DNA of 64,000 nt from Bacillota bacterium (lineage in GTDB: Bacteria; Bacillota; Clostridia; TANB77; CAG-465). The position numbers and the translations under genes are program-made. The notes beneath the pieces are model-generated. The model ran no database searches. It saw nothing but the letters and a program-made list of their open reading frames with translations, and was not told the DNA's origin. Shown here one piece after another: positions 1 through 64,000 of the stretch. Every line of letters begins with the position of its first letter. The first letter of the stretch is position 1. The stretch spans positions 116,820-180,819 of the forward strand of contig JAEWRE010000039.1 of NCBI GenBank assembly GCA_023460235.1. The letters are read 5' to 3'.

Positions 1-39
1 ATTTTCCATAAAACATTTAAAACTTTCACTTATACTCAT
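1..39 (-). CDS. 5' end of a minus-strand CDS that runs off the window (N-terminus MSISESFKCFMEN...)
   Basis: ATG at 37-39 (rc) with the reading frame open to the window edge. Identity unknown. Confidence 0.25.
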   Translation of the reverse strand, partial: MSISESFKCFMEN

Positions 40-138
40 AAAATACCTCCTTTTTTTGAATTATATCACTTTTTAAAATTAAAGTATATATATCTGGATT
101 TATTTTATAAATTAATACTATTATATATTTTTTAATAT

Positions 139-172
139 TGCAAAGGTCAATAATATATGTTATACTCTTAAG
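139..172 (+). promoter_or_regulatory. Putative sigma-A promoter for hpt (TTGCAA -35, 17 nt spacer, TATACT -10)
   Basis: Hexamers read directly, about 10 nt upstream of the hpt start region. Confidence 0.35.
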
Positions 173-178
173 AATAAA

Positions 179-712
179 TTGAGGGTGATACAAATGAATG
201 AAAAAGTACTTTTTACAGCGAAAGAAATTGATGATAACTTAGAAGTAATGGCTAAACAAATTGATAACTATATATCTACTATCCCAATAAACGAAAGAGA
301 AAACATTATATTTATTGGTTTGCTTTCTGGTTGCATACATTTTGTTAGTGATCTTACGAGAAAAATACAGTCTGATCATAAATTAGCATTTATAAAAGCT
401 AGTAGTTATTTAAACAATTCCAGAGGAGATTTAACTTTAGACATGAATATTAGCAGTGTTAAAAATAATCATGTAATAATACTTGACGATATATGCGATA
501 CTGGTATAACATTAAATGCTGTTGTAAATAAATTAAATCAAGATGGACCTTTATCAATAAAAACTTGTGTTTTAATAAATAAATTAATTGATAACAAAAA
601 TCATACTCCTGATTTTAAAGTTTTTGATATTGAAAATGTATTTATTTATGGATACGGTCTAGATTATAACGAGTATAAAAGAAATTTAAAAGATATAAGA
701 ATTAAAATATAA
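179..712 (+). CDS. hpt: Hypoxanthine-guanine phosphoribosyltransferase
   Basis: 177 aa. Type I PRTase PRPP loop (VIILDDICDTGITL) and C-terminal GYGLDY motif, as in HprT. Confidence 0.8.
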   Translation: MRVIQMNEKVLFTAKEIDDNLEVMAKQIDNYISTIPINERENIIFIGLLSGCIHFVSDLTRKIQSDHKLAFIKASSYLNNSRGDLTLDMNISSVKNNHVIILDDICDTGITLNAVVNKLNQDGPLSIKTCVLINKLIDNKNHTPDFKVFDIENVFIYGYGLDYNEYKRNLKDIRIKI

Positions 713-816
713 ACAAATAGCCTTAGATAAAAAATCTCAGGCTATTTTCAAAATTTCTAAATTAATAATCATGTTATATCTATAATAATATTATTTTATT
801 TATATTTAAATGCACA

Positions 817-1356
817 TTAATGTTTCTCATTAACTTCTAAAATAGAAAATATATCATCATTATTTAGTTCTTTAATATTTATAAAGGCTCCAATACCTGC
901 AACAATTCCTCCAAGGCTTTCTATACCATTTACCATAGCTTTTATAGTATTTCCTGTTGCATATATGTCATCTATAATGTAGAATTTTTTCTTATCATAT
1001 ACATCATCAATAATTTTGGGAAAGCATAGTATATCTTTACCATATTCTTTTTCGTATTCTACTTGTAATTCAATTGTGCTAGGTGGTAATTTATTCTTTT
1101 TTCTTACTGGTATAAACGGGATATCTAATATTGCTGATACTGGACTACCAAGTAAAAAACCTCTTGCTTCAGGGGAAATTATATAATCAATATTTTTATC
1201 CTTAATTTCATTTATAAATTCATTAATTATATCTTTATAAATTTTAGAATTGGTAAAAATTGTATTAATATCAATGAATTCTATCCCTTTTACAGGGAAA
1301 TCCATTTCGGTTCTTAATTTTAAATCATATTCTAATCTAGTTTTTATTATTTTCAT
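817..1356 (-). CDS. apt: Adenine phosphoribosyltransferase
   Basis: 179 aa. PEARGF...PVRKK..KLP and IIDDIYATGNTI motifs collinear with Apt. Confidence 0.7.
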   Translation of the reverse strand: MKIIKTRLEYDLKLRTEMDFPVKGIEFIDINTIFTNSKIYKDIINEFINEIKDKNIDYIISPEARGFLLGSPVSAILDIPFIPVRKKNKLPPSTIELQVEYEKEYGKDILCFPKIIDDVYDKKKFYIIDDIYATGNTIKAMVNGIESLGGIVAGIGAFINIKELNNDDIFSILEVNEKH

Positions 1357-1409
1357 AAAATCGCCTCATTAACATTATATCATAAAACAAATAAATATGA
1401 CATTTCGCA

Positions 1410-1447
1410 ATAAAAAAAGGAATAACCATGTGCACTTTAGTTATTCC
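1410..1447 (-). terminator. Rho-independent terminator (hairpin GGAATAAC/GTTATTCC plus T7 on the minus strand)
   Basis: Inverted repeat followed by a T-run, immediately 3' of the 98-aa minus-strand ORF. Confidence 0.55.
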
Positions 1448-1457
1448 CTTTTACTAT

Positions 1458-1754
1458 TTATTCGTCTCCTATATAATCTAATGCAATTTTGATTTCATCA
1501 AAGATTTTTTGTACAAAAGCAATAATTGTATCTTTATTAACTATATATTTGGAAAATGATGGTAAAATATCGTCTATTTTTTGTATGACATAATTAAATT
1601 TTTCTGAATTTTTACCATACTCAAATATTTCTTCTGCTTCAACTATTAACTTTATAGCTGCTTCTCTTATACCTTGTTTTTTTGCAGTAACATAGAAATT
1701 AAAAGCAAAAAATACTACTATTATAGCAAGTACAAATATTATTAATATATTCAT
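1458..1754 (-). CDS. Small membrane protein (one N-terminal TM helix)
   Basis: 98 aa with a hydrophobic N-terminus. No recognisable domain. Confidence 0.4.
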   Translation of the reverse strand: MNILIIFVLAIIVVFFAFNFYVTAKKQGIREAAIKLIVEAEEIFEYGKNSEKFNYVIQKIDDILPSFSKYIVNKDTIIAFVQKIFDEIKIALDYIGDE

Positions 1755-1925
1755 GTATAATCAACTCCTTTCTATGTATATTAAAAAAATGAAATGAGTT
1801 ATCATACACTAATATTATATGCAAAAAAATATATTGTTGTTTTATGTAATATCAACACTATTAGCGTTATTTATATAACTGTATAATTGTTTTAATTTAA
1901 TTACTAATAGTGTATCATAATATAA

Positions 1926-2258
1926 ATGGATGGTGATAATTTGGAAGACAAAATAATAAACAAAAAATTATTTGGAAAGAAAATAAAAGAAGCAAGGGAT
2001 AGACTTGGGTTTACGCAATTTGAATTAGCAGAAAAGATTGGTGTCTCTCAAAATTTCTTAGGAGACATTGAAAGAGGTATAAAACTTCCTAGTTTAAATA
2101 CTTTAATACAATTATCAAATATATTAAAGCTTAGCTTAGATTCTATGTTTTCTGACTCTTTAAATAATATTGTCGCTGAGCCTGAAGATTTATATTATAC
2201 TGATAGACAATTAACTATTATGAAAAATATAATAAAAACTATTAATGATAATTTCTAA
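1926..2258 (+). CDS. XRE-family helix-turn-helix transcriptional regulator
   Basis: 110 aa with an HTH signature (FTQFELAEKIGVSQNFLGDIERG). Confidence 0.6.
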   Translation: MDGDNLEDKIINKKLFGKKIKEARDRLGFTQFELAEKIGVSQNFLGDIERGIKLPSLNTLIQLSNILKLSLDSMFSDSLNNIVAEPEDLYYTDRQLTIMKNIIKTINDNF

Positions 2259-2324
2259 TATATATATATTCCTATACATAAATATCACCTCTAAACTTTA
2301 TAAGTTAGAGGTGATATTTAATAT

Positions 2325-3101
2325 TTAATTTTCCTTTATCTTAAAAAAGTTTATAGCATTTTTATATACTTTTTCAGATACATAATCTTGATCCATTTCT
2401 TTATATTCAGAAAGTTTTTTACAAATAATTGGCAAGTTAGCAGATGTATTTATAGTTCCTCTATATGGAACTGGTGAAAGATATGGAGCATCAGTTTCTA
2501 TTACAATTTTTTCAATAGGTATTTGCTTTATATATCTTCCAAAGCTTTCATTTCTTTTATATGTTATATTTCCACCAAAAGCAACTTTATAATTATCATT
2601 ATTTAGCACTAATCTAACCAAATCATCACTTGGCTGAAAACAATGAAATAACGCACCATATTCAGGTCTATTTTCTTTTATAATGTTATATGTGTCTAAA
2701 GATGCATCCCTAGAATGAATAACTATAGGTAGTTTAAGTGAATTAGCAAGTTCAATCTGATCAATAAAAAGATCCGCCTGAGCTAACTTATTATCACTTA
2801 CAAAAGCATAATCAAGTCCAATCTCACCTATTGCTACTATTTTTTTATCAGTATTAGCTTGATATATATCGTATATATCTATTGCCTTATCTTTATCTAC
2901 ATCATGAGGATGTACACCAATTGCACAATAAATATAGTCATATTTTTCCGATAATTCTAAGCTTTTTTCTGAACTTAATTTATCATATCCTATATTTACT
3001 ATATATTCAACTCCAACTTTTTTACATTCATCTAACACTTTATCTAAGTTGTCTTTATATGCATCATCATTATAATGTGCATGTGTATCAATATATCTCA
3101 T
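2325..3101 (-). CDS. TatD-family metal-dependent hydrolase/DNase
   Basis: 258 aa. Begins IDTHAHY, with the His/Asp ladder typical of the TatD amidohydrolase fold. Confidence 0.75.
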   Translation of the reverse strand: MRYIDTHAHYNDDAYKDNLDKVLDECKKVGVEYIVNIGYDKLSSEKSLELSEKYDYIYCAIGVHPHDVDKDKAIDIYDIYQANTDKKIVAIGEIGLDYAFVSDNKLAQADLFIDQIELANSLKLPIVIHSRDASLDTYNIIKENRPEYGALFHCFQPSDDLVRLVLNNDNYKVAFGGNITYKRNESFGRYIKQIPIEKIVIETDAPYLSPVPYRGTINTSANLPIICKKLSEYKEMDQDYVSEKVYKNAINFFKIKEN

Positions 3102-3112
3102 GATTCCCTCCC

Positions 3113-4492
3113 CTACATTTTGGTTGGAAGTGCAACTATTACCTCTGTACCAACATCTACTGTACTTTTTATATCTATTGTTCCGTTATTTCCATCAACC
3201 ATTTCTTTTACAATTGAAAGACCAAGTCCTGTTCCACCCATTTTTCTAGATCTAGCTTTATCAACTCTATAAAATCTTTCAAATATTCTTCCCAAATCAT
3301 CTGCTGGTATTCCAATACCATTATCTATTACTTTTATATATACACTTTCATTTACTGAACCAACATAAACTTTTATCTCTCCTCCCTCAGGAGTGTACTT
3401 AATACTGTTACTTATAATATTCATTATTACTTGTTCAATTGAATCTTTATCAGCATATACATTTGGTGTATCCATAATAGTATTAAATTCTAGTTTATGT
3501 CCTTTTTCCTCAGCAGAATATTTCATTTTTTCACAAACAACTTTAGCTAATTGATTAAGAGAAAACATTGTCTTTTTCATAGTAACTCTCTTATAATCAA
3601 ATCTAGAAAGCTGTAATAAGTCAGATACTAGCCTGTCCATTCTATTTGCTTCTTGATTTATTACTTTTGAAAACTTAAATATTTCTTGATATGTTAAATC
3701 ACCATTCATTATAGTTTCAGAATATCCTTTTATTGATGTAAGCGGTGTTTTAAGCTCATGAGAAACATTTGCTACAAATTCTTTTCTCATATTATCAAGT
3801 TTTACATTTTCAGTTATATTTTTAATCATCATTATAACGCCCATTGGACTTAATTTATCACTAAAAAATGGTAAGAATACTATATTTAAAACATTATCAT
3901 CAAAATTAGTTTTAGCCTCTATACTTCTATAATTAGGCAAATACATTATTTTATCAAAATCAAGTTTTATGCCTAATTTATTTGTTATCTTCTCAAAAGT
4001 ATCATCAGTTAGCTCTATACCAAGCAGGTCCATTGCAGATTTATTCATATGAACTACTTGTTTTGATATAGAGAAAGCTACAACGCCATCATCTATATGT
4101 TCAAGTATTATTTCTGTTTTACTTTGCTGACTATTTAGATCAAAGTGATTCTTTCTTATAACACCCATCATGGCAGAGTATGACTCAATCATATCACTTA
4201 ACTCAGCAAACTTATTATATTCTTTAAAATATTTAGTGTCATTAATTTTTCCATCTGCTACATTTTTCATACTTTTTTCTATTTTTTTTATTGGAAAAAT
4301 AATTATTCTTGAAAGTATATTAGCTACAATAGCAAAAACTACACACATAGTTAAAAGAATAATTATATTATTTATATCAAATATATTACTAATATTAATA
4401 ACTTTCGAAGATAGAATTATAGTAGTTATATATACTATAACTACTATCGCAATACTAAGAAAGATTATACTACCTTTTATAGATTTTTTCAT
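3113..4492 (-). CDS. Sensor histidine kinase (TM, PAS-like, HisKA, HATPase_c)
   Basis: 459 aa. H-box VSHELKTPLTSIKGY and G-boxes DNGIGI / GGTGLGLSIVK. Confidence 0.8.
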   Translation of the reverse strand: MKKSIKGSIIFLSIAIVVIVYITTIILSSKVINISNIFDINNIIILLTMCVVFAIVANILSRIIIFPIKKIEKSMKNVADGKINDTKYFKEYNKFAELSDMIESYSAMMGVIRKNHFDLNSQQSKTEIILEHIDDGVVAFSISKQVVHMNKSAMDLLGIELTDDTFEKITNKLGIKLDFDKIMYLPNYRSIEAKTNFDDNVLNIVFLPFFSDKLSPMGVIMMIKNITENVKLDNMRKEFVANVSHELKTPLTSIKGYSETIMNGDLTYQEIFKFSKVINQEANRMDRLVSDLLQLSRFDYKRVTMKKTMFSLNQLAKVVCEKMKYSAEEKGHKLEFNTIMDTPNVYADKDSIEQVIMNIISNSIKYTPEGGEIKVYVGSVNESVYIKVIDNGIGIPADDLGRIFERFYRVDKARSRKMGGTGLGLSIVKEMVDGNNGTIDIKSTVDVGTEVIVALPTKM

Positions 4493-4511
4493 AACTTTCT
4501 CCTAATATTAA

Positions 4512-5213
4512 TTAATCTGCAATAAAATATCCCATTCCTCTTTTAGTTTGTATATATTTAGGATCCGCAGTATTTTTTTCTATTTTTTCTCTAAGTCTTC
4601 TGATAGTAACGTCTACAGTTCTTACATCACCATAGAAATCGTAACCCCAAACACCTCTTAAAATTTGTTCTCTAGTAAATACTTGATTAGGATTAGCAGA
4701 TAACATTTTTAAAAGTTCAAATTCTTTTATTGTTAAATCAATAACTTTTTCATCTATTATTGCAATATATCTTTCAGGGTCAATAGTCATATCCTTAATT
4801 TTCATTCTTGTTTTTGATTGTTTTTTCTCTTCTTGTCTTTCAAATAAAACTTGTTTTCTAAGATTTGCTTTAACTCTTGCAATAACTTCTCTGATACTAA
4901 ATGGTTTTGTCATGTAATCATCTGCGCCAAGTTCTAAACCAATAATTTTATCAACAACTTCTTCTTTTGCCGTAAGCATAATAATAGGGCAAGTCAATGT
5001 TTTCCTAATTTCCTTGCAAACATTAAATCCATCAATCTTAGGAAGCATTACATCTAGAAGAATTAAGTCAGGATTAATAGATACCGCAAGCTGTATTGCT
5101 TCTTCTCCATCGTATGCAACACTGGTTGCAAACCCTTCTTTCTCTAGATTAAACTTCAAGATATCTACAATTGGTTTTTCATCATCTACAATTAAAATCC
5201 TCTTTTCGTTCAT
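4512..5213 (-). CDS. OmpR-family response regulator
   Basis: 233 aa. Receiver domain (ILIVDDE...D) plus winged-helix C-terminus. Lies immediately upstream of the kinase in the same operon. Confidence 0.85.
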   Translation of the reverse strand: MNEKRILIVDDEKPIVDILKFNLEKEGFATSVAYDGEEAIQLAVSINPDLILLDVMLPKIDGFNVCKEIRKTLTCPIIMLTAKEEVVDKIIGLELGADDYMTKPFSIREVIARVKANLRKQVLFERQEEKKQSKTRMKIKDMTIDPERYIAIIDEKVIDLTIKEFELLKMLSANPNQVFTREQILRGVWGYDFYGDVRTVDVTIRRLREKIEKNTADPKYIQTKRGMGYFIAD

Positions 5214-5357
5214 ATATTTTCACCCCATATTATTTCAATAATGACATTATACCATGTAAATTTTTTTTTTGCTATATTTTTTAAAAATATTTTCATTTTT
5301 TTGTAATATTTTTGTAATTATTGTATAAATCATTAGATTTGCGCTAAAAATAGCTAT

Positions 5358-6146
5358 TTATTGCTTAACTATAAATTTTAAATTACAATCAGAAGGCAAT
5401 ATTTTTTTACAGTTTTCTTCAAAGTTGTTTCTATAATCACTCATAATAATGTGTACAATATTTTCTTTTTGATTATTATCTATATTTTTTATTTCAAGCC
5501 ATTCTTTATTCTTATTAAGATTAACAAATGCATTTCCAGCATCAATTATTTTTATATCAGGAAGCCTGTTTAATATGTATTTTTCTAATAAAATATAGTG
5601 TGTACAACCAAGAATAACAGTATCAATAAGACCATTATATTTTTCTACATATTTATTTACAGTATTTTGTATATATTCTTCATCACTTATATTATTTTCT
5701 ATAATATTTACGAATTCACTACAACCTTCTTTATATATTTTCAGATTTGAATACTTCTCTCTTATTCTATTTTCAAAAACGCCCTTCTTAATTGTAGCAG
5801 GCGTAGCGAGTAATAATACTGAATTATTTTTCGAACTATCCATATAGCTAACAATGGGATCAATTATATTATGAACTTGTTTAATTTTGTTGTTTTCATT
5901 AAATATAAAACTATTTGATATAGAGCTTAATGTTCCACATGCACATACACATTCATTTACTTTAACTTTTTCAAGTTCATTAATTATATTTGAACCTATT
6001 TTCTCTAACTCAGAATAATCTTTTTCACCATATGGATTATTTTTCAAATCAGCATAATAAAAATATTCATGATATGGATACTTTAATATTAAATCCTTTA
6101 ATACTGTTATGCCACCAAGACCTGAGTCAAACACTCCAATTTTCAT
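5358..6146 (-). CDS. murI: Glutamate racemase
   Basis: 262 aa with MKIGVFDSGLGG and the two catalytic Cys regions (CACGT...GCTHY). Confidence 0.8.
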   Translation of the reverse strand: MKIGVFDSGLGGITVLKDLILKYPYHEYFYYADLKNNPYGEKDYSELEKIGSNIINELEKVKVNECVCACGTLSSISNSFIFNENNKIKQVHNIIDPIVSYMDSSKNNSVLLLATPATIKKGVFENRIREKYSNLKIYKEGCSEFVNIIENNISDEEYIQNTVNKYVEKYNGLIDTVILGCTHYILLEKYILNRLPDIKIIDAGNAFVNLNKNKEWLEIKNIDNNQKENIVHIIMSDYRNNFEENCKKILPSDCNLKFIVKQ

Positions 6147-6217
6147 TTTATAGTCCTCCCTATATAACTACTTTTTAATTAAGTAATTATTTATACATTA
6201 AAATATTAAATATTATA

Positions 6218-6250
6218 AAAAAAGTGGAGAAAATATATATTCTCCGCCCT
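6218..6250 (-). terminator. Rho-independent terminator downstream of recR
   Basis: GGAGAA/TTCTCC hairpin followed by a T-run on the minus strand. Confidence 0.45.
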
Positions 6251-6842
6251 ACATTTCTCTTCTACCTTCTAATGCTTTTATCAATGTAATTTCATCAGTA
6301 TACTCTAAATCTCCGCCAACTGGTATCCCATGTGCTATTCTAGTAACAATAATCCCAAGTGGCTTTATAAGTCTTGAAATATACATAGCAGTAGCTTCAC
6401 CTTCAACAGTTGGATTAGTTGCAAGGATTACTTCTTTTATTGATTCATCTTTTAATCTTTCAAGTAATTCTTTTACTTTTATATCACCAGCAGTAATATT
6501 ATTCATTGGAGATATTGAGCCATGTAACACATGATAGTATCCTTTATATTCATGAGTTTTTTCCATTGCAATCACATCTTTTACATTTTCAACTACACAA
6601 ATAATCGAATTATCTCTTTTTGGATTAGAACAGATGTCACAAGGATCTTTTTCCGTAATATTATAGCACTTTGAACAAAATCTAACATTGTTCTTAGCCT
6701 TTATTAAAGTTTCTGCCATTTCCTCTGCCACACTAATTGGTGATTCCAATACATAAAATGCAAGTCTGACAGCAGTCTTATGACCAATTCCAGGCAATTT
6801 TTCAAATTGATTGATTAGTTTTGTTACAGTTTCTGAATACAT
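6249..6842 (-). CDS. recR: Recombination protein RecR
   Basis: 197 aa. HhH ([13 protein letters not shown]), C4 zinc finger and Toprim. Confidence 0.85.
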
Positions 6843-6850
6843 ATATCTAC

Positions 6851-7207
6851 CTAGAATAATCCTGGAACGTTAAATTGTCCAAGTTCAGCTTGCATCATAG
6901 AATCAGCTTTATTCAATGCTTCATTTACGGCAGTTAGTATTAAATCTTGTAGCATATCAATATCATCTTTATCCACAACTTCAGGTTTAATTATAATTTG
7001 TTTTATAACTTTATCTCCTGTAGCCTTAACAATTACAGCACCGCCACCTGCTGAAGTTTCAATTTCTTTTTTTGATACCTCTTCTTGCTTTAATTGCATG
7101 TCTTGTTGCATTTTTTGTGCTTGTTTTAACATATTTTGCATGTTTCCAAAGCCGCCACCGCCACCTGGAAATCCTCCAAATTTACCCATATTAATCTCCC
7201 CTTTCAA
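6851..7207 (-). CDS. ybaB: Nucleoid-associated protein YbaB/EbfC
   Basis: 118 aa with a Gly-rich N-terminus and conserved MLQDL...A.NEAL. The classic dnaX-ybaB-recR order is present. Confidence 0.85.
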
Positions 7208-7245
7208 TGTTTACTAAACAATTATAATATATTTGATCATATTTT

Positions 7246-8820
7246 TCAATCAATATTTACATAATCAACATTGTTTTCATTAAATAATTTTTCTACTTTA
7301 CATACATTGTCTTCATTTTTATCATTAAGTTCTGCTCTAACAGACAAATCCAGTTCAAAATTTTCATAAAATATTGACTTAATTGACTCTATACTCTCTT
7401 GCAATTTTAAAATGTTATATGCAAATGAATTAGATGAAATTACTATTGCCAAATTGCCAGATACATATATATCAGCACTAGCAAGTGCAGAATACAATTT
7501 TATTTTTCCACTTTCAACTATAATTTTCTTTAGTTCATCTATCTTATCAAATTTTCTAACATCTGCTGTTGCAGAAGATTTTATAGAATCACTATTTTTG
7601 GTTTCAGATCTTCTTATATTGCTTGGTTCTTGAGCAACAATATTAGATGTAATTGCAGTAGCAGAGTTCTGCTCATTATTACCAATGCCAGTTGCAATTT
7701 TTGATTCAATATTTGATATTCTTTTCTTTATATTTTCAATATCAGTATTTTCTACTAAATTTTCATAGTCTTTAGAAATAACTGTATTATTTGAACTAAT
7801 GTTATTATTACATAATTCAACCAAACAACTTTTAAACACTATTTCTGGCCTTGCTGTTAAACGTAAATCATTATCAAGTTTTGAAAATTTATCTATTATT
7901 CCAACATATCTTGAAATCTCATTACTATCTTTCAATTTTATTAATTTATCTAAAAATTCGTTAGTTAATTGATATGCGAGTTGTCTTAAGTCTTTACCTT
8001 TTTGAATTATTTTATCCACACTATTAACAACCAAAATAGCATCTAAGTTTAAAATTCCATCAACCATTTCTGAAATTAATTTTGTGTCAATAGCACCAAC
8101 TATTTCTTCAACCTTCGATTGCTCTAATACATCGGATTGCTCTGATATGCATCTATCTGCAATGCTAAGTGCATCCCTTAGCCCACCATCAGCAAGTCTA
8201 GCAATATATTTAATTGCTTCTTCTTCATATTTTATATTTTCTTCATCAAGTACAAATTTAACTCTATTAACTATGTCTATTTCAGATATCTTTGAAAAAT
8301 CAAAACGCAGACATCTTGAAAGTATAGTAACAGGAATTTTGTGTTGTTCTGTAGTTGCAAGTATAAATACTACATTTTCTGGTGGCTCTTCTAAAGTTTT
8401 TAATAAAGCATTAAATGCACTTGTTGTAAGCATATGTGCTTCATCTATTATATATACTCTATACTTAACATCAATTGTTGCATAAACAACTTCTTGGCGT
8501 ATTTGTCTAATGTTTTCTACACTATTGTTTGAAGCCGCGTCCATTTCAACAACATCTGTTATATTACCAGATATTATTCCCTTACATACGCTGCATTCAT
8601 TACATGGCTCACCGTCTATCGGATTCAAACAATTAATAGCTCTTGCAAAAACTTTAGCAGCACTTGTTTTACCAGTTCCTCTACTACCACTAAAAATATA
8701 TGCATGTGATATTTTATTTGATTTAATCTGATTTTTAAGTATCCTAGTAACATTTTCTTGCCCAACTATACCATTAAAGTTATATGGTCTATATTTTCTA
8801 TATAATGCCATATATGCCAT
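7246..8820 (-). CDS. dnaX: DNA polymerase III subunit gamma/tau
   Basis: AAA+ clamp-loader motifs (GSRGTGKTS, zinc module CxxC...CxxC, SRC). The true start is MAYMALYRKYRP at ~8820. The ORF-track extension to 8958 overlaps the SRP RNA and is not coding. Confidence 0.85.
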   Translation of the reverse strand: MAYMALYRKYRPYNFNGIVGQENVTRILKNQIKSNKISHAYIFSGSRGTGKTSAAKVFARAINCLNPIDGEPCNECSVCKGIISGNITDVVEMDAASNNSVENIRQIRQEVVYATIDVKYRVYIIDEAHMLTTSAFNALLKTLEEPPENVVFILATTEQHKIPVTILSRCLRFDFSKISEIDIVNRVKFVLDEENIKYEEEAIKYIARLADGGLRDALSIADRCISEQSDVLEQSKVEEIVGAIDTKLISEMVDGILNLDAILVVNSVDKIIQKGKDLRQLAYQLTNEFLDKLIKLKDSNEISRYVGIIDKFSKLDNDLRLTARPEIVFKSCLVELCNNNISSNNTVISKDYENLVENTDIENIKKRISNIESKIATGIGNNEQNSATAITSNIVAQEPSNIRRSETKNSDSIKSSATADVRKFDKIDELKKIIVESGKIKLYSALASADIYVSGNLAIVISSNSFAYNILKLQESIESIKSIFYENFELDLSVRAELNDKNEDNVCKVEKLFNENNVDYVNID

Positions 8821-8845
8821 GTTTATCACCTCATACAAAATTACA

Positions 8846-8930
8846 CCAAACACATAGAGTGGGTTGTTTATTGCTGCTTCCTTCCGGATCTGACAAGGTT
8901 CACAATACTCTATTGTCTGGTGTATGATTA
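8846..8930 (-). ncRNA. ffs: Small SRP RNA (4.5S/scRNA-type)
   Basis: The minus strand reads ...GUCAGAUCCGGAAGGAAGCAGC... (conserved domain IV motif), with flanking helix ATAGAGT/ACTCTAT. Lies upstream of dnaX as in Bacillus and Clostridia. Higher GC than surroundings. Confidence 0.7.
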
Positions 8931-9000
8931 TTATACAATAAATATAATAAAAAATCAAGTAAAAATAAAATTATAAAGTATTTATACGCCGTTTATACTA

Positions 9001-9681
9001 TTATTTTATATAAAATCTATAATTATTTACATCTTCTCTTATAACGCTTATACCGTTGCTTAAAAGTTCTTCAGAAGGAATGTCAAGTTTGAATTTGCAA
9101 ACATTAACTTTACCAGTTGAATCAACAATATTTAAACTAAAGTTTAATTTGAAGTTTACTTCACTTATTTTTATACCTAGTGTATTAAGTAAAGTACCAT
9201 CAAATGTAACAGCAGAAGTATTATCCGGTAAGTTAGCATTAGTAAGAAAATTACTGTTTATAACATTTAATTGTATTAAATATTGTCCATCTCTATCTAC
9301 AGGATATATATCTATTTTCTTTATTTCATTAATATTTTGTTTTTCTTTATCACTTTCTGAAATAAATATATTACCTTTTTTTTCAGGGCCTTTAATTGAT
9401 ATATTATCAATATATATACTTTGTGCCTCACTATCTTTTGCAACTAATATTGAAATTTGATTTTCCTGAGAAGCATTAAATTTAATATCTGATATAGCGC
9501 TAGCAGTCGTTTCACTTTGTATTTCCTCAGTATTTACAACAGATTTTACTATTAAGTCATTTACTCTAAAAACTCCTTGATTTATTTTACCTGTATTATC
9601 AAGTACAAGCTTTGATACTATTACAATTAGAGCAACAGCTATAATAATTATTAAAAATGGAATAAACTTATTTTTTTTCAT
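9001..9681 (-). CDS. Membrane-anchored extracytoplasmic protein of unknown function
   Basis: 226 aa. N-terminal signal-anchor (FLIIIIAVALIVIV). The rest is Asn/Ser-rich. Confidence 0.4.
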   Translation of the reverse strand: MKKNKFIPFLIIIIAVALIVIVSKLVLDNTGKINQGVFRVNDLIVKSVVNTEEIQSETTASAISDIKFNASQENQISILVAKDSEAQSIYIDNISIKGPEKKGNIFISESDKEKQNINEIKKIDIYPVDRDGQYLIQLNVINSNFLTNANLPDNTSAVTFDGTLLNTLGIKISEVNFKLNFSLNIVDSTGKVNVCKFKLDIPSEELLSNGISVIREDVNNYRFYIK

Positions 9682-9989
9682 TAGAAACCTCCATCTATAC
9701 TAACTAATTATACAACAACATTCATAAAAACACAACATGTAAAATATATTTTATATAAGAGGTGTTGATATGAATAATTTTTTTAATGGTAATTTTAATC
9801 TTTTCAATAACTCTGATTGTGACCTAGATATAAATAAATTACTCGTAATTTTACTTCTACTTACTGGACAATTAGAAATAGAAGCAATACATGTATACAG
9901 GAATAACTTTATAGTTTCACTTGGAACTTTCCCAAATGCTAGCTTGTTATAAAAATAGCTAAACTATTAAATTATAGTTTAGCTATTTT

Positions 9990-11924
9990 TTAGTGATTAT
10001 CTGTAGAGCCAAATAGTTCATCAAATTTCTTTTCCAACTCTTTTTGTAAATCAAAACTTTCTTTTTCTTCTGGAATTTGTCTTTTAGATAATTCTTCATT
10101 TTTTATTTCTTCTTTTACTTTTTCTTCTTCTAATTTTGCTTTTGCCATGCTCATCCTTTTATCTAAATGTCCCACGACATCCATTGTCTTTACTTCCATT
10201 TCGTCTGGCTTTGGCATTTGAGTTATATCTCTTATTTCTGTCTGTTTAGCTATATCTCTTTGTGGATGGTATTTAAAATACCAAGCTTTTTTTGCTCTTA
10301 TTGGTCTAAGACCTCTAACTAATACTATTTCATCATCTGAAGGAAGTCTTTTCAATTCATCTATTGTCATTAAATCTCTTCCCTGACGTTGTTCACTAAA
10401 TGAAACACCTTGTTTTTCACGTTCACTTTTATCTTTACTTACAGATCTACTTTGATATTTAATAGTCTTTTGACCTAAACTTTTTGAAAAGTATTCACAA
10501 GTCTTTATTGATTGACTTCCAAGAAATAGATGAGTATCACAGTTACCAATTATATTTTCATATGTATCTTTATATAAAGATTCTATTTGGTCTAAACTTT
10601 GTACTACTATTGACATACTTATCCCTAAACTTCTAGTTGTACTAAGTTTTTTATGGAAATCTGGTATTTGTCCTATGTTTGCAAATTCGTCCATTAAGAA
10701 ATATACTTGATTTCTAAGAGTTCCACCATTTCTATCAGCTTGTGAATACATTATTTGTATCATTTGGCTAAAGAATATAGTTAATATATAGTCATAAGTA
10801 CTCCTATCTGCAGGTGTTATAACAAAAAGTGCAGTTTTTTGATTAGATATTTCTTCAAAGTCTATATTATTAGATGTAGTTACTTTTTGCATCGCAGGGG
10901 TATCAAAATCAGATAATTTTGATACAAGAGATATTGCTATGCTTTGTTTAGTTTTATCAGCGCCAACTCTTATTCCTTCATACTCTTTTCTACCAGGATG
11001 TTCAGGTTTAAGTTCATCAATAAAAAGTCTATCAAAGATCTTTTCATCTGCTCCACCTTGTCTAACTATATTTAAACAGCTAGATAAATTTTGTTCTTCT
11101 TCTGGGAGTACTGATATAACATAATAAATACATGCTTTAAGTAACATTTTTGCAGTATTATCCCAAAATGGATCTTGTGACTGAGTATCAGCTTTACCGC
11201 CCTTTATAATTGTATCTGCGATTATATCAACATCTGCATGATCTCTTATATGTGCAAGTGGATTGTATCTATCGCTATATTCTGAATTAACCAAATTTAG
11301 AGTTCTGATTTTATATCCACTATTCTTTAAAAATATAGAAGTCTCTCTATACAATTCACCTTTAGGATCTGTTATTACGTAAGATCCAAGTCTTTGTAAT
11401 ATATTAGGTTTAATGTAACAAGCTGATTTACCAGCACCTGATCCACCAACTACTAATATATTCTTATTTACTTTTACTTTCTTTAAATCAGTTCCTAAAT
11501 AATGTGTTTTACTAAGTATAAATCCTTCTTTTTTATTTAATATTTGGCTTCCATCTGGTAATCTATCGAATTCTTCACCATTTTTACTCCAGTCACTTGA
11601 ACCATGTTCCTGATCCTGATACTCATATGCTTTAGCAAATTTAATTTTCCAAAAAATGTATAACACTAAAAATGCTATTAAAGTATAAAATGATGCAGTC
11701 ATAAAACCAATAAAATCAACAAAAATAGCAGTAAAAAATTTAAAGCTAGTCAAATTAGGCATAAAATTCTCTACTATCTTTGTTATTCTATCTACTGAAT
11801 TAACATCAGCAGGTAGACTTTTTATTGATATAATTAAAGTTCCTACGATAATTATATCAAATATTAAATATGCTATTAAAAAGGGCATTAATTCCCTTTT
11901 TAATTTATTCATCTTAGATCTCAT
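9990..11924 (-). CDS. TraG/TraD/VirD4-family type IV coupling protein-like ATPase (orphan)
   Basis: 644 aa. N-terminal TM helices, Walker A VVGGSGAGKS followed by ITDPKGEL. Walker B FLMDEFANIG, then the TraG-like block QSLDQIESLY...IIGNCDTHLFLGSQSIKTCEYFSKSLGQKT. Confidence 0.6.
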   Translation of the reverse strand: MRSKMNKLKRELMPFLIAYLIFDIIIVGTLIISIKSLPADVNSVDRITKIVENFMPNLTSFKFFTAIFVDFIGFMTASFYTLIAFLVLYIFWKIKFAKAYEYQDQEHGSSDWSKNGEEFDRLPDGSQILNKKEGFILSKTHYLGTDLKKVKVNKNILVVGGSGAGKSACYIKPNILQRLGSYVITDPKGELYRETSIFLKNSGYKIRTLNLVNSEYSDRYNPLAHIRDHADVDIIADTIIKGGKADTQSQDPFWDNTAKMLLKACIYYVISVLPEEEQNLSSCLNIVRQGGADEKIFDRLFIDELKPEHPGRKEYEGIRVGADKTKQSIAISLVSKLSDFDTPAMQKVTTSNNIDFEEISNQKTALFVITPADRSTYDYILTIFFSQMIQIMYSQADRNGGTLRNQVYFLMDEFANIGQIPDFHKKLSTTRSLGISMSIVVQSLDQIESLYKDTYENIIGNCDTHLFLGSQSIKTCEYFSKSLGQKTIKYQSRSVSKDKSEREKQGVSFSEQRQGRDLMTIDELKRLPSDDEIVLVRGLRPIRAKKAWYFKYHPQRDIAKQTEIRDITQMPKPDEMEVKTMDVVGHLDKRMSMAKAKLEEEKVKEEIKNEELSKRQIPEEKESFDLQKELEKKFDELFGSTDNH

Positions 11925-11963
11925 ATATTTCCCTCTTTATTTATTCTTCCTCTTTATAAATAA

Positions 11964-12221
11964 TTATATTATAGGTTCATCTTCCCCCGGATATTTTTTT
12001 TCATCTTTTTCTATATCAGATTCTTGATTTCCTTTAAGCCTATTTTCTAAGTCTAATTTATTATTTTCTTTGAATTTTTCTATTTTATCTTTATCTACAA
12101 GTATACTTCTCTCAAGGTTTAAAGGTTTATCTAATTTTGCTATTATTTCAAAATCTTTTCCTTTAAAAACAGCAGCACTCACTTTTACCGTTATTTTTCT
12201 CTTTTTATTATCTATTTCCAT
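11964..12221 (-). CDS. Small charged protein, unknown function
   Basis: 85 aa, Lys/Glu-rich. Only ORF evidence. Confidence 0.3.
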   Translation of the reverse strand: MEIDNKKRKITVKVSAAVFKGKDFEIIAKLDKPLNLERSILVDKDKIEKFKENNKLDLENRLKGNQESDIEKDEKKYPGEDEPII

Positions 12222-12303
12222 TATTAAATCCCTCCATAGTAGTATAAATTAATATATCTAAACTACATATTACTACTAATTGTGTATTTTTATCAACCTA
12301 TTC

Positions 12304-12822
12304 TTATTCAAACTTTAATTCAAGTACAATGTATGGTCTATTTGGTAATAGTTTACATTTACCTTTTATATCACCAGTAGATTCATCTGTATATAATACT
12401 GGTCTAACTTCTTCACAACTTTGTGTATCAATTATTGAAAAATGTCTTTTCATACTAGGTGTATACTCAACTTCTTTGTATTCAATTCCTTCTTGGTTAT
12501 ATATTGTTCCATAATTTAATGGAATGTTTGACTCAGTTGCTGTAAATCCATTTTCATCAAGTTCTCCTGTGCTTATTATTGCTTTTGAACTTGTAAGAGT
12601 GAGCAAAATAACTAGTTGTTTTTCGTCACTAGTTTTTATTATATTGAAAGTTTTCTTGATTTTTCCACCTTCTTCAGTGTCAATACTTTCAATTTTTTGT
12701 AATGTAAGTAAAGCTTTTCCACTTCTGTAATCATCTTCATTTTTTTCAACAACAAATGCAATAGTATTCATACCAGGCATATCTACCAATTCAAACTTAT
12801 TCATTTGTAACAAAGGTTCCAT
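12304..12822 (-). CDS. Hypothetical cytoplasmic protein
   Basis: 172 aa, no recognisable motif. Confidence 0.4.
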   Translation of the reverse strand: MEPLLQMNKFELVDMPGMNTIAFVVEKNEDDYRSGKALLTLQKIESIDTEEGGKIKKTFNIIKTSDEKQLVILLTLTSSKAIISTGELDENGFTATESNIPLNYGTIYNQEGIEYKEVEYTPSMKRHFSIIDTQSCEEVRPVLYTDESTGDIKGKCKLLPNRPYIVLELKFE

Positions 12823-12931
12823 ATTTTTTACCTCTTTTCTTAGGATTATATTGCTCCTATTCTAGTATATTTTTATTATACAATAATATATTTTCTTATG
12901 CAATACTTTAAAATGTTTTTTTATTGGTTTT

Positions 12932-14713
12932 TTAGCTTGCACCAGCTCCAGATGGCGCTTGATTATTTACATTAGCTGTTCCTATTCTAACAACACGTTG
13001 TTGAGGGTTATATGTATCCCTTGATAACATAGCTGAACTCACAACAACTCCATTTAATTTTTTAGTTATATATCCTTCTGAAACATATCCATTAACGCCC
13101 TTAACATCGACAATTTCTGTCCCACTTGCAAGATTACTATCGTATACATATTTTGTGCTATATGCTATTGTTGAAATGTATTTATGTGTTAATTCTATTT
13201 CATATTCTGTTTCTTCTTTTGTTCCATAGATACTAATATTTAGACTTCCTGAATTACTATATGAAGCAATAATCTTTACTGGATATTTTCTATTATTTTT
13301 AAATTTAAAATCAAGGACTGGCGAATAAACTGTAGCATCCAAACTTGGTTGTACATAACCTACTGGAAGTCCATGCTGATGTCTTTCTACAATTCCCAAA
13401 TTAGCTTTTAGTGCTGCGTCATAAAGAGTTGAAGTAGTTTGGCATATACCACCACCAAGTTCCATTACAACAGTACCGGCTTTAAATGTTGCTGCTTCTA
13501 AATATCCTTTTGAAGCAGTAGTATCACCAATTGTAGCATTGTATGAAAAAGTTTCTCCAGGCATTACAATTTTACCATTTAAATAGCTAAGTGCTAACGA
13601 AAGATTATTTGCCCTTGCTTTTTGAGATGCATCAAAATATGTTGTTACACCAGATAATTTATCATTATATAAGTTTTTTGTTATATCAGATAATTTTACT
13701 TTTGGTTCTAATACTGTAAGGTCAAATGAAATTGATTTGCCTTCAGTTTGATTTTCTTGTTCACTAAGAATCTGTTTTAGTTTTGTTATATCAACATCAA
13801 AACCTTTCTTCTCAGATACGTATCTATTTGGTGTTACGCTCTCATCCACATAAGCATTCTCAGGGTCTCTTTTAATATTACTATATATGTCATCAACATT
13901 TAATTCTTTAGGTTCTTTTTTTATAATATTAAGTTGATATATATTTTTTGAATCAATAAAATTTTTAACAATATCATCTTGTGTTGTGTTATAATCTATT
14001 GAATTTCCTGAAGTACCATTTACAATTATTAATCTATTATTTTCTTCATCTATACTATAACTATCATCAACAAATCGACTTTCTACACTTAAATCAATGT
14101 TTTTAACTATATCCTCAAGTTTTTGCTGATTATAACTATATTCTATATTTAGACTTTTGCTACTAAATAATACCTTTAGAATTTGTGCGTTATCAACAAG
14201 TATATTACCTGTTCTTCCAAATTCCATGATAGCTTTTGTTGTTTTTTCAACATCGATTCCAAACTCTATGTCTTCAGGTTTAACTTCAAATATCTTTTGA
14301 GTCCCTTGATATAATTCAACTTTTTCTATACCTGTAGCTTGTTTATTCTTTTCATTTAAAAATTCTACTACCTGTTCAGAAGTTTTACCAGATAGATTTT
14401 CACCTAAAATATATACATTTTTATACACATTAGTGTTAAATCTATTGATACCAGCTATCATTGCAAATGTTAAAACTATACATATAATAACACCTACAAT
14501 ACTAATTAATACAATAATTCTAGTTTTTGAACTATCTTTATACTCTACTATTTCTTCACCATTACTATTTTTTGTTCTAAATAATTTTCTTCTTTTTTTA
14601 GAGTTATTTATATCATCTTCATTTAAATATTCATTTTTTACATATTCTTCAAGATTGCCTTCATTAATATTTACTTCTTTTTCTTGATCTTTATCTGAGC
14701 CGTTTTCAGACAT
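12932..14713 (-). CDS. VanW-family protein with N-terminal TM anchor
   Basis: 593 aa. C-terminal VanW-like block (GGGICQTTSTLYDAALKANLGIVERHQHGLPVGYV). Confidence 0.55.
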   Translation of the reverse strand: MSENGSDKDQEKEVNINEGNLEEYVKNEYLNEDDINNSKKRRKLFRTKNSNGEEIVEYKDSSKTRIIVLISIVGVIICIVLTFAMIAGINRFNTNVYKNVYILGENLSGKTSEQVVEFLNEKNKQATGIEKVELYQGTQKIFEVKPEDIEFGIDVEKTTKAIMEFGRTGNILVDNAQILKVLFSSKSLNIEYSYNQQKLEDIVKNIDLSVESRFVDDSYSIDEENNRLIIVNGTSGNSIDYNTTQDDIVKNFIDSKNIYQLNIIKKEPKELNVDDIYSNIKRDPENAYVDESVTPNRYVSEKKGFDVDITKLKQILSEQENQTEGKSISFDLTVLEPKVKLSDITKNLYNDKLSGVTTYFDASQKARANNLSLALSYLNGKIVMPGETFSYNATIGDTTASKGYLEAATFKAGTVVMELGGGICQTTSTLYDAALKANLGIVERHQHGLPVGYVQPSLDATVYSPVLDFKFKNNRKYPVKIIASYSNSGSLNISIYGTKEETEYEIELTHKYISTIAYSTKYVYDSNLASGTEIVDVKGVNGYVSEGYITKKLNGVVVSSAMLSRDTYNPQQRVVRIGTANVNNQAPSGAGAS

Positions 14714-14737
14714 AAATACCTCCTTTCCAACTAACTA

Positions 14738-15520
14738 TTAATTATTTTCTAATTTTTCCTCAGCTAAGTTTACTATTTCATCATTTTTACTATTTTCTTT
14801 TTTTCTTATAAGTACAAGCGGCGTAAGAGTCTTTACTTGACCTGCAGGATTATCTTTTATCATTGCCTTTAGCTCTTCATCACTATATGGAATACTATCT
14901 GCTTTTCCAAGAATTTCAACGTTAAAATCATTTGCATCTACTATCATACATTTAATTCCAGTTTTTTCAAACATTTCATTACATACTCCTGTAGAATTTT
15001 CTGGTATTCTTATACCAAAATCAGCATAGTCAGAAAAAACATCTCCATAAAAACCATCAAGGCCACTTATTTCAGGTCCAACAATTTTATAAAAAATACC
15101 TTTTTTACCAAATAATTTTCCAAATCCACCTGCTACTGCTGCAAAAATAACTTTTGCTCTGCCACAAAGCATTATTGCAAACTGCATTTTGTATGGATTA
15201 TCTACCCCAACACCAGCATCACTTCTCATTGCAAATTTAGAAAGAAATTTAGCCAATTTACTTACTCTTACATCTTTCTTATATATTACTCTTTTTTGAC
15301 AAAGTCCTATTATTTTTTCACTTATAGAAATAATATCTCCTTCTTCGTAGATATCACCTGCATATTTTTTTATTATATCAATATAATCTTCACCTATTTG
15401 AACGTAGTGCGTTTCAATAGCATGTCTCAAATATGTTTGACCATTTACATTAATTTCAATATTTTTTTTAGGATTAGCTCTAAATTCCATAAAATTACCT
15501 CTTTTCTCAAATCTTGTCAC
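14738..15520 (-). CDS. Putative CofE-like gamma-glutamyl ligase family protein
   Basis: 260 aa. Weak recollection of the CofE/F420-0:glutamate ligase-like fold in Firmicutes. Assignment tentative. Confidence 0.3.
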   Translation of the reverse strand: MTRFEKRGNFMEFRANPKKNIEINVNGQTYLRHAIETHYVQIGEDYIDIIKKYAGDIYEEGDIISISEKIIGLCQKRVIYKKDVRVSKLAKFLSKFAMRSDAGVGVDNPYKMQFAIMLCGRAKVIFAAVAGGFGKLFGKKGIFYKIVGPEISGLDGFYGDVFSDYADFGIRIPENSTGVCNEMFEKTGIKCMIVDANDFNVEILGKADSIPYSDEELKAMIKDNPAGQVKTLTPLVLIRKKENSKNDEIVNLAEEKLENN

Positions 15521-15760
15521 AAATCAAGTATAATACAAAACAAAATAAATGTCAATGAAATTTATTAAACATTGCACAACAAATTTGTATATAAAGCTTA
15601 TTAAATTCAATGTTGTTTAACAAACTAAATATTAAATATCTAGTTTATAAAATATAGTAACCGTATTCATTTTTTAAAATGTCCAATATTAATGAAATTA
15701 CTTTTTTCTTTATATTTATCTTTATATTCAATAATATTCATTTGTTTCTCCCTATTATAT

Positions 15761-15790
15761 ATATATTAAAAGGTAGACCTTTCGGTCTAC
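15761..15790 (-). terminator. Terminator hairpin at the 3' end of rnpB (AGGTAGACC-GAAA-GGTCTACCT)
   Basis: Perfect 9-bp stem directly after the RNase P RNA 3' helix. Confidence 0.6.
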
Positions 15791-15794
15791 CTGA

Positions 15795-16120
15795 GCATCC
15801 TATAAGCCGGATTCTGTTTTAAATAGTCATTTATCTAGAATATGCATTACTACATATTTCGAGCCACCAACCACGAAAGACGACGGGCAGTCTTAACCTT
15901 TCTTTTTTGGTGTTGCACCAAGTGGGGTTTACACAACACCTATGTCACCATAGATGTTTGTGAGCCTTTACCTCACATTTTCACCCTTACCAGTTTACAC
16001 TGGCGGTAATTTTCTGTTGCACTTTCCTTAGGATCACTCCCACTAGACGTTATCTAGCACTATTGCCCTATGGTGTCCGGACTTTCCTCTTGTAAATACA
16101 AGCGACTATTTCGAATACTC
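15795..16120 (-). ncRNA. rnpB: RNase P RNA (bacterial type B)
   Basis: The minus strand contains GGAAAGUCCGGACACCAUAGGGCA (P4 region), ...AGGGUGAAA...GGUAA..., and P1 pairing AAAUAGUC/GACUAUUU. A ~330-nt GC-rich island without an ORF. Confidence 0.8.
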
Positions 16121-16197
16121 TTAGTAATTATATCATAAATTAAGACAAAAATAAATAGATATAATCAGCATTTTGACTATATCTATTTATTTTTTAA

Positions 16198-18648
16198 TTA
16201 TTCTTCAATTTCTTCATCTTCTTGTGGTATTTTTGCTATATTTATTACTTTTCCACCATCAGAAGTTCTCATTAATGTAACACCTTGTGTATTTCTACCA
16301 AGAACACTAATATCTTTAACATTTAATCTTATTACTACACCTGTATCAGTTATTAACATTACATCATCTGTATCGTTAACAATTTTAATACCAATAATAT
16401 GACCTGTCTTAGAAGTAGTCTTGTATGTAAGTACACCCTTACCTGCTCTTGATTGTTGTCTATACTCTTCTGCTTCTGTTCTTTTACCAAAACCATTTTC
16501 AGTTATTGCAAGTATATAATCTTTTTCATTCGCTATCGGTTCCATACCAATAACCTTATCATCTTTTGCTAAGGCAATTCCTTTAACACCCATTGAGGTT
16601 CTTCCAACAGGTCTAACTTCTTCTTCAGCAAATCTTATAGATAGACCATTAGTTGTAACTAAAACAACACTTGTATCTCCATTAGTAAGTCTAACGTCAA
16701 TTAATTCATCATCATCTTTTAATGTTATACCTTGTATTCCAGATTTACGTATATTACTATATTCTTCTAATTTAGTTTTCTTTACAAGACCATTTTTTGT
16801 AGCCATTAAAACATATAATGGTTCATTATAATCATGAACTGGTATAACAGCTGCAATCTTTTCGCCTTGTGAAAGTTGAAGTAGATTTACAATAGCAGTT
16901 CCCTTTGCAGTTCTACTAGCTTCTGGTAACTCATATGCTTTAAGTCTAAATGCCCTACCTGAATTTGTAAAGAACATTATATAATCATGTGTTGACGTTA
17001 TAAATAGATGTTCAACAAAATCTTCTTCTCTAGTGTTCATTGCAGTTAAGCCTTTTCCACCACGCTTTTGGCTTCTATATACATCTGCTGCAATTCTTTT
17101 TATATATCCAAAATGAGTAAGAGTAACAACATTTGTTTCTTCTTTTATTAAACTCTCTAGATCAATTTCACCATCACCATGAGTTATCATAGTTCTTCTT
17201 TCATCACCATAAGTATTTTTTATTTCTGTTAATTCTTCTTTTATTATATTTTTTACAAGTTGTTCAGAGTCAAGAATTTCTTTTAAACTAACTATTAACT
17301 TTAATAAGTTGTTATATTCTTCTTCAATTTTTTCTCTTTGAAGTCCTTGAAGAGTTCTAAGTCTCATTTCAAGTATAGCATTTGCTTGAATTTCTGATAA
17401 TCCGAATTTAACCATAAGTCTAGTTTGTGCATCATCATATGATTCACGAATTATTCTTATAATTTCATCTATATTATCAATCGCTATTCTTAATCCCTCT
17501 AAAATATGAAGTCTTGCTTCAGCTTTTTTTAGATCAAATCTAGTTCTTCTAACTATTACATCTTCTCTATGTTTTATATATTCACCAAGTATTTCTCTTA
17601 AAGTTAAAACCTTAGGTTGTCCATTAACAAGTGCAAGCATTAACATGCTTTGAGTTGTTTGTAATTGAGTATGCTTATATAGTAAATTTAATACTACATT
17701 TGGATTTGCATCCCTTTTTAGCTCTATAGCAATTCTTAGTCCTTGTCTATCTGATTCATCTCTTAAGTCAGATATTCCTTCTATTGTTTTTAATTGAACT
17801 AATCTAGCAATATTTTCAACTAAAGCCGCCTTATTAACTTGATATGGTATTTCTGTTACTATTATTTTATATCTTCCTCTATTGTCTTCTTCAATTTCTG
17901 CTTTTGCTCTTACGCAAACTTTACCTCTACCAGTTGTGTAAGCATCCTTTATTCCTTCTTTACCGATTATAATTCCAGCAGTTGGAAAATCAGGTCCTTT
18001 TACATATGCTATTAATTCTTCATTTGTAATTTCAGGATTATCAATTTGAGCAATAACACCATTAATTACTTCAGTCAGATTATGAGGTGGTATATTACAA
18101 GCCATACCAACAGCTATACCATAAGATCCATTAATTAATAAGTTTGGTAGTTTAGCTGGTAAAACTGATGGTTCCTTTAATCTATCATCATAGTTAGGAA
18201 CATAATCAACTGTTTCTTTATCTATATCAGATAACATTTCAAGTGAAATTTTGTGCAATTTTGCTTCAGTATACCTCATTGCAGCTGGTGGATCATTATC
18301 AATTGATCCAAAATTTCCATGCCCATTTACTAGTGGGTATCTAAGTGAAAAATCTTGTGATAGACGCACTAGGGCATCATATATTGCAGCATCACCATGT
18401 GGGTGATAATTACCCATAACATCTCCAACTATACTTGCAGATTTTCTGAATGGTTTTTCTGGCCAAAGTGATAATTCACTCATTACATATAAAATTCTTC
18501 TATGTACTGGTTTTAATCCATCTCTTACGTCAGGAAGAGCACGTGAGGCTATAACGCTCATTGCATAATCAATATATGATCTTTTCATTTCTTCTTCTAT
18601 GTTTACAGGTACAATGTTTTGAGCACCTAAAATATCATCTTCGTTCAT
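16198..18648 (-). CDS. gyrA: DNA gyrase subunit A (GyrA/ParC family type IIA topoisomerase, with GyrA-box)
   Basis: 816 aa. Active-site region and a QRRGGKG-like GyrA box (SQKRGGKG), C-terminal beta-pinwheel repeats and an acidic tail. No adjacent gyrB. Confidence 0.75.
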
Positions 18649-18780
18649 TTCATACCTCCATTTATTGATACTCCCCTATTATACAAGAAAAAAAATAAAA
18701 AAGCAAGCTAAAATTATTGAAAATTAGATAATTTATGATATAATGTAAATTATCAATAGGGGTATAATAAGGAGCAATAT

Positions 18781-19710
18781 ATGAAATATAAAAATTACTA
18801 TGACATACTAGGTGTAAATAGAAGAAGTAGTAAGCAAGAAATAAAACTAAATTATAGAAAACTAGCAAAAATGTATCATCCTGACACAAACAAAAGTGAA
18901 GAATCAGAATCAATGTTTAAGGATGTTACCGAAGCTTATGATACATTAATGAATGATGAAAAAAGAAAAAAATATGATAGACAAGTATCAAAATATGGAT
19001 ATGGTATTGCACAAAACGATTCAAGTCTATCACAAGTTAGGTATGAACTAAAATCCGGGGTTACGGTTATAAATGATTTATTAAATACTATTTTAGGTCT
19101 AAAAAAAGATGATGCTCAAAATTTTGGGGATATTGACAATGGCCCTAAAGAAGATAAAAAGCCAAAACAAAAGCCAGAAAAAGGTACAGATATTATTACA
19201 AATATAGAAGTTACACTAGATGAGGGTCTATTAGGAGTTGAAAAGAAAATTGCAATAAAATCATCACTTTCTGGAATGCGTACTTATTCTGTAAATATTC
19301 CAATAGGTATTAAAAATGGTGATAAAATAAGACTAGCAGCACTTGGAAATCCAGGTAAAAATGGCGGGAAAAATGGTGACTTAATTATTCATGTAAAATT
19401 GCTTGAACATGAAGTCTTTAAATTAGACGGTGTTAACCTAATTAAAAATATATATATTTCACCAGCTCTTGCTGCTCTTGGTGGGAAATATAAAATCAAA
19501 TTATTAAATGAAGTTGCGTTTGTATCATTGCCTAAACACTTAACAAATTCTGAAATTGTTACTGTTGAGAAAAAAGGTTATGTTGCAGAAGATGGTAAAC
19601 GCGGAGATTTACTGTTAAAAATATATATTGATATGCCAAAAGACATATCAGAACGTGAAGAAAAATTATATGAACAATTATTAAAACTTGAAACAAAAAA
19701 AGGAAAATAA
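18781..19710 (+). CDS. DnaJ-domain protein, CbpA-like (J domain plus DnaJ C-terminal domains, no zinc finger)
   Basis: 309 aa. J domain with HPD motif (YYDILGV...YRKLAKMYHPDTN). Confidence 0.7.
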   Translation: MKYKNYYDILGVNRRSSKQEIKLNYRKLAKMYHPDTNKSEESESMFKDVTEAYDTLMNDEKRKKYDRQVSKYGYGIAQNDSSLSQVRYELKSGVTVINDLLNTILGLKKDDAQNFGDIDNGPKEDKKPKQKPEKGTDIITNIEVTLDEGLLGVEKKIAIKSSLSGMRTYSVNIPIGIKNGDKIRLAALGNPGKNGGKNGDLIIHVKLLEHEVFKLDGVNLIKNIYISPALAALGGKYKIKLLNEVAFVSLPKHLTNSEIVTVEKKGYVAEDGKRGDLLLKIYIDMPKDISEREEKLYEQLLKLETKKGK

Positions 19711-19726
19711 AAATATTGTAATAAAT

Positions 19727-19772
19727 AAAAGGGTAATAGCAATTTTTCATTGCTATTACCCTTTTATTTATT
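19727..19772. terminator. Bidirectional terminator between convergent genes
   Basis: AAAGGGTAATAGCAA...TTGCTATTACCCTTT hairpin flanked by T/A runs. Confidence 0.6.
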
Positions 19773-19776
19773 ATGT

Positions 19777-20802
19777 TTATATTCCGCTGCTAGGTATTCT
19801 TTTTCTTTTTATTCTAATATCATCACCTATAAATTTGCAAGCAATAAATCCTCCAAGTATTCTCGATACAACTCTTTCATCGTAAACACTATATAATTCT
19901 TGTAAATTTAAGTTTGTTGATATAATAATTTTTCTATTTTCCAACAATCTTGTATTTATTATATTAAATAACTCTGTAAATTTATTGTTGCTCATAGTCT
20001 CTGTTCCAAGATCATCAATAATTAATAAATCTACATCAAATAATCTTTGATAATTATCTTTATTAGAACTCTTTTTATCAAAATTGAATTTATATTCCAT
20101 GATAGAATCCATTAATAGTGGTGCTGTTTGATATATAACAGTTTTACCTGCTTTTATTAACTCATTTGCAATACAATTTGCAATAAAAGTTTTACCAAGT
20201 CCAGTATTTCCTACAAATAGTAAATTTTTCTGTTCATTATCATCTATCTTTTCAATAAAAATTTCCGATATTTTCTTTATATTTTCTATATTTTGCAATG
20301 GTGATTTAGTCATTCCATACTTTTCTTTATCAGTTTTTGAAGAGTAATAGCATGTGTCAAAAGTTCCAAAATTTTCTTCTTTAAGCCTTAACATATTATA
20401 TTGTTTATATGATTCGTTAATAACTCTTTGTGTAAAGCAATTACAGTATTTCTCCATTCCATTTTCAATAATTTTGCCAGTATCTTTACAAATTTTGCAT
20501 TCATATTGAGGTTCAAAAAAATCTTTTGAAATACCAAGCTTATTTAAAATATTTTCTATTTTCTTTTCTATTTCAGAAAGTTTCTTATTCATATTTTCTT
20601 CTTCTACTTGCCTTGTTATTGTATCACTCAATAATATATTTCTGGTGATTTTTAATGCAATTATATTTTTTTCTTCTTCTAGTTTTTGTAAATCACTATT
20701 TTCTTCATATATTTTTTTCTTCCTAAATGTAACAATAGATTCAGCCTGTTTTCTTTTAATTTCATATTCTCTTTCAAGTTGATTATATATATAATTGCTC
20801 AT
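19777..20802 (-). CDS. dnaI: DnaI/DnaC-like helicase loader (AAA+ with N-terminal zinc-binding module)
   Basis: 341 aa. CKICKDTGK...CNCF zinc ribbon. Walker A GNTGLGKTF, Walker B LLIIDDLG. Confidence 0.7.
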   Translation of the reverse strand: MSNYIYNQLEREYEIKRKQAESIVTFRKKKIYEENSDLQKLEEEKNIIALKITRNILLSDTITRQVEEENMNKKLSEIEKKIENILNKLGISKDFFEPQYECKICKDTGKIIENGMEKYCNCFTQRVINESYKQYNMLRLKEENFGTFDTCYYSSKTDKEKYGMTKSPLQNIENIKKISEIFIEKIDDNEQKNLLFVGNTGLGKTFIANCIANELIKAGKTVIYQTAPLLMDSIMEYKFNFDKKSSNKDNYQRLFDVDLLIIDDLGTETMSNNKFTELFNIINTRLLENRKIIISTNLNLQELYSVYDERVVSRILGGFIACKFIGDDIRIKRKRIPSSGI

Positions 20803-20819
20803 AAAACACCTCTTTTCTT

Positions 20820-30970: not shown

Positions 30971-31070
30971 TTTTAAAATGATATAGCAATCTATATCATT
31001 TTTTATTGTTTAATTCTTTAATAAATGATATAATAATTAGTAGCTTAATTGTTACTTTGGGAGGTATAAC

Positions 31071-31589
31071 ATGAATGAAAATAAAATACGAGGTTTTGAA
31101 GTATGTAATGAATATATAGAGAAAAATATAAAATTGCCAGAGAGAAAAACAAAATGCTCTGTTGGATATGATATTGAGGCTGCCAATGATACTTTAGTTC
31201 CATCTATTTGGAAAATAATATTTAAAAACTTTGGTAAATATATTACTGGCTCAAAAGATTATGAAGAAATCAAACCTACTCTTATAAATACAGGATTAAA
31301 ATCATATTTTTTAGAAGATGAAATATTAGTACTTGCAAATAAAAGTTCTCTACCTTTTAAGAAAGGTCTTGTTATGGCTAATAGCATTGGTGTAATTGAA
31401 AGTGATTACTATGGAAATGAATCAAATGACGGACACTTAATGTACTCTTACTATAATTTTTCTCCAATTGATTTAAATATAAAAAAAGGCGAAGTAATAG
31501 GACAAGCATACTTCCAAAAATTTCTTATTGCTGATGGTGATAATGCAACAGGTAAAAGAATTGGTGGATATGGAAGTACTTCAAAATAG
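31071..31589 (+). CDS. dut: dUTP diphosphatase (trimeric dUTPase family)
   Basis: 172 aa. Motifs SVGYDI, GVIESDYYG, RIGGYGSTS. Confidence 0.6.
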   Translation: MNENKIRGFEVCNEYIEKNIKLPERKTKCSVGYDIEAANDTLVPSIWKIIFKNFGKYITGSKDYEEIKPTLINTGLKSYFLEDEILVLANKSSLPFKKGLVMANSIGVIESDYYGNESNDGHLMYSYYNFSPIDLNIKKGEVIGQAYFQKFLIADGDNATGKRIGGYGSTSK

Positions 31590-31591
31590 AA

Positions 31592-31625
31592 AATAACTGC
31601 TCTTAACAAGCAGTTATTCTTTTTT
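31592..31625. terminator. Bidirectional terminator (AACTGCT...AGCAGTT)
   Basis: Hairpin flanked by A- and T-runs, between convergent genes. Confidence 0.55.
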
Positions 31626-31626
31626 A

Positions 31627-32013
31627 TTAAGATACTTTTTTCTGTATGGTACTAGTTACTACTTGGTTTATTAAATCCAAATAATAGACATTTTCAAACA
31701 GTTGCTTCTTTATATCAGTCTTTTTTACTTCCTTTAATTCTATCCCTATTACTTCATTACTATCGTTATTAATATAGCACTTGATTTGCACTTTATCTTC
31801 CGTAACAAACCTTTGAAATAATTCTTGGATTTTTGGATCCATCACCTCATAAAAAGGTAGTAATTTTTGTATCATACCATAACCCGCTACAAATATAGAA
31901 ATCGGCTGAATCATTATATCCATTTTTTCGTTATAAAAAATATCTGTTTCACTAATTTGGTATAAAACACCTTCAACTACTCTTAAAACTGGTTTTTTCT
32001 TTAAAAAAATCAT
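31627..32013 (-). CDS. Hypothetical protein
   Basis: 128 aa. Confidence 0.35.
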   Translation of the reverse strand: MIFLKKKPVLRVVEGVLYQISETDIFYNEKMDIMIQPISIFVAGYGMIQKLLPFYEVMDPKIQELFQRFVTEDKVQIKCYINNDSNEVIGIELKEVKKTDIKKQLFENVYYLDLINQVVTSTIQKKVS

Positions 32014-32209
32014 ATTTTTTCCTCCTTAGTTAGTAAGTTCTAAACAAATTCTATAGTGCTAATTATACCACATATATTTTATTTTATCAATATTATGTAA
32101 TCTTCACACATTAAAAATATTATGAGCATCATATATATTTAATATTTCAACAAATTGTTAAAATTTACTATTAACTTTTAGTATAATGTATGGTATAATA
32201 TAGAGACTT

Positions 32210-32812
32210 TTGAAAGGAGGAGTATTTTTGGATAATTTATTTATATATGTTAAAAACGAAAATTTAGAAAACATATCAAGATATGGTATGAAACTATCAG
32301 AATATGCAAATAAAATTATAAATATTTTAGATAGTACCAAAAGAGGTATAACTGCCTATTTATCTCCGAAAGATACTCCTCTATATATAGATGATGATTA
32401 TATTTGTTTAAGAATTAATACAAAAGACCTTAATATAATTATTTACAATAAAATATGCGAATGTACTAGTTTTATGGATCAGTTTACATGCAAGATTGAA
32501 GATTATAGAATTGGTAATTATGAAGATCCAGTTGCTTTAATATGTTCTTCAATACTACCTGAAAATATATTCGTATATAATAAAATAATAGATTTACCAT
32601 TAATAATAGAAAATTCAAAAGAATATTATTATGATAAATCAATTAATTATATGATAGAGAATAACAAATTTACAAAATTTGAAATATATCAGATGTTATT
32701 AATATTAGGAGAACAAAAAAAGATATTTGATACTGAAATTACTGGTGAAAAGTTAAAAATATATAAAGATAAAATATCTGGTAAAAAATACACAAAAAAA
32801 AGTAGCTTTTAG
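32210..32812 (+). CDS. Hypothetical protein
   Basis: 200 aa with a GGAGG RBS. Confidence 0.35.
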   Translation: MKGGVFLDNLFIYVKNENLENISRYGMKLSEYANKIINILDSTKRGITAYLSPKDTPLYIDDDYICLRINTKDLNIIIYNKICECTSFMDQFTCKIEDYRIGNYEDPVALICSSILPENIFVYNKIIDLPLIIENSKEYYYDKSINYMIENNKFTKFEIYQMLLILGEQKKIFDTEITGEKLKIYKDKISGKKYTKKSSF

Positions 32813-34012
32813 CTACTTTTTTTCATCTACTATTACTTCGTCATATACACTTAAATCACTAGAGCTTGATAATCCAATAGCTGCTTTTTCATCTTTTGAT
32901 AAATTACTAACAATATATATACTATCACTAGATGCTACAACATTAACAGGAATATTTATATATTCACTATTTTTTAATATTCTAACATATTTATATTTAC
33001 CATCTTGGCTATTATTTATTGATTTAATAGGCACTGTCATTCCTGTATATTTCTTCCATATTACTTCAATAGATATTTCTCTACTATCCCCAAAATTTTC
33101 TATTCCATTTAAGATTTTAAATATACAATAAGAATTATTTCCTGAAGTTACTATTTTGACTAAACTGCCTGAAATTGTTACACTACTATCTACTAATTTT
33201 ATATTGTAGGTATTGCCTTGTTTTATAAAGCTATCATTTCCATCTGAAGATTTTTTTACAACAATATATGCCTCATAATTGTTTATTATTTTTATACCAA
33301 ATTTATTAGTAGCATTACTATTGTATAATTTTATCATATTTTCAAAATCAGCTTCTGTATAATTCAAGATATTAGAATTGTTATACTTTCCCTCAAGATC
33401 ATCTATTTTATATGATATAATTCCAGAAGTTGTGGCTTTTATATTATCAGCTGATGCTTTACTCTGTGTTTCAAGCTTCTCACGTGCTGCAATTAATTCT
33501 CTTATCTTAGATCCTGCTGGGCTTAACTGACCAAGAATTATAACTTTTTTATATGCAAGTTCATCTAATTTTGTTTTATATTCTTGCATTTTAACATAAG
33601 AGGTAGTTTTCTTAGATTCTTTTATTATATCTGATATTTTACTATCAATGCTTGATATTTCATTTGAGTAAGTTGGCGGTAAATCAGCAATAAGGGTTTC
33701 TATGTCAGCATCCATCTTTTTTATTTGATCAGTATACTCCTCATATTTATTATTTTTGTATACTGCAATAGTTTCATTTTTTGCTACCCTTTGATATTGT
33801 TCTATTATTGGTGTAGTAACAACAGATTCGTTAATATTAACTTTTTGCTCATCTCTTACTAAATATCCTATAGAATCAGAAACTTTTTCAATATATCCAT
33901 TAACTACAGTATATTTTTCAAGTGATCTAAATACATTTCTATACCAAAATACAACAAGTAAAGAAATTAATGTTAATAAAATTATAATAAATATGAGTTT
34001 TTTATTTTTCAT
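32813..34012 (-). CDS. HlyD-like membrane-fusion-protein-fold protein (TM anchor, split lipoyl-like hairpin, coiled coil)
   Basis: 399 aa. N-terminal TM, then VVNGYIEK ... coiled coil ... TTSGIISYK. No cognate transporter adjacent. Confidence 0.4.
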   Translation of the reverse strand: MKNKKLIFIIILLTLISLLVVFWYRNVFRSLEKYTVVNGYIEKVSDSIGYLVRDEQKVNINESVVTTPIIEQYQRVAKNETIAVYKNNKYEEYTDQIKKMDADIETLIADLPPTYSNEISSIDSKISDIIKESKKTTSYVKMQEYKTKLDELAYKKVIILGQLSPAGSKIRELIAAREKLETQSKASADNIKATTSGIISYKIDDLEGKYNNSNILNYTEADFENMIKLYNSNATNKFGIKIINNYEAYIVVKKSSDGNDSFIKQGNTYNIKLVDSSVTISGSLVKIVTSGNNSYCIFKILNGIENFGDSREISIEVIWKKYTGMTVPIKSINNSQDGKYKYVRILKNSEYINIPVNVVASSDSIYIVSNLSKDEKAAIGLSSSSDLSVYDEVIVDEKK

Positions 34013-34028
34013 AGTATCTCCTCTAATA

Positions 34029-34970
34029 TTATCCTACGTTAAAGTTTTCTTTATTTATAATATCAACTAAATCATTTAAAGATTGATCTGGATTGAGCCA
34101 ATTTACATCAAGTTTATTATTAAACCAAGTGAGCTGTCTTTTAGCATACTTCCTTGTTTCATTTTTTAATTTGTCTATACATTCTTCTAAATTCTTAGTT
34201 CCATCAAAATATGGAAAAATTTCTTTATAGCCTATCGCCTGCATACATGTTACATTAGATGGTAATTTCATATCATATACTTTTTTTGCCTCATCTATGA
34301 GTCCATCTTTTAACATCTCATCTACTCTAAAATTTATTCTTTCATATAATTTTTCACGAGTAAAATTTAAAGCATATATTTTAAATTCATACTTTTTATT
34401 TTCTGAATTTATTCTTTCATTTTCTTCGATCATATGTAATGATTTTAATTTATTAGAATTTTTTGCTATTTCAATTGCACGCACAACTCTCTTCAAATTA
34501 TTAGGATGAATCTGTTTTGCACTTTTTTCATCTATTTCTTCTAAAATAGAATGCACATATTCATTTGACTTTTGTTTTGCCAGCTCATAAAGTTCATTTC
34601 TATATTCCTCATCAATATCTTGTTTATCAAATTGCATATCATTAACAACAGCACTTACATATAGTCCTGTACCACCAACAATTATAGGCACTTTTCCTCT
34701 TGATATTATATTATTAATTTTATCATAGCATAATTCTTTAAAATCTGCAACACTAAAGGTGTCAGTTATATCACAAATATCTATTAAGTGGTGTGGTATT
34801 CCCTGAGTCTCACTTTCTGTTACCTTAGCTGTTGCTACATTTAGGTCTTTATATATTTGCATAGAGTCAGCTGAAATAATCTCACCGTTTACTTTTTTTG
34901 CAAGAGCAACACTCATTGCAGTTTTTCCTGATGCAGTAGGACCCACAATACAAATTACTATTGGTTTCAT
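34029..34970 (-). CDS. miaA: tRNA dimethylallyltransferase
   Basis: 313 aa. P-loop GPTASGKT and DSMQIY motif. Confidence 0.85.
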   Translation of the reverse strand: MKPIVICIVGPTASGKTAMSVALAKKVNGEIISADSMQIYKDLNVATAKVTESETQGIPHHLIDICDITDTFSVADFKELCYDKINNIISRGKVPIIVGGTGLYVSAVVNDMQFDKQDIDEEYRNELYELAKQKSNEYVHSILEEIDEKSAKQIHPNNLKRVVRAIEIAKNSNKLKSLHMIEENERINSENKKYEFKIYALNFTREKLYERINFRVDEMLKDGLIDEAKKVYDMKLPSNVTCMQAIGYKEIFPYFDGTKNLEECIDKLKNETRKYAKRQLTWFNNKLDVNWLNPDQSLNDLVDIINKENFNVG

Positions 34971-34980
34971 TTTAACACCA

Positions 34981-36951
34981 TTACTTTCTTAGAAATCTTC
35001 TTTCAATTTCATATTTTGAAATTTCATATGCTGTAGGTCTTCCATGTGGGCAAGTAAAAGGTCTTTCAAGTTTTATCATCTCAGATATCAATGTTTTTTG
35101 TTCTTCAACATCAAGTTTCATATTCCCTTTAACAGCAGCCTTACATGCAACTGTCGCAAGAAATCTAAATTCTTTTTCACTTTTTTCAGTTTTAGTAGCA
35201 CCTAATAATTCATCAATAATGTCTTTAAACATAGATTTATATTCTATATCGTATCCTATGTCTGGAACCCCTGATATTTTAACTGTAGTTTCACCAAAAT
35301 CTTCAATTATAAAACCTGTTTTTTCAAACATTTCAATATTTTCATCAACTACAGATTTTTCTTTTGAAGTAAGTTCAACAAGTATCGGTATAAGAAGAAG
35401 TTGACTCTGTTTATTGCTAGAATAAAATCTTGCCTTTACCTTTTCATATAATAGTCTTTCATGAGCTGCATGTTGATCAATTATATACATTTTTTCTTTA
35501 ATTTGTATAATTATATATGTATCAAAAACTTGTCCTATATATTTATATGCAATATCCATTACTTGATTATTATTAATATAATCAGTTCTTTCATCACTAT
35601 TTGAAATTATGCCGATTTCTACCTGTTCTGAGATATCATTAACAGTATTTTTAGTTTTATTTTCTGTTTGTAAATGATAATTAAAATTTTCTTTTATATC
35701 ATTATTTTCATTGATATTTTCTTCTTTTCTATTCTCTTCTACCTTAGGTTGATTATCAAAGTCAAATTTTCTATCAATTTTAATTTGTTCATCATTAAAA
35801 ACAGTTGTTAATGGGTTGATATAATTTGATTGCTGAGTTATTCCAAAATCATATGATTTTTTAATGTTGTTATCCACATTATCAACATAGTTTGGTACAC
35901 TTTTTACAGATATATCCATTTCAACATTTTGTTCCATATTAGTGAATGGACTATCTTCTCTTTGTTTTTTTTCAAGTGCAGTTTTAACTGCTGCATATAC
36001 TGCTTGAAATACTTGAGATTCATTTTCGAATTTTACTTCTAATTTTGCTGGGTGAACATTAACATCAATATGCATAGGATCAATATTTACATTTATAACA
36101 ACAAATGCAAATTTATTTATAGCATACTTTTCAGCACATGCTTTATCAATTGCACTACTTATAGTCTTATCTTTTATATATCTAGAATTTACGAAAGTAA
36201 ATTGATGCATTCTTGTTGATCTAGAAATTTGTGGTAATCCTATAACTCCATTAATACTGATTTCATTATTTTGATATTCTAGTGGAACTATATTTTGATA
36301 TATCTCTTTTCCAAATATATCATAAATAGTTTCTTTTAATTCACCTTTTCCTGATGTTTGGATTATTACTTTTGAATTATTAATATACTTAAAACTTATA
36401 TTTGGATTTGCAAGCGCAATCCTTATAACTACATCCTCAATGTATCCAGCTTCTGTATAGTCTTTCTTTAAAAACTTAAATCTAGCAGGGACATTAAAGA
36501 ATATATCTTTTATCTCAATTTTTGTTCCTTGTGTTGTTGCAGCAGGTGACATATTTTCAAATTTACCTGCACTTACACTAGCTAAAGACCCAATTTCTTC
36601 ATCTTTATTTTTAGTTGTTAAAGTAACTTTAGATATTGCTGCTATTGAGGCAAGAGCCTCTCCCCTAAATCCCATGGAAGTTATTTTCTGTAGATCTTCT
36701 TCTTGTCTTATTTTACTAGTTGCATGCCTTTCAAAAGCCATTTCAATATCATCTGAATGAAAACCTAATCCATTATCAGTTATTTTTATGTAGGAGATAC
36801 CTCCATTTTTTATTTCAACAGTTATAGCTGTAGCTCCTGCATCTATTGAATTTTCAATTAATTCTTTTACAATAGAAGACGGTCTATCAACAACCTCACC
36901 TGCTGCTATTTTATTTACTGTATGTTCATCTAATAAAATTATATTTCCCAT
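34981..36951 (-). CDS. mutL: DNA mismatch repair protein MutL
   Basis: 656 aa. GHKL ATPase motifs (ELIENSIDAGAT, DNGLG, GFRGEAL) and a C-terminal dimerisation/endonuclease region. Confidence 0.85.
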   Translation of the reverse strand: MGNIILLDEHTVNKIAAGEVVDRPSSIVKELIENSIDAGATAITVEIKNGGISYIKITDNGLGFHSDDIEMAFERHATSKIRQEEDLQKITSMGFRGEALASIAAISKVTLTTKNKDEEIGSLASVSAGKFENMSPAATTQGTKIEIKDIFFNVPARFKFLKKDYTEAGYIEDVVIRIALANPNISFKYINNSKVIIQTSGKGELKETIYDIFGKEIYQNIVPLEYQNNEISINGVIGLPQISRSTRMHQFTFVNSRYIKDKTISSAIDKACAEKYAINKFAFVVINVNIDPMHIDVNVHPAKLEVKFENESQVFQAVYAAVKTALEKKQREDSPFTNMEQNVEMDISVKSVPNYVDNVDNNIKKSYDFGITQQSNYINPLTTVFNDEQIKIDRKFDFDNQPKVEENRKEENINENNDIKENFNYHLQTENKTKNTVNDISEQVEIGIISNSDERTDYINNNQVMDIAYKYIGQVFDTYIIIQIKEKMYIIDQHAAHERLLYEKVKARFYSSNKQSQLLLIPILVELTSKEKSVVDENIEMFEKTGFIIEDFGETTVKISGVPDIGYDIEYKSMFKDIIDELLGATKTEKSEKEFRFLATVACKAAVKGNMKLDVEEQKTLISEMIKLERPFTCPHGRPTAYEISKYEIERRFLRK

Positions 36952-36966
36952 ACTTTCACCACCTTT

Positions 36967-39567
36967 TTAATTCATTTTTTCTTTTAATTTATATAACACT
37001 TCAAGTGCATCTTTGGGAGTAAGTTCATCTAAATCAGTTTTTTCTAAAATTTTCATTACTTCTGCCATTTTATAATTAAACATATCAACTTGAATTTCTT
37101 CTGTTGTTATATTTTTCTTCTTTAATTCTATTGTCTTTTTTGCAAGTCCAATATTTTCAAGATTTTTAAGTATTTCTTTTGCTCTTTTTAGAATTAAATG
37201 ATTTATACCTGCAAGCTTTGCAACATGAATACCATATGATTCATCCGCTCCGCCGCGAATTATTTTTCTTAAGAATACTACATCATCACCATTTTCTTTT
37301 ACTGCAATTGAATAATTCTTTACGCCGTCTAGTTTTTCTTCTAGTTCAGTTAGTTCATGATAATGAGTTGCAAAAAGTGTTTTAGCACCTATTTTTTCTT
37401 TATTTGCCATATATTCAACAGTTGCCCAAGCTATTGATAACCCATCATATGTTGAAGTTCCTCTTCCAATTTCATCAAGTATAATTAAACTGTTTTGAGT
37501 TGCATTTTCAATGATATTTGATAGTTCTTGCATTTCTACCATAAAAGTAGATTGTCCCATTGCTAAATCATCTGATGCACCAATTCTTGTAAATATTCTA
37601 TCAACTATAGATATATATGCATCATCTGCAGGTACAAAGCTTCCAACTTGAGCCATATATGTAGTTAAAGCAACTTGTCTCATATAAGTTGATTTACCAG
37701 CCATGTTAGGTCCAGTGATAATTAAAAATCTATCATCAGCATTATTTAAGGTTACATCATTTGGTATAAATTCTGTATTTTTCAGAGCTTTTTCAACTAC
37801 TGCATGTCTTCCATTTATAATTTTTATATCACCATTGTCAAGCATATTAGGTTTTGCATAATTATTATTTTTGGCTACCGTTGCAAAAGAACAAAGTACA
37901 TCCAAAATTGATATTACTTTGGCTGTTTTTTGAATACGTATAACTTCAAGAGCTGTCCTTTGTCTTATTTCACAGAATAGATCATATTCCAAATCAACAA
38001 GTTTATCCTTAGCTCCTAAAATTTTATCTTCTATTTCTTTTAATTCTTCAGTTATATAACGCTCAGCACCAGCTAAAGTCTGCTTTCTTATATATCTATC
38101 TTCTGGAATTAAATCTCTATATGAATTTGTAACTTCAATATAATAACCAAATACTCTGTTATAACCAACTCTTAGCCATTTCCCTTTTATTCCTGTTAAT
38201 TCTTTTTCTTTTGCTTCAAGTTCCATTAACCAGTTTTGACCTTCTGTAGATGCTCTTCTATATTCATCAACACTTTGATTATATCCATCTTTAATTATTC
38301 CGCCTTCTTTAATTGTAATTCCTGGATAATCTTCAAGTGATACATTAATTAATTCATATATATCCTGTAATATGTCTAATTGGTTAAATAATTCCATTAA
38401 ATAACCGTTTCCACTCGTATTTGCTATATCTTCAAGTGTACTTTTTAGCATAGGTAACTTTTCAAGTGAATTTTTTAGCGATACCATTTCTCTTGCATTT
38501 GCGCTAGTTCCTACAATCTTTGAAATAAGACGTTCAATATCATAAACATTCTTTAAAGTATCTATCAAATCAATTCTATATATATTGTTATTTATTAGAG
38601 CTTCAACTGCACCTAATCTTTTTTCTATCTCTATTTTCTCAAGTAATGGAGCCTCTAACCACTTTCTAAGTTGTCTACTTCCCATAGCAGTAACTGTTTC
38701 ATCTAATACCCAAAGCAGACTACCTTTTTTAGTTTTTTCTCTATTTGATTCAAGTATTTCCAAGTTTTTTCTTGTTGAAGTATCAAGTTGCATAAATTTT
38801 TCTATTTGATATTTTTGAATATTGTTTAGTTGTTCAATACTTGTTTTTTGAGTCTCTTCAACATAGTTAATAAGTAAAGTAGCAACTAAATGTTCTATTT
38901 CATTTAATTTAGTTTCAGAACTATTTAATATTTTCTCTAAGTAGCTATTATCTTCAATATTCTCATAGTTTGATATATATACATTAAAAGTTCTGCTTAT
39001 CTCTCTTGCAAGTATCATTCCATTTTTTTCTTTATCTGGAATTAATATCTCAGATGGATTTATTCTAGAAATCTCATTTAATATTTTTATATCCATATCA
39101 CTTCCAGTTAAATTTGAAACTGAAAATTCTCCTGTTGAAACATCACAAAATGCAAGTCCACAATCATTTTTTCTATTTAATATTGCAAGTATATAATTAT
39201 TTTTTTTCTCATCTAGCATTGTTAATTCTGTTATAGTACCAGGTGTCACTATTTTTACTACATCTCTTTTTACAATTCCTTTTGCTTCTTTTGGATCTTC
39301 AACTTGCTCACAAATAGCAACTTTATATCCTTTTTCTACCATTTTTTGTATATATGTATTTACTGCATGATATGGAATCCCACACATTGGAGCTCGCTCT
39401 TCTTGTCCACAATCTTTTCCTGTAAGTGTTAATTCAAGTTCTCTGCTGCATATTTCTGCTTGTTCAAAGAACATTTCGTAGAAATCTCCTAATCTATAAA
39501 AAACTATACAATCCTTATATTTTTCAACAACTTCCATATATTGTTGCATCATAGGTGTAAGTGCCAT
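36967..39567 (-). CDS. mutS: DNA mismatch repair protein MutS
   Basis: 866 aa. Mismatch-binding region, Walker A GPNMAGKST and an ABC-type ATPase C-terminus. Confidence 0.9.
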   Translation of the reverse strand: MALTPMMQQYMEVVEKYKDCIVFYRLGDFYEMFFEQAEICSRELELTLTGKDCGQEERAPMCGIPYHAVNTYIQKMVEKGYKVAICEQVEDPKEAKGIVKRDVVKIVTPGTITELTMLDEKKNNYILAILNRKNDCGLAFCDVSTGEFSVSNLTGSDMDIKILNEISRINPSEILIPDKEKNGMILAREISRTFNVYISNYENIEDNSYLEKILNSSETKLNEIEHLVATLLINYVEETQKTSIEQLNNIQKYQIEKFMQLDTSTRKNLEILESNREKTKKGSLLWVLDETVTAMGSRQLRKWLEAPLLEKIEIEKRLGAVEALINNNIYRIDLIDTLKNVYDIERLISKIVGTSANAREMVSLKNSLEKLPMLKSTLEDIANTSGNGYLMELFNQLDILQDIYELINVSLEDYPGITIKEGGIIKDGYNQSVDEYRRASTEGQNWLMELEAKEKELTGIKGKWLRVGYNRVFGYYIEVTNSYRDLIPEDRYIRKQTLAGAERYITEELKEIEDKILGAKDKLVDLEYDLFCEIRQRTALEVIRIQKTAKVISILDVLCSFATVAKNNNYAKPNMLDNGDIKIINGRHAVVEKALKNTEFIPNDVTLNNADDRFLIITGPNMAGKSTYMRQVALTTYMAQVGSFVPADDAYISIVDRIFTRIGASDDLAMGQSTFMVEMQELSNIIENATQNSLIILDEIGRGTSTYDGLSIAWATVEYMANKEKIGAKTLFATHYHELTELEEKLDGVKNYSIAVKENGDDVVFLRKIIRGGADESYGIHVAKLAGINHLILKRAKEILKNLENIGLAKKTIELKKKNITTEEIQVDMFNYKMAEVMKILEKTDLDELTPKDALEVLYKLKEKMN

Positions 39568-39654
39568 AAAATCCTCCTATTTTTTTGTATAATTATATCA
39601 AAAAAAAGAACTTTTTACAATAGAGAAAAAAAAAAGAGGTTATGCACCTCTTCT

Positions 39655-39801
39655 CTTAGTAATTTTTATTGTTTCTAGCTTTTTTAGCTCTGATACATTC
39701 TTTACATCTAGCTGGTTCGTGTAAACCTCTTTCAGCAAAAAATTCTTGTTCAGCAACTGTAAATACGAATTCTGTACCACAATCTTTACAAACGATTTTT
39801 T
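39655..39801 (-). CDS. Small zinc-ribbon protein (~48 aa, CxxC...CxxC), absent from the ORF track
   Basis: The minus strand reads MEDKKIVCKDCGTEFVFTVAEQEFFAERGLHEPARCKECIRAKKARNNKNY behind an AGGAGG RBS. Coordinates +/-2 nt. Confidence 0.5.
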
Positions 39802-40036
39802 TATCTTCCATGACTTTTTCCTCCTTTAAGAATTTGGTTATTAGAAAACAACTTTAAAATTAACTTTAGAAACAATTCTTAAAGGATAATTTAAAACTTT
39901 CTACTTAACTAAATATAATTATATCATAAATATATTATTTTTCAATACTTTATGTGATATTTATATTTTATTCTTATATATTATATAATTTTATGCATTA
40001 TATTATGCTTATTTTACATAATTTATATATATTTAT

Positions 40037-40669
40037 TTAATTTTTGTTAATTTTTTCTGTACTAAAGTATTTATTTCCTAAAATACAAATTGGTAAGAAA
40101 TATAAACACCAGACTTCTAGTACAACTGTTCCAAATATACTACTTGTTCCAGCAGTAAAGATAGGAAACATTGGCATTATTAGACATGCAAAAAAGAAGA
40201 TTCCATGAATTAATAGCATATATTTTAATACTTTGTTTGATTTAACTTCTGTATTTTTAATAGTAAAGCTAATTAAAAAAGTTGATAATGCCATAAAAGC
40301 ATATCCTAGTAAATCATAATTGAAAAATAAACTTCCAGTTTTTCCATAACTTATTATTGATAAAGTTTCTTCACTTAAATTTGAATTTAATCTAATTGTT
40401 GTACATTCTGAGTAATACACAAGAAATACTATAGTAGCATATATTATTGAAAACGCAATGCCAGTTAAAGCAATAGATTTTTTCTCTTTATCTTCATTAA
40501 TAGAATAAATAGATATCATAAATCCTACGAATCCAATAGCAATAAAAATACTTGAAAGACAGCTTAAAAATAGTGTATTAAAAAATAGTCCAATTATCAT
40601 CGATATCGCAAATGATAAAACAGCTAAACCTGTTATAATTGAACTAATTTTTCCAAATGTTTTGTTCAT
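40037..40669 (-). CDS. Polytopic membrane protein (6 TM)
   Basis: 210 aa, hydrophobic throughout. Confidence 0.4.
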   Translation of the reverse strand: MNKTFGKISSIITGLAVLSFAISMIIGLFFNTLFLSCLSSIFIAIGFVGFMISIYSINEDKEKKSIALTGIAFSIIYATIVFLVYYSECTTIRLNSNLSEETLSIISYGKTGSLFFNYDLLGYAFMALSTFLISFTIKNTEVKSNKVLKYMLLIHGIFFFACLIMPMFPIFTAGTSSIFGTVVLEVWCLYFLPICILGNKYFSTEKINKN

Positions 40670-40750
40670 AAATACCTCCCTATAAACAATTTATTTCTAG
40701 TATAGCATAGGGACTAAATTTCTTCAATATGTAAAATAATATTTTATAAA

Positions 40751-41272
40751 CTACATATATAAATTTACAATTATTATAGTAGCAATTATTGCAAATAAAT
40801 CTGCAATCAAGCCAGCAATTAGCGTTCCTCTTAATTTTTTTACCTTTACTGCGCCATATAAAATTGTGATAGTATATAGCGTAGTTTCAGTTGCAGCCAT
40901 TAATATTGATGCAATTTTACCTGATTTGGAATCAGGACCTACCTCCTTAAATATATCTATTACTGCTGACATAGAAGCCCCACCAGATAATGGCTTTAAA
41001 ATACACAGTGGTATAATATCAGATGGTATTCCAAGTCTAACCAATATTGGATCAAGAGGTTTTATAATTAGTTCAAGAGCACCGGTACTTCTTAACAAGC
41101 CTATTGCTATTGTTATTCCAAATATATATGGGAAAATATTATATATAACCTTTAAACCAGACAAACATCCCTCAACAAACAATTTAAATACGTCTTTTTT
41201 TTCTATTACTCCTATTAACAATATTACAAAAATTGTAATTGGTATTAATGAATTTATTATATAATTAAACAT
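40751..41272 (-). CDS. spmB: Spore maturation protein B
   Basis: 173 aa nucleoside-recognition-domain membrane protein, paired with spmA. Confidence 0.65.
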   Translation of the reverse strand: MFNYIINSLIPITIFVILLIGVIEKKDVFKLFVEGCLSGLKVIYNIFPYIFGITIAIGLLRSTGALELIIKPLDPILVRLGIPSDIIPLCILKPLSGGASMSAVIDIFKEVGPDSKSGKIASILMAATETTLYTITILYGAVKVKKLRGTLIAGLIADLFAIIATIIIVNLYM

Positions 41273-41275
41273 TTC

Positions 41276-41851
41276 TTACACCATTTTTCTATTCAATATT
41301 TTAATAGCAATAAACCCTATTATTAAAGATGTTATACTAACGATCCATATAGGAACTACAATTGCTGTAGGATTACTTGAACCATATAACGTTCTAAGCG
41401 CAATCATGTTAGTTGGAATTATTTGTAATGATGCGGTATTTAAAAGAACAAATGTAGTCATATTATTAGTTGGTCTATCTTTGTATTTGTTTTCTTTTTG
41501 AAGTTCCTCCATAGCTCTTATTCCATTAACTGTTGCAGCATTGCCCACTCCAAGCATATTTGTTGAAATATTCATACTCATATAACCTATCGATTTTTCA
41601 TTCAATTCTTTTTTATCAAATATTTTAGAAATAAATTTTGCAAAGAATCTTGAAAATGATTTTATAGCATTAGTATTTTCAAATACATTAAAAATACCAC
41701 TCCAAAAACACATCATACCTGCAAGAGTTAATATATTCTCAACAGCACTCTTTCCACTTGTTGTTATACTATTTATTACTGTTTCTGGATTTCCAAATAC
41801 TATTGCAACTGTAATACTTATGAGTAGCATAAAAGTCCATATTTTTGACAT
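41276..41851 (-). CDS. spmA: Spore maturation protein A
   Basis: 191 aa. Gate/nucleoside-recognition domain. spmA-spmB tandem. Confidence 0.65.
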   Translation of the reverse strand: MSKIWTFMLLISITVAIVFGNPETVINSITTSGKSAVENILTLAGMMCFWSGIFNVFENTNAIKSFSRFFAKFISKIFDKKELNEKSIGYMSMNISTNMLGVGNAATVNGIRAMEELQKENKYKDRPTNNMTTFVLLNTASLQIIPTNMIALRTLYGSSNPTAIVVPIWIVSITSLIIGFIAIKILNRKMV

Positions 41852-41979
41852 TATATCACCTTAATTTTTTCTATATATTAATAAACTATATGTTAAAATA
41901 ATTATCATATTCATAAACTAGAAAAAACGACTAATGCATCTTTGCATTAATCGCCTTTTAAATATTAAATTAAAATATA

Positions 41980-42480
41980 TTATTTTATCCATGACAAAAT
42001 AATATCATTTATACATGTTAATTTATCGGTAAAAATTATAACGAAAGTTTCCCTATATTTTGGCATCTGTATATTAAGAGGCCACATATGTTTTAAGATC
42101 ATATCTGCTTCAATTTCATTTATAGAAAAGTTCTTTTTTGTATTTTTTAAAGCTCTTCTTGAATGAGTAAATCCATGCTTCAAAAAGAATTTCTTAGGTC
42201 TCCTATTCCTCCAATCATATAAGAAGAAATCATGCAACAGACCAGCTCTTGCAGCTGAAATGTAATCAAATCCAAATAACTTGCATAATTTATAATTTAA
42301 CATTGATACTCTTATACTATGTTCTAGCCTTGTTATATTTATATGATGCTTAAATTCATCTAATTTAAGTATTTTTTCATTTGTTATTATATCACTTATA
42401 CAATCATAGTAATCATGATCGACTTTGATTGTAATATTTTTAAGTTTAATTGTTATTTTTTCCATACCAATATTATACAC
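41980..42480 (-). CDS. HD-domain phosphohydrolase
   Basis: 166 aa with H...HD motif (LEHSIRV...GLLHDFF). Confidence 0.55.
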   Translation of the reverse strand: MYNIGMEKITIKLKNITIKVDHDYYDCISDIITNEKILKLDEFKHHINITRLEHSIRVSMLNYKLCKLFGFDYISAARAGLLHDFFLYDWRNRRPKKFFLKHGFTHSRRALKNTKKNFSINEIEADMILKHMWPLNIQMPKYRETFVIIFTDKLTCINDIILSWIK

Positions 42481-42588
42481 TATGTTTTCTAAATTTAAAA
42501 CCTATTTAATGATTTTATTCATATAAACTTTTTATTCAATGTAATTTTAATAATTTACAAGAATAAAATTAAATTAGGGAGTGATCTT

Positions 42589-43773
42589 ATGGCATATATT
42601 AATGATAATTTTTTAAATTTAAGTGAGAATTATTTATTTTCTGAAATAAGCAAAAGAAAATCTGAATTTCTGAAGAAATATCCAGATAAAAATATAATAA
42701 GTCTAGGAATTGGTGATGTTACTCTACCATTACCTAACTCATGTATAAAAGCTATGAAAGATGCTGTAATAGAACTATCATATAAAAATAGTTTTAGGGG
42801 TTATGGACCTGAGCAGGGATATGGATTTTTAAGAGAAAAAATTAGCCAAAGTTATATTGAATTAGGCGTAGACATCTCTGTTGAAGAGATATTCGTTGGT
42901 GATGGTGCAAAAAGTGATATTGCAAACATTACAGATTTATTTTCAAGTAAAAATAAAGTACTGGTAACATCTCCAGTATATCCTGTTTATGTTGATACTA
43001 ATTTAATAAATGGCAGACTTATTGAATATGTCCTTGGAAGTGAAAAAAATAATTTTCTACCTTTGCCAAACAAAAATAGTAAGGCTGATATAATTTATAT
43101 TTGTTCACCCAATAATCCAACAGGTGCAGTATACACGAAGGAAATGTTAAAAATTTGGGTAGACTTTGCAATAGCTAAAGGAGCAATTATTTTATTTGAT
43201 AGTGCATATAGCTCATATATATCAGATGATACTTTACCAAGAAGTATATATGAAATAGATGGCTCCAAACAATGTGCTATTGAATTTTGTAGTTTTTCAA
43301 AAACAGCTGGATTTACAGGTGTAAGATGTGGATATACAGTTATACCTGATGATATAATTGTTGATAAAGTACAATTAAACAAATTATGGCTCAGAAGACA
43401 GACAACAAAATTTAATGGTGTGTCGTATATAACTCAAAGAGGTGCAGAAGCGATTTATTCAGAACAAGGAAAAAAAGAGACTAAAGATATGATTAATTAT
43501 TATATGGAAAATGCTAAATTAATTTCAGATTTTCTAAAAGATAATAACATTTATCATACAGGAGGTATAAACGCGCCATACATATGGATGAAATGTCCAA
43601 ATAAACTTAAGTCATGGGAATTTTTTGATGTATTATTAAATGAAATAAATATTATTGGTACACCTGGTGTGGGATTTGGTGAGAATGGTGATAATTATTT
43701 AAGATTAACTGCATTTGGAACAAATGAAGATACTAAAGAGGCAATTAATAGATTAAATAAATATTATAATTAA
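42589..43773 (+). CDS. dapL: LL-diaminopimelate aminotransferase
   Basis: 394 aa. N-terminus MAYINDNFLNLSENYLFSEI and a PLP-lysine region (SFSKTAGFTGVRCGY) typical of DapL. Confidence 0.8.
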   Translation: MAYINDNFLNLSENYLFSEISKRKSEFLKKYPDKNIISLGIGDVTLPLPNSCIKAMKDAVIELSYKNSFRGYGPEQGYGFLREKISQSYIELGVDISVEEIFVGDGAKSDIANITDLFSSKNKVLVTSPVYPVYVDTNLINGRLIEYVLGSEKNNFLPLPNKNSKADIIYICSPNNPTGAVYTKEMLKIWVDFAIAKGAIILFDSAYSSYISDDTLPRSIYEIDGSKQCAIEFCSFSKTAGFTGVRCGYTVIPDDIIVDKVQLNKLWLRRQTTKFNGVSYITQRGAEAIYSEQGKKETKDMINYYMENAKLISDFLKDNNIYHTGGINAPYIWMKCPNKLKSWEFFDVLLNEINIIGTPGVGFGENGDNYLRLTAFGTNEDTKEAINRLNKYYN

Positions 43774-43896
43774 TTATACTTAAACCATTATTACACTAAA
43801 GATTTTATATCTTTGGTGTTTATTTTATAATATGTACATATGATATGTAACACTAGAATTATACATTCATAATATATTATATATTTATATTCGGAG

Positions 43897-44304
43897 GTGA
43901 ATAGAATGAATAATATAGGAACAACACAAACAAACAGAGTTAATGAAGAAGACAATAATAGACCACCACACATGGGATTTGGAAATATGGGACCAGGCTT
44001 TGAGCATAATATGGGACCGATGGGACCAGGCTTTGGACACAATATGGGACAATGGGGTCCAGGATTTGGTCACAACATGGGACAATGGGGTCCAGGATTT
44101 GGACATGGAAACATATTCAATCCAGGATTCCTTTGGCCTCTTTTATGGGGACTTCCTTTCCTACAAGGAGGATACGGAATGCCCAATAATTATTATTGCC
44201 CAAATCCACAAGACTGTCCAGGGTATGTATATGTAAATCCAAATAATCAAATGGGACGATATTATATTGATCCAGTTATGTTTTATTATACACAACAACA
44301 ATAA
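43897..44304 (+). CDS. Gly/His/Met/Pro-rich tandem-repeat protein (putative spore coat/exosporium component)
   Basis: 135 aa with four imperfect HNMG(P/Q)(M/W)GPGFG repeats. Strong RBS (GGAGGTGAATAGAATG). The three overlapping ORF-track frames here are repeat artefacts. Confidence 0.5.
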   Translation: MNRMNNIGTTQTNRVNEEDNNRPPHMGFGNMGPGFEHNMGPMGPGFGHNMGQWGPGFGHNMGQWGPGFGHGNIFNPGFLWPLLWGLPFLQGGYGMPNNYYCPNPQDCPGYVYVNPNNQMGRYYIDPVMFYYTQQQ

Positions 44305-44442
44305 AAAATACATAGATATATTTATATTAAAAATAGAGCCTAAAATAATTAAATTTTGACTCTATTTTCTATTAAACTTATTTTTAATCTTTTTTGGAAA
44401 TGATTACATATGAAATTAAATAAATATTTCCTTTATTTCTTT

Positions 44443-44598
44443 TTTAAATGATTTGCAATTTTAAATGCTAAAATTATAGATGGATTATACTTTCCCTTTT
44501 CAATAGATATAATTGTCTGCCTAGAAACTCCAACAGCTAGTGCTAAATCTTCTTGTTTTTCATTTAGTTCTTTTCTAAATTCTTCCAATTTATTTTTC
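44443..44598 (-). CDS. Small XRE-family HTH regulator (~52-55 aa, GTG start), absent from the ORF track
   Basis: The minus strand reads [55 protein letters not shown] after AAAGGAGG. Divergent from the 414-aa gene. Confidence 0.45.
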
Positions 44599-44844
44599 AC
44601 AATATGCCTCCTTTCATAAAAATCAAATAAAATCGAAGTAAATTTAACTTTACTTTTATTATATGATATTTTTTTAATGTCAAGTTTATTTTACATTTTT
44701 TTGAAATTTTAATATTTATATCTTTAATTTTCAATACTTTATTACTAAATAAGCTTCATTTTGTTGACATAATTCTAGAAACATAGTATAATAATAAGTA
44801 TAGTTAATATAGTCCAAAATAAATTATAAAAGGAGATTTTTATT

Positions 44845-46089
44845 ATGAAGAGAAGAGAACGTAAAGAAGTAACATTTCTGCAAATTAAAGGTGTATCTGA
44901 AGATGGAAGTTTCATATATGAGGTTTATGCTTCAAATCTATACACAAAAATCAAGCTTATATCCTACATGAATGGTACAGCTGAAATCGCAGTTGAAACT
45001 TCTGTGAGTATATCCGATTTAGCAAAACTAGCATCCGGTATTTTTTCAAAACATAGTAATTTTTTTAATGTTAATTCTTTAGTTTTAAACTATCGGAGTA
45101 TAAAGTTAGTAGTTTGTAAAAATAATGGAAGAAAAGATATTATCTCTATGTTATTAAAAGCTCTTTCAACTTCTAAATCTGATAATTATTCAGCTATATC
45201 CTTTATCGATATGGACGTTTGCTCGGTTAAGTATGATGATAACCCTTCCTATTTTAAAAATACATCAAAAATTACTCTCTTTGCACCGTCTTCTATATGG
45301 ATTAAGAAGTTATACTCATTTGATTTTGAAGATATATTATGTTGGGGTAAAAACATGTTTTTTAGTAGTCAATTTACAAAAGATTGTTTTACTTTATCAT
45401 CTTTAAAGAATGGTATAGTAACAGTTGAATGCTTAGCGGGAGGGTCTATTTCAAATTTCTTAAAAATTCTTAAAAATTTCTTTATTCCATACTCTAATAT
45501 GTATGGAATAAAAGGTATAGAGGTTGATTTTAATGGTTTTTCAATTCATATTGATGATAGAAACATTGACAAAATTTATTCGCTTTTCCATCAAAGCTGC
45601 GATTTTTCTAGTCTGTTATATGAAAAAGATTTAAATGATTATTACAACTCCCCTGAATATACTTCCAAACATGCTAAGGAATTGAAAAAACGCTGCAGAA
45701 AAAATGCTACATTACAAAAGATCAAATCATATAGCGGCAATAAAATTGATTTTTCATTACAAAAAAATCTAGAAAAAGACTGGGAACAATGTAAGAGCAT
45801 AAATTCAAAAGATAAATATAGCAACGGAGTTATTGAATATACTATTCTTTGGGCACAGTATATGGAATATTTGATTAATAATTATAATAAAAAAATATCA
45901 GAAATTTACGATATTTGTTCTCATGCTGCTGATATAGATGGCATAACAGGATATATGTATGGCTGTGCTGTAAATTTACTATCCGTTTTCTGGAAATATG
46001 GCGATGATTTGAGGATAGAACATAATAAAAAATATGACTACTGTGGTGATGGAACTGTAAATCCTGCTATTTTAACAATCTCAGCATAA
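44845..46089 (+). CDS. Hypothetical protein (414 aa), no recognisable domain
   Basis: Good RBS (AAAGGAGA). Cys-containing, no repeats. Confidence 0.45.
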   Translation: MKRRERKEVTFLQIKGVSEDGSFIYEVYASNLYTKIKLISYMNGTAEIAVETSVSISDLAKLASGIFSKHSNFFNVNSLVLNYRSIKLVVCKNNGRKDIISMLLKALSTSKSDNYSAISFIDMDVCSVKYDDNPSYFKNTSKITLFAPSSIWIKKLYSFDFEDILCWGKNMFFSSQFTKDCFTLSSLKNGIVTVECLAGGSISNFLKILKNFFIPYSNMYGIKGIEVDFNGFSIHIDDRNIDKIYSLFHQSCDFSSLLYEKDLNDYYNSPEYTSKHAKELKKRCRKNATLQKIKSYSGNKIDFSLQKNLEKDWEQCKSINSKDKYSNGVIEYTILWAQYMEYLINNYNKKISEIYDICSHAADIDGITGYMYGCAVNLLSVFWKYGDDLRIEHNKKYDYCGDGTVNPAILTISA

Positions 46090-46111
46090 CTACATTTATG
46101 CAGAACTAATA

Positions 46112-46142
46112 ACAAACTCCCCCCTTAATAAGGGGGGAGTTT
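46112..46142. terminator. Terminator (CTCCCCCCTTA-ATAAGGGGGGAG)
   Basis: A striking GC hairpin in an AT-rich context. Confidence 0.65.
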
Positions 46143-46186
46143 CAGAATTTTATAAATTTATATCACTTCTTTTATAGAAGTATATC

Positions 46187-46262
46187 TGGTGTTCCTGGTG
46201 CGAATCGAACGCACGACCAACGACTTAGGAGGTCGCTGCTCTATCCACTGAGCTACAGAAAC
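46187..46262 (-). tRNA. tRNA-Arg (anticodon CCU)
   Basis: On the minus strand: GTTTCTGTAGCTCAGTGGATAGAGCAGCGACCTCCTAAGTCG...CACCAGGAACACCA. Anticodon loop CTCCTAA. Confidence 0.8.
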
Positions 46263-46482
46263 ATAATTTTATTTATTTTTTAACCACATTTTGAATTAAT
46301 ATTATTATATAACAATTATACCTTAAAAGCAAGTTCAAATATATTGAATATATTATTTTTGAATTATGAAATCAGAATTGTACTAAACAGGGTCCTATTT
46401 CTATTACAGTTGACATATATGCTATAATTATATAAAATAAATATCATTTAAAAAAATAATTATTGAGGAGGATTATATCAGT

Positions 46483-47079
46483 ATGTTAAATATTCTTAAA
46501 AATGATCAATCTATATTTGAAAAATCAGATATAATTCGGAATTATTACTTGCTTGAAATATACGCCGATTACAGTTTTGTAATAGGATCAAATGATTTGT
46601 ACTCTTCAAAAGATTATATAAGAGAATATTACTATTTCTTGTATCGAATGCTTGATAAGAAATCAGATTCATGGGAAGATATAAATTTTAATAAAGAAAA
46701 TGGCTATTTATCAGATGAACCATATAAGGAAATAAAAAGGATAAAAAGTTTAATAGAGAAAATCCTTTATATGAAGAATTTACCTATGAATATTTTAGTA
46801 TATAATAATGGTCCATCTGATGGAGGCATTATGTTTGAGTACTACACCAAAGCGAAAATCTATGTTCCAAATACATCTAATTTAAAACTTCATAAAATAA
46901 AAGATAAAGAGCTATTTGATTATTTGGCAAGTTTAAATAACCATATAATAAAAAATATTATGAGTTTTATATACTGTGCCAAATATAACGCCTCACCTGA
47001 TTTACTCCAAAAAATCCTAGTACAACAAGGCTTGGAGAAAATTATTTTTTCTGAAGAAAATATTTTCTATCTATATTAA
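46483..47079 (+). CDS. Hypothetical protein (198 aa)
   Basis: RBS GAGGAGG. No motif recognised. Confidence 0.4.
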   Translation: MLNILKNDQSIFEKSDIIRNYYLLEIYADYSFVIGSNDLYSSKDYIREYYYFLYRMLDKKSDSWEDINFNKENGYLSDEPYKEIKRIKSLIEKILYMKNLPMNILVYNNGPSDGGIMFEYYTKAKIYVPNTSNLKLHKIKDKELFDYLASLNNHIIKNIMSFIYCAKYNASPDLLQKILVQQGLEKIIFSEENIFYLY

Positions 47080-47220
47080 CATCTACACCTTAAATATTAA
47101 TTAAATACTAATATTTAAGGTGTTTTTGTCTAAATTTAATATTGTATTTACTTCTTATGTACTCTATGCTATACTATGCTTGTTACTTATGGTGTTCTAA
47201 TAATCCAATTGGAGGTATTT

Positions 47221-47492
47221 ATATGGAGTTAAGTGATATGAAGTTAAGTTCTCACACTATGAAAAGGATTTTAAAAGAATTTAAAGATCATCCTAAATTA
47301 TCAAATTGTCAGGATGAAGTTCCAAGTAATATTCCGGATTATACAGATAAAATTACAAAAGAACTTTTAGAAAAAATGACTCAGATTTCTAATCCTCTGC
47401 CAGGCATAGAAGGATTTGCAACATATTTAGATGAACATTTACTTATAGTAGTATTTGAGAAAAAAGAATTTTCTAAAATTCGTGTTATATGA
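47221..47492 (+). CDS. Hypothetical small protein
   Basis: Internal Met start (MELSDMKLSS...) after GGAGG. The ORF-track N-terminal extension is unlikely. Terminator follows. Confidence 0.35.
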
Positions 47493-47494
47493 TT

Positions 47495-47527
47495 TTTAAG
47501 CCGCTGCTAACTTTGCAGTGGCTTTTT
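47495..47527 (+). terminator. Terminator (GCCGCTGC...GCAGTGGC plus T5)
   Basis: Hairpin plus T-run. Confidence 0.5.
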
Positions 47528-47633
47528 ATATGTTACACTTAATTCTTTAAAATTTGGGTTATTATATAAATTATTGTAATTTATATATTATTTACTATAT
47601 TTTTATTTATAAACTATTAACTGATATGATATA

Positions 47634-48389
47634 ATGCTATTAATTTATTTATGGAGGTATATAATTGAGGAAAAAGTTGCTTTAGTCACTGGTGGAACAA
47701 GTGGTATTGGAAAGGAAATTGTAAAAGAACTTTTAGAAAAAGGTTGTAAAGTTGCAACTTGTTATAATACAAATAAAGAAAATGCTAGATTATTAAAAGA
47801 AGAATTAGATACTGATAATTTATTAATAATAAAATGTGATATTAGTAATGAAGATGATGTAATCAATATAATGAATCAAATAAAACATACATATGGAAAT
47901 TTGGATTACTTGATAAATAATGCTGGTACTTTCATTGATAGCTTAATAAAAGACTTTAATATAAATGATTTTAAGTATGTTTTAAATACTAATTTAGTTG
48001 GTAAATTTATTTGCACAAAGCAAGCATATAAAATAATGAATGATGGTGGTTCTATTGTAAACATTTCTTCGCGTTTAGGAGTAGTACATTGCATTGAATC
48101 ATCTGCATATTGTGCAGCCTCTGCAGGACTTATTAACTTTACTAAAGCTACTGCTTTAGAATTTTCTGATAGAAAAATAAGAGCAAACAGCATTTGTCCT
48201 TCATTTACACCAACACCTTTAGCGCTTAGAGGTTGGAAAAACGAAGAAATTGAACAAAAATTAAAAGATACTCCTTTAGGAAGATTTGCTACACCAGAAG
48301 ATACAGCAAAACTATGTTTATTTCTACTTTCGGATGATTCCAATTTTATTACAGGTGAAAATATTTGGATTAATGGGGGTAGATTATAG
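47634..48389 (+). CDS. Short-chain dehydrogenase/reductase (FabG-like 3-oxoacyl-ACP reductase family)
   Basis: TGGTSGIG cofactor motif, NNAG, catalytic S...YxxxK (YCAASAG). The start may be a few codons downstream, after GGAGG. Confidence 0.75.
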   Translation: MLLIYLWRYIIEEKVALVTGGTSGIGKEIVKELLEKGCKVATCYNTNKENARLLKEELDTDNLLIIKCDISNEDDVINIMNQIKHTYGNLDYLINNAGTFIDSLIKDFNINDFKYVLNTNLVGKFICTKQAYKIMNDGGSIVNISSRLGVVHCIESSAYCAASAGLINFTKATALEFSDRKIRANSICPSFTPTPLALRGWKNEEIEQKLKDTPLGRFATPEDTAKLCLFLLSDDSNFITGENIWINGGRL

Positions 48390-48636
48390 TGGAAAAATAG
48401 AACTTGGTGAAACTGAAGTTAAGACTTGTATAAGAGAATTTAAAGAAGAAAATGGAATGTATATTGATGATTTGAAATACAAATCAATTAAAGAGAATGT
48501 TAAGAAGAAAATTATCAACTAGATAACTTACTTTTGAATTAAACATATAATAAAAGAAAATGTATTGATTTATTATCTTACATTTTCTTTATTTTTTACT
48601 AAAATAATTGAATTTTATTAATATCTGTTGTATAAT

Positions 48637-48713
48637 GGTTACATATGCACCTGTAGCTCAACTGGATAGAGTGCCGGACTACGAATCCGTAGGTTGGGGG
48701 TTCAAATCCCTTC
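48637..48713 (+). tRNA. tRNA-Arg (anticodon ACG)
   Basis: GCACCTGTAGCTCAACTGGATAGAGTGCCGGACTACGAATCCG...CAGGTGCACCA. Serves as attachment site for the downstream element. Confidence 0.85.
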
Positions 48714-48725
48714 AGGTGCACCAAA

Positions 48726-48775
48726 TTAAATAAAAACAGATCAAGTACTATATAGTACTTGATCTGTTTTTATTT
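48726..48775. terminator. Bidirectional terminator (AAAAACAGATCAAGTACTATATAGTACTTGATCTGTTTTT)
   Basis: Long perfect palindrome. Confidence 0.65.
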
Positions 48776-48952
48776 ATTATTCAATATTTTAACAGCATCC
48801 AAAATACCTATTAGATATAAAAGAGATACAAATCCATTATTTTGATTAATAAACTCAATTTCATTTTGATTAAAGATAGTTTCACTTTCTAAGATTTTTT
48901 TAATAATCAATTCTTCCATATATTCCCCCTTTTGTACTTGACATTTATACAA
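48770..48952 (-). CDS. Small hypothetical protein (60 aa)
   Basis: ORF only. Adjacent to the SinR-like regulator. Confidence 0.3.
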   Translation of the reverse strand: MYKCQVQKGEYMEELIIKKILESETIFNQNEIEFINQNNGFVSLLYLIGILDAVKILNNK

Positions 48953-49169
48953 AAAAGTATATAATGAGTTTATATATACCTTATGTATATGTTTTAAATA
49001 GATAGTTTAGTTGTTTGAGCAAGGCTATCTATTTTCTTTTATAATTATCTTTAATTTATTAAAAAATAAGAATAATTATAAATTTATTGTACAACTCCAT
49101 TTGACTAAAATCAACTATTTTTTAAAATAATCGTTCGACATGATGGCAAATTTGACAACATGTCGAACG

Positions 49170-49493
49170 CTATTTGTATTCTGATAATTTAAAGATTATT
49201 AAGTCTATTATTCTGCTAATTTTCAAAGTTTTCGGATGAGTTAGACCATAACTTTCAATATGGTAATTAAGACTTTTTTTTAGTGAATTTATTTCTTCTA
49301 CAGTATAAAAAAAATCTTTTATATTTACATCTAAAAATTTAGATATAGTATAAAGTGAATATATACTAGTATTTTCAATTTTATTATTTTCTAAATCTGA
49401 TAAATGTGAAATTGATATACCTGTACCTTTATGTATTTGATCTAGCGTATATCCTTTTTCTTCCCTAATAATTTTCATTGTTATTACTATCAT
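49170..49493 (-). CDS. SinR-like XRE HTH regulator
   Basis: 107 aa. HTH KGYTLDQIHKGTGISISHLSDLENNK, similar in size and layout to SinR (HTH plus a short helical tail). Confidence 0.45.
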   Translation of the reverse strand: MIVITMKIIREEKGYTLDQIHKGTGISISHLSDLENNKIENTSIYSLYTISKFLDVNIKDFFYTVEEINSLKKSLNYHIESYGLTHPKTLKISRIIDLIIFKLSEYK

Positions 49494-49595
49494 AATGCTT
49501 CCTCTCTAATAAAATTTAACAATTAATTATTATATATTCAATAATTAATAATTTCAATAAAACTATTAGGATTAAACTTTATTTATATATTGTAT

Positions 49596-50264
49596 TTATA
49601 TTTTAGTTAGTCCACCAGACCAAACATAATTTCCTTTTGCACTTTTGTACCATTTATTATTACCATTAACATTTTCACCTTCTACAATAGCTACTGCTTT
49701 AAATATATCACCTTTTTGAAGTAATCCTGTACCAGCTATCCCAGATTTAGAAGTTGCTTGGCTTCTTACATTAGCCTCTGATTTATCTACTCTTATATTA
49801 AAACTCTTTTCTTGTGTTTGCTCTGAATATGGCAGTATTTCCATTTGATGTTTGAAATATGGATTAGGATCTACTGGTATATTGTTTTCTCTTACTTCAA
49901 AGTGTAAATGTGCTCCAGTTACAAATCCAGTTGCTCCCATGTATCCAATTACTTGTCCATCTTCTACAATATCTCCAATATTAACACACACAGTACCTGG
50001 TTTCATATGAGCATATACTGTACTTATATTGCCACCATGTTGAATATGTACAAAATTCCCATAGCTTCCTGCTTTATATCCTGGTACGTTCTTTTCAGCA
50101 TTTATTACTTTACCTTTTTTACAAGCAATTATTTCGTCTAATTGGTAACCTTGTTTCACAAAGTCTATTCCAGAATGTTTATATGGTATACCATTTAACT
50201 TTTGATTTCCATATTGCAATGTTATTATTTCTTGTTCACTTTTTAATACATTCATGTTAAACAC
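49596..50264 (-). CDS. M23 (lysostaphin-like) peptidase with C-terminal SH3b cell-wall-binding domain: putative lysin
   Basis: 222 aa. M23 motifs HSGIDF...HxH (GAHLHFEV). SH3b-like C-terminus (KWYKSAKGNYVWSGGL). Confidence 0.7.
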   Translation of the reverse strand: MFNMNVLKSEQEIITLQYGNQKLNGIPYKHSGIDFVKQGYQLDEIIACKKGKVINAEKNVPGYKAGSYGNFVHIQHGGNISTVYAHMKPGTVCVNIGDIVEDGQVIGYMGATGFVTGAHLHFEVRENNIPVDPNPYFKHQMEILPYSEQTQEKSFNIRVDKSEANVRSQATSKSGIAGTGLLQKGDIFKAVAIVEGENVNGNNKWYKSAKGNYVWSGGLTKI

Positions 50265-50290
50265 CTCTATTTTTTTATATATTTTGTTGT

Positions 50291-51991
50291 TTAATTTTTT
50301 ATATCTACAATTTGCATTTCTGCATATCTTACTTGACCTGCGCCACCATCTTGTTGAAGTGAATGTATTATTGATTTAAACACTGTCCACGTTCCAGGTA
50401 TAGTATTCCATGCAACTTTATTAGTAGAAATCCTCATCATTCTGGCATTATTAGTTGCACCCCATATTCTCTCAAAATTGAATGAAATATTTTTGTATGA
50501 ACCATATTGATCAAATAATCCAACAACAGTGGCAGCATTATCAATTTGACAATTATCAGTATAGATTAACATCATTTGTGCATATCTACTATATCCTTCA
50601 GGTAATGGAATTCTTGAATCAATATCACTTTTAAAATTATAAAATATATTTCCTAAGTCTTTCCAACTTCCCTTATCTATATTTACAGGTGTATCTCCAG
50701 CTATACCAAATATGGGAAAACTTGCAACAATCTTATTTTTTGTAATACTATATAATTCTCTTCCTTTTCTAGCAGATAATGCATCTGTTGTACTATTACT
50801 ATCAAAGCTATCTACAACTATGGATTCAAGAGGTACGCTATTTTTAGCTTTAATAATTGAATATTCAACGAAATAAGGTTGTAAATTATTATGAGCCTGA
50901 CCGCCACCACCAAGATTAAATTTTAAATTTTGTAATGAATTTTCTGAATTATAAATCGTTGCATCTTTGTATTTTCCAGTAACTGAATTTGAACTACTAA
51001 ACACACCTTGAGGAGCCCAGGTATTAGAACCATTAGTGGATCCATGAAAATCTATCTGACCAGTAACATTAGGTATTTGATTTAAAGTTAAAGTATGTGT
51101 TTTTGCACCACCTATTGTTCCTATCTTATTAAACTCTGTTTGAGAGCTATCATGTGATACTACAACCTTCCCTTTTTTATTTGGAAGATTAAATGTTGTT
51201 GAACCATCCCCTTCTCCATACATAATTCCTATAACATCAAATAAGTCTTTATATTCTGTTCTTGATACTGCTCTACCATCTTCAATAAGCCAATTACTAG
51301 GAGGATTAGCAGAAGGATAATATCCTTCAAATCCTATAGGAAGGGTATCTGAATTTATTGTGCCTTCACTATCAACTTTAATTCCATCTGGACCAAACAC
51401 AATAATATATTTTCCATCATCAATATTTGTATAATGATATTTTGGTATATTTACATTTACGCTTGTTGCTATTGCTAATTTTATATAGAATTTTTTACCT
51501 TTAGTAAAACCTTGTGCACCTAAATCGCCTTGAAGTAAACTTTCTATTGAAAATTCACTTTTTTGTTCTTTATATACTATTTTTGATAAGTCAATTTCGA
51601 ATGGGCCATATTCAGTTCCTTCAGTTTTACCATTTTGATTATATGGAGATTCACTAGACCAATATTTTATATATTTTACATCATACTTCTCTAAATATTT
51701 TAACTTACCAGTTGCTTTAAATTTAACTTTTTCATCAACATCATTTGACCTTGTAGCCTCAACACTAGTAAAGTATGGGGTATAAAAAATTTCAACATTC
51801 AAAGGCTTAATGCTACTAGAAGTATTTCCCCTACTATCTACAATGGTTACTTTAACATAATCTTTTCCATCTTTTAAACTTTTAATCAATTTATCATCAT
51901 TTAAATAAATTGTTTCTGTTAAATAGGAATATCCATTCGGAAATATTATACCTTCCATTATAACAACACCTCCTCTGTTTGCCCGTTCCAT
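50291..51991 (-). CDS. Tail fibre / receptor-binding protein with phage tail-collar domain
   Basis: 566 aa. GGGGQAHNNLQPYFVEYSIIKA collar signature. Gly-rich, beta-rich. Confidence 0.55.
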   Translation of the reverse strand: MERANRGGVVIMEGIIFPNGYSYLTETIYLNDDKLIKSLKDGKDYVKVTIVDSRGNTSSSIKPLNVEIFYTPYFTSVEATRSNDVDEKVKFKATGKLKYLEKYDVKYIKYWSSESPYNQNGKTEGTEYGPFEIDLSKIVYKEQKSEFSIESLLQGDLGAQGFTKGKKFYIKLAIATSVNVNIPKYHYTNIDDGKYIIVFGPDGIKVDSEGTINSDTLPIGFEGYYPSANPPSNWLIEDGRAVSRTEYKDLFDVIGIMYGEGDGSTTFNLPNKKGKVVVSHDSSQTEFNKIGTIGGAKTHTLTLNQIPNVTGQIDFHGSTNGSNTWAPQGVFSSSNSVTGKYKDATIYNSENSLQNLKFNLGGGGQAHNNLQPYFVEYSIIKAKNSVPLESIVVDSFDSNSTTDALSARKGRELYSITKNKIVASFPIFGIAGDTPVNIDKGSWKDLGNIFYNFKSDIDSRIPLPEGYSRYAQMMLIYTDNCQIDNAATVVGLFDQYGSYKNISFNFERIWGATNNARMMRISTNKVAWNTIPGTWTVFKSIIHSLQQDGGAGQVRYAEMQIVDIKN

Positions 51992-52875
51992 TCTATTATT
52001 GCCTTTTTTAAGGTAGCTCCATTTTTTGCTTTAAGACTATCATTCTTTATAGCAATATAAGCATTAGATAGGGTTCCATATAATTCAAATCCAGCAATTA
52101 TATTGTTTATTTCTTGATTTGAACTAGTCCCACCCTCAATATCAAATATTCCAAAAATAGGGATCTCTGGATTACTATTAACAACCTTACATTCACCATT
52201 TGCAGTAGTAGTTCCTAAATATGTATTGTCAATATAAGTATAGAGATTAATTCTTATATTGGCTATTTTACTATTTGGCAATAAATTATAAAAAGTATCT
52301 TTTATATCAGCTAAATTGAGAGTAAAATTCTTAGAATTTTTTTCAAACTTTTTTATATTTATCCATGTATTATTTACATACATATCTAAATCTAATTTAT
52401 AATTATAATTTTGATTGGTTATATCTGATATATTTATATTTAAGTTATTTCCAATATCAAAATTTATATTAGAACTTATATTACTTGATACATAACCAGT
52501 TGGGGTTGTTAATGTTCTATCGGCTCCAGTATCGTATGTTATACTCCCTCCATTTGTGCTTTTAAATATAACTCTACAACCATTTATTTGGTTACTTCCA
52601 TATCCTTTATTAAACCAATAATAATCAGAATCAGAAGGAAAGTAACTTGTACCACTCCCATTATTTGGTGTGTTTGCTTTTATTTGTCTACCATAATTAG
52701 TTCCTTCAGTATATACATCTGAAATTATATTATAACCAAAATAATATCCATTATCTATTGCCCACGTTAATTTCCATCGTATACCAAGTCTAGGACCATC
52801 TCTTGTTGTTTCATATTCAACAATATAATTTATATGTCCCCATTGATTTTCTTTGCCTTGTGCGAATACTTGCAT
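51958..52875 (-). CDS. Tail fibre/baseplate-associated protein
   Basis: 305 aa, Asn/Gly/Tyr-rich beta-type composition. Positioned between the Tal-like and fibre genes. Confidence 0.35.
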   Translation of the reverse strand: MQVFAQGKENQWGHINYIVEYETTRDGPRLGIRWKLTWAIDNGYYFGYNIISDVYTEGTNYGRQIKANTPNNGSGTSYFPSDSDYYWFNKGYGSNQINGCRVIFKSTNGGSITYDTGADRTLTTPTGYVSSNISSNINFDIGNNLNINISDITNQNYNYKLDLDMYVNNTWINIKKFEKNSKNFTLNLADIKDTFYNLLPNSKIANIRINLYTYIDNTYLGTTTANGECKVVNSNPEIPIFGIFDIEGGTSSNQEINNIIAGFELYGTLSNAYIAIKNDSLKAKNGATLKKAIIEWNGQTEEVLL

Positions 52876-52886
52876 AATTTTTCCTC

Positions 52887-54761
52887 CTAACTATCCTTAT
52901 CATAAGATATTCCTACTCTTCCATCCTGTAGCACTGTTATTCTCATTTTTCCTATATTTAAACGTTCAAAGAAGGTTGCTCTATCAAATGTTGAATTATC
53001 GCCATTAAATTCGGCTTTAACTTTATTTGTTTCTCTATTTTTTATTATTGTTCCTTCAGCACCAAAAATTGTCTTAGTATTTTTTATTGTACTTTCAACC
53101 TCAAATCCATTATGGCCAAAAGAATAATTGGTTCCTACTAATTCACCAGGATAACTTTGATAACCAAGTCGTCCCCCTTTATTAAACATACAATCACAAA
53201 ATAATGTATAATTATTATCACTTAAAATTTCAATCTCGACTTGTGACATAGTACTATTTACTGGAAATTCTACCTCTGTAAAAATACCTGGCTCGATTTC
53301 AATATTATATATTTTTTCTATACCTGTTGTTATTTTAACTTGTACATTTGTAAGCTCTAATTTATATATAATACAACTAAATGTATATTCTGTATTTTCC
53401 TTTATTTTTATAGGAGCAAACTTTACACTACCATTATTTATTTTTATTGCTGTTTTAGATATAGTATTTTCTAAGATTTCATTATTTTGTACAATACTCA
53501 CGTTGCCATTTTTTATATTACCATCATATCCTAAACGTAAAGTACTATCTTGTAGAAGGTTCAAACCACCAGCTTGCTGTAAATTTATATTCACATTATC
53601 AACATTTTGTGTTATTTTGCTTATTCTCGTGTTATTTTCTTCTACTAAACTTGCTACTGATTGTATAGTTTGATCTTGCTTATTTACTATAATTTCTGTC
53701 CTTTTAGCAATTTCTAGAGCTGTAACTGGGTTCTCATATTCAATACTAGCCTTTGTTATACTAGGTGCTTCAAATCCTATTTCAGTTCCTTCAATATTAA
53801 TTTTTAATATTATTGTTTTAATACTTTCTCCAGATTTATTTTTTACAGTTACAGCATCACCTACTTCAATGTAAGGATATAAACAATTTTTTAAAGTCAT
53901 TGAAGAGTAACCAAAACCTGTGGATTTATTATATATTTGGCTTATTAATTGTTCTCTTTTATTTTGTGTATAGGCAAAGGGATTATCTACAAGCATTAAG
54001 TAATTTTCTCCATAGTATTGAATTCCTTCTTCCCATCTCATAGTAACATTTTCACCTTCAATATTAGATGCTCCAAGTCCAACAACTGTAATAGGTTGAA
54101 TATCTCTATTATCTTCAAATTCTGAATATTCATTAGTTTCAATTACTATATCAGTCATATTTGCAAATATTAATTTTAATTTGTCATCTATTATTTTGGC
54201 AAAATTACAACTTATACCTGAAATAGCACTAATAACATTCCCAAATTGTGCTCCATCAAATTGATTGCTATCAACAATAAATCCTGAATTTTCAAATTCA
54301 GTAAAATCATATTCAACATCACACTTAATGCAACATTCTTCAAGCACATCTAGTATTGTTACGCTACCACTTGAATAATTTAATTCTGAGTTGTACGATT
54401 TTGCAAACTTTAAACCATAATCATAAGCAGTTACTTTAATACTTTCTTTTGTATCACTTTCCTTTATATCATAAACTATAAATGTTCCATATCCTATTGA
54501 TTCCCAAGTCCCATCTTCCAGCTTAAACTCCTTAAATGCCTTAAAATCTTTTTGTTTGAAATCAATATTACTATCTGAATAATCAAATTCAATTCTCTTC
54601 ATAATAAAATTTTGTATAAAATTTCCATCTTTGTAGCAATCATCATAAAGATTAAACCACAGATATATTCTATCTGTGGTTCCATTTAAGATAATATAAT
54701 CTCTTTCAATTATATTATCTTTTTTTAGTGTATTTTTTAAAGCAATAGAAACATTTTTCAT
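52887..54761 (-). CDS. Tail-associated (Tal-like) / prophage endopeptidase-tail family protein
   Basis: 624 aa, in the position and size class of siphovirus Tal. Start ATG overlaps the upstream stop (ATGA). Confidence 0.45.
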   Translation of the reverse strand: MKNVSIALKNTLKKDNIIERDYIILNGTTDRIYLWFNLYDDCYKDGNFIQNFIMKRIEFDYSDSNIDFKQKDFKAFKEFKLEDGTWESIGYGTFIVYDIKESDTKESIKVTAYDYGLKFAKSYNSELNYSSGSVTILDVLEECCIKCDVEYDFTEFENSGFIVDSNQFDGAQFGNVISAISGISCNFAKIIDDKLKLIFANMTDIVIETNEYSEFEDNRDIQPITVVGLGASNIEGENVTMRWEEGIQYYGENYLMLVDNPFAYTQNKREQLISQIYNKSTGFGYSSMTLKNCLYPYIEVGDAVTVKNKSGESIKTIILKINIEGTEIGFEAPSITKASIEYENPVTALEIAKRTEIIVNKQDQTIQSVASLVEENNTRISKITQNVDNVNINLQQAGGLNLLQDSTLRLGYDGNIKNGNVSIVQNNEILENTISKTAIKINNGSVKFAPIKIKENTEYTFSCIIYKLELTNVQVKITTGIEKIYNIEIEPGIFTEVEFPVNSTMSQVEIEILSDNNYTLFCDCMFNKGGRLGYQSYPGELVGTNYSFGHNGFEVESTIKNTKTIFGAEGTIIKNRETNKVKAEFNGDNSTFDRATFFERLNIGKMRITVLQDGRVGISYDKDS

Positions 54762-55135
54762 TACACTATCACCTCACTACTTTTTTCTAATATGACATCA
54801 AATTCAGAATATGATTCCCCATATTTACTATATATTAAATTTTTAGATCCTTTGGTTACTATAAAATTATATTTTTTATAACTTCTTGTATTTGGATTCC
54901 AAACTTCATATTCTCCATCTACAAATCTTTCATTATATTCTTTTATAGTTGAACCATCTAGTTGCCCTATATTTATTCCAATTGTTAAAGTATTATAAGA
55001 AGCATAAATGATTTTTATGCTCCCATCTGCCTTTATAGATTTATTTAAAACAACTGGTTGTTCATCAAATTCATATCCTTCACTCAATATATTACTAAAT
55101 TTATATGTTCCTTTTTTTATTAAATAATCTTCCAT
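54761..55135 (-). CDS. Small tail component (distal-tail position)
   Basis: 124 aa, immediately after the tape measure. Short for a canonical Dit. Confidence 0.3.
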   Translation of the reverse strand: MEDYLIKKGTYKFSNILSEGYEFDEQPVVLNKSIKADGSIKIIYASYNTLTIGINIGQLDGSTIKEYNERFVDGEYEVWNPNTRSYKKYNFIVTKGSKNLIYSKYGESYSEFDVILEKSSEVIV

Positions 55136-55144
55136 ATGTACCTC

Positions 55145-56368
55145 CTAGAAGCCATACTGTAATTCTAATTTTTTATTTACTCTATTTGTGTTTTTTGCAA
55201 CTTTTTCTCCATCTAGTTCTACGGTAGAGTTTATAATTATTTCTTTATTATCACTTATGGCTTGTAATGTTGCCTGTGTTTTATCTTCATTTTCCACTTG
55301 CATTGTTGCTGTAGACGTTAAATTAGCACTTAATTTTCCTGTTTCAATATCTATTGTTTTTTGCATATCAGCATAAACATATTTTATATTTTTTATAAAT
55401 CCCTCTCCAATGCCCAGAGCTATATACTTGCCTACTTCATCCCTAAATTCTTTTGATGGACTATGTATTCCTAATACGCTTTTCATTCCATCTAATATTC
55501 CTTTTGCAAAACTTGCAATTTTATCTTTTAACCATGCAGCAGCATTATTTATTCCATTCCACAAGCCTTCAACAATGTTTTTACCTATATTTAACATATT
55601 GGCCGGTAAATCATTAAAAAAATTAGATATGTTTTCTATTATTAATGGTATGTTTTCCATGATCATATTTTTCATATTAATAATCCATAATTCAATATTA
55701 TCTATAGTTTTTAATAACAAATTTAAAATATTTTCTGGTAATTCTCTAAACCAATTTATTACACTATTTATTATTTTTGGTAGTTCTGTTGTAATCCAAC
55801 TAGTTATATCTATTCCAAATTTAATAATATACCCTAAAACCACCCCTATTAGATACCCTACATTATATGGTAATTCTTTGAACCAGTTTATTGCCATAGA
55901 TATCCAACTAGGTATTGTTTCAATAAAAAAATTACCTATAGCATTGAATACTTCTGATATCACATCTTTAACATTGTTAAAGATGTCAATAATTGCATTT
56001 CTAAAATCTTCATTTGTTGTCCATAGATATATTATTGATGCAATTAATCCTGCAATCAAGCCTACAATTATAGGAATAGGATTTGACAACAACATTGCAA
56101 AGTTTAAATTAATCTGTGATGTCGTCATTACATCTAATGCATTGCTTACTATCTGTATAATTTCACTTACTTCTTTTGCTAAACCTAATGCTGCATCAAA
56201 TGAAGCTATTACCTCATTCATAGACATTGATGATTGTAAAGCCATAAACACCCCTGTTAACGGAATTATTACTTTCACTAAATTATTTAATTTATCTGTG
56301 GCTTCTTGTGCATCACTTGCAACAGAGACAATTGGATTTTTTATCGATTTATTTGATTCTTTTGCCAT
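55145..56368 (-). CDS. Tail tape measure protein (unusually short, 407 aa)
   Basis: Position after the chaperone pair, helical composition, internal hydrophobic segments (IPIIVGLIAGLIASIIYLW) typical of tape measure proteins. Confidence 0.5.
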   Translation of the reverse strand: MAKESNKSIKNPIVSVASDAQEATDKLNNLVKVIIPLTGVFMALQSSMSMNEVIASFDAALGLAKEVSEIIQIVSNALDVMTTSQINLNFAMLLSNPIPIIVGLIAGLIASIIYLWTTNEDFRNAIIDIFNNVKDVISEVFNAIGNFFIETIPSWISMAINWFKELPYNVGYLIGVVLGYIIKFGIDITSWITTELPKIINSVINWFRELPENILNLLLKTIDNIELWIINMKNMIMENIPLIIENISNFFNDLPANMLNIGKNIVEGLWNGINNAAAWLKDKIASFAKGILDGMKSVLGIHSPSKEFRDEVGKYIALGIGEGFIKNIKYVYADMQKTIDIETGKLSANLTSTATMQVENEDKTQATLQAISDNKEIIINSTVELDGEKVAKNTNRVNKKLELQYGF

Positions 56369-56387
56369 CTTTTCACCTCACTTTTAC

Positions 56388-56424
56388 AAAAAAGAATGCA
56401 TCCTTAGATGCATTCTTTTTTCTA
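56388..56424. terminator. Hairpin with flanking T-runs inside the tail gene string (AAGAATGCATC-CTTA-GATGCATTCTT)
   Basis: Perfect 11-bp stem between the chaperone and tape-measure genes. Possible attenuator. Confidence 0.4.
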
Positions 56425-56466
56425 ATTTTATTTTTTATTATTTGATTCTTTCTTATATATATTGTT

Positions 56467-57042
56467 TTACCAAAAAACACTACCAAAATCCCTTTCTTTT
56501 TCTTCTGTTGTGCGTACATCAGGCAACGCATATAATTTTCTTAGTTTTTTATAGTGATTCTTTGTTTCTTTATCTTTAATCTTAGATAAATCAATTGCTC
56601 TATAACCCATTATTTTTGATATTTGGGTATTTTCATTTAATCCATTAAACATAGCTTTGAATTCCCACCAGTGTAAGCATTTTACTTTGTTTAAATTTAT
56701 TTGATATTGTTCTAAAAAAGCATCAAAAATATAATCTGCATCAAATTGATAACTGTATATTTGATTTGATCTATTATCATTATTTTCAGAACTGACTAAT
56801 TCTTTCTTTTCATCTCTTCCACATCGATAAAACCAAAGCATGTCTTTTATAGCAATATTGATATCCTTAATTTTAGATAAATCATAATAGAGATTAAGAG
56901 CAAGTAGAATTTTATCTTTTTCAAATATTTTATTATCTTGCATAAGTAATTCAAATTTAATAGAAGTCCTAAAGTCTGTATCTATTTCAAGTCCATTTTG
57001 AGTTATTTGGGGTAATTTATCTAATAATATATTAGTTAGCAT
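56467..57042 (-). CDS. Tail assembly chaperone (gpT / Gp15-like position)
   Basis: 191 aa. Synteny only. Confidence 0.35.
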   Translation of the reverse strand: MLTNILLDKLPQITQNGLEIDTDFRTSIKFELLMQDNKIFEKDKILLALNLYYDLSKIKDINIAIKDMLWFYRCGRDEKKELVSSENNDNRSNQIYSYQFDADYIFDAFLEQYQINLNKVKCLHWWEFKAMFNGLNENTQISKIMGYRAIDLSKIKDKETKNHYKKLRKLYALPDVRTTEEKERDFGSVFW

Positions 57043-57045
57043 ATA

Positions 57046-57399
57046 CTACTTCCTTTTTTGTACTCTTCTTTGTTCTCTATTAGGTTGATATCTATTAAAA
57101 GTATTTTCAAATTCCTTTTGCTGTTCTAATTTCTCTTTAACAATATCCTCAAAAGCAGTTATACAATCTTGTAAATTATTTTTTTCACCAAAAATATTAA
57201 GTGATACTCCTTCACCGAAAACATTATCAAAGAATTCCTTTATTAGTATACATTCTAATTTTATAGTTTCAGATAATTTCATATCTTTTTTTTCATATTC
57301 TTCTGCCTTTTCTTTAACCTTTTGCACTTCAATTTCAAATTTTTCAACGCAATCAGCATCTAAAAAATCAAAATCAACTTCTACTTCTCTTATTTTCAT
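57046..57399 (-). CDS. Tail assembly chaperone (gpG-like position)
   Basis: 117 aa, acidic, directly after the major tail protein. Confidence 0.35.
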   Translation of the reverse strand: MKIREVEVDFDFLDADCVEKFEIEVQKVKEKAEEYEKKDMKLSETIKLECILIKEFFDNVFGEGVSLNIFGEKNNLQDCITAFEDIVKEKLEQQKEFENTFNRYQPNREQRRVQKRK

Positions 57400-57402
57400 C
57401 TA

Positions 57403-57891
57403 TTATTCCTCCTCTGCTGTAAATGTTGATGATTCCCAATTATCAGTTGTACTTGCTATACCTTCAATTATATCTCCTTGTGCTGCAAAAGTACCACTAT
57501 ATTGATAAGCATCAGTTCCATCGCCATCAGCTTCTGGAATTACTGAATATACTCTCTTTTTAGCTTTAAATGTTCCAGCTGTTGAACCAGCTTCATTAAA
57601 ATTAACTGTAACTATCTCAACAATCTTGCCAGTAATTTCTTTATCATGTACTTCTGCTATAAGATCTTGTACATCATTATCAATCATTCTGTCAAAGTTA
57701 TATGCAATTTCTGTTGCATATCCAGTAACATCTTTTCTTTGTGTTCTTTCCTCAACATATCTTCTTTCATATGTACTTGAATTTAAACTTTTTCCACTTT
57801 CAGTAAATCCAGTCATTCTTGAATAATTTTCTCCGTTAGCTGTAGCTTTCATAAAATTTACGATATCTGCTCTGTTATATAATTTTCCCAT
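57403..57891 (-). CDS. Major tail (tube) protein, TP901-1-like family
   Basis: 162 aa. Size and sequence character (TGYATEIAYNFD...GTFAAQGD) fit siphovirus major tail proteins. No sheath gene nearby. Confidence 0.55.
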   Translation of the reverse strand: MGKLYNRADIVNFMKATANGENYSRMTGFTESGKSLNSSTYERRYVEERTQRKDVTGYATEIAYNFDRMIDNDVQDLIAEVHDKEITGKIVEIVTVNFNEAGSTAGTFKAKKRVYSVIPEADGDGTDAYQYSGTFAAQGDIIEGIASTTDNWESSTFTAEEE

Positions 57892-57893
57892 TT

Positions 57894-58307
57894 TTAATTT
57901 CCTCCTTCAAAATAAACAACTTGCATTTTTACTATGTAGTTTGCAATCGTCTCATTTTTTTGCAAAATATATCCTGGTGTTGTACATTTTATACTTTCAA
58001 TTCCAGATATATTAAGCAAATTACTAGATTTGTTTTGTGTTTCAATCCATTTATTAAAATCTTCAAAAAATTTACTGTTAGTAAGATTTTGAAGATCAGT
58101 AAATGAGCCACTAACAGTAAAATCAAATGTCATTTGCTTTAAACTACTACCATCAGCATATTGTTTATAAACTAAATTAGATTGTGTTAAATCCATGCTG
58201 TAATTACTTATTTCATCACTAACATAATCAACAATTATTTTTCCATTTTCAAAACATGGACATGTTGCTATAATGTCTTTAACTAATTCTATCTTTGATT
58301 TAGACAT
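57894..58307 (-). CDS. Putative tail completion/terminator protein
   Basis: 137 aa. First gene of the tail string. Confidence 0.3.
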   Translation of the reverse strand: MSKSKIELVKDIIATCPCFENGKIIVDYVSDEISNYSMDLTQSNLVYKQYADGSSLKQMTFDFTVSGSFTDLQNLTNSKFFEDFNKWIETQNKSSNLLNISGIESIKCTTPGYILQKNETIANYIVKMQVVYFEGGN

Positions 58308-58882
58308 TTTAATATACTCCTCTACCTCTTTGCAAATTTTTCTCCTTATATATATAGAAAATTACAATTCAATTATAATATTGTATTTAAAAGTATTTAA
58401 CTTTTATTCAGATTATAATAAAAAATTAATGTTTATCTTTTTACTCTTTAACCAAGATAGTTTGTATTTGTTTTCTTATTTTTATATAATACTTTGAGTA
58501 TAAATCATATTAAAACTTTAACATTATAATATCTCTACGTATAGATATTATTTAATATAAATCTATATGTTTATATGATATATACTCTAATAAAAATAAG
58601 TTTCTAATATAAATATATTTCTATTTTTAGTATTAATTTTTTTATATACTTTGAATTGTTAGATTCTACATATTTTCAGATTTTAAATTTTGCATTGAAA
58701 CTTTTGATAATGATTTTAACTAATTTGATAATTTATCCTCCAGCTGAAAGGTTGTTAATTTATTAAATTAGTATCTCATCATCACTATTGTATAATCTAA
58801 ACTATTTATTAGTTAGATTATATGCTTCTTTAACGTCTAGCTCCAAAGACGAAATTACCTTAGATGCTATTAATTTTTTTAA

Positions 58883-59308
58883 TTATTTTACATCCAAATT
58901 TTTATCTTTTAATTGTGTAAGTATATCTTTTAATTTATTTGGATATGGAACTCCTAATTTTGTTGTATTTTCTAAAAGTGAGATTCCTTCGTTGGCAATA
59001 TAAAAGAATATTGATAGTTTCCTTAGCATATCAATGTTAAGTGCTTGATCTAGCATGTTGCATAAACCTATTAAACCAAAAATTAAGAATTTTTTAAATA
59101 TACCTTTATATCCAACCTCAGAATTTAAATTTTTATTTATAAATATTGCCACTGCAAGTCCAGTTATAAAGTCAGTAAATGTAAATGCAACTAAAACACT
59201 CATAGAAATATCCCATCCACCTAAATAATTTAATATCAATGTACCAAGTGTAGCAAATATTAAACAAATCCATTGCCCAATTTCACTTAAATTACTTAAT
59301 CTAAACAT
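58883..59308 (-). CDS. Holin, TcdE / phage_holin_4_1 family
   Basis: 141 aa, 3 TM. Block GGWDISM...FTDFITGLAVAI...GYKGIFKKFLIFGLIG...GVPYPNKLKDIL parallels C. difficile TcdE. Confidence 0.65.
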   Translation of the reverse strand: MFRLSNLSEIGQWICLIFATLGTLILNYLGGWDISMSVLVAFTFTDFITGLAVAIFINKNLNSEVGYKGIFKKFLIFGLIGLCNMLDQALNIDMLRKLSIFFYIANEGISLLENTTKLGVPYPNKLKDILTQLKDKNLDVK

Positions 59309-59524
59309 TTTTCACCTCCCTTTTTTCTAAATAAAAAAACATTGTACTTATACAACGTTTTTTATTAATAGAATTTATATTAAATCTATGACTTATTACA
59401 AGCTAATTAAATTAAAGTAAATTAATTTGTAAAATTTATCTAATGTTTATATCTATTGCTATTATACATTATAACATGGTTTTTATATAAATTTCTATTC
59501 TTTAAATCCCAGTTTTTTCCCAAT

Positions 59525-60157
59525 TTAATAATTTGTTCTGATAATACCTAATAATTTAGTTTTAATGTTAGATAGTTTATTCTGAAGCCTTTTTTGAGTC
59601 AGCTCCTTATTAAAATTTTTATTATATGAAATTTCAATATCAGACCAATCCATAATTTCATAATACTTACATTCTATCAAAAACATTTCTTTTGGACTTA
59701 ATATATTAAAAGCTATCTCTAGTTTACGTATCTCAATTTCAATTAAGGCTTTCTCACTTTTTGCTATTTTTATTAATTCTTCAGCTTGTTTTTGATTTAA
59801 TTCATTTCTTATTGCTTCGCTTTCAACAGGACTATATAATCTATTTTTTGCTCTAGGCATTCCAAATGTGGATTCTGGAGTATTAGTAAAAATATTTTCA
59901 TTTTCTTCAAGGGCTTTATTCCATGTATTTATTCTTTCAGATAATGTAGCAATTTTTGCTTTATTATTTATATAATTTTTTAGCATTCTATTTACATCTT
60001 TCATATCTAATAAGGCATCTGCACATGGTGTACTACTTTCTCTATTAAATTTTCTTGGTTCTTTACAAAATCTACAATAACTATAACTTTCACACATACC
60101 ACCATTACACTTTATAGCTCCTTTTTCTAGTTTATCTTGTATTTGTTCTTTATTCAT
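59525..60157 (-). CDS. Putative late-gene transcriptional activator: sigma-70 region-4-like C-terminal HTH with N-terminal Cys4 cluster
   Basis: 210 aa. C-terminus LSPKEMFLIECKYYEIMDWSDIEISYNKNFNKELTQKR resembles region 4 / ArpU-RinA-type activators. N-terminus CNGGMCESYSYCRFC. Confidence 0.4.
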   Translation of the reverse strand: MNKEQIQDKLEKGAIKCNGGMCESYSYCRFCKEPRKFNRESSTPCADALLDMKDVNRMLKNYINNKAKIATLSERINTWNKALEENENIFTNTPESTFGMPRAKNRLYSPVESEAIRNELNQKQAEELIKIAKSEKALIEIEIRKLEIAFNILSPKEMFLIECKYYEIMDWSDIEISYNKNFNKELTQKRLQNKLSNIKTKLLGIIRTNY

Positions 60158-60202
60158 ATACCCTCTTTCCTCCTTTTAAAATTATTATATCTTATTTTAA
60201 TA

Positions 60203-60385
60203 TTAATCTTTTTTACACTCATTGTGCTTTTCATATGTATAATTTAATACTCTAATAATCTCTTTAGCTAATGACTGATCTTTATTTTTATAAAATATCC
60301 TTTGGATTAAATTATGTATATCAGCATAATTACTTTGATGTATTTTTTCATTTCTAATATAATCTTCAATAGTGTAGTATTTCAT
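60203..60385 (-). CDS. Small protein (60 aa), first gene leftward of the divergent control region
   Basis: ORF only. Confidence 0.3.
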   Translation of the reverse strand: MKYYTIEDYIRNEKIHQSNYADIHNLIQRIFYKNKDQSLAKEIIRVLNYTYEKHNECKKD

Positions 60386-60448
60386 TTTCTATTTCCTCCC
60401 TCATATTACTAACTTTTCATATATTTATTTTAACTTAAGAAAACCTTT

Positions 60449-60618
60449 TGATCGTATAAATAGTTTTTAATTCATATCAATTTATTTTCTTGTTACGATA
60501 ATTATATACCACTTTAATTATCGTGTCAAGTATATTTTTAAATTTATTATCGTCTGCCGTTTATTATGTAATTTTTATTGACACGATAATATGAATATGA
60601 TATAATTATATTGACAAG
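60449..60618. promoter_or_regulatory. Divergent control region with repeated operator half-sites (ACGATAAT / ATTATCGT) and a sigma-A promoter for the repressor gene
   Basis: Near-palindrome CTTGTTACGATAATTA-N11-TAATTATCGTGTCAAG at 60489-60530. Further half-sites at ~60547 and 60586. -35 TTGACA (60579) and -10 TATAAT (60602). RBS AAGGAG before ATG 60649. Confidence 0.5.
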
Positions 60619-60648
60619 AAAATTTTTTAAAAAAATAAGGAGAAAATA

Positions 60649-61017
60649 ATGAATGAATCTGATAGAGAATTAATTGGTAAGAGACTAAAGTCAAGAAGAG
60701 AGTTAGCTGGATTAACTCAAGAACAAGTTGGTGAAAAAATAGGAAAAACCTTTGCTACTGTTGCAAAATATGAAAGTGGTGAAATAAAAAATATAGATAT
60801 AATGGTTATTAGCACAATTGCTGATATAACTGAAACTGACATTGACTATTTATTATTAAAAAATGATGATCCAAACCCTAAGAGCAATTATATAAAGTAT
60901 AAACATTTAAATAATTCTTTAATAGGTAGAGTTTCTAAAAAAATGGAAGGGATGTCAGATAACGAGCTGCAAATGCTTGATAAGATAATAGATGCTCTTA
61001 TGAATGAAAAGAAATAA
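60649..61017 (+). CDS. XRE-family HTH repressor (ImmR/CI-like)
   Basis: 122 aa with an N-terminal HTH (LTQEQVGEKIGKTFATVAKYESGE). Confidence 0.6.
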   Translation: MNESDRELIGKRLKSRRELAGLTQEQVGEKIGKTFATVAKYESGEIKNIDIMVISTIADITETDIDYLLLKNDDPNPKSNYIKYKHLNNSLIGRVSKKMEGMSDNELQMLDKIIDALMNEKK

Positions 61018-61026
61018 AATTGGAGA

Positions 61027-61449
61027 ATGTGTGTTATGAAAAAATTTTATGATTATATACAAAAGGAAAATATTATATATAAAGAAGATTATATTGATGA
61101 AAATATAAAGGGACTATGCATAAAACTACCGAACAGTAAGACTGCTATTATTCTTAACAATAGTCTAATAGAAAATAAAATTGAAAGAAACTGTATTCTT
61201 GCGGAAGAATTAGGACACTATTATTGTGATGCCCTTTATTCACCATTTTGTAAAGATCAAACGATAATAGATCGAAATGAATATAGAGCAAAGAAATGGG
61301 CATTTAAGTCTATCATAGGTAAAAAATTAAATCAAAATATAAAAAAGTATAAAAATATGCTTAAATATGAAGTTGCTGAAGAAATTGGTGTAACTGAAGA
61401 TATGCTTGATATGGCATATGATTATTATAAAAGAAATGAGGCGCTTTAA
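61027..61449 (+). CDS. ImmA/IrrE-like (DUF955) putative metallopeptidase with variant motif (EELGH instead of HExxH)
   Basis: 140 aa. ILAEELGHYYCD. Translationally coupled to the repressor gene. Confidence 0.4.
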   Translation: MCVMKKFYDYIQKENIIYKEDYIDENIKGLCIKLPNSKTAIILNNSLIENKIERNCILAEELGHYYCDALYSPFCKDQTIIDRNEYRAKKWAFKSIIGKKLNQNIKKYKNMLKYEVAEEIGVTEDMLDMAYDYYKRNEAL

Positions 61450-61479
61450 TAGTTGGTAGTTATAGGGAACATGGAAATT

Positions 61480-61927
61480 GATATGAATTAAAATATACTT
61501 ACAAAGAAAAAACAAATTATAAAACAATTAAATTAAGCAAAGCTATGAATATAGATACTGAATTACAAAGATTTGTAATTGCTATTGAAGATAAAGTATC
61601 ACCTACCTCATCTATTAACTTTACAGTTTATGCTCAAAATGGTTGGATGAATATGCTTATCCAAAATTATCTGCCAAAACAATATAAGGTTACAAGGAAC
61701 AATTAAACAATAAAATAATTCCTTATTTTGGAAGTATGCAATTGAAAGACATTACAACTTATAATATTCAACTTTTTTTAAATGATTTATCAAAGGAATT
61801 TATAGTCGAGAAAATAGTAAAAGGTGAGAAAATAACACAATTAACACAATTAACAGGATGCACAATAAAAAATACAAAGATTAATTTCAGTTATGCTCAA
61901 TTCAGCAGTAAAGTGGCAATTAATTGA
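61480..61927 (+). pseudogene. Tyrosine-integrase remnant (N-terminal AP2-like/core-binding fragments only, frameshifted, catalytic domain absent)
   Basis: Frame a: YELKYTYKEKTNYKTIKLSKAMNIDTELQRF...YLPKQYK. Frame b: IPYFGSMQLKDITTYNIQLFLNDLSKEF (classic integrase N-terminal signature). The ORF ends about 70 nt before the att repeat. Confidence 0.5.
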
Positions 61928-61998
61928 ATTTAATCCGTGTATATATGTATATTTCTTAAAGGTAAAGAAAGTACAATAAAGTCAGTTTTTTTAATAGA

Positions 61999-62046
61999 CT
62001 ACGAATCCCCGTAGGCTGGGGGTTCGAATCCCTTCAGGTGCACCAT
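61999..62046 (+). repeat. attR-like partial copy of the tRNA-Arg(ACG) 3' end
   Basis: GACTACGAATCCCCGTAGGCTGGGGGTTCGAATCCCTTCAGGTGCACCA versus the tRNA GACTACGAATCCGTAGGTTGGGGGTTCAAATCCCTTCAGGTGCACCA. No 5' half present. Confidence 0.75.
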
Positions 62047-62073
62047 TATAATTACTGTGATATCAAGCATTAT

Positions 62074-62547
62074 CTAAATATTTTGCTTGATATTTTTTTT
62101 ATCATAACTTGATTTTTTTACTGTAACAAGAATACTAAATAATAATGTTTGTATTAATATTTCTAGTAAACCTCCAATTTGTAAACTTAATGGTTCTTTA
62201 GAAGGATAAAGATATATAAATTCTTCAATTGAAAAAGAAGCTGTACCAGGTGTATTAAAAATTCCTAATATTATAAGAATCAACCATACTCTTAACCATC
62301 CATATTTATTATTGATATAACTATTTCTAATTAATACTAGAACTATTCCAAATAGAATACCTCTAATAATTTGAAAAAGTGGTGCCATTTTAACTATAAT
62401 ACTACTCATATCTCTTCGAGTTGAACTATCAATTAGGGAACTCTGATAATTAAATATTTGTGAAAAAACAATACCACAAACTACATATGTTATAACATGA
62501 ATTATAGTTACTTTAAATATAAATTTTATTTTCTCATTTTTTATCAT
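62074..62547 (-). CDS. Membrane protein (4 TM)
   Basis: 157 aa. Confidence 0.35.
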   Translation of the reverse strand: MIKNEKIKFIFKVTIIHVITYVVCGIVFSQIFNYQSSLIDSSTRRDMSSIIVKMAPLFQIIRGILFGIVLVLIRNSYINNKYGWLRVWLILIILGIFNTPGTASFSIEEFIYLYPSKEPLSLQIGGLLEILIQTLLFSILVTVKKSSYDKKNIKQNI

Positions 62548-62586
62548 TTTTCTTACTATTTTATATAGATATTTTGCAGATATATT

Positions 62587-63210
62587 TTATTTACTATTTT
62601 GCTTTTCTTTTCGACTTTGAATATACGTTACAAGTGAACATATAAATATATATATTATAAAAAATAGAATAAATTGCATATATGTATTGCTAGATAATAT
62701 TGGATATGGTGCCATAAAATGTGAAAATAATAAATTGTATATTATAGACAATGGTATAAACACAATAATCCATATATTGATTTTCCAAAATTTATTTTGA
62801 GATAACAATTTATCTTTGTTAGAAGCCTGATATTTTCCTATTGTAAAGATCATAGTTCCAATTATCATAAATATAAAGCCTGCTAAAATTGCATCATCTG
62901 CCCTTGTATTATTCCATATAAAAATTGATATTAATAATCCTAAAAAATTTAAAGAGGTCGCTACTGAATTAAAAATATATGTGTTTTCTGTACTATTATC
63001 TCTTTTGTTATTTTCTATTCCCCTTAGTAATAAATCCGTAGTAACATCAAAAAAGTCACTTAGTAGTATTATTTTATCAATATCAGGTATTGATTGTCCA
63101 CTCTCCCACTTTGAAACCGCTTGCCTTGATACCCCTATTTTATCTGCAAGTTCTTCTTGTGAAATTCCTTTAATTTTTCTAAATTCTAAAATCCTATCTG
63201 CTAATGTCAT
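62587..63210 (-). CDS. Membrane-bound XRE HTH regulator (N-terminal HTH plus C-terminal 4-TM domain)
   Basis: 207 aa. HTH ISQEELADKIGVSRQAVSKWESGQ. Confidence 0.5.
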   Translation of the reverse strand: MTLADRILEFRKIKGISQEELADKIGVSRQAVSKWESGQSIPDIDKIILLSDFFDVTTDLLLRGIENNKRDNSTENTYIFNSVATSLNFLGLLISIFIWNNTRADDAILAGFIFMIIGTMIFTIGKYQASNKDKLLSQNKFWKINIWIIVFIPLSIIYNLLFSHFMAPYPILSSNTYMQFILFFIIYIFICSLVTYIQSRKEKQNSK

Positions 63211-63448
63211 AATAAAAATCTCCTTTCTATTTTTATTATATCAATATCCTAGTTACACCTCAACCAAGTAGACCTTTAAATTTGTCAACTAACGGTTGCA
63301 TGATATCTTAATTATCTTTTTTTACAAAAATTATACTATAAAAAGAAATAATTTAATATATGAATTTTAGAATTATAATAAAATATTATTATTTTTCTTT
63401 ATAAATTTATGCATACTATTATTAATATAGTTAGCTTTTAATATCTGA

Positions 63449-63796
63449 TCATATAAAATTTTTAGTTTTTCTTTTCATTATTATTACATCATCCCTTATG
63501 TACTCAACAATATAACTAAAAATTTTATCCACTTCAAATTCTTCAATAAAAAATATTTCATCTTTTGTAAAAACATAATTATAATCATATATAACTTGAT
63601 TACACATATTTAATATTAGATTATACAACTTCTCTTTTATTATTGTTTCTAGTAAAACACTATATTTTCCATTTTGATTTTTCTTTATATGTTCAACAAA
63701 ATTATATTTATAATATATTTCATTTGACTTCTTTTTTATTTCATTATAATAATTATATTTTTTAAATATATTAAACAATTTCATACTCCACCTCAA
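63449..63796 (-). CDS. Hypothetical protein
   Basis: 115 aa. Confidence 0.3.
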   Translation of the reverse strand: MRWSMKLFNIFKKYNYYNEIKKKSNEIYYKYNFVEHIKKNQNGKYSVLLETIIKEKLYNLILNMCNQVIYDYNYVFTKDEIFFIEEFEVDKIFSYIVEYIRDDVIIMKRKTKNFI

Positions 63797-64000
63797 GACC
63801 TATTAGTTATAAAATATGCATAATAAGTCATTATATTTAACTACAAAATAATGTATTATATTATATAATGATCTTTATTTATATAATACATACATGATTT
63901 GAAAGGATTTTATTATGAATTATTTGTCTTTATTTAAAAATGATTTTGAACTAAGAAACCATATATCAACAAGCATAAAAAAAATACGAAAAGAGAATAA

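Follow-up and report, generated by a model that had tools for sequence, protein, structure and literature searches.

A vertically inherited, VirD4-like coupling ATPase gene among the origin-region core genes of uncultured gut Clostridia

Introduction

Coupling proteins are usually read as markers of mobile DNA, and annotation pipelines and ICE finders would label the gene described here a conjugation remnant. It encodes a 644-aa VirD4/TraG-type coupling ATPase (T4CP-A; 9990..11924, minus strand) and lies between dnaX and gyrA in the window, that is, the whole 64-kb stretch of DNA analysed. What is such a protein doing there? The original prediction described an accessory islet holding an orphan coupling protein, which might be a decayed ICE fragment or a T4CP homologue that has taken on a role outside conjugation. 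It is this last alternative that the evidence favours.

Results

Identity of the coupling ATPase

T4CP-A was assigned from Pfam and NCBIfam matches, motifs and hydropathy. It matches PF02534 T4SS-DNA_transf with 258.9 bits (E 1.2e-76; cutoff 20.1; model positions 45-455 of 468), PF12696 TraG-D_C with 127 bits and PF10412 with 104 bits, while the Pfam search returned no match to FtsK_SpoIIIE (PF01580) at E <= 0.01. The NCBIfam family NF045973 conju_CD1115 is matched with 428.7 bits (cutoff 250). The TraG/VirD4 blocks that the original prediction had found convincing are all present where it placed them: intact Walker A (GGSGAGKS, residues 160-167) and Walker B (LMDEF, 410-414), as well as DPKGE (186-190), NCDTHLFLG (461-469) and TCEYFSK (475-481). 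In the 24 clade members compared, the catalytic motifs are invariant.

Two hydrophobic segments, 10-39 and 66-97, are seen at the N-terminus by hydropathy. The C-terminal part consists of a variable-length linker followed by a conserved terminal peptide, DLQKELEKKFDELFG. On these sequence comparisons we class T4CP-A as a genuine VirD4-type coupling protein, not an FtsK/SpoIIIE, and derive it from the CD1115-type T4CPs that clostridial conjugative elements carry.

A core gene under purifying selection

The clade that carries T4CP-A comprises uncultured low-GC gut Clostridia; one member is called Christensenellales by NCBI, and a genome scan for the clade also retrieved Clostridium sp. CAG:1219. 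In many of its species the same order recurs: gyrA, a CofE-like gene, (VanW), a 172-aa gene, a small ORF, the T4CP gene, (a 226-aa gene) and dnaX. Synteny with gyrA, dnaX and recR is likewise kept in many species. Compared across relatives, the dnaX-to-gyrA interval is thus core and not accessory, and the islet reading falls by the very observation, a gene order shared across the clade, that had been named as its refutation.

The identity of T4CP-A homologues declines smoothly from 100% to 57% across more than 120 clusters, nearly all of them rare. A sharp gap separates clade members (51-71% identical) from ICE T4CPs, which do not exceed 40%; the nearest plasmid or ICE relatives reach 38-41% at most. 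Between close pairs, dN/dS is 0.04-0.09, and pairwise identities of the T4CP follow those of gyrA (r = 0.77); both argue against a decayed ICE fragment. The string has native composition, its GC of 0.24-0.31 compared with 0.26-0.31 in the flanks, and a search for att-like flanking repeats around it found only short AT-rich imperfect repeats.

As predicted, no relaxase, VirB4, integrase or recombinase was found between 9 and 15.5 kb or among all scanned ORFs of the window; in the related loci, the sequence up to 10 kb from the T4CP likewise yielded no relaxase, integrase or VirB4. When 63 ICE loci were compared with the T4CP-A locus, the T4CP was the sole gene shared. The T4CP-A gene is therefore a core gene, vertically inherited and under strong purifying selection. 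None of the features of an ICE or ICE remnant (patchy distribution, integrase, att repeats, deviant composition) is seen. No relevant account of a chromosomal T4CP or T4SS from TANB77, Christensenellales or Clostridia came up in searches of the literature.

A three-gene module between dnaX and gyrA

All six minus-strand ORFs of the predicted string and its flanking RNA genes were confirmed. On one side lie the dnaX ORF (7246-8958) and ffs (8837-8926, minus strand), on the other the RNase P RNA gene rnpB (15788-16121, minus strand) and gyrA (16198-18648); the domains of dnaX and gyrA were assigned from the L082 orthologues. The window contains ksgA, dnaX and recR. A promoter scan places a strong promoter-like element, TTGACA-17-TATACT (15555-15527), at the head of the block, before the CofE-like gene.

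The string is not one unit, contrary to what had been supposed. Nearest to dnaX, a fast-evolving membrane-anchored beta-sandwich protein of 226 aa is encoded (9001..9681, minus strand). In locus L003 its gene remains with dnaX, apart from the T4CP. It is probably outside the module, since it is linked to ffs-dnaX and not to the T4CP. We also considered this protein as a VirB8-like channel part and rejected it, for its beta-sandwich is not an NTF2 fold and it goes with dnaX in L003.

At the other end, a membrane-anchored protein of 593 aa (12932..14713, minus strand) combines, by Pfam, PG_binding_4 (42 bits), VanW (150.6 bits) and G5 (50.6 bits) domains. Beyond it lies the CofE-like gene (14738..15490, minus strand), whose product has 250 aa from the probable start at 15490; that start agrees with the L001 gene call, the ORF as first described being of 260 aa (14738-15520). 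The VanW assignment thus stands, and the CofE-like one rests on a weak match to PF01996 F420_ligase (F420-0:gamma-glutamyl ligase), at 23.2 bits below the 25-bit cutoff. In 13 loci a CofE-like orthologue, 72-83% identical, precedes the module. The VanW gene is found upstream in L002-L004, L012, L014, L015, L017, L082 and L164, and is missing there in L009, L011, L013, L016, L018 and L165. Both genes are common neighbours of the T4CP module, not universal ones.

What is constant is the set of three. A gene for a cytoplasmic, all-beta protein of 172 aa (12304..12822, minus strand) and a small ORF of 85 aa (11964..12221, minus strand), preceded by a GGAGG ribosome-binding site, lie immediately upstream of the T4CP gene in 21 of 21 related loci; the internal order of this module is kept while its flanks vary between lineages. 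In L163, for instance, it is found near dnaB-tilS-ftsH, with spoIID, an M23 peptidase gene and spoIIID. In the loci examined, the ORF at the small-ORF position measures 50-105 aa, save in L008, L010 and L163, where it and the 172-aa gene are fused.

The 85-aa protein is poorly conserved, save for an N-terminal strand-like segment and an extreme C-terminal motif, acidic-x-[ILM]-[IV]-COOH. In L013, L016 and L018 this acidic-hydrophobic motif has moved and terminates the 172-aa protein instead. The small protein has no Pfam or NCBIfam match and the larger one no Pfam match at E <= 1; the 172-aa family is confined to the clade, with relatives elsewhere undetectable. Structure prediction, suggested at the outset for both, gave an all-beta fold for the 172-aa protein (AF2 model), and the predicted folds yielded no functional clue. 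As a diverged PcfB/DUF3801 the 172-aa protein was rejected (hhalign probability 0.1%; AF2 model all-beta).

A candidate promoter of the module (TTGCAT, 17 nt, TATAAT; 12861..12903, minus strand) is proposed from its resemblance to the consensus. With just 3 of 6 matches in its -35 hexamer, it escaped the promoter scan. Over 26 nt, its -10 block shares 85% identity with an element before ffs (repeat family D6).

A T4SS-like membrane module upstream

About 10 kb upstream of T4CP-A, on the same strand, lie four further genes (21817-25215). The first encodes T4CP-B, a divergent 614-aa ATPase that resembles coupling proteins and is hydrophobic in its N-terminal region (23371..25215, minus strand). 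It is followed by genes for a VirB2-like T4SS pilin of 114 aa (PF18895; 23030..23374, minus strand), a VirB6/TrbL-like polytopic membrane protein of 283 aa with several hydrophobic segments (PF04610; 22198..23049, minus strand) and a small, 125-aa PrgI/VirB3-like membrane protein that has two hydrophobic segments (21817..22194, minus strand). Directly after these come dnaD (20820-21779) and dnaI (19777-20802). The claim that the coupling protein is an orphan with no secretion channel was therefore overstated.

T4CP-B matches PF10412 TrwB_AAD_bind with 55 bits and FtsK_SpoIIIE with 14 bits, under the 24-bit cutoff. In profile-profile comparison it aligns with the T4CP-A clade at a probability of 96.8% (E 2e-10) and with ICE VirB4 at 4%, and was rejected as a VirB4 on that account. 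At E <= 1e-30 its homologues number 82 representatives, and it is present in 80 gut-metagenome loci, where the pilin gene follows it in 67 and the VirB6-like gene in 66. The module is continued by dnaD-dnaI in 38-40 loci, with gyrA nearby in 28.

The pilin scores 30.5 bits against PF18895 T4SS_pilin (cutoff 26.6), and its orthologues also touch PF04956 TrbC/VirB2. For the two other membrane proteins the window's own matches are weak (E 0.003 to PF04610 for the VirB6-like protein; E 0.085 to VirB3 for the PrgI/VirB3-like one). Among 40 orthologues of each, nine VirB6-like proteins match TrbL (best E 2.9e-6) and none another family; nine of the PrgI/VirB3-like proteins match PF12666 PrgI (best E 1.9e-5), and their position is conserved. 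The set was also compared with the CTn-type ICE module (71 aa, VirB6, PrgI), an identification that was dropped: there is no significant profile similarity, so that the upstream module is either of different ancestry or too diverged. It also occurs in lineages (gyrA about 65% identical) with no T4CP-A seen within 10 kb.

To our knowledge, VirB4 is the signature ATPase of every T4SS. HMM searches for it came back empty across the 64-kb window, up to 10 kb from T4CP-A in 21 loci, and in L084 and L086-L089, which are close-lineage loci. In the sister lineages L135, L143, L151 and L109, a split VirB4 (182 + 605 aa) lies beside gyrA; it scores 214 bits against the ICE VirB4 profile and matches P-loop_TraG, AAA_10 and DUF87.

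Discussion

The T4CP-A gene has become fixed in the chromosome of the clade. We propose, with a probability of roughly 0.55, that its product serves as the substrate-receptor ATPase in a T4SS-like machine that is domesticated and chromosomal and lacks a relaxase. Anchored in the membrane as a hexamer, T4CP-A would be the receptor and motor arm of a translocon whose membrane parts would come from the upstream module: T4CP-B, the VirB2-like pilin and the VirB6-like and PrgI/VirB3-like proteins. Shared strand, 10-kb proximity and family suggest this functional link. The 172-aa/85-aa pair may be adaptor or cargo, with putative docking on T4CP-A through the mobile C-terminal tag; the conserved C-terminal helix of T4CP-A, on its variable linker, could be a second tethered docking peptide. 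As no relaxase was found, the cargo would more likely be protein than relaxase-piloted DNA. The missing VirB4 counts against a T4SS-like translocon, as do the weak matches of the window's own VirB6-like and VirB3-like proteins and the occurrence of the upstream module in lineages with no T4CP-A seen within 10 kb.

A quite improbable extension of this proposal would account for the missing VirB4: the subclade may have lost the ancestral gyrA-side VirB4 block and replaced it by a captured ICE-type T4CP and two new partners, giving a translocon with two coupling-protein paralogues and no VirB4. Such a machine might export the 172-aa/85-aa proteins or protein cargo escorted by them, possibly in connection with sporulation or cell-cell contact. 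If true, this would be a T4SS architecture without known precedent.

T4CP-A might instead be a stand-alone translocase that works as FtsK or SpoIIIE do: anchored in the membrane, it would pump DNA or protein without a T4SS channel in some housekeeping process, for example chromosome handling during division or sporulation, with the small proteins as regulators. T4CPs and FtsK have a common ancestry, and FtsK and SpoIIIE are membrane-anchored hexameric RecA-like pumps of the T4CP superfamily, encoded by vertically inherited housekeeping genes. T4CP-A shares that superfamily and mode of inheritance; its module lies among origin-region core genes in every lineage (dnaX-recR-gyrA, or dnaB-tilS-ftsH in L163), VirB4 was not found nearby, and the clade forms spores, having GerA, SpoIID and SpoIIID genes. 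Yet by its matches T4CP-A is a VirD4, having TraG-D_C and the all-alpha domain of T4CPs and no Pfam FtsK_SpoIIIE match at E <= 0.01, the T4SS-type membrane module is 10 kb away, and sporulation genes adjoin the three-gene module in one lineage only, all of which makes a lone pump rather unlikely.

We hold it very unlikely that the gene is a resident helper, kept so as to couple the relaxosomes of IMEs or plasmids, encoded elsewhere or transient, to a T4SS. IMEs are reported to hijack T4CPs and T4SSs belonging to other elements, T4CP-A belongs to the conjugative CD1115 family and the relaxosome-recognition region in TraG-D_C is kept. An identity of 51-83% across species, dN/dS below 0.1 and fixed partners are nevertheless unexpected for a function dependent on variable elements, and a relaxase or oriT-type gene lies near T4CP-A in no locus. 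Hardly any weight is left for a functionless leftover of an ICE in an accessory islet: the ICE origin of the family and the lack of any adjacent conjugation gene besides the T4CP would agree with it, but purifying selection, invariant catalytic motifs, clade-wide synteny, co-divergence with gyrA, native composition and the lack of att-like repeats do not. Nor is an anti-phage defence component, built on an FtsK/HerA-like ATPase, at all credible; both ATPases do weakly match the PADLOC mad8, DpdF and HerA models, but at 19-29 bits these scores amount to generic P-loop similarity, the partners match nothing, and the genes are core and syntenic, outside any variable island.

For the domesticated T4SS-like machine there is a parallel. 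In Patescibacteria a T4SS of MPF-FATA ancestry that lacks a relaxase is encoded on the chromosome, close to ksgA and replication genes, with PrgI/VirB3, VirB6 and a PF18895-type pilin (PMC12102498). Its T4CP, a possible exaptation, has its gene away from those of the channel, and in Saccharimonadia the chromosomal T4SS is reported essential for epibiotic growth (PMC12102498). By gene content our locus is alike: chromosomal, without a relaxase, close to replication genes and ksgA, endowed with the same three kinds of membrane protein, and with T4CP-A encoded apart from the channel-like genes. The clade genomes, too, appear reduced (longest contig 1.37 Mb). It differs in its Clostridia host, its two T4CP paralogues, the two dedicated T4CP partners that match no known family, and VirB4, which was not found in this lineage's window and is present in sister lineages.

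In the F plasmid (TraD/TraM) and in Dot/Icm (DotL and its adaptors), a coupling ATPase has a flexible C-terminal extension with a conserved docking peptide, and small partners are encoded nearby. The likeness to T4CP-A and its partners would be one of functional analogy; no sequence or fold similarity was found between these partners and TraM or IcmS/IcmW.

A T4CP is seen here as a stably inherited, selected core gene with private partners in widespread uncultured gut Clostridia. If the preferred reading holds, the case extends T4SS domestication to monoderm Firmicutes, and abundant gut bacteria may here possess a means of cell-cell interaction that has gone unrecognised. The three-gene module would also offer a test bed for coupling-protein recognition without a relaxase.

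The closest relatives outside the clade, CD1115-family (NF045973) T4CPs of clostridial and enterococcal CTn/Tn1549-type ICEs and plasmids, belong to the same family (429 bits; cutoff 250) and have the same architecture of N-terminal membrane anchor, nucleotide-binding domain and TraG-D_C. In both, the gene immediately upstream encodes about 160-170 aa. In these ICEs the order is PcfB-like, T4CP, 71-aa protein, VirB6-like, PrgI and VirB4, whereas at the T4CP-A locus the upstream gene is an unrelated all-beta one and the downstream channel genes are missing. The extra C-terminal linker and conserved terminal helix of T4CP-A are clade-specific, and its inheritance is vertical, unlike that of the ICE and plasmid T4CPs.

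As a separate observation on the T4CP gene, one subclade has a fixed 1-nt insertion within the Walker A codons, a candidate programmed +1 frameshift.

A core VirD4-type ATPase between dnaX and gyrA

Six ORFs make up the string, which is bounded by the RNA genes ffs (8837-8926) and RNase P RNA (15788-16121). Like both RNA genes they lie on the minus strand, and their coordinates are exactly those originally predicted. By Pfam and NCBIfam HMM searches, the 593-aa protein (12932-14713) combines PG_binding_4, VanW and G5 domains, and the 260-aa protein (14738-15520; true length probably 250 aa) weakly resembles CofE. The same searches gave no match for the 85-, 172- and 226-aa proteins. The last of these (9001-9681) is a membrane-anchored beta-sandwich; we leave it out of the T4CP module because in the related locus L003 the T4CP gene moves while the 226-aa gene remains with dnaX.

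The 644-aa product of 9990-11924, T4CP-A, is a catalytically intact VirD4-type coupling ATPase, under selection and vertically inherited. It scores 258.9 bits with Pfam T4SS-DNA_transf, 127 bits with TraG-D_C, 104 bits with TrwB_AAD_bind and 428.7 bits (cutoff 250) with the NCBIfam "VirD4-like conjugal transfer protein, CD1115 family"; HMM searches returned no match to FtsK_SpoIIIE. Its predicted TraG/VirD4 nature is thus borne out, and the expected ATPase motifs are found at residues 160-167, 186-190, 410-414, 461-469 and 475-481. The N-terminus bears two hydrophobic segments. The C-terminal extension is clade-specific: a low-complexity linker, whose length varies among clade members by up to ~60 residues, is followed by a near-invariant DLQKELEKKFDELFG. 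This is the layout expected of a tethered docking peptide.

The original prediction took 9001-15520 for an accessory islet, either a decayed ICE fragment or a T4CP homologue recruited to a non-conjugative role. The string is a real feature, but no islet. In ten related loci (L003, L009, L012-L016, L018, L082 and L165) the order gyrA, CofE-like gene, (VanW gene), 172-aa gene, small ORF, T4CP, (226-aa gene), dnaX, ybaB, recR recurs. Other loci have changed flanks (L004-L008, L010, L017, L163 and L164), yet in them too the 172-aa gene and then the small ORF immediately precede the T4CP gene, and the neighbours remain core genes: ftsH, tilS, dnaB, secDF, spoIID and prfA. We conclude that T4CP-A is core rather than accessory because this gene order recurs across the clade, and the islet reading falls on the very ground that the original prediction had named as refuting it. 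The string has the GC content of its flanks (~27% for the window), and a repeat search found no att-like repeats bounding it. Purifying selection is strong, with a Nei-Gojobori dN/dS for T4CP-A of 0.04 for L004/L017 and L013/L018 and of 0.09 for the window and L082. T4CP and gyrA pairwise identities correlate with r = 0.77 (45 pairs, non-independent).

In sequence searches, the identity of T4CP-A homologues falls smoothly from 100% to 57% across more than 120 clusters, nearly all of them rare; those named are "Clostridia bacterium" MAGs. Scanning one genome per species yielded 17 loci with 51-71% full-length identity, Clostridium sp. CAG:1219 among them. The next matches, at 40% or less after an abrupt fall in identity, are ordinary ICE T4CPs from Lachnospiraceae, Oscillospiraceae and others. 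The nearest plasmid T4CPs are 31-38% identical, annotated as CD1115 family and encoded beside a PcfB family protein. An all-ORF comparison of 63 ICE loci against the window and the related loci showed consistent sharing of the T4CP gene and of no other.

Dedicated partners of T4CP-A

The 172-aa protein (12304-12822) belongs to a family of 281 members, which all fall within the clade and lack any Pfam domain; mean column identity is 59%. Hydropathy analysis found no hydrophobic segment in it. Its structural model is all-beta (pLDDT 83), with only generic beta-sandwiches as structural neighbours. In ICEs, the corresponding slot is held by a PcfB-like protein of ~158 aa, to which profile comparison found no similarity. 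The small ORF (85 aa, 11964-12221) has a GGAGG ribosome-binding site and is poorly conserved save for its terminal motif, acidic residues followed by [ILM][IV] at the carboxyl end (GEDEPII, GENDMII, EDGMIV, GEDDLIV).

The two are one fused protein in L008, L010 and L163; in L013, L016 and L018 the acidic-[ILM][IV] motif instead ends the 172-aa protein. Both the fusions and the shifting position of the motif speak for a pair that acts together and for a functional C-terminal tag.

Upstream of the 172-aa gene lies a promoter-like element with a -10 block like that before ffs. A 26-nt block that precedes both genes, at 8916-8941 and 12861-12886 (85% identical), contains TTGTATAAT on the minus strand and probably represents a strong -10 promoter context common to the two.

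In the lineage of L163 (12053-14164) and L010 (11904-13686), spoIID, an M23 peptidase gene in a SpoIIQ-like position and spoIIID come straight after the fused gene and the T4CP gene. This adjacency is the sole hint of a sporulation link and may be due to chance.

A second T4SS-like gene set

No relaxase or integrase was found in the ORFs scanned, as the original prediction held for the string; what it overlooked is a second, four-gene T4SS-like set at 21817-25215, on the same strand as T4CP-A. The first gene encodes T4CP-B (614 aa, 23371-25215), an ATPase whose N-terminal region is hydrophobic and which scores 55 bits for TrwB_AAD_bind. In profile-profile comparison, its family matches the T4CP clade with 96.8% probability (E 2e-10), versus 4% for VirB4. 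The second product, a pilin-like protein of 114 aa, scores above the PF18895 T4SS_pilin cutoff, and its orthologues also touch TrbC/VirB2. The third, a polytopic protein of 283 aa, matches TrbL/VirB6 in 9 of 40 orthologues (best E 2.9e-6), among which no other family was matched. The fourth, of 125 aa with two hydrophobic segments, matches PrgI, the VirB3 of monoderm systems, in 9/40 orthologues (best E 1.9e-5). Directly after the module come dnaD and dnaI. The four-gene order is found again in 80 gut-metagenome loci (ATPase 40-56%, gyrA 64-86% identical), 38-40 of which continue with dnaD-dnaI.

A VirB4 profile derived from ICE proteins gave no match in the window, among the T4CP-A loci or among those of close lineages. 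In four loci of more distant sister lineages (gyrA ~65% identical), it identified a split VirB4 (182 + 605 aa, 214 bits; Pfam domains P-loop_TraG, AAA_10 and DUF87) which, together with a conserved 233-aa protein, lies immediately upstream of an inverted gyrA: L135:19268-21545, L143:9189-12262, L151:19774-21571 (where VirB4 is itself broken up into two ORFs) and L109:13134-14420. This block is convergent with that of T4CP-B, pilin, VirB6, PrgI, dnaD and dnaI. Because the four-gene module recurs and split VirB4 adjoins gyrA in sister lineages, the wider group appears, from its gene content, to possess a chromosomal relaxase-free T4SS gene set around dnaD-dnaI-gyrA. In the window lineage, the T4CP-A module stands on gyrA's other side relative to the four-gene set.

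Proposed role of T4CP-A

We now propose, with a probability of roughly 0.55, that T4CP-A serves a domesticated T4SS-like translocon as its substrate receptor and motor. The 172-aa/small protein pair would be adaptor or cargo, docking via the C-terminal tag, and the cargo would be protein, not relaxase-piloted DNA. The main rival, a housekeeping translocase independent of any channel, is suggested by the constant context of origin-region, replication and sporulation genes and by the VirB4 missing from the window; we regard it as rather improbable. T4CP-A has two dedicated partners, and genes for T4SS-type membrane proteins form a conserved set nearby. A functionless remnant is unlikely for an ATPase with intact motifs and low dN/dS. 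Also unlikely are a helper for IMEs and a part in defence; the gene is vertically inherited and its conserved companions are the partner pair.

The translocon that we favour has its closest system-level precedent in the Patescibacteria T4SS, which is chromosomal, relaxase-less and MPF-FATA-derived (PMC12102498). That system comprises PF18895-type pilins, PrgI and VirB6, with T4CPs encoded apart from virB4, and like the gene set here it sits close to replication genes and ksgA (PMC12102498). The likeness is one of components and location. T4CP-A belongs by sequence to the CD1115 family, but does not share its residence in a conjugative element. Literature searches found no published description of a chromosomal relaxase-less T4SS in Clostridia or Christensenellales. 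The T4CP-A locus would be a variant of a domesticated T4SS/T4CP.

Additional observations

Three clade species, from three studies, share one and the same 1-nt insertion in the stretch of the T4CP gene that encodes Walker A (L012:10474-10490, L014:10474-10490, L015:10468-10484; window equivalent ~11440-11455, without insertion). The inserted C changes GTT GGT GGA TCT to GTT GGA C GGA TCT and leaves two ORFs, of 163-165 aa and ~500 aa, in place of one; removing it restores the full-length ORF. For the L012/L014 pair, both halves are under purifying selection (dN/dS 0.15 and 0.06). L002 lacks the insertion, though it is nearer to L012 than L015 is. The L015-type short ORF1 cluster has 178 members, one named Christensenellales bacterium, with single sequences on up to 274 contigs, one of 1.37 Mb. 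CGG accounts for 0 of 195 Arg codons in the long genes of the window. One candidate explanation is programmed +1 frameshifting, with CGG as the hungry codon; the other is a stably split T4CP.

The longest dnaX ORF (7246-8958, TTG start) runs into ffs; the true start is probably the ATG at ~8820, opening MAYMALYRKYRP. In several loci, translation of a stretch of the SRP RNA region yields a pseudo-peptide that is conserved, CQAIEYCEPCQIRKEAAI.

A phage tail and lysis module occupies 49596-59308 on the minus strand, with genes for a holin, a tail completion protein, tail proteins, a tail-collar fibre, an M23 peptidase and a short tape-measure protein (407 aa), accompanied by a gene for an HTH repressor-like protein (62587-63210). 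The scanned part of the region showed no gene for a capsid, terminase or integrase. The module may represent either a tailocin-like element or what remains of a prophage. Two tRNA-Arg genes are located at 46187-46262 and 48647-48723. Beside the phage-like region, a 414-aa protein (44845-46089, plus strand) matches Pfam Tad4, a type I Thoeris inhibitor, over its C-terminal 100 residues with 85 bits.

Follow-up and report, generated by a model that had tools for sequence, protein, structure and literature searches.

F-type tailocins are of interest as narrow-spectrum antibacterials. To our knowledge, few are known from Gram-positive bacteria, namely, monocin, the Clostridium histolyticum particle (2026) and the enterococcal efagins. 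Monocin of Listeria monocytogenes is an F-type tailocin encoded by a cluster (ftb) with a three-module layout, and its CI-like repressor is cleaved by the metalloprotease MpaR (PMC11830787, PMC9043618). The F-type tailocin of Clostridium (Hathewaya) histolyticum NCTC 503 (locus 02168–02181) has been detected by EM and mass spectrometry (bioRxiv 10.64898/2026.06.17.733002), and the efagins of Enterococcus faecalis reportedly display no evidence of mobility or of association with mobile elements (bioRxiv 10.64898/2025.12.13.693970). The F-type pyocins of Pseudomonas aeruginosa have a Gram-negative host and lambda-like ancestry.

The window, the whole 64-kb stretch of DNA analysed here, contains a 13.3-kb element (Table 1). 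Since its phage-tail, lysis and switch genes are intact and maintained and its head genes are missing, an F-type tailocin is the most likely reading, and the cluster is probably a domesticated one of an uncultured low-GC (~26%) Clostridia lineage. As an added F-type tailocin candidate, from a lineage of such low GC content, it represents a small, well-defined gene set for testing. The cluster has the three-module layout of monocin. However, the monocin holin adjoins the lysin, whereas here the holin gene lies upstream of the tail genes; the monocin distal tail protein FtbK has 272 aa, against a minimal form of 124 aa here, and the monocin tape measure has 622 aa (22 rings), against 407 aa. Furthermore, the window cluster differs in that its lysin is an M23 peptidase and that att scars and an integrase stub persist. 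The tail proteins of the two systems share only fold-level similarity: when all PDB chains, 8qhs and 9j1k among them, were searched by phmmer and by profile with the tube, terminator, distal tail and hub proteins, no monocin match emerged. The absence of detectable homology to monocin chains suggests that domestication was independent. Membership in the monocin (ftb) family in the strict sense was rejected, as these searches detected no sequence homology to Ftb structural proteins.

The C. histolyticum tailocin is likewise clostridial, head-less and non-contractile and is accompanied by lysis genes. By HMMER alignment, the window tube protein is distantly homologous to a 160-aa tube protein deposited as PDB entry 11ok (profile E-value 8e-15; the match to NCBIfam tube_lmo2291 is weak), which, judging by its name, length and date, is likely to be that of the C. 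histolyticum particle. By contrast, the tube gene is duplicated in the C. histolyticum locus, and host and chromosomal context differ. The efagins can be likened to the cluster by description, being head-less, tail-like, 14.6 kb long and core to their lineage, with variation concentrated in the targeting domain; in the window, however, the att repeat and the integrase stub survive. In F-type pyocins, regulation is by PrtR/PrtN rather than by an XRE/ImmA pair.

Table 1. Features of the element and its boundaries, in window coordinates
Feature	Position	Strand	Evidence
tRNA-Arg(ACG), intact (attL)	48647..48723	+	ARAGORN; Rfam tRNA 64.6 bits
Palindromic hairpin, perfect 23 bp, flanking A/T runs	48727..48775	.	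dG -29.3, z -11.1
Small ORF, 60 aa, cargo	48770..48952	-	67-71% identity in two related elements
XRE helix-turn-helix/Spo0E-like fusion, 107 aa	49170..49493	-	Pfam HTH_3 2e-8, SpoOE-like 3.5e-7
Endolysin, M23 peptidase and C-terminal wall-binding-like domain	49596..50264	-	Peptidase_M23 1e-25; PHROG endolysin
Tail fibre/receptor-binding protein	50291..51958	-	Pfam Collar 6e-16; PHROG tail protein 5e-39
305-aa protein, no family match	51958..52875	-	Pfam/PHROG scans
Tail-tip protein, 624 aa	52887..54761	-	PHROG_6616 tail protein 7e-26
Minimal distal tail protein, 124 aa, lambda gpM-like	54761..55135	-	
Tape measure protein, 407 aa	55145..56368	-	PHROG TMP 3e-55
Hairpin and U-run between Gp15-family and tape measure genes	56388..56421	.	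dG -21.7, z -8.9
Phage_Gp15-family protein	56467..57042	-	Pfam 2.8e-51
DUF6673 protein	57046..57399	-	Pfam 2.3e-28
Tail tube protein, 162 aa	57403..57891	-	PDB 11ok_A 'Phage tail tube protein' E=1.8e-10
Tail completion/terminator protein, first structural gene	57894..58307	-	PHROG_3266 tail completion 1.5e-27
AT-rich non-coding gap, 575 nt, at expected head-gene position	58308..58882	.	
Holin, Phage_holin_4_1	58883..59308	-	Pfam 3.5e-35
Promoter-like site and hairpin region before holin	59334..59497	-	
210-aa regulator	59525..60157	-	PHROG_36 transcriptional regulator 2e-6; DUF722 (weak) on L004 orthologue
60-aa ORF (p60), first gene of lytic transcript	60203..60385	-	68% identity in L004
Genetic switch	60386..60648	.	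Divergent promoters; ~90% identity to L004 (first ~180 nt)
CI-like XRE repressor, 122 aa	60649..61017	+	Pfam HTH_3 1.8e-12; PHROG repressor families
ImmA/IrrE-like metalloprotease, 140 aa	61027..61449	+	PHROG_87 metallo-protease 1.8e-15; Pfam M78 0.008
Tyrosine integrase remnant	61482..61950	+	Stitched peptide vs Phage_int_SAM_3, E=1.5e-13
Partial tRNA-Arg(ACG), 3' half (attR)	61997..62045	+	Repeat alignment
Hairpin and T-run after partial copy	62059..62094	+	dG -12.7, z -3.7

The non-contractile tail set is complete and in order (terminator, tube, chaperones, tape measure, distal tail, hub-like protein and fibre) and includes no sheath gene. The Phage_Gp15-family protein is presumably a tail assembly chaperone and the DUF6673 protein a second one. 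Based on its PHROG match, gene position and size, the 624-aa protein is likely to be the tail-associated/hub protein (Tal), although neither profile searches of the PDB nor AF2 modelling from the single sequence identified it as a hub. Its N-terminal ~370 aa are kept across related phages, and its C-terminus is variable. The gene for the 305-aa protein, a putative baseplate or side-fibre component, is invariably found between the hub-like and fibre genes. The fibre protein has Phage Tail Collar and Gp10_C domains and a hypervariable central segment; its ORF reaches 51991, and in the alignment the conserved start is M12 at 51958. None of 50,697 deposited phage genomes matches the tail-tip proteins.

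The tail genes are 36–73% identical to those of complete siphophages. In L070 (ENA ERZ23500176 scaffold_264), a complete temperate phage of uncultured Clostridia, identity reaches 73% for the distal tail protein, 63% for the 624-aa protein and 57% for the 305-aa protein, and the C-terminus of its CHAP lysin shares 64% identity over 69 aa with the C-terminal domain of the window endolysin. Among cultured clostridial siphophages, C. perfringens vB_CpeS-1181 and C. difficile phiCD38-2 have Gp15 proteins 44–45% identical to the one in the window. In L070 and a second complete relative, L014, genes for terminase, portal, scaffold and capsid lie directly upstream of the homologous tail genes. At the corresponding position, the window has the AT-rich gap, which includes a conserved 28-mer (58824–58851), is also found in both related elements described below and is presumably the deletion scar of the head genes. 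Pfam and PHROG scans of all ORFs revealed no capsid, portal, terminase or replication genes, and tblastn with the head ORFs of six complete relatives gave no match better than E=0.09. An intact temperate siphophage was rejected, because head, packaging, replication and functional integration genes are missing.

The same head-less cluster, gene for gene, is found beside tRNA-Arg(ACG) in the MAG OH_CBB_1 (L004/L007), where both flanks are syntenic. On Logan contig L005, which stops short of the regulatory end, the part spanning the tail-completion gene through to the tRNA is present, and the first 152 nt of the contig can be aligned to the non-coding gap that precedes the tail-completion gene. 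The comparison covers three lineages only, two of which are known as metagenome contigs. It bears on an alternative which we consider unlikely, that the element is an inert, decaying prophage remnant whose tail genes are functionless and yet to erode. Some features do fit decay: the integrase is a frameshifted stub, the att repeat has diverged, L004 has lost further sequence at its regulatory end, and the tape measure is short (407 aa, compared with mostly 620–890 aa in complete Clostridia siphophages), its N-terminal two-thirds being divergent and shortened. Moreover, a strong terminator-like hairpin and U-run, possibly an internal attenuator, lies just upstream of the tape measure gene, and expression of the tape measure and baseplate could suffer. 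However, ORF length is identical in all three lineages, which stand apart by dS of up to ~1, for 7 of the 11 genes from the tail-completion gene to the XRE–Spo0E gene, and dN/dS (NG86) is 0.05–0.33 in 13 out of 15 genes, at dS of 0.13–1.5. The first ~180 nt of the switch are ~90% identical to L004, exceeding the conservation of synonymous sites in neighbouring genes, and decay is limited to genes that a tailocin does not need (integrase, head and replication). Length varies slightly in the ORFs for fibre, lysin, tube and tail completion, and the tape measures have 407, 544 and 599 aa, with near-identity in the C-terminal ~130 aa; dN/dS is 0.44–0.51 for the tail-completion gene and 0.5–0.6, on a poor alignment, for the tape measure. 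In this small sample, the cluster is vertically retained under purifying selection in its host lineage. Selection might act on part of the cluster only, or for a function other than killing.

As expected of a domesticated tailocin, the cluster has its own lysis cassette and regulatory module, comprising holin, M23 lysin, XRE repressor, ImmA-like protein, 210-aa regulator and switch. The switch contains two perfect divergent sigma-70 promoters, 60529..60501 (-) and 60578..60606 (+), both overlapped by four operator-like copies of the 8-mer ACGATAAT/ATTATCGT. The ImmA-like protein, presumably an anti-repressor, has the motif EELGH in place of the canonical HEXXH. The 210-aa regulator is likely to be a late-gene activator or antiterminator; it combines a Cys cluster near its N-terminus with a sigma-region-4/ArpU-like helix-turn-helix at its C-terminus. 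Upstream of the holin there is a conserved extended -10 promoter-like site (59497..59468), and a hairpin with a U-run (59334–59363) directly precedes the holin ribosome-binding site. A separate promoter-like site (49557..49529) precedes the XRE–Spo0E gene, which is 89–93% conserved in relatives and probably represents either cargo or a regulator.

By analogy with monocin, we infer that the cluster produces inducible particles which assemble, are released and kill. Upon a stress signal, the ImmA-like protease would inactivate the XRE repressor, the leftward promoter of the switch would fire, and p60 and the 210-aa regulator would be made. The latter may then activate or antiterminate transcription from the pre-holin promoter, which would run across the holin and tail genes as far as the lysin. 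Tails built on the 407-aa tape measure would have ~14 tube rings and a length of 55–60 nm, as scaled from monocin. Holin and lysin would burst the producer cell, and the freed particles may attach to related cells via the Collar-domain fibre, killing them with no DNA being transferred.

Some PICIs are known to form capsids of their own and to borrow the tails of a helper phage. With this precedent, the cluster could instead be kept for a non-bacteriocin function, such as providing tails for capsid-only satellites or a co-resident head-only element, programmed lysis, or serving as a vehicle for the XRE–Spo0E gene. Indeed, tail genes, lysis genes and the XRE–Spo0E fusion are all conserved, and killing is not specified by sequence. 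We nevertheless regard such a function as quite improbable: a head-only element is visible neither in the window nor in the surroundings of the cluster in L004, the hypervariable fibre segment is what a specificity determinant would show, and the layout of switch, late regulator, holin, tail and lysin is that of characterized tailocins (PMC11830787). A more specific variant, for which we see only a slim chance, is that the cluster is, instead of or besides a bacteriocin, a tail-donor and lysis module for the tail-less capsids of another element, such as a capsid-forming satellite or a head-only remnant at a different place in the genome, or that the XRE–Spo0E protein couples tails and lysis to sporulation. 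If so, the short tape measure and the pre-holin promoter–terminator would be adaptations for host control rather than signs of decay.

The tailocin reading also includes an origin by integration. The earlier note had described an element bounded by attL and attR, with a complete tRNA-Arg(ACG) at 48637–48713. The tRNA is intact, but ARAGORN and Rfam place it 10 nt further on. The remaining boundary claims agree with our analysis. The right-hand copy corresponds to the last 47 nt of the tRNA (48677–48723), from the last two anticodon-stem bases to the CCA end, and has diverged by two substitutions (T>C in the variable region and A/G in the T-loop) and a 2-nt CC insertion. Its 28-nt core has exactly two occurrences in the window, where 100 shuffles gave an expectation of 0. 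Neither ARAGORN nor Rfam (E<=0.1) calls a tRNA at the right-hand copy, and thus its 5' half is truly missing and it is not a second tRNA gene. Each copy is followed by its own hairpin with T-runs; the one next to the intact tRNA is a candidate bidirectional terminator, and the stem of the other is similar to the post-tRNA terminator of L004. Just inside the right-hand copy lies the integrase stub, in which only the motifs of the N-terminal arm and the SAM-like core-binding domain are left, distributed among three frames that contain stop codons. Since the catalytic domain is wholly missing, the element is unable to excise by itself. Together with the phage-derived content between the repeats, these features match an attL/attR arrangement. 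By the standard model, the 3' half of the intact tRNA would be element-derived and the partial copy would be the displaced original 3' end. The anticodon stem/loop is the commonest tRNA att sublocation, as Williams reportedly found in 2002. That the region is instead ancestral chromosome, with the tRNA fragment a local duplication or separate event, is scarcely credible: no empty site was found (both recovered relatives carry the cluster at this locus, a flank-gene search returned the query only and two metagenome scans gave 0 hits), but the repeat runs from the anticodon stem/loop to the CCA end, the integrase stub follows the repressor/ImmA pair, as is canonical, and reads towards the repeat, and the tail genes are related to those of complete siphophages.

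The insertion appears old and fixed, as previously claimed. The presence of the same 13 kb in relatives had been named as evidence against insertion; OH_CBB_1 indeed has the cluster beside tRNA-Arg(ACG) with syntenic flanks, at dS of 0.4–1.5, which we take to support an insertion older than the split of the two lineages. Under the tailocin reading, an ancestor of the lineage would have acquired a temperate siphovirus in the 3' half of its tRNA-Arg(ACG), and the prophage would afterwards have lost the catalytic domain of its integrase together with every gene for replication, packaging and the head. Four modules would have been kept, namely, the repressor/ImmA-like switch, the late regulator, the complete non-contractile tail, and the holin with the M23 endolysin. 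The scars of this birth are still visible in the window as the tRNA att repeat, the integrase stub and the non-coding gap in place of head genes. The sister lineage, OH_CBB_1, has already erased the integrase stub and the tRNA fragment, and together they suggest a stepwise picture leading from a tRNA-integrated prophage to a fixed host weapon. The earlier note saw no more in the element than an insertion with defined ends and a decayed integrase, and the intact head-less cargo was overlooked. The GC content of the element is indistinguishable from that of the remaining window.

The window holds five tRNAs by ARAGORN, one of which is tRNA-Arg(ACG), at a position on which Rfam agrees and which the earlier note had placed 10 nt too low. 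The last 47 nt of this gene, which begin at G30 in the anticodon stem, include the anticodon loop and end with CCA, recur at the far end of the ~13.3 kb element, as established by direct reading and alignment. Three differences separate the fragment from the tRNA: an inserted CC of 2 nt, a T>C change in the variable region and an A/G difference in the T-loop. The 28-nt repeat core has exactly two occurrences in the window, with none expected from shuffles. Neither ARAGORN nor Rfam calls a tRNA at the second site, in agreement with the earlier remark that the 5' half is missing there, and a hairpin followed by a T-run is found behind each copy, as also claimed. The T-loop position is G in the tRNAs of both sister elements described below, as in the window fragment, implying that the functional gene acquired one of the three differences and the fragment the other two. 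Furthermore, pieces of a tyrosine integrase N-terminus, in three reading frames, lie between the ImmA-like gene and the tRNA fragment, with motifs including '...IIPYFG..LKDIT..IQ.FLNDL...' and 'AVKWQLIEFNPC'. The stitched peptide matches Phage_int_SAM_3 (E=1.5e-13), no counterpart of the catalytic domain remains in the remnant, and only ~47 nt separate the last recognisable integrase codon from the tRNA fragment; the decayed integrase reported just inside the right-hand copy is therefore real. The duplication of the tRNA 3' half is confirmed as an observation, and its reading as a pair of att sites is supported.

The cargo is more informative than these scars, as the cluster represents a candidate F-type tailocin that still bears them. 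Annotation was based on sequence searches of Pfam, PHROG, NCBIfam and the PDB, together with one predicted structure, and judging by the predicted genes, the region between the repeats is not generic island cargo. Genes for sheath, capsid, portal, terminase, scaffold and replication are all absent between the repeats, and a tblastn search using head ORFs from six complete relatives revealed no head-gene remnants. The GC content of the element equals that of the remaining window. The hub, distal tail and terminator proteins have no significant PDB profile match, the hub N-terminus modelled by AF2 from its single sequence reached a pLDDT of 31, too low for use, and the assignment of the 624-aa tail protein as the hub is weak.

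Features of the element in the window, listed from its right end to its left end
Feature	Position	Strand	Remarks
tRNA-Arg(ACG) fragment	61997-62045		47-nt repeat copy
ImmA/IrrE-like protein	61027-61449	+
CI-like XRE repressor	60649-61017	+
60-aa ORF		-	divergent from the repressor; first of the minus-strand order
210-aa regulator		-	at 59525-60157; PHROG_36; C-terminus resembles sigma region 4 / ArpU-type helix-turn-helix
Holin		-	Phage_holin_4_1
Non-coding gap, 575 nt			between holin and tail completion/terminator gene
Conserved 28-nt block	58824-58851	-	just downstream of the holin stop
Tail completion/terminator protein		-	after the 575-nt gap
Tail tube protein		-
DUF6673 protein		-	after tail tube
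Phage_Gp15 protein		-	after DUF6673
Hairpin with U-run	56388-56421		inside the tail operon
Tape measure protein		-	407 aa; after Phage_Gp15
624-aa tail protein		-	PHROG_6616
305-aa protein		-	no known family; between the 624-aa protein and the fibre
Fibre		-	Collar domain
M23-peptidase lysin		-	after the fibre
XRE-Spo0E-like fusion	49170-49493	-	followed by a small conserved ORF, then the tRNA
tRNA-Arg(ACG)	48647-48723	+	intact

A search with the Gp15-family protein combined with a scan of GTDB species genomes yielded 62 related loci, nearly all from uncultured Clostridia MAGs and Clostridium species. When the window proteins were mapped onto them, all loci but one shared only the tail genes, and those of the tail-gene-only loci that were checked are complete siphophages. 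In one of these (L014), terminase, SPP1-type portal, minor capsid protein 2 and capsid genes lie directly upstream of the tail genes; in another (L070, a 38.6-kb contig), scaffold and capsid genes are present and the tail tip is 57-73% identical to that of the window. The head-less architecture is reproduced gene for gene in a single GTDB locus (L004, identical to L007) of the MAG 'Bacillota bacterium OH_CBB_1' (JAEYPQ01), with 62-90% amino-acid identity to the window; an exact-protein look-up also retrieved this locus, and the sample for the OH_CBB_1-like contig L004 is SRR13358440. A metagenome contig from Logan (L005, SRR25666306) covers the element from the tail-completion gene through the tRNA at 84-97% identity. 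In both sister elements the lysin end adjoins tRNA-Arg(ACG). L005 starts only 152 nt before the tail-completion gene, and it was considered whether the contig truncates what is in fact a complete phage; this was rejected, since these 152 nt align to the non-coding gap of the window, showing that L005 has the same head-less junction. The contigs of two relatives of the minimal distal tail protein (P0125 and P0127) are too short to reveal the presence or absence of head genes. In 13 complete-phage relatives (L014, at 5306-5380, L018, L019, L023, L024, L027-L029, L034, L042, L044, L048 and L054) a tRNA-Trp(CCA) lies within the head-gene module, ~5 kb upstream of the Gp15-family gene.

The flanks of L004 are syntenic with those of the window on the left (a homologue of 46483-47079 and both tRNA-Arg genes) and on the right (homologues of 63449-63796 and of the gene starting at 63915). 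The presence of the same cluster at tRNA-Arg(ACG) between such flanks implies that the insertion is older than the split of these lineages and supports the earlier description of an old, fixed insertion. The integrase stub and the tRNA fragment are both missing from L004, which is one step further than the window in erasing its origin. An empty site was not found: a homologue search with the left-flank gene 46483-47079 returned the query alone in this thinly sampled lineage, and two metagenome scans with the tRNA sequence gave 0 matches. Among 51 related phage loci scanned for tRNAs within +/-10 kb, none proved to be a complete relative integrated at tRNA-Arg; deposited phages matched neither the whole element (megablast) nor the 624-aa tail protein (tblastn), and a literature search with the MAG and run accessions found nothing. 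A same-species contig (L001, Logan SRR13358388), with left-flank proteins 99-100% identical (two of three at 100%), stops at 11123, 33 nt past tRNA-Arg(ACG), an assembly break at the element boundary.

Of the 11 genes that run from tail completion to XRE-Spo0E, 7 keep the same ORF length in all three lineages, with slight differences in the fibre, lysin, tube and tail-completion ORFs and widely differing tape measures (407, 544 and 599 aa). By the Nei-Gojobori method, dN/dS is 0.05-0.33 in 13 of 15 genes (dS 0.13-1.5), the exceptions being the tail-completion gene (0.44-0.51) and the poorly aligned tape measure (0.5-0.6). The C-terminal ~130 residues of the tape measure are nearly invariant, whereas its N-terminal part is divergent and shorter; the N-terminal two-thirds of the window protein are unlike those of the sister elements, and in most of the complete-phage relatives the tape measure is 620-890 aa long. 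The central segment of the fibre is hypervariable. Between the Gp15-family and tape measure genes lies a strong 15-bp hairpin (dG -21.7, z -8.9), of which a terminator scan of L004 reported no equivalent.

The switch region, ~90% identical between the window and L004, contains two perfect divergent sigma-70 promoters (one of them at 60529..60501), the same in L004, which four copies of ACGATAAT/ATTATCGT overlap. In both elements a conserved extended -10 promoter (59497..59468 in the window) and then a hairpin with a U-run (59334-59363) directly precede the holin, an arrangement suggestive of antitermination-type late control; the stem sequences of this hairpin differ between the two. The 28-nt block CGTCTTTGGAGCTAGACGTTAAAGAAGC is conserved in L004 (~8185-8215), is unique in the window and has no unusual folding energy; the remaining gap is poorly conserved except for the ~50 nt that lead up to the start codon of the tail-completion gene. 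Residues 60-64 of the ImmA/IrrE-like protein read EELGH in place of the family zinc motif HEXXH, a variant identical in L004, and nowhere in the cluster is dN/dS lower than in the gene for this protein (0.05). The gene that joins an XRE helix-turn-helix to a Spo0E-like domain has its own promoter-like site, is 89-93% conserved in all three elements, where it sits towards the tRNA, and may link the element to sporulation phosphorelay control.

Decay is limited to integrase, head and replication functions, and conservation extends over the switch, the late regulator and the genes for tail and lysis, a pattern expected of a domesticated phage tail-like bacteriocin, the function of which we infer. 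In the monocin ftb cluster, a regulatory region, the structural genes ftbD-P and a lysis cassette are found (PMC11830787); the layout of the window cluster is parallel and its structural genes are ordered alike. The CI-like repressor of monocin is a target of the metalloprotease MpaR, which cleaves it under SOS conditions (PMC9043618). The cluster does not fall within the monocin family proper: sequence searches gave no link between window proteins and monocin chains in the PDB, and it is therefore a different siphophage lineage that was domesticated here, independently. Cryo-EM and mass spectrometry have recently documented an F-type tailocin in Clostridium histolyticum (bioRxiv 10.64898/2026.06.17.733002). 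The window tube protein is a distant homologue of a 160-aa 'Phage tail tube protein' in PDB 11ok (E 1.8e-10; profile 8e-15), which we infer to be the structure of that tailocin.

Between attR and the syntenic right flank (62074-63210, minus strand) lie two genes, absent at the matching position in L004. One encodes a membrane protein of 157 aa that matches no family, the other an XRE-HTH membrane protein of 207 aa; exact-protein look-ups (62074-62547 and 62587-63210) found neither on record. The former was considered as phage cargo, since in L070 the lysin is followed by a gene of likewise 157 aa, and rejected for lack of homology. On the left, the C-terminal ~104 residues of a 414-aa protein (44845-46089, plus strand) match PF25186 'Type I Thoeris inhibitor Tad4' (E=4e-24). 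Its gene, preceded by a 55-aa HTH gene, adjoins tRNA-Arg(CCT) (46187-46262, minus strand) in an otherwise chromosomal context, an unexpected setting for an anti-defence domain, outside any recognisable prophage.

Follow-up and report, generated by a model that had tools for sequence, protein, structure and literature searches.

Gene content and boundaries of the element

Within the 64-kb stretch of DNA analyzed here (hereafter the window), an element of ~13 kb occupies positions about 48724-61996 and extends beyond the range given in the initial annotation. The host is an uncultured gut member of the Clostridia, and the element is a former prophage that has been domesticated. The ten tail and lysis ORFs, the holin gene and the gene of a 210-aa regulator were found on the minus strand, at the coordinates first proposed for them. 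The features are listed below; identities refer to L002, a locus from the genome of one other species, and to L080, a third variant.

48647..48723, plus strand: tRNA-Arg(acg), left boundary of the element (ARAGORN and Rfam tRNA)
48677-48723, plus strand: left att-like direct repeat, the 3′ half of tRNA-Arg (repeat via blastn-short)
48729..48774, no strand: 20-bp palindromic hairpin directly after tRNA-Arg, terminator-like on both strands
49170..49493, minus strand: 107-aa HTH protein with Spo0E-like C-terminus, SinR/SlrR-like (Pfam, NCBIfam)
49596..50264, minus strand: M23 peptidase, 222 aa, probable endolysin (PF01551, E=1e-25)
50291..51991, minus strand: fibre/receptor-binding protein, 566 aa, with Collar and Gp10_C-like domains (Pfam, PHROG)
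51958..52875, minus strand: 305-aa protein, no family match, conserved in L002 (70%) and L080 (87%), dN/dS 0.26
52887..54761, minus strand: 624-aa tail-tip/hub (Tal-like) protein (phrog_6616, tail protein, E=7e-26)
54761..55135, minus strand: 124-aa protein in the distal-tail-protein position, placed by position and homologues
55145..56368, minus strand: tape measure protein (TMP), 407 aa (phrog_1272, E=2.6e-55; also phrog_58)
56388..56421, minus strand: strong hairpin with a U tract after it, separating the chaperone genes from the TMP gene (fold -21.7 kcal/mol, z = -7.5)
56467..57042, minus strand: Phage_Gp15-family protein, 191 aa, putative tail assembly chaperone (PF06854, E=3e-51)
57046..57399, minus strand: DUF6673 protein, 117 aa, putative tail assembly chaperone by position (PF20378, E=2e-28)
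57403..57891, minus strand: major tail (tube) protein, 162 aa (phrog_3099; AlphaFold and Foldseek)
57894..58307, minus strand: tail completion/terminator protein, 137 aa (phrog_3266, E=1.5e-27)
58299..58343, minus strand: possible Minor_capsid_2 connector remnant, last ~15 codons (weak tblastn match, 53% over 15 aa, E=0.7)
58308..58882, no strand: non-coding spacer, 575 bp, where the closest full phage has scaffold, capsid and connector genes
58883..59308, minus strand: holin, 141 aa, Phage_holin_4_1 (PF05105, E=3.5e-35)
59445..59497, minus strand: conserved promoter-like block with extended -10 (TGTTATAAT), nearly identical with L002 over ~45 nt (promoter scan)
59525..60157, minus strand: 210-aa late-gene regulator (phrog_36, E=2e-6); four invariant Cys, HTH-like domain at the C-terminus
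60203..60385, minus strand: 60-aa early protein, conserved in L002 (62%), dN/dS 0.16
60386..60648, no strand: switch region with two divergent promoters and four operator-like half-sites
60649..61017, plus strand: HTH_3 repressor, 122 aa (PF01381, E=2e-12; phrog_8; dN/dS 0.09)
61027..61449, plus strand: M78/ImmA-like putative anti-repressor, 140 aa (phrog_87 metallo-protease, E=2e-15)
61545..61979, plus strand: integrase pseudogene, ORF fragments over three frames (PF14659, E=3e-8)
61997..62045, plus strand: right att-like boundary, a degenerate 49-nt copy of the tRNA-Arg 3′ half

The right att-like copy agrees with the tRNA-Arg 3′ half at 45 of 49 positions, a 2-nt indel included. The integrase match was obtained on the concatenated ORF fragments and covers an N-terminal SAM-like part without the catalytic domain, which bears out the earlier reading of this gene as a pseudogene. 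Both the integrase stump and the right att copy are missing from L002. As the att repeat is degenerate and the integrase reduced to a stump, the element appears to be immobilized. The 107-aa HTH protein is encoded inside the element, behind a promoter-like site of its own (49557-49529); the protein is 90-92% identical to its L002 and L080 copies, with a dN/dS of 0.14.

Tail, fibre and lysin genes

Profile searches supported most of the tail assignments proposed at first, with the exception of the 124-aa protein, which gave no match in family searches, and the 305-aa protein, which gave none in Pfam, PHROG and NCBIfam. In all relatives the 137-aa gene immediately precedes the tube gene. Besides phrog_3099, the 162-aa tube protein weakly matches phrog_238 (major tail protein), and its AlphaFold model (pLDDT 78.5), compared with Foldseek, matches the tubes of 80alpha/SaPI1, NF5, monocin, lambda and SPP1. 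The protein is thus predicted to adopt a siphovirus tube fold of generic type, and the label "TP901-1-like" has no specific support; the closest solved sequence relative is the tube of a Clostridium histolyticum tailocin (PDB 11OK; phmmer E=1.8e-10, profile E=1.2e-11).

Downstream of the tape measure gene, the 124-aa protein, unusually short for a Dit protein, is placed by homologues of 76% identity that L070 and L071, both full phages, encode after the TMP. Over its N-terminal ~400 aa the hub shares homology with a full-phage protein whose gene comes next after those of the TMP and the 124-aa protein. Its position and its homologues in related phages place the 305-aa protein as a putative baseplate or fibre-associated component. 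The tape measure of the window is the shortest of three variants (407 aa vs. 544 aa in L002 and 599 aa in L080), and its N-terminal ~90 aa are unrelated to those of the other two. Because of this short length and foreign N-terminus, the window copy could assemble poorly. The hairpin at 56388..56421 could act as a partial terminator or attenuator.

The tail-collar signature noted earlier in the 566-aa fibre was found (motif GGGGQAHNNLQPY), within a protein carrying Collar plus Gp10_C domains. Its true start is probably Met12 (51958), giving a 1-nt overlap with the stop of the 305-aa gene, as in L080. Behind the Collar domain lies a hypervariable cassette (alignment columns ~280-400), in which identity among the three variants drops to 7-35%; the rest of the protein aligns at 45-95% identity. 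In the lysin, the "SH3b" label goes back to a C-terminal SH3_3 match below cut-off (E=0.028), so that an SH3-like domain is weakly indicated.

Holin, late regulator and switch

The holin is 71% identical to the holin encoded inside the head module of phage L001. Between its gene and that of the 210-aa regulator, just downstream of the latter, lies the conserved block at 59445..59497, a candidate late promoter. It is followed by a hairpin and U tract just before the holin ribosome-binding site. Terminator-like hairpins thus stand just upstream of both the holin and the tape measure gene, and could block late expression barring read-through. A 56%-identical homologue of the 210-aa regulator has a DUF722 match (E<=1e-5) and closer relatives carry precomputed PF05263 matches. 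Its homologues are encoded directly upstream of terS in full phages, some of them from the element's own phage family.

The switch region contains two perfect divergent sigma-70-type promoters, at 60529-60501 (minus strand) and 60578-60606 (plus strand). Between 60495 and 60590 it also has four operator-like half-sites of the sequence ACGATAAT. L002 shares these motifs. Seven copies of ACGATAAT occur in the whole window vs. 1.75 expected, and four of the seven are in the switch region. The M78/ImmA-like protein, whose Pfam M78 match is below cut-off, has the lowest dN/dS in the element (0.054). Its motif reads AEELGH instead of HEXXH, and the missing first His counts against the tailocin reading proposed below. 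A LexA box was looked for and none is present; with this and the AEELGH motif, the "SOS-type" switch of the initial annotation holds as an analogy only.

Absence of head genes and a possible deletion scar

No head, packaging or replication genes were found anywhere in the 64-kb window. A tblastn search of it with head proteins from the closest full phage returned noise only, iterated head and connector profiles gave no match, and no head or packaging family turned up when the larger ORFs in the rest of the window were scanned with NCBIfam and Pfam. No sheath gene was found by Pfam and PHROG profile searches. The originally claimed lack of sheath, capsid, packaging and replication genes is thereby upheld for the window.

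In the ancestral family the late region runs in the order late regulator, terS, terL, portal, minor capsid, (holin), scaffold, capsid, connectors, tail. The block from regulator to tail measures 8.6 kb in phage L078 vs. 1.2 kb in the window. The 575-bp spacer, which has no Rfam match, was described earlier as a promoter gap; the gap exists, but it can be aligned with L002 at its two ends only and holds no conserved promoter region. The stretch at 58299..58343 lies at the expected connector position and is also conserved with L002; its weak Minor_capsid_2 match suggests a possible deletion scar of a lost connector gene.

Among 63 evaluable loci (related loci with enough upstream DNA), head-tail connector genes adjoin the tail genes, on their upstream side, in 61 (the closest full phages L001, L070 and L071 plus 58 others), most of which also carry portal and other head genes. 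The two exceptions are the window and L002. These data bear on the idea that the element is one half of a split phage or of a gene-transfer-agent-like system, with head and packaging genes elsewhere in the chromosome. Split GTA clusters exist in other bacteria, and our search covered 64 kb of the window genome and 20 kb of the L002 contig, which leaves room for such a partner. Yet about 48 kb on one side and about 2 kb on the other are free of head genes; the deletion, which reaches up to the tail terminator gene, took with it the genes for head completion and connectors that head-tail joining requires; and the connectors are contiguous with the tail module in 61 of 61 intact relatives. We thus regard a split system as highly improbable.

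Conservation and selection

L002 has an identical tail-only layout, with the same junctions, flanks and chromosomal tRNA-Arg site. Its flanking DNA is 72% identical to that of the window and the element ~80%. All 16 ORFs are intact in both; the disruption of tail genes that had been named as a refutation was thus not found. For 14 of the 16 genes dN/dS between window and L002 is 0.05-0.27, at dS 0.4-1.5, and it is ~0.5 for the 137-aa protein and the tape measure. A very recent transfer between L002 and the window is contradicted by these dS values and by the syntenic, diverged flanks. In the third variant, L080/L081, the tail module and the spacer upstream of the 137-aa gene are the same as in the window. 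The element is known from these three occurrences only; since the architecture reappears in two further assemblies, it is not due to chance. The comparative check proposed initially, for an intact cluster with fibre variation, was thus borne out by the second species and by the fibre cassette, which is hypervariable among the three variants.

These results weigh on whether the element is an inert prophage remnant in decay, its tail genes not yet hit by mutation. The att scar and integrase stump are still recognizable, suggesting that the element is not ancient, the spacer between holin and tail genes is decaying neutral DNA, and the tape measure of the window is shortened. Against this, a second species retains the 16 genes without disruption although the nucleotide sequences differ by about 20%, and dN/dS stays well below 1, while random substitution at a neutral 5% divergence produced at least 23 premature stops in 200 of 200 simulation runs; moreover, the spacer has diverged beyond alignment and the genes have not. 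A decaying remnant is therefore strongly disfavored, with hardly any probability left to it.

Selection may also act on the tail-only element for a benefit other than bacteriocin killing. It could serve as a tail donor for a capsid-forming satellite or for a further defective prophage of its host cell, or as a regulated lysis module, in which the holin and the M23 lysin release DNA, vesicles or public goods and the tails are passengers. Purifying selection and conservation show that the element is useful, not for what; the lowest dN/dS values (0.05-0.2) belong to lysis genes and regulators, and the monocin element of Listeria is co-regulated with a resident phage (PMC9043618). On the other hand, purifying selection acts on the tail structural genes as well (dN/dS 0.20 for the tube, 0.16 for the hub and 0.27 for the fibre), the hypervariable fibre cassette is expected of a target-recognition device under diversifying pressure, and no capsid-only partner of a tail donor was seen within the 64-kb window. 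We consider a non-killing benefit unlikely, though less so than a split system or decay.

Proposed origin and mechanism

Taken together, the element is probably a selectively maintained, independently domesticated candidate F-type tailocin, reduced to a non-contractile tail, a lysis system and a control circuit. The core of the first interpretation, a tail-only phage-derived cluster with lysis genes and a switch, is sustained by the layout kept in L002, the lack of connectors in 2 of 63 loci and the hypervariable fibre. Gene order and homology indicate a temperate siphovirus as ancestor, from which two deletions flanking the holin took out about 8 kb that held the genes for packaging, head and connectors. 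The replication genes and the integrase catalytic domain were lost too. The remaining 16 genes, as judged from sequence comparison, are under purifying selection in at least two species that share the tRNA-Arg site.

In the mechanism that we propose, a stress signal would lead the ImmA-like protein to inactivate the HTH repressor, which would otherwise bind the four ACGATAAT sites over the two divergent promoters. The 60-aa and 210-aa early genes would then be expressed, and the 210-aa regulator would turn on late transcription at the conserved promoter that closely follows its gene, whereupon the holin, tail proteins and M23 lysin would be made. The tape measure, two chaperones, the 124-aa protein and the 624-aa hub would nucleate a tube of 162-aa subunits, with a predicted length of roughly 60 nm (407 aa at about 0.15 nm per residue). 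This tube would be capped by the 137-aa protein and decorated with the 305-aa and 566-aa fibre proteins. Holin and lysin would burst the producer cell, and the particles could bind related strains via the hypervariable fibre cassette and kill them by membrane breach, as proposed for monocin and F-pyocins.

Comparison with known systems

Headless tail clusters of this kind are already known in other Gram-positive bacteria. The monocin of Listeria monocytogenes (ftbA-R, F-type) is likewise a chromosomal headless siphovirus-tail cluster of similar size (PMC11830787). Both elements comprise tail terminator, tube, two chaperones, tape measure, distal protein, hub, fibres, holin and lysin, both pair a repressor with a metalloprotease-type anti-repressor (PMC11830787, PMC9043618), and the tube folds are similar (Foldseek E ~1e-3). 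However, no sequence homology was detectable between the window proteins and any solved monocin chain, and the window element derives from a different phage family. Its holin gene lies upstream of the tail genes, whereas that of monocin adjoins the lysin; its lysin is an M23 peptidase, its distal protein has only 124 aa, its tape measure 407 aa vs. 622 aa, and its anti-repressor motif is AEELGH.

Efagin of Enterococcus faecalis is a 14.6-kb chromosomal locus for a headless phage-derived particle; it is highly conserved apart from one fibre gene, in which the targeting domain varies (bioRxiv 10.64898/2025.12.13.693970). Compared by description rather than by sequence, it differs in being core to the whole species with no sign of mobility, whereas the window element is found in three assemblies and retains an att scar and integrase stump. 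Diffocin of Clostridioides difficile (R-type) is also a headless tail bacteriocin of a clostridial-type host, but its tail is of the contractile, sheathed kind and has a baseplate of myovirus type; the window has no sheath gene.

The initial annotation regarded a flexible-tail particle as an undescribed class for this lineage, which no longer holds, since an F-type tailocin of C. histolyticum NCTC 503 (locus 02168-02181) was reported in 2026, its particle seen by EM and mass spectrometry (bioRxiv 10.64898/2026.06.17.733002). Like the candidate particle of the window element, it is clostridial, sheath-less and headless. Compared by sequence through the tube protein only, the two are 28% identical over 149 aligned residues, and the tube gene is duplicated in C. 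histolyticum and single-copy in the window. Much closer are the uncultured temperate siphoviruses of the Gp15/DUF6673 tail family (L001, L070, L071, L078). Their tail completion protein, tube, chaperones, tape measure, 124-aa protein and hub are homologous to those of the window, mostly 41-76% identical and in conserved order, as are their holin and 210-aa late regulator. They differ in carrying terS, terL, portal, minor capsid, scaffold, capsid and three connectors between regulator and tail. The tubes of the closest full phages (L001, L070, L071) are 72-74% identical to that of the window. As free-phage tubes are far closer (58-74%) than the C. histolyticum tube (28%), the two clostridial elements were domesticated independently.

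A complete non-contractile tail module with its own lysis cassette

The initial annotation had read the minus-strand ORFs at 49596-60157 as a phage tail and lysis cluster. Every one of these ORFs is present, and profile searches against Pfam and PHROG backed most of the tail and lysis assignments; the 124-aa and 305-aa proteins gave no match in these searches.

Profile assignments of the tail and lysis genes of the element
137 aa, minus strand: tail completion protein (phrog_3266)
162 aa, minus strand: phrog_3099, with a weak match to major tail protein phrog_238
117 aa, minus strand: DUF6673
191 aa, minus strand: Phage_Gp15
407 aa, minus strand: tape measure protein (phrog_1272, E=2.6e-55)
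624 aa, minus strand: tail protein (phrog_6616)
566 aa, minus strand: Collar and Gp10_C
222 aa, minus strand: Peptidase_M23
141 aa, minus strand: Phage_holin_4_1 (PF05105)

The 162-aa protein was modeled on an alignment of 44 homologues (pLDDT 78.5), and the top structural matches of the model were siphovirus tail tubes, namely those of 80alpha/SaPI1, NF5, monocin (MttP), lambda (gpV), and SPP1. The tube gene lies directly after the tail completion gene with no sheath gene between them, and no ORF matched a sheath family in the profile searches, in agreement with the earlier claim that a sheath is lacking. The non-contractile tail module is complete, comprising the terminator, tube, chaperones, tape measure, distal and hub proteins, and fibres, and the element has a lysis cassette of its own, formed by the PF05105 holin and the M23 peptidase. 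Sequence comparison of the hub (624 aa), 124-aa, and 137-aa proteins with the PDB yielded nothing useful. Many homologues of the tube protein have a long form (241–251 aa vs. ~160 aa; P0007, P0008, P0077, P0091–P0093, and others; 9098-9823 in the full-phage locus L071), the additional length of which is presumably a C-terminal decoration domain. The short form was seen in all three tail-only variants.

Loss of head genes and phage ancestry

Neither the element nor the rest of the 64-kb window yielded a capsid, portal, terminase, or replication gene in searches by tblastn and with iterated profiles or in Pfam and NCBIfam scans, which upholds the claim that head genes are absent near this site. 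None were found either at L002, the locus of a second species with the same tail-only layout. A tblastn comparison of the whole window with the head proteins of L001, a closely related full phage, recovered nothing but one weak positional match (E=0.7), which lies directly upstream of the 137-aa gene and covers the terminal 15 codons of the last connector gene.

Metagenomes contain hundreds of tube-protein homologues. L001, with a tube 74% identical to that of the window, has the gene order terS, terL, portal, minor capsid, a 73-aa gene, a Phage_holin_4_1 holin, scaffold, major capsid, and three connector genes, followed by tail genes ordered as in the window; L070 and L071 (tube 72–73% identical) are full phages too, and these three are the closest ones. 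All genes of these three phages from tail completion to hub have intact homologues in the window in the same order, while the fibre region past the hub differs. We then used the tube alignment to survey prokaryotic genomes, one for each species, and obtained 65 loci, which were mapped by tblastn and afterward with iterated profiles built for nine families of head and connector proteins. Connector genes occur upstream of the tube gene in 61 of the 63 evaluable loci (those with at least 3 kb upstream of that gene), and portal and other head genes in most; connector genes are absent only in the window and L002 (2/63). The window thus lacks the hallmarks of an intact siphovirus of the Gp15/DUF6673 family, that is, head, packaging, connector, and replication genes and an integrase, of which a stump is left.

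The holin of the window is 71% identical to that of L001, which is embedded in the head module, an unusual position for a holin. Since its home lies inside this module, the simplest history would consist of two deletions, one on either side of the holin, and the split lysis cassette of the window would follow from the same ancestral position. The interval between the minor capsid and scaffold genes is a variable cargo slot, occupied by the holin in L001 (6499-6921) and by two small ORFs in L070 (5817-6252) and L071.

Comparison of the element with 50,697 phage records by megablast gave no match. At the protein level, Ruminococcus phage RG-TP1 (42%) was the sole match to the tube protein and none of these records matched the 210-aa protein, indicating that no cultured close relative is known. 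At two of the related loci the tube gene is present in two copies several kb apart (L018, 8664-9140 and 17431-17919; L056, 2635-3108 and 10787-11230), which recalls the duplicated tube gene (TTP*) reported at the tailocin locus of Clostridium histolyticum.

Ends and chromosomal setting of the element

The window has a G+C content of ~26% and is chromosomal, as judged from its housekeeping genes, which include gyrA, dnaX, mutS, mutL, and dapL. By its GyrA, the host belongs to a clade of “Clostridia bacterium” metagenome-assembled genomes. A second copy of the 3′ half of tRNA-Arg(acg) (48677-48723), identical at 45 of 49 positions, lies at 61997-62045, and this pair of repeats places the element at ~48724-61996 (13.3 kb). 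Just inside the right repeat we found the integrase as three short ORF fragments in differing frames. Once concatenated, these fragments match the N-terminal SAM-like domain of phage integrases (PF14659, E=3e-8) and nothing beyond it; the catalytic domain is lost, so the gene is a pseudogene, as first proposed.

Several further genes were observed in the element or elsewhere in the window:
49170-49493, minus strand: 107-aa HTH/Spo0E-like gene with its own promoter-like site, between the lysin gene and the tRNA
44845-46089, plus strand: 414-aa ORF between dapL and tRNA-Arg(cct), with a C-terminal Tad4 domain
9990-11924 and 23030-25215, minus strand: two T4SS coupling-protein genes, VirD4-like (CD1115 family) and TrwB-like

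The 107-aa protein is the most conserved of the element (90–92% identical) and could tie it to sporulation or biofilm decisions, or serve as an immunity-type regulator. In the 414-aa protein, the C-terminal ~100 residues match Tad4 (PF25186, E=4e-24), a type I Thoeris inhibitor; such an anti-defence domain is unusual in an apparently chromosomal gene. The two coupling-protein genes, together with a T4SS pilin gene, are interspersed with housekeeping genes such as gyrA and dnaX and may be what is left of one or two conjugative elements.

Conservation in a second species and purifying selection

L002, a metagenome-assembled genome labeled “Bacillota bacterium OH_CBB_1”, is collinear with the window over the whole element and both flanks, with a nucleotide identity of ~80% in the element and 72% in the flank. 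The two have in common 16 genes, the holin-spacer-tail junction, and the tRNA-Arg. In L002, 138 bp (5721-5859) stand in place of the ~2 kb at window positions 61450-63469, so that the integrase stump and the right att copy are missing along with the DNA next to them, including the genes for two membrane proteins, one of 157 aa and the other a membrane-anchored HTH protein of 207 aa. The right edge of the element has thus been remodeled differently in the two species.

At the codon level, dS between the window and L002 ranges from 0.4 to 1.5, and dN/dS is 0.05–0.27 for 14 of the 16 genes; values of ~0.5 were obtained for the 137-aa protein and the tape measure, which is poorly alignable. In a neutral simulation by random substitution (200 trials, premature stops counted over the 16 genes), 5% substitution produced at least 23 premature stops in 200/200 trials and 20% substitution ~133 stops. 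Neither the window nor L002 has a premature stop in any of these genes. Selection, syntenic flanks, the lost integrase, and the outcome of the simulation together distinguish a host-maintained element from a decaying prophage. The third variant, recovered from two Logan runs (L080/L081), has the tail module, lysin, HTH gene, and tRNA at 84–92% nucleotide identity to the window, and its first 152 nt align to the window spacer, not to a connector gene. An assembly artefact was also considered and is ruled out, as three independent assemblies have a common layout. The comparative analysis that the initial annotation had called for thus found the cluster intact in a second species and the fibre variable between variants.

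Regulatory switch and late control

The genes for an HTH_3 repressor (122 aa) and an M78/ImmA-like protein (140 aa; phrog_87, E=2e-15) adjoin the integrase fragments and are divergent from the 60-aa and 210-aa genes. The 263-bp intergenic region holds two perfect divergent TTGACA-17-TATAAT promoters, and the motif ACGATAAT occurs there in four copies within 100 bp (7 in the whole window vs. 1.75 expected). The element accordingly has its own regulatory switch, made up of the repressor, M78-like protein, divergent promoters, candidate operators, and a late regulator. The adjacent repressor and M78-like genes are strongly conserved. In both the window and L002 the M78-like protein has the motif AEELGH, not HEXXH, and its dN/dS of 0.054 is the lowest of all genes. 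In monocin, a CI-like repressor is cleaved by the metalloprotease anti-repressor MpaR (PMC9043618), and it is by analogy to that system that we infer a link of the switch to DNA damage. A search for a LexA box found none, and we do not keep the SOS label that the initial annotation gave the switch.

The 210-aa protein matches phrog_36 (“transcriptional regulator”), and four cysteines are invariant throughout its family, which also shares an HTH-like region at the C terminus. Pfam did not recover DUF722 on the window’s own protein; a 56%-identical homologue matches it at E≤1e-5, and the protein is assigned to DUF722 because its relatives carry the match. Its predicted structure was of low quality (pLDDT 66); no Foldseek match reached significance, and the resemblance to sigma region 4 was local. 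The protein may be an activator or an antiterminator. In unrelated full prophages (L067, L068/L069), members of this family close the early region and immediately precede terS, and the same position was seen in phages of the same tail family (L073, L076–L079). The distance from the 210-aa gene to the tail completion gene is 8.6 kb in L078 vs. 1.2 kb in the window.

The 575-bp gap had been proposed as the promoter of the tail genes. As a conserved promoter region it is ruled out: it aligns to L002 only at its ends, in a hairpin-containing stretch after the holin stop codon and in the last ~40 nt, and its divergence matches the expectation for neutral DNA at that distance. The best-conserved non-coding stretch is found elsewhere, just downstream of the 210-aa gene, and consists of an extended –10 block (TGTTATAAT and ~40 nt around it) followed by a hairpin and U tract that differs in sequence in L002 and keeps its form. 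This block, rather than the 575-bp gap, is likely the late-promoter/leader region. An Rfam search of the spacer and leader regions returned no known RNA.

Variation between tail-only variants

Most proteins of the window and L080 are 85–97% identical, vs. 66% overall for the fibre. A block of the fibre just after the Collar domain (alignment columns ~280–400) is only 7–35% identical in all three pairwise comparisons. The tape measure also differs in length (407 aa in the window, 544 aa in L002, and 599 aa in L080), from which tail lengths of ~60–90 nm are predicted. The N-terminal ~90 residues of the window tape measure are unrelated to those of L002 and L080, yet match tape-measure profiles. 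Between the chaperone and tape measure genes, L002 and L080 have a zinc-ribbon ORF (~45–73 aa, CPxC...CKNC; ~2040-2080 in L080); the window has instead a strong hairpin with a U tract (56388-56421; –21.7 kcal/mol, z = –7.5). The site may serve as a slot for morons or, alternatively, as an attenuator controlling how much tube protein is made relative to tip proteins.

Nature of the element and comparison with known tailocins

The element genuinely has a tail-only architecture, which sets it apart from its relatives, is shared across species, and is subject to purifying selection. The element is very probably a selectively maintained headless-tail element. That it acts as a functional bactericidal F-type tailocin is a somewhat favored reading of its gene content, with the following caveats: terminator-like hairpins precede the holin and tape measure genes, the protease motif is non-canonical (AEELGH), and the window tape measure is shortened and mosaic. 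The hypervariable fibre cassette is the sole indirect hint of killing of related strains. We regard as evenly balanced the further proposal of an independently domesticated F-type tailocin lineage in an uncultured gut clade of Clostridia, caught early in domestication. In the window species an att scar and the remnant of the integrase persist, and in L002 both have been erased. On this view the variable block of the fibre would be a swappable receptor-binding cassette.

To our knowledge, few F-type tailocins of Gram-positive bacteria are known (monocin, efagin, and the C. histolyticum particle), and none come from uncultured gut anaerobes. As free phage relatives survive, the domestication steps can be reconstructed as two deletions that spared a head-module holin. 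An independent domestication with sampled phage ancestors (58–74% tube identity) would allow the route from prophage to weapon to be spelled out and tested, showing which genes were deleted, which were spared, and how lysis and late-control genes were kept. What separates the three variants is chiefly the length of the tape measure and one cassette of the fibre, which correspond to length and target range, the two parameters that tailocin engineering seeks to control. If active, the 10.6-kb cluster would be small enough for heterologous expression, as done for monocin, and a narrow-spectrum agent against a poorly accessible gut clade would be possible. The element is of interest mainly because its domestication can be followed in detail and because it offers natural variants of length and receptor.

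Diffocin-like R-type particles have a contractile sheath, which the window lacks. Monocin, encoded by an 18-gene ftb cluster, resembles the window element in its logic and set of structural roles (PMC11830787). At the protein level the similarity is confined to the tube fold, with no detectable sequence homology to solved Ftb chains: the tube profile gave no match to monocin chains at E≤10, and the hub, 124-aa, and fibre proteins none to the solved chains at E≤1. Efagins are a further recent Gram-positive parallel. By sequence, the closest solved structure to the window tube is PDB 11OK (phmmer E=1.8e-10 with the single sequence, E=1.2e-11 with the profile, 28% identity), the tube of an F-type tailocin in C. 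histolyticum collagenase preparations, according to the data-availability statement of that paper. This particle gives F-type tailocins in clostridia a published precedent, so that the element does not represent an undescribed class for this lineage, as had been suggested. The C. histolyticum locus has a duplicated tube gene and the window a single one. Tubes of free phages are 58–74% identical to that of the window vs. 28% for C. histolyticum, which points to a separate domestication of the window element.

Follow-up and report, generated by a model that had tools for sequence, protein, structure and literature searches.

The stretch of DNA analysed here (the window, 64 kb from a clostridial bacterium) carries on its minus strand two neighbouring ORFs, one of 210 aa (60157–59525) that encodes a putative late regulator and one of 141 aa (59308–58883) that encodes a holin, at the places given to them by a first-pass annotation. 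The regulator ORF has AGGAGG as its ribosome-binding site (RBS) and the holin ORF has GGGAGGTG. The two genes open a 12-kb tail-only element, in which they have an XRE repressor, an ImmA protease and a 60-aa ORF on one side and about ten siphovirus tail genes with an M23 lysin on the other (Table 1). In the genetic switch, the minus-strand promoter (60529–60501) reads TTGACA-17-TATAAT and the plus-strand promoter (60578–60606) reads TTGACA-17-TG-TATAAT. Four operator-like half-sites, ACGATAAT, overlap these divergent promoters (inverted/direct repeats I1, I2, I15 and D3). The 60-aa ORF found no family match in Pfam, PHROG or NCBIfam.

Table 1. Features of the tail-only element, with positions in the window
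Feature	Position	Strand	Evidence
XRE/CI-type repressor, 122 aa	60649..61017	+	PF01381 (HTH_3) E 1.8e-12; phrog_8/phrog_4 repressor families
ImmA/IrrE-like metalloprotease, 140 aa, presumed anti-repressor protease	61027..61449	+	phrog_87 E 1.8e-15; Peptidase_M78 weak, E 0.008
Genetic switch, divergent consensus sigma-A promoters	60484..60623	.	both match 12/12 consensus positions
60-aa ORF, first gene of the early transcript	60203..60385	-	ORF list
Putative late regulator, 210 aa: Cys4 domain, helical hairpin, HTH	59525..60157	-	
Direct repeat TGGGAAAAAACTGGGA, with GGGA words phased at 11 bp, candidate regulator binding site	59507..59522	-	
Putative late promoter core TGTTATAATGTATAAT, extended -10 plus tandem hexamer	59461..59476	-	TG extension also listed by promoter scan
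Leader hairpin plus U-run, AAAAAACGUUGUA-UAAG-UACAAUGUUUUUUU, weak terminator/attenuator candidate	59333..59363	-	
Holin, 141 aa, Phage_holin_4_1/TcdE family, late operon gene 1	58883..59308	-	PF05105, TIGR01593, phrog_199
Non-coding spacer, 575 bp	58308..58882	-	no coding-strand ORF >=40 aa
Tail terminator/completion protein, 137 aa	57894..58307	-	phrog_3266 E 1.5e-27
Tail tube protein, 162 aa	57403..57891	-	phrog_3099 E 2.7e-33; PDB 11OK E 1.8e-10
Two chaperone-type tail assembly genes, DUF6673 (117 aa) and Phage_Gp15 (191 aa)	56467..57399	-	PF20378 E 2.3e-28; PF06854 E 2.8e-51
Tape measure protein, 407 aa	55145..56368	-	phrog_1272 E 2.6e-55; phrog_58 E 2.8e-44
Distal tail, baseplate and receptor-binding genes, 124/624/305/566 aa	50291..55135	-	phrog_6616 tail protein; the 566-aa protein matches Collar PF07484 and Gp10_C
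M23 endopeptidase lysin, 222 aa	49596..50264	-	PF01551 E 1.1e-25; endolysin PHROGs

All ORFs at 49.6–61.4 kb were assigned, and Pfam/PHROG profile searches counted no terminase, portal, capsid or replication gene among them; a sheath gene was not found by the same searches. The non-contractile tail set is complete, with terminator, tube, two chaperones, tape measure protein (TMP), hub and fibres, plus holin and lysin. An identical gene order is found in locus L001/L007 from a Bacillota bacterium MAG, in which the regulator is 81% identical, and L001 likewise has no head genes. For 12 of the 14 gene pairs formed between the window and L001, dN/dS is 0.05–0.26 at dS of 0.4–1.5, the ORFs being intact in both. 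The ratio is 0.09 for the repressor (85% identity), 0.05 for the protease, 0.16 for the 60-aa ORF (62% identity), 0.075 for the holin (88% identity) and 0.16–0.26 for the 124/624/305/566-aa tail genes, which are equal in length in both loci; the TMP has 407 aa in the window vs 544 aa in L001. On this comparison, the element appears to be kept by selection and not to be a decaying remnant. No recognisable integrase was found adjoining it. Integrase N-terminal fragments had been suspected at 61545–61927, a candidate that Pfam does not support. The non-coding spacer that follows the holin gene occupies the position of the head genes in complete relatives; in the alignment with L001 a hairpin just past the holin stop codon (58834–58851) is conserved and the remainder poorly so.

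Judged by its gene content, the locus is a head-less, tail-only element, a predicted F-type tailocin of a clostridial bacterium. F-type tailocins of Clostridia are already documented in a preprint, and the present locus shares with them regulatory genes, terminator, tube, two chaperones, TMP, hub, fibres and a lysis function, with no head genes. Residues 7–158 of the tube protein match the tube of the C. histolyticum F-type tailocin (PDB 11OK). Particles of the latter have been seen by EM and MS. The lysin sets it apart from the F-type tailocins, as it is an M23 peptidase here. The arrangement of the lysis genes also differs from that of monocin, for which holin and lysin are described as one cassette; in the window, the late genes start with the holin and finish with the lysin.

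The profile matches identify the product of the first late gene as a holin of the Phage_holin_4_1/TcdE type, in accordance with the first-pass annotation. PF05105 is matched with E 3.5e-35 and 121 bits (cutoff 22.2) over profile positions 5–116 of 116, and TIGR01593, 'toxin secretion/phage lysis holin', with E 2.2e-23 and 82.6 bits (cutoff 40.2). The protein is full length, and its sequence shows three to four hydrophobic segments. The observation that the tail module separates holin from lysin holds as well, since the sole lysin lies downstream of every tail gene. This M23 peptidase has no signal peptide in its sequence, as read directly, and is therefore presumably holin-dependent. The locus had been taken, however, for that of a phage whose holin is out of its usual place, and this does not fit a head-less F-type tailocin, for which a holin-first and lysin-last order behind a dedicated activator is classical, as in the pyocins. 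The Pseudomonas R/F-pyocin locus (PrtR/PrtN) also comprises a repressor, a dedicated activator, a holin in first place, the tail genes and then a lysin, in the order prtN (PA0610), hol (PA0614), tail genes and lys (PA0629). The proteins are unrelated to those of the window and the pyocin host is Gram-negative. To our knowledge, PrtN is not an Ltr-type protein.

The regulator is composed of a Cys4 domain (residues ~1–54, nt 60157–59996), a long helical hairpin (62–152) and a helix-turn-helix or HTH (155–208). The first-pass annotation had proposed a C-terminal HTH of sigma-region-4 type, to be checked by profile search, and the absence of region 2. The HTH finds support in structure prediction: an AlphaFold model built on an 86-sequence alignment reaches a pLDDT of 94 and contains a sigma-region-4-like HTH, which in the model superposes on sigma region 4 of FliA, SigL, SigF and WhiG. 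An earlier AF2 model from 9 sequences had a pLDDT of 66, and its Foldseek search gave coiled-coil noise only. The Foldseek search of the pLDDT-94 model against the PDB retrieved nothing at E < 0.7, and PDB sequence searches with the whole-regulator profile retrieved nothing meaningful. The curated Sigma70_r4, DUF1492, ArpU and RinA models do not pick up the regulator: there was no match at E <= 10 to PF07374, PF04545, PF08281 or the NCBIfam ArpU/RinA models. Sigma region 2 is indeed lacking; no sigma model of Pfam or NCBIfam reaches its threshold, TIGR02937 giving a weak match (E 0.077).

The nearest family came from the PHROG collection. Residues 51–179 match phrog_36 with E 2.1e-6 and 28.5 bits, a family that contains RinA of 80alpha (E 7.7e-39) and a 132-aa ORF of Sfi21 (E 7e-24), which we take to be a DUF1492 (LtrB-type) homologue. 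The ArpU-type gp66 of A118 cross-matches phrog_36 at E 4e-6. When the ORFs of at least 60 aa from four phage loci were ranked with an HMM of the C-terminal family, A118 gp66 and 80alpha RinA came top, but at 6 and 3 bits only. In complete prophages (L002, L004, L006, L011 and L021), homologues that are 47–66% identical to the regulator are encoded by the last early gene, which is followed by a gap of 250–650 bp, small ORFs and then TerS/TerL/portal. Thus, distant homologues occupy the classic late-activator slot in complete prophages. The family is rare: it has 198 representatives among 1.84 billion, and when 50,697 GenBank phage records were searched by tblastn with the regulator and with two Cys-less relatives, none of them matched. 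The phrog_36 match, sub-significant in appearance, together with the gene position suggests that the regulator belongs, as a remote member, to the Ltr superfamily, and the resemblance to ArpU/RinA noticed in the first reading of the sequence can be maintained.

Comparison with this superfamily (RinA, ArpU, LtrA/sigma70_r4, LtrB/DUF1492 and LtrC; PMC3753634) shows common points, namely the location of the gene just before the late operon in complete prophage relatives, the predicted C-terminal sigma-4-like HTH, phased direct repeats and a -10 element that follow the gene at once, and an HMM match, albeit weak, to phrog_36. There are also differences: the regulator matches no curated Ltr model, its length is 210 aa vs about 130–145 aa, it has a long helical hairpin and an additional N-terminal Cys4 domain, and the tail-only operon of the window opens with a holin and not with terS.

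The Cys4 domain had been described as a metal-binding-like N-terminus with a cluster that took in C17 of CNGGMCESYSYCRFC. A conserved tetrad does exist, but it is formed by C22, C28, C31 and C45, within the motif NGGxCxSYxYCxFCxEPxxxxRxSxTPCADA; C17 is not conserved, so the motif had been wrongly delimited, and the unit is a separable domain instead of a decoration of the regulator. This domain of ~54 aa has no Pfam, PHROG or PDB match in sequence and profile searches. It is also found alone or fused elsewhere, and it is joined to RinA-type regulators in at least three ways: as an N-terminal fusion, as a C-terminal fusion and as an overlapping adjacent gene. An hhalign comparison of the family profile with the 136-aa neighbour in L013 was not significant, though the correct helix was aligned. 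We take the Cys4 unit for a separable, accessory domain that probably binds metal and that may modulate the regulator through RNAP contact, oligomerisation or redox/metal input.

Directly after the regulator gene the DNA reads GGGA-N7-GGGA, 33 nt and TGnTATAATrTATAAT. The direct repeat occurs once in the window, and its position and its distance to the -10 are equal in L001, L002, L004, L006, L021 and L022; the full motif with identical spacing is present in 7 loci, whose regulators are 52–81% identical. The promoter core has its sole exact match of the window at this site, and the core is kept in 8 independent loci. There is no conserved -35. A late-promoter sequence shared by the two gaps that flank the holin gene had been anticipated, but the motif search found no second copy at 58308–58882: it is a single copy, in the 59309–59524 gap only. 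Rfam gave no match on 58200–60700. The layout extends beyond the close relatives, as Cys-less relatives, 80alpha rinA and A118 gp66 also have 11-bp-phased repeats right after the stop codon and then a -10; the repeated words vary (TGGCAG twice in 80alpha, TGGCAC twice in A118 and others in the Cys-less relatives). Ltr-dependent late promoters have been reported for other Ltr members, and in one paper direct repeats were proposed as the binding sites (PMC3152322, PMC3753634, PMC13123087). A consensus extended -10 promoter, as this one, may work without an activator.

The leader hairpin has an MFE of -13.8 kcal/mol (z -5.5), with 0 of 200 shuffles folding as well, and its end is ~12 nt ahead of the holin RBS. 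L001 has the hairpin too, with two of the pairs changed, whereas no conservation is seen in the leader that flanks it. It has 2 G-C pairs and fails strict terminator scans, which were used instead of a loose hairpin-plus-T scan that is non-specific in AT-rich DNA (~6 matches per kb). The presence of a hairpin with a U-run between promoter and holin is not explained by simple activation.

Taking into account gene order, homology and promoter anatomy, a mechanism can be proposed. The XRE repressor would keep the early promoter off until stress inactivates it, probably via the ImmA-type protease. The early transcript would then code for the 60-aa ORF and the regulator only. The HTH of the latter would bind the phased GGGA repeats that start right after its own stop codon and, from there, would activate the -35-less extended -10 promoter 33 nt further on, from which the holin, the tail structural genes and the M23 lysin would be transcribed as a single operon. 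With a single promoter for holin, tail and lysin, both assembly and holin-timed lysis would therefore be set by one regulator. Thus, the suggestion that release timing depends on the activator seems right, as one activator-associated promoter probably times everything. In our opinion, the element is a tailocin maintained by selection, in which an Ltr-type regulator drives the single late promoter of the holin-tail-lysin operon; we give this reading, built on sequence comparison, a probability of about 0.6.

Other readings of the locus have been considered. The element might be a decaying prophage remnant that has lost its head module, with drifting genes and a regulator-holin pair that is now functionless. 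The poorly conserved non-coding spacer at the head-gene site of complete relatives, the TMP that is shorter than in L001 and the lack of a recognisable adjoining integrase would agree with decay, but 14 of 14 genes are intact in two lineages at the dS given above, with dN/dS mostly below 0.26, the repressor/protease switch, its promoters and its operators are intact, and a related clostridial locus makes particles, which leaves this reading quite improbable. Still more doubtful, to the point of being very improbable, is a dedicated sigma-type factor that directs RNAP to the holin promoter, as in the clostridial toxin/bacteriocin release loci TcdR-TcdE and UviA-BCN5. The parallel with these loci was drawn in the first-pass annotation and is valid for the logic only: a TcdE-family holin downstream of a regulator, predicted to be a dedicated positive one, with a sigma-4-like HTH. 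The superposition on four sigma factors, the weak TIGR02937 match and the family of the holin speak for it. However, the regulator has no region 2, all sigma models stay below threshold and the nearest family by HMM is RinA/LtrB; identity as a TcdR-like or group-5 sigma factor was rejected, as there is no homology. The promoter is not favourable either, since GGGA repeats 33 nt upstream of the -10 are too far for a -35 read by sigma region 4 in the holoenzyme, and the -10 itself is of the extended type, with the sigma-A consensus. Besides, the cargo is a phage tail and not a toxin.

A reading that we find rather unlikely, although it has several points in its favour, is antitermination in the manner of lambdoid Q. 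The promoter would be constitutive or weakly regulated, and transcripts would stop at the leader hairpin. Via the GGGA repeats the regulator would load onto RNAP at the promoter, where the second TATAAT might set a sigma-dependent pause, and would then let RNAP pass the leader terminator into the holin, tail and lysin genes, as lambda Q does at pR'-tR'-S. The succession of regulator gene, promoter, -10-like repeat, hairpin with U-run and holin-first late operon is that of the Q cassette (Q-lambda, Q21 and Q82; PMC9388147), and Q-lambda, too, is built of an HTH and a Cys4 zinc ribbon. Strict intrinsic terminators are present in the late leaders of L002, L004, L009, L010 and L011 (6 in 3.25 kb vs 0.13 per kb of background), although some of these terminators are homologous to each other and so are not independent. 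L013 has a full consensus TTGACA-17-TAAAAT promoter behind the regulator gene, with a hairpin after it, and in 80alpha and Sfi21 a terminator likewise separates the Ltr gene from the one that follows. The RinA paper reports a rinA-terS terminator as well as a dependence of RinA on sequences >155 bp upstream of the 5' end mapped for terS. Against antitermination, the terminator of the window is weak, being AT-rich, with its 2 G-C pairs and failing the strict criteria, and loose matches are common in DNA of this composition. The second TATAAT occupies roughly -5 to +1, whereas sigma-dependent pause elements are located in transcribed DNA, and the candidate binding repeats of the regulator are upstream of the promoter and not inside it. 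No sequence or fold match with Q was found, including Pfam matches to any of the three Q families. Finally, a phi13 P23 promoter fusion spanning -200 to +50 is reported to be Ltr-dependent (PMC13123087).

An extension of the antitermination reading would make the Cys4-Ltr proteins, and perhaps Ltr regulators generally, RinA included, promoter-loaded antiterminators and thereby functional counterparts of lambda Q in Gram-positives; the Cys4 unit would then be an RNAP-contacting metal module or an Fe-S/redox sensor. We hold this to be an unlikely, speculative proposal. If true, it would explain the terminators between Ltr-associated promoters and late genes as well as the puzzling need of RinA for sequences >155 bp upstream, and an Fe-S/redox Cys4 would gate, in strict anaerobes, both the release of tailocins and the late genes of prophages.

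Turning again to the reading that we prefer, activation of one late promoter by an Ltr-type regulator, the locus would add a clostridial F-type tailocin whose minimal circuit can be read, from repressor/protease to regulator, to a single late promoter and to holin, tail and lysin. We think that a circuit as readable as this one could be useful for engineering narrow-spectrum anti-clostridial particles. The analysis also supplies a conserved late-promoter motif that is easy to test and a previously undescribed Cys4 domain, which appears to be a mobile module of phage early regions. Moreover, the phased repeats and -10 elements point to a cis-layout that may be shared across the Ltr superfamily.

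By profile matching and gene position, the 210-aa regulator can be placed in the Ltr superfamily of Gram-positive phage late regulators, as a distant member (PMC3753634). Its sole family match is phrog_36 (E 2.1e-6, residues 51-179), whereas the curated Sigma70_r4, DUF1492, ArpU and RinA models of Pfam and NCBIfam were not matched, and TIGR02937 reached only E 0.077. The identity of phrog_36 was established by scanning canonical proteins: RinA of 80alpha matches it with E 7.7e-39 and a 132-aa ORF of Sfi21, read as a DUF1492/LtrB homologue, with E 7e-24, and the ArpU-type gp66 of A118 matches phrog_248 (E 5.8e-38) and cross-matches phrog_36 with E 4e-6. Given this last value, we think that the regulator is about as distant from RinA/LtrB as ArpU is. 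A word index of 5.8 billion proteins yielded just eight homologues. Those with 47-66% identity are the last early gene in complete prophages; a gap of 250-650 bp comes next, then TerS, TerL and portal, and this position supports the superfamily assignment. The first-pass annotation was largely right in what it observed, and the ArpU/RinA resemblance that it proposed is borne out, but its framing of the locus as a TcdR-like sigma system is wrong.

A HMMER search with its profile against 1.84 billion representatives found 198 proteins and revealed the regulator to be a fusion. Residues 54-208 match a family of ~165-aa proteins without the N-terminus; the counterparts of residues 1-54 are stand-alone proteins (57-113 aa) as well as domains fused to other partners. 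This Cys4 domain has the motif LQxxLExxAxxxNGGxCxSYxYCxFCxEPxxxxRxSxTPCADA and no match in Pfam, PHROG or PDB. The N-terminal cysteine cluster noticed earlier stands with C22, C28, C31 and C45 conserved, but C17, which had been counted in it, is variable among homologues. Three linkages of the domain to RinA-type regulators were found: N-terminal, as in the family of the window regulator; C-terminal, as in P0085, a DUF1492/Sigma70_r4 protein that matches phrog_36 with E 1.2e-15; and as a 77-aa gene of its own that overlaps a 136-aa phrog_36 gene (E 7e-10; L013, 6001-6601), likewise in a phage early region. Further copies, stand-alone or in other fusions, lie in such regions too, one of 89 aa ahead of a replication-organiser gene (L015, 5012-5281) and one of 169 aa with a YqaJ exonuclease gene on one side and DUF1351/RecT genes on the other (L016, 6001-6510). 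No Cys4-domain ORF was present within 3 kb of the Cys-less relatives (11 of 11), which argues for an accessory module instead of an obligatory partner. The domain could bind Zn in a structural role, contact RNAP, or serve as a redox/metal input. The regulator can be regarded as a novel variant of the Ltr type with an undescribed Cys4 domain.

The AlphaFold2 model (86-sequence alignment, pLDDT 94.4, pTM 0.84) starts with a small N-terminal domain, continues in a long hairpin of helices (62-84 and 110-152) and ends in a three-helix C-terminal HTH. In this predicted structure, the sigma-region-4-like nature of the C-terminal HTH holds, but the label of sigma factor does not.

A contig of the MAG 'Bacillota bacterium OH_CBB_1' (L001/L007) encodes a regulator 81% identical to that of the window, and in the alignment with L001 conservation is higher over the first ~90 nt past the regulator stop codon than in the remaining leader. 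One cis element recurs at fixed geometry in seven independent loci, formed by GGGA-N7-GGGA with its words in 11-bp phase, 33 nt including an A-tract, and TGnTATAATrTATAATAG, with no conserved -35 across the seven. The repeat half and the -10 half each occur exactly once in the 64-kb window; hence, the late-promoter motif that had been expected in both gaps flanking the holin gene (58308-58882 and 59309-59524) has no second copy in the former. Presumably, one promoter serves the entire holin-tail-lysin operon.

In the Cys-less relatives, the matching position is occupied by different words, repeated two to four times in 11-bp phase; GGGGCAG, GTACCAG, ACTACCT, TTTAGGAG and GGACCGTTTTT are examples. 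Downstream of every set come a -10 and a conserved (G/A)TATTGT-like stretch. Immediately past the respective stop codons, TGGCAG-N5-TGGCAG follows rinA in 80alpha (L020, 622-807) and TGGCAC-N5-TGGCAC follows gp66 in A118 (L018, 3697-3760), both in 11-bp phase and before a -10-like box. We think that this common layout belongs to the superfamily as a whole, with the repeat words specific to the allele, in keeping with the reported specificity of RinA alleles (PMC3152322) and with the direct repeats suggested for Ltr of phi13 (PMC13123087). Of the late leaders of related complete prophages, which have additional conserved or structured elements, two share the block TTGTTAATAAAAATTGATAAAAAAGCATTGGTAGTACGCTAATTACTACCACCA (L004, 5830-5900; L009, 10760-10815), and two others contain tRNA-like sequences, T-arm plus CCA (L010, 2330-2480; L011, ~6900-7010).

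The leader also contains a hairpin (-13.8 kcal/mol, z -5.5), set between an A-tract and a U-run, which ends just ahead of the holin RBS and is kept in L001 with two pair changes despite diverged flanking sequence. Q-like antitermination by the regulator is kept alive as a reading because the Q cassette shares the layout of the window (PMC9388147). Strict terminators are, moreover, enriched in late leaders of other family loci (6 within 3.25 kb, where the background is 0.13 per kb; some are homologous copies of one another), and a terminator, a strong hairpin with a T-run, separates the Ltr gene from the gene after it in 80alpha (L020, 622-807) and Sfi21 (L019, 3989-4091). For RinA, a terminator was inferred before terS, and sequences >155 bp upstream of the mapped terS 5' end are required, a gap left unexplained (PMC3152322), on which the 80alpha/Sfi21 cis-layout may bear. 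However, the window hairpin is weak, with two G-C pairs only, and is not called under strict terminator criteria; the second of the tandem -10-like hexamers is placed before +1; and no similarity in sequence or fold to Q proteins was found. Antitermination is thus a minority rival to activation of the late promoter.

Scanning all ORFs at 49.1-61.5 kb against Pfam, PHROGs and NCBIfam delineated a compact element of 12 kb without genes for terminase, portal, capsid, sheath or replication.

Features of the element and its surroundings, in order along the minus strand
Feature	Position	Strand	Remarks
Two membrane proteins, 207 aa and 157 aa	within 62074-63210	minus	adjoin element; the 207-aa protein has an N-terminal HTH and several predicted membrane segments
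ImmA-like metalloprotease	61027-61449	plus	divergent
XRE repressor	60649-61017	plus	divergent
60-aa ORF		minus	first in minus-strand series
Regulator, 210 aa	60157-59525	minus	good ribosome-binding site
GGGA repeats	59522-59507		
-10 part	59476-59461		
Leader hairpin	59363-59333		
Holin, 141 aa	59308-58883	minus	good ribosome-binding site
Non-coding spacer, 575 bp	58308-58882		between holin and tail terminator genes
Tail terminator		minus	
Tail tube		minus	
Two chaperone-type genes		minus	DUF6673, Phage_Gp15
Tape measure protein, 407 aa	55145-56368	minus	
Four distal-tail and fibre genes		minus	
M23 peptidase		minus	last in series; no signal peptide
107-aa protein	49170-49493	minus	immediately downstream of lysin

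The 141-aa product belongs, at full length, to the Phage_holin_4_1 holins (PF05105, E 3.5e-35; TIGR01593 'toxin secretion/phage lysis holin', E 2.2e-23), which confirms its assignment to the TcdE family in the first-pass annotation. Two outward-facing promoters between the divergent gene sets, each 12/12 consensus, are overlapped by four ACGATAAT operator-like half-sites, and together they form an intact immunity switch. The AT-rich spacer is conserved with L001 at its two ends only, and one of these, directly past the holin stop, holds the hairpin CGUCUUUGGAGCUAGACG (58834-58851) without a U-run; the spacer may be the scar of a lost head module or a site of RNA processing/stability. The 107-aa protein is an unusual fusion of an XRE-type HTH (PF12844/PF01381) and a Spo0E-like domain (PF09388, E 3.5e-7). 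ORFs at 61545-61927 resembled integrase N-terminal fragments by eye, without Pfam support.

The OH_CBB_1 locus has the same gene order and gene lengths, host-type genes past the repressor, and no head genes either. Between the window and L001 (Nei-Gojobori), dS is 0.4-1.5 and dN/dS 0.05-0.26 in 12 of 14 genes; the tail terminator and the tape measure protein, which varies in length, are the exceptions with dN/dS ~0.5. The tape measure protein, of 407 aa in the window, reaches 544 aa in L001 (14042-15676), a locus collinear in all else, which points to tails of differing length in two closely related elements. Over its full length, the tail tube protein matches PDB 11OK (E 1.8e-10), which according to the depositors' preprint is the tube of an F-type tailocin from Clostridium histolyticum, observed by cryo-EM and mass spectrometry. 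The locus thus appears to be a tail-only element and not debris, and a new member of the F-type tailocins. Its organisation parallels that of the Listeria monocin, and the pyocin locus has the same holin-first, lysin-last order (prtN PA0610, hol PA0614, tail genes, lys PA0629). Such a layout following a dedicated activator, wrongly taken before for an odd phage arrangement with a displaced holin, is not out of the ordinary for elements of this class.

We infer every step of the mechanism that we propose. Under stress, the XRE repressor would be lost, probably via the ImmA-type protease, and the early promoter would fire to give the 60-aa protein and the regulator. Binding of the latter to the phased GGGA repeats would switch on the late promoter without a -35, and one transcript would yield the holin, the tail parts and the cytoplasmic M23 lysin, with release triggered by the holin.

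Follow-up and report, generated by a model that had tools for sequence, protein, structure and literature searches.

A gene for a small XRE-type repressor followed by a gene for an ImmA-like protease raises two questions: which genes such a pair controls, and whether a protease in which glutamate stands for the first histidine of HExxH can act on its repressor. We addressed them for a pair encoded near the end of a 64,000-nucleotide stretch of DNA from a Bacillota bacterium (the window). The initial annotation had read this pair as an ImmR/ImmA-type repressor and anti-repressor protease, and that reading found support in silico through the phrog_87 match of the protease, the capH match of the repressor, synteny, selection and the conservation of promoters and sites. 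We consider it quite probable that a 13.3-kb tail-only prophage derivative in a tRNA-Arg gene has its lysogeny-type control module here, ImmR/ImmA-like in its logic and closest to the CI-like/MpaR system. What it controls is most likely a headless, tailocin-like tail cluster.

A tail-only island in a tRNA-Arg gene

The coordinates of all the features are given in Table 1. The island is integrated at tRNA-Arg and holds tail, lysis and regulator genes only. Its leftward cluster encodes a holin, tail completion and tube-like proteins, two chaperone-like ORFs, a tape measure (407 aa), tail proteins, a fibre and an M23-type lysin; all these ORFs are intact, and they are syntenic in the orthologous locus L003, where nucleotide identity is about 80%. 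PHROG, Pfam and the ORF map revealed no genes for head, packaging or replication in the island, and there is no room for head genes. A siphovirus-type tail accompanied by holin and lysin, but by neither a sheath nor genes for capsid, packaging or replication, is the gene set of an F-type tailocin, and the layout resembles that of such particles and parallels the monocin. No match came from a blastn search of 50,697 phage records with 59400-62100.

Table 1. Positions in the window of the features of the island and of its control region
Feature	Positions	Strand	Evidence or remark
tRNA-Arg(ACG) gene, integration site and left boundary (attL)	48647-48723	+	ARAGORN; Rfam tRNA 64.6 bits
Further XRE gene (107-aa protein)	49170-49493		
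Lysis and non-contractile tail cluster	49596-59308	-	Phage_holin_4_1 3.5e-35; PHROG tail families; ORF map
210-aa ORF, second gene after P(L)	59525-60157	-	phrog_36 'transcriptional regulator' 2.1e-6
60-aa ORF, first gene after P(L)	60203-60385	-	homologous DNA in L003, L011, L012
Inverted repeat CTTGTTACGATAATTA-N10-TAATTATCGTGTCAAG	60489-60530	.	holds O1, O2 and entire P(L)
Candidate site O1, ACGATAAT	60495-60502	+	covers last 2 nt of P(L) -10 and predicted start; invariant in L003, L011
Predicted leftward promoter P(L), TTGACA-17-TATAAT	60501-60529	-	12/12 consensus; inside inverted repeat
Candidate site O2, ACGATAAT	60517-60524	-	1-nt overlap with P(L) -35; TATCGTGTCAAG core invariant in L003, L011
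Candidate site O3, ACGATAAT	60546-60553	-	about -61 to -68 from predicted P(R) start
Predicted rightward promoter P(R), TTGACA-17-TATAAT with TG extension	60578-60606	+	12/12 consensus; precedes repressor-protease operon
Candidate site O4, ACGATAAT	60583-60590	+	1-nt overlap with P(R) -35; invariant in L003, L011
XRE/CI-like repressor gene, 122 aa	60649-61017	+	HTH_3 E = 1.8e-12; stop codon 61015-61017
Alternative protease start, ATG 61027 (140 aa)	61027-61449	+	
ImmA/IrrE-fold (Peptidase_M78/COG2856) small protease gene, 137 aa	61036-61449	+	motif E57-E58-L-G-H61 plus E82xxAxxW88
Integrase pseudogene	61494-61960	+	N-terminal SAM-like domain alone left; frameshifts, in-frame stop; catalytic domain absent
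attR, imperfect direct repeat of 3' half of tRNA-Arg(ACG)	61997-62045	+	exact 12-mers common with 48677-48723
Further XRE gene (207-aa protein)	62587-63210		

To reach the tail genes, transcription from the leftward promoter would have to cross two ORFs, two long gaps between genes and a hairpin located at about 59335-59365. The 60-aa ORF matched no family in Pfam, PHROG or NCBIfam. The 210-aa ORF is kept at 81-91% in orthologues and found no match in Pfam, NCBIfam, PDB or phage tblastn, so that phrog_36 is the one indication that its product may be a late transcription regulator or activator. PF05263, a precomputed label on three of its homologues, was not reproduced and was dropped.

On the other side, the order is repressor, protease, integrase pseudogene and attR. 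The frame-stitched remnant of the integrase matches Phage_int_SAM_3 in three-frame translation (4.5e-16, 59.3 bits), and tblastn with four integrases on the remnant gave nothing significant. A protease gene directly after a co-directional HTH repressor gene, near integrase and att, is the arrangement of a lysogeny module. The repressor-first order had been suspected of indicating a different partner, but in all five homologue contexts examined (L001, L013, L015, the Listeria phage PSA and the Clostridium tetani phage phiCT9441A) a cro-like gene diverges from an XRE gene that is followed by an EExxH protease gene and an integrase gene; it is the usual order of such modules.

The repressor, its divergent promoters and the repeated sites

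The 122-aa protein is an XRE repressor, as first annotated. Besides HTH_3 it matches the phrog_8, phrog_4 and phrog_3 repressors among the PHROG profiles, and the PADLOC capH model covers its full length (E = 8e-11). Its HTH occupies about residues 9-70 and is followed by a linker and then, from 83 to 122, by a conserved C-terminal tail in which LIGRVS is found. A single-sequence AF2 model of it (pLDDT 43.6) was unusable. A scan of viral contigs found no orthologues of the repressor, a metagenome scan gave relatives at 26-38% only, and an exact look-up of P0001 for further orthologues returned no match.

Upstream of the repressor gene, the intergenic region of 263 bp (20% GC) contains two divergent sigma-70 promoters whose -35 elements are 49 bp apart. 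Five perfect 12/12 promoters occur in the 64-kb window, against 0.13 expected by chance, and the two found here are invariant in three orthologous loci. P(L) faces the 60-aa and 210-aa ORFs and the lysis and tail genes; it lies within the inverted repeat and had been missed by the initial annotation. The repeat itself had been described as near-perfect with an 11-nt spacer. Its arms (CTTGTTACGATAATTA, 60489-60504; TAATTATCGTGTCAAG, 60515-60530) are indeed complementary at 14 of 16 positions, but on direct reading the spacer is 10 nt.

The four half-sites noticed earlier are four exact copies of ACGATAAT/ATTATCGT in this divergent promoter region. ACGATAAT is the most repeated 8-mer there, and not one of 5000 shuffles of the region gave a CG-containing 8-mer at four copies; in the 64-kb window, for which shuffles predict 1.75 copies, it has seven, four of them at this locus. 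The core of P(L) holds two sites, at about -31 to -24 and -9 to -2; at P(R) a first site occupies -31 to -24 and a second lies near -65. O4 at P(R) and O2 at P(L) have the same geometry relative to the -35 element; the 13-mer TTGACACGATAAT forms the -35 region of both promoters. With 22 bp between their centres, O1 and O2 do not make a classical palindrome of 14-19 bp. The promoter/operator block is 83% identical in the orthologues, with both promoters and the cores of O1, O2 and O4 invariant. O3 is the least secure of the four sites, since it has one mismatch in L003 and is missing from L011.

A sister phage, L001, made it possible to follow the parts of the system separately. Its protease is 66% identical to the one described here and its repressor tail 60%, whereas the repressor HTH has diverged to 39%. 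In its control region ACGATAAT does not occur, and there are three copies of a different operator, AACCGTTNCGGTT. The motif changes along with the HTH of the repressor, and the tail of the repressor follows the protease, not the HTH. Enrichment of the motif, its position on the promoter cores, its conservation and its co-variation with the HTH give indirect support to the proposed binding of the repressor to the repeated sites over the divergent promoters.

The protease and its EExxH motif

The protease had been described as a DUF955/ImmA-like protein of 140 aa, an assignment of which the fold stood and the length probably did not. A GGAG at 61022-61025 lies 1 nt before ATG 61027 and 10 nt before the in-frame ATG 61036; since this spacing favours the second start and the database copies of the protease all have 137 aa, the real product is most likely of 137 aa. 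The repressor and protease genes have the same direction, are separated by 9-18 nt depending on the start, and are probably co-transcribed. The translational coupling proposed at first does not hold, given that the genes are without overlap and the protease gene has its own GGAG.

The 137-aa protein (AF2 pLDDT 93.2) has the zincin-like alpha/beta fold common to IrrE, CapP and PrpR. This was assigned by fold comparison, sequence searches of the PDB being uninformative: neither the protein alone nor a 35-sequence profile found a meaningful match. Among the profile libraries, it matches phrog_87 'metallo-protease' (E = 1.8e-15) and the PADLOC capP model (E = 9e-4), and it aligns with positions 17-119 of the 123 of Pfam PF06114 (M78) at 16.4 bits, where the gathering cutoff is 22; most of its homologues carry a precomputed PF06114 label, and an NCBIfam search gave no match.

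The EELGH motif was read correctly at the outset; it occupies residues 57-61 of the 137-aa form, and the first His of a canonical HExxH is truly replaced, by Glu57. The site still has its catalytic Glu, its second His and, downstream, E82xxAxxW, and E57, E58, G60, H61, E82, A85 and W88 are invariant in 35 homologues, the most distant of them at 27% identity. In an ImmA-like protein of a Listeria prophage, EEVGH aligns with EELGH (32% identity over 88 aa, E = 5e-11). A word-index homology search returned EELGH in 120 of 120 proteins; as the 5-mer that they share was taken to bias this result, 1.84 billion cluster representatives were searched with HMMER without a word index, and the best 149 were classified by motif. 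Among these nearest clusters EExxH is found in about two-thirds and HExxH in about one-third, the two types being mixed along the ranking, and because of this majority EExxH appears as a trait of the subfamily rather than a lesion.

The earlier suggestion that EELGH might mark an inactive protease fails on two grounds, the prevalence of EExxH among the nearest relatives and the activity of MpaR, whose reported motif is EELMH. MpaR, the anti-repressor metalloprotease of the Listeria monocytogenes monocin, cleaves CI-like repressors; its H54A mutation abolishes this cleavage and mitomycin C raises its activity (PMC6872733). By homology and by this precedent, it is unlikely that EExxH means a dead enzyme, and Glu57 in place of the first zinc-binding His is presumably the normal state of the subfamily and compatible with activity. 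The missing first His is the majority state of this clade of small proteases, and annotators should not call such proteins inactive.

The proposed switch and its known relatives

We propose the following scenario. The 122-aa repressor would bind the ACGATAAT sites via its HTH. P(L) would be tightly shut, since two sites cover both of its promoter elements, and P(R) autoregulated: since O4 is placed on P(R) just as O2 is on P(L), the repressor should repress its own gene too. From P(R) would be transcribed the repressor, the protease and then the now-dead integrase, such that the EExxH metalloprotease is always produced along with the repressor, in a latent form that awaits a stress signal. The likeliest signal would be DNA damage, by analogy with ImmA, MpaR and CapP. 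Once activated, the protease may cut the repressor between the HTH and the conserved tail, residues 86-96 or so (HLNNSLIGRVS) being the candidate region; the repressor would then leave the DNA, P(L) would fire, and the tail and lysis genes would be expressed, either by read-through or possibly via the 210-aa protein as a late activator. No LexA/Cheo box (GAACN4GTTC, at most one mismatch) occurs between 48.7 and 62 kb, and the total for the window is below chance. Direct LexA control was therefore rejected, and DNA damage, if it is the signal, would need the protease to relay it. As the protease also does not have the GAF domain of CapP and IrrE, the activating signal, and with it induction by DNA damage, is proposed here by analogy.

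The pair might instead be a toxin-antitoxin or defence-type stress module, autonomous, regulating only itself and placed beside the tail cluster by chance. XRE-COG2856 pairs were predicted as TA-like modules (Makarova 2009), several phage records label homologues 'toxin', and the PADLOC capH and capP models do match the two proteins. However, no CBASS or other defence effector adjoins the pair, which sits exactly at the repressor-protease-integrase-att position of a lysogeny module with its operator motif on the core of a divergent promoter facing lysis and tail genes; moreover, the homologous monocin pair, itself at first predicted to be a TA system, proved experimentally to be repressor and anti-repressor (Argov 2019, PMC6872733). 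We regard an autonomous module as very unlikely. It is also distinctly unlikely that the switch is a relic or its protease dead, a non-proteolytic partner at most, in a decaying island that is silent or otherwise regulated. A pseudogene for integrase, a protease that departs from HExxH and scores below the Pfam threshold, and the lack of a structure of any EExxH member in the PDB searches would agree with decay. Against it, both genes are under strong purifying selection at near-saturated dS (0.8-1.5), with dN/dS of 0.07-0.10 for the repressor against two orthologues and within 0.05-0.10 for the protease; the EExxH...E signature persists in distant homologues as the majority state, MpaR is active in vivo and needs its motif His (PMC6872733), and the tail and lysis ORFs have stayed intact and syntenic, with a clean absence of head and replication genes. 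Maintenance by purifying selection in lineages separated by a dS of about 1, with the integrase already lost, agrees better with a domesticated tailocin than with the debris of a prophage.

The repeated 13-mers could also have arisen when a single strong promoter was duplicated in inverted orientation, and not be protein-binding operators, the true regulator being elsewhere, for example the 107-aa or the 207-aa XRE protein encoded close by. An inverted repeat of 46 nt, 78% complementary, does span both promoters entirely, and TTGACA belongs to the shared 13-mer. Yet O1 and O3 carry exact ACGATAAT and are not -35 elements, further copies lie upstream in L003 and L011, 150-170 bp off the promoters, one of them as a perfect 27-nt palindrome, the ACGATA cores alone are invariant between the promoter hexamers while the spacers diverge, and in L001, with its different repressor HTH, another motif stands in place of this one. 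Such a duplication is highly improbable as the explanation. Finally, one may imagine that the EExxH proteins are a mechanistically distinct branch of ImmA/IrrE and that the two promoters are joined by the repressor in a looped higher-order complex, for which the isolated 8-bp sites at spacings of 22, 29 and 37 bp, not classical palindromes, would be suited. The Glu would then shift the metal preference, for instance to a harder ion like Mn2+ or Fe2+, or make metal loading a regulatory step, and the switch would sense metal or redox state instead of, or besides, DNA damage. We hold this to be rather unlikely, and we return to the ImmR/ImmA-like switch for the comparison with known systems.

In ICEBs1 of Bacillus subtilis, int, immR and immA are counter-transcribed from PimmR; there as in the island, repressor, protease and integrase depend on one promoter, divergent from the promoter that is repressed, and multiple repressor sites, six for ImmR and four candidates here, extend across both promoters. 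ImmR has 127 aa, against 122 aa for the present repressor, and is cut in its C-terminal part (F95/M96), similarly to the cut proposed here. ImmA carries the canonical HExxH. ICEBs1 differs in being a conjugative element with a RapI input, whereas the integrase of the island is dead. CapH/CapP and the DdrO/IrrE(PprI) pair of Deinococcus follow the same logic: DNA damage leads to the cleavage of an HTH repressor close to the C-terminal region through which it dimerises. For CapP the activator is ssDNA, and its cut in CapH falls at F82/R83. However, CapP and IrrE have HExxH and a C-terminal GAF domain, whereas the 137-aa protein consists of the protease domain and a short helical tail only, and those systems regulate defence or repair genes while the present switch faces phage-tail genes. 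In neither the GAF domain nor association with a defence operon does the pair correspond to a CapH/CapP CBASS pair.

Phages provide further relatives. PSA (rep - gp26 - gp25 - int - attP in tRNA-Arg) and phiCT9441A have the same gene order as the island, PSA also integrates in a tRNA-Arg gene, and PSA gp26 (EEVGH) and phiCT9441A_04 (EELGH) are homologues of the protease by tblastn. Unlike the island, both are temperate phages with a complete gene set, including head, packaging and replication. A search with PSA gp26 found no EELMH proteins, only PSA-like Listeria proteins with EE[VI]GH, and a 19-kb Listeria record (L007) considered as a monocin proved to be a PSA-like prophage.

The monocin itself shares the most with the island. 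Both are tail-only, non-contractile loci in which a small DUF955/ImmA-like protease directly follows a CI-like repressor; the protease here is a small single-domain EExxH protein of the size of MpaR-type proteases (about 130-155 aa), and it has Glu for the first His, EELGH against the EELMH described for MpaR. In both, the repressor is an HTH with a short conserved C-terminal tail, and the Listeria cut falls in the tail (PMC6872733). The differences are that the host here is an uncultured low-GC Bacillota, the nearest locus being a MAG, that att sites and an integrase pseudogene are still visible, and that the tail of the repressor does not significantly resemble its Listeria counterpart. LIG/RVS was considered as the counterpart of the Listeria IAA/HID cut site and is kept as a pointer only, the alignment being positional and without significant similarity. 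The F-type tailocin of Clostridium (Hathewaya) histolyticum NCTC 503, whose particles were observed by EM and MS, is likewise a monocin-like, non-contractile, tail-only locus from a clostridial-type Bacillota; its regulation is not described in that paper, where the word 'repressor' has no occurrence (bioRxiv 10.64898/2026.06.17.733002).

Together, these comparisons make the switch a further clean example of a known phage-type system, not a new type, with the textbook logic of ImmR/ImmA and MpaR. Its control region can be read nearly base by base, from two perfect promoters and four sites to repressor, protease, dead integrase and both att sites, and the island adds a clearly delimited second lineage to the monocin-like tail-only elements of Gram-positive bacteria.

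Promoters and candidate operators upstream of the repressor gene

The 263-bp intergenic region upstream of the repressor gene (60386-60648, 20% GC in an AT-rich window of 26.4% GC) carries two divergent promoters: P(R), reading rightward into the repressor-protease operon, and P(L), facing the lysis and tail genes (Table). Perfect sigma-70 promoters number five in the whole window, against 0.13 by chance. The initial annotation had correctly described the rightward promoter, and had overlooked the leftward one inside the near-perfect inverted repeat that it reported; this repeat exists (arms CTTGTTACGATAATTA and TAATTATCGTGTCAAG, complementary at 14 of 16 positions), with a spacer of 10 nt and not 11. 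A larger inverted repeat of 46 nt (60484-60529 versus 60578-60623, 78% complementary) takes in both promoters, as would result from an inverted duplication of one promoter-operator unit.

The four operator half-sites proposed for this region were also recovered: the 64-kb window has seven copies of the 8-mer ACGATAAT, counting both strands, versus 1.75 expected, and four of these copies, O1 to O4, fall within 96 bp. It is the commonest repeated 8-mer of the intergenic region, and none of 5000 shuffles of that region yielded a CG-containing 8-mer with four copies; its repetition is not due to chance. O2 in P(L) and O4 in P(R) hold identical positions, overlapping the final base of the -35 hexamer, and TTGACACGATAAT is common to both promoters. 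O1 overlaps the end of the P(L) -10 hexamer by two bases and also the predicted start site; it lies 22 bp from the other site of the P(L) core and hence on the same helix face. P(R) has one core site (O4) and one upstream site (O3, about 65 bp from the predicted start). In the place that corresponds to O1, ATTATATT stands in P(R) against ATTATCGT in P(L), so a start-site operator was lost from P(R) or never there.

Table. Features of the switch and of the tail-only island
Feature	Position	Strand or direction	Description
tRNA-Arg(ACG) gene	48647-48723
Tail proteins, fibre, M23-type lysin	after tape measure	leftward
Tape measure	55145-56368	leftward	407 aa; after chaperone-like ORFs
Tail-completion protein, then tube-like protein, two chaperone-like ORFs	after holin	leftward
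Holin		leftward	Phage_holin_4_1, 3.5e-35
210-aa ORF	second from P(L)	leftward	phrog_36 'transcriptional regulator', E = 2e-6, nothing else
60-aa ORF	first from P(L)	leftward	no family
O1	60495	+	exact ACGATAAT
P(L)	60529-60501	leftward	TTGACA-17-TATAAT, 12/12 sigma-70
O2	60517	-	exact ACGATAAT
O3	60546	-	exact ACGATAAT
P(R)	60578-60606	rightward	TTGACA-17-TATAAT, 12/12 sigma-70, TG extension
O4	60583	+	exact ACGATAAT
Repressor ORF	60649-61017	+	122 aa, Cro/C1-type HTH
Protease ORF	61027-61449	+	140 aa, begins ten bases past repressor stop codon
Tyrosine-integrase pseudogene	61494-61960		stitched three-frame translation matches Phage_int_SAM_3, E = 4.5e-16
attR	61997-62045		3' half of tRNA-Arg(ACG) repeated, directly after integrase pseudogene

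Close relatives are rare, and three were found: L003, a Bacillota MAG with a repressor 85% identical; L011, a Logan contig with a protease 84% identical; and L012, almost identical to the window. Against near-saturated synonymous sites in the two genes, the orthologues keep 83% identity in the promoter/operator block: no change is seen in any of the four promoter hexamers or in the ACGATA cores of O1, O2 and O4, and the intervening sequence has diverged. O3 is the least secure of the sites, since it has one mismatch in L003 and is absent from L011. L003 and L011 both carry further motif copies 150-170 bp leftward. L003 has a single ACGATAAT; L011 has the perfect 27-nt palindrome ATCAATTATCGTTTTACGATAATTGAT (645-672, some 150 bp to the left of the promoters), in which two ACGATAAT half-sites are joined tail to tail across a 3-nt gap. 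This arrangement resembles the classical operator of a dimeric HTH protein and gives a hint of how the half-sites are really arranged. The Logan sample ERR13731209 contains both L011 (about 80% nucleotide identity to the window) and L012 (98.9% over the shared DNA), that is, two diverged versions of the switch; related strains with different alleles of the element therefore co-occur.

A sister locus in a metagenomic temperate phage, L001, served as a natural control. Its protease is 66% identical to that of the window, and its repressor is 60% identical in the tail (residues 83-122) versus 39% in the HTH; ACGATAAT was not found in its intergenic region, and its switch region (8899-9063) has three copies of another palindrome, AACCGTTNCGGTT. 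With protease and tail similar and HTH and operators different, the operator motif follows the HTH and the repressor tail the protease. An HTH that reads the DNA, and a tail that serves as protease substrate, would give this pattern. In L001, moreover, a further gene of 167 aa separates repressor and protease, and a large serine recombinase takes the place of the tyrosine integrase.

The repressor, the protease and the glutamate variant

The 122-aa repressor matches HTH_3 over residues 13-68 (E = 1.8e-12), as well as the phage repressor PHROGs 8, 4 and 3. The protease gene follows directly in the same direction; the translational coupling claimed for the pair does not hold in the strict sense, the genes being separated by 9-18 nt without overlap. 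The 140-aa ORF proposed for the protease also exists, and its product is most likely 137 aa, because the sole Shine-Dalgarno sequence, GGAG at 61022-61025, lies 1 nt from the ATG at 61027 and 10 nt from the in-frame ATG at 61036, and all database copies have 137 aa. Comparison with the orthologues shows strong purifying selection on both genes (dN/dS 0.05-0.10, with dS of 0.8-1.5, near saturation).

By sequence, the protease gave no match in NCBIfam or in PDB sequence searches, and its Pfam Peptidase_M78 match spans nearly the whole profile at 16.4 bits versus a threshold of 22. It does match PHROG 87 'metallo-protease' (E = 1.8e-15), and an AF2 model built from 35 homologues is confident (pLDDT 93.2, pTM 0.86); the predicted structure places it in the ImmA/IrrE fold family, in agreement with the DUF955 fold first proposed.

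The first His of HExxH is truly replaced by Glu, for which three explanations had been offered: an inactive enzyme, a variant metal site, or a different partner indicated by the repressor-first gene order. The literal HExxH is lacking in the protease and likewise in most of its own subfamily. Nine columns, A56, E57, E58, G60, H61, Y62, E82, A85 and W88, do not vary among the 35 homologues, whose identity goes down to 27%. They include the catalytic Glu and the second His, as well as the downstream Glu of the ExxAxxF/W motif, which corresponds to the third metal ligand of IrrE. A word-indexed search returned EExxH in 120 of 120 matches (EELGH in 118); as such a search selects for shared 5-mers, 1.84 billion cluster representatives were then searched with HMMER, which uses no index, and roughly two-thirds of the best 149 have EExxH and one-third HExxH, intermixed by rank. 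In annotated phages tblastn, also index-free for this motif, found EEVGH in Listeria PSA gp26 and EELGH in C. tetani phiCT9441A. MpaR, the anti-repressor of the Listeria monocin, is a DUF955 protease with EELMH; its H54A mutant fails to cut the CI-like repressors, and mitomycin C raises cleavage (Argov et al. 2019, PMC6872733). Given this invariance, the EExxH majority and the MpaR data, inactivity is the least likely of the three options, and the Glu variant is a normal, selected form, demonstrably active in at least one case. This H-to-E majority in the clade deserves to be better known. As for gene order, repressor first is the norm: the protease gene typically lies immediately 3' of the main repressor (Argov et al. 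2019, PMC6872733), in ICEBs1 PimmR transcribes int, immR and immA counter to Pxis, and every homologue locus opened reads cro-like gene (leftward), then rightward XRE, EExxH protease, 0-2 genes and integrase.

A tail-only island at tRNA-Arg

The integrase that ends this gene order persists here in decayed form: only the N-terminal SAM-like domain is left, with an in-frame stop, frameshifts and no catalytic domain. The attR copy, 13.3 kb from the tRNA-Arg gene, is imperfect (a few substitutions and a 2-nt indel), and the two repeats delimit the entire tail-only island, the trace of an old integration event. Since the integrase remnant and then the tRNA-Arg repeat follow the protease, the switch module is the right end of this island. 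Just outside attR (62074-63210, minus strand) are encoded a 207-aa protein, which begins with an XRE HTH and whose C-terminal half is hydrophobic and apparently multi-pass, and, beside it, a 157-aa hydrophobic protein, neither present in L003; they may form a membrane-anchored regulator pair.

Genes for capsid, terminase, portal, replication or sheath are absent from the island, which has no space for them. L003 shares the whole tail/lysis set in synteny, with nucleotide identity of about 80%, and lacks window 61450-63468 (integrase remnant, attR and the two neighbouring genes). An intact cassette of tail, lysis and switch genes, kept over this divergence after mobility was lost, looks like a domesticated F-type tailocin, for which Bacillota offer two precedents, the Listeria monocin (Argov et al. 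2019, PMC6872733) and an element of C. histolyticum that was observed by EM and MS (bioRxiv 10.64898/2026.06.17.733002). The tape measure has 407 aa in the window versus 544 aa in L003 (3227-4861), with unalignable DNA between conserved ends, so the two elements would make tails of unequal length.

The tail genes would be reached from P(L) either by read-through or through the 210-aa protein. A 216-bp gap after the 210-aa gene holds, before the holin, a minus-strand hairpin (about 59335-59365) followed by a T-run (AAAAAACGTTGTATAAGTACAATGTTTTTTT), which was not called by a simple terminator scan and may be a terminator or attenuator parting early from late transcription. A 575-bp AT-rich gap (58308-58882) separates the holin from the first tail gene. 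It has no credible ORF and no Rfam match at the gathering threshold, and might contain an RNA or a late promoter; it is unconserved with L003, whose own gap there is about 550 bp. Past the lysin, where the tail/lysis operon ends, lies a second small XRE gene (49170-49493, minus strand; 107 aa), followed by a long perfect hairpin (49136-49170, CGTTCGACATG...CATGTCGAACG); its product could serve in immunity or as a second regulator.

Comparison with known switches

The anatomy of the locus, the fold and motif state of the protease, and the selection, conservation and synteny are shown by the analysis. By analogy with ImmR/ImmA, MpaR and CapH/CapP, the repressor would bind ACGATAAT, and the protease, triggered by stress, would cut it between HTH and tail. 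No Cheo/LexA box was found in the island; any DNA-damage input would therefore have to be post-translational. In a multiple alignment, LIG/RVS of the repressor stands opposite the mapped Listeria cut site IAA/HID, which is only a pointer, because the repressor tails are not significantly similar.

The switch belongs to a known kind, of which it is a new example from an uncultured low-GC Bacillota, and holds no surprise for specialists in the regulation of phages or ICEs; its control region is unusually legible. CapP and IrrE carry a GAF domain, which the 137-aa protease lacks, and the switch is not a CapH/CapP system, there being neither a defence operon nor that domain. The switch probably works like ImmR/ImmA, and its closest parallel is CI-like/MpaR of the monocin, alike in the Glu-for-His motif, the gene order and the kind of cargo.
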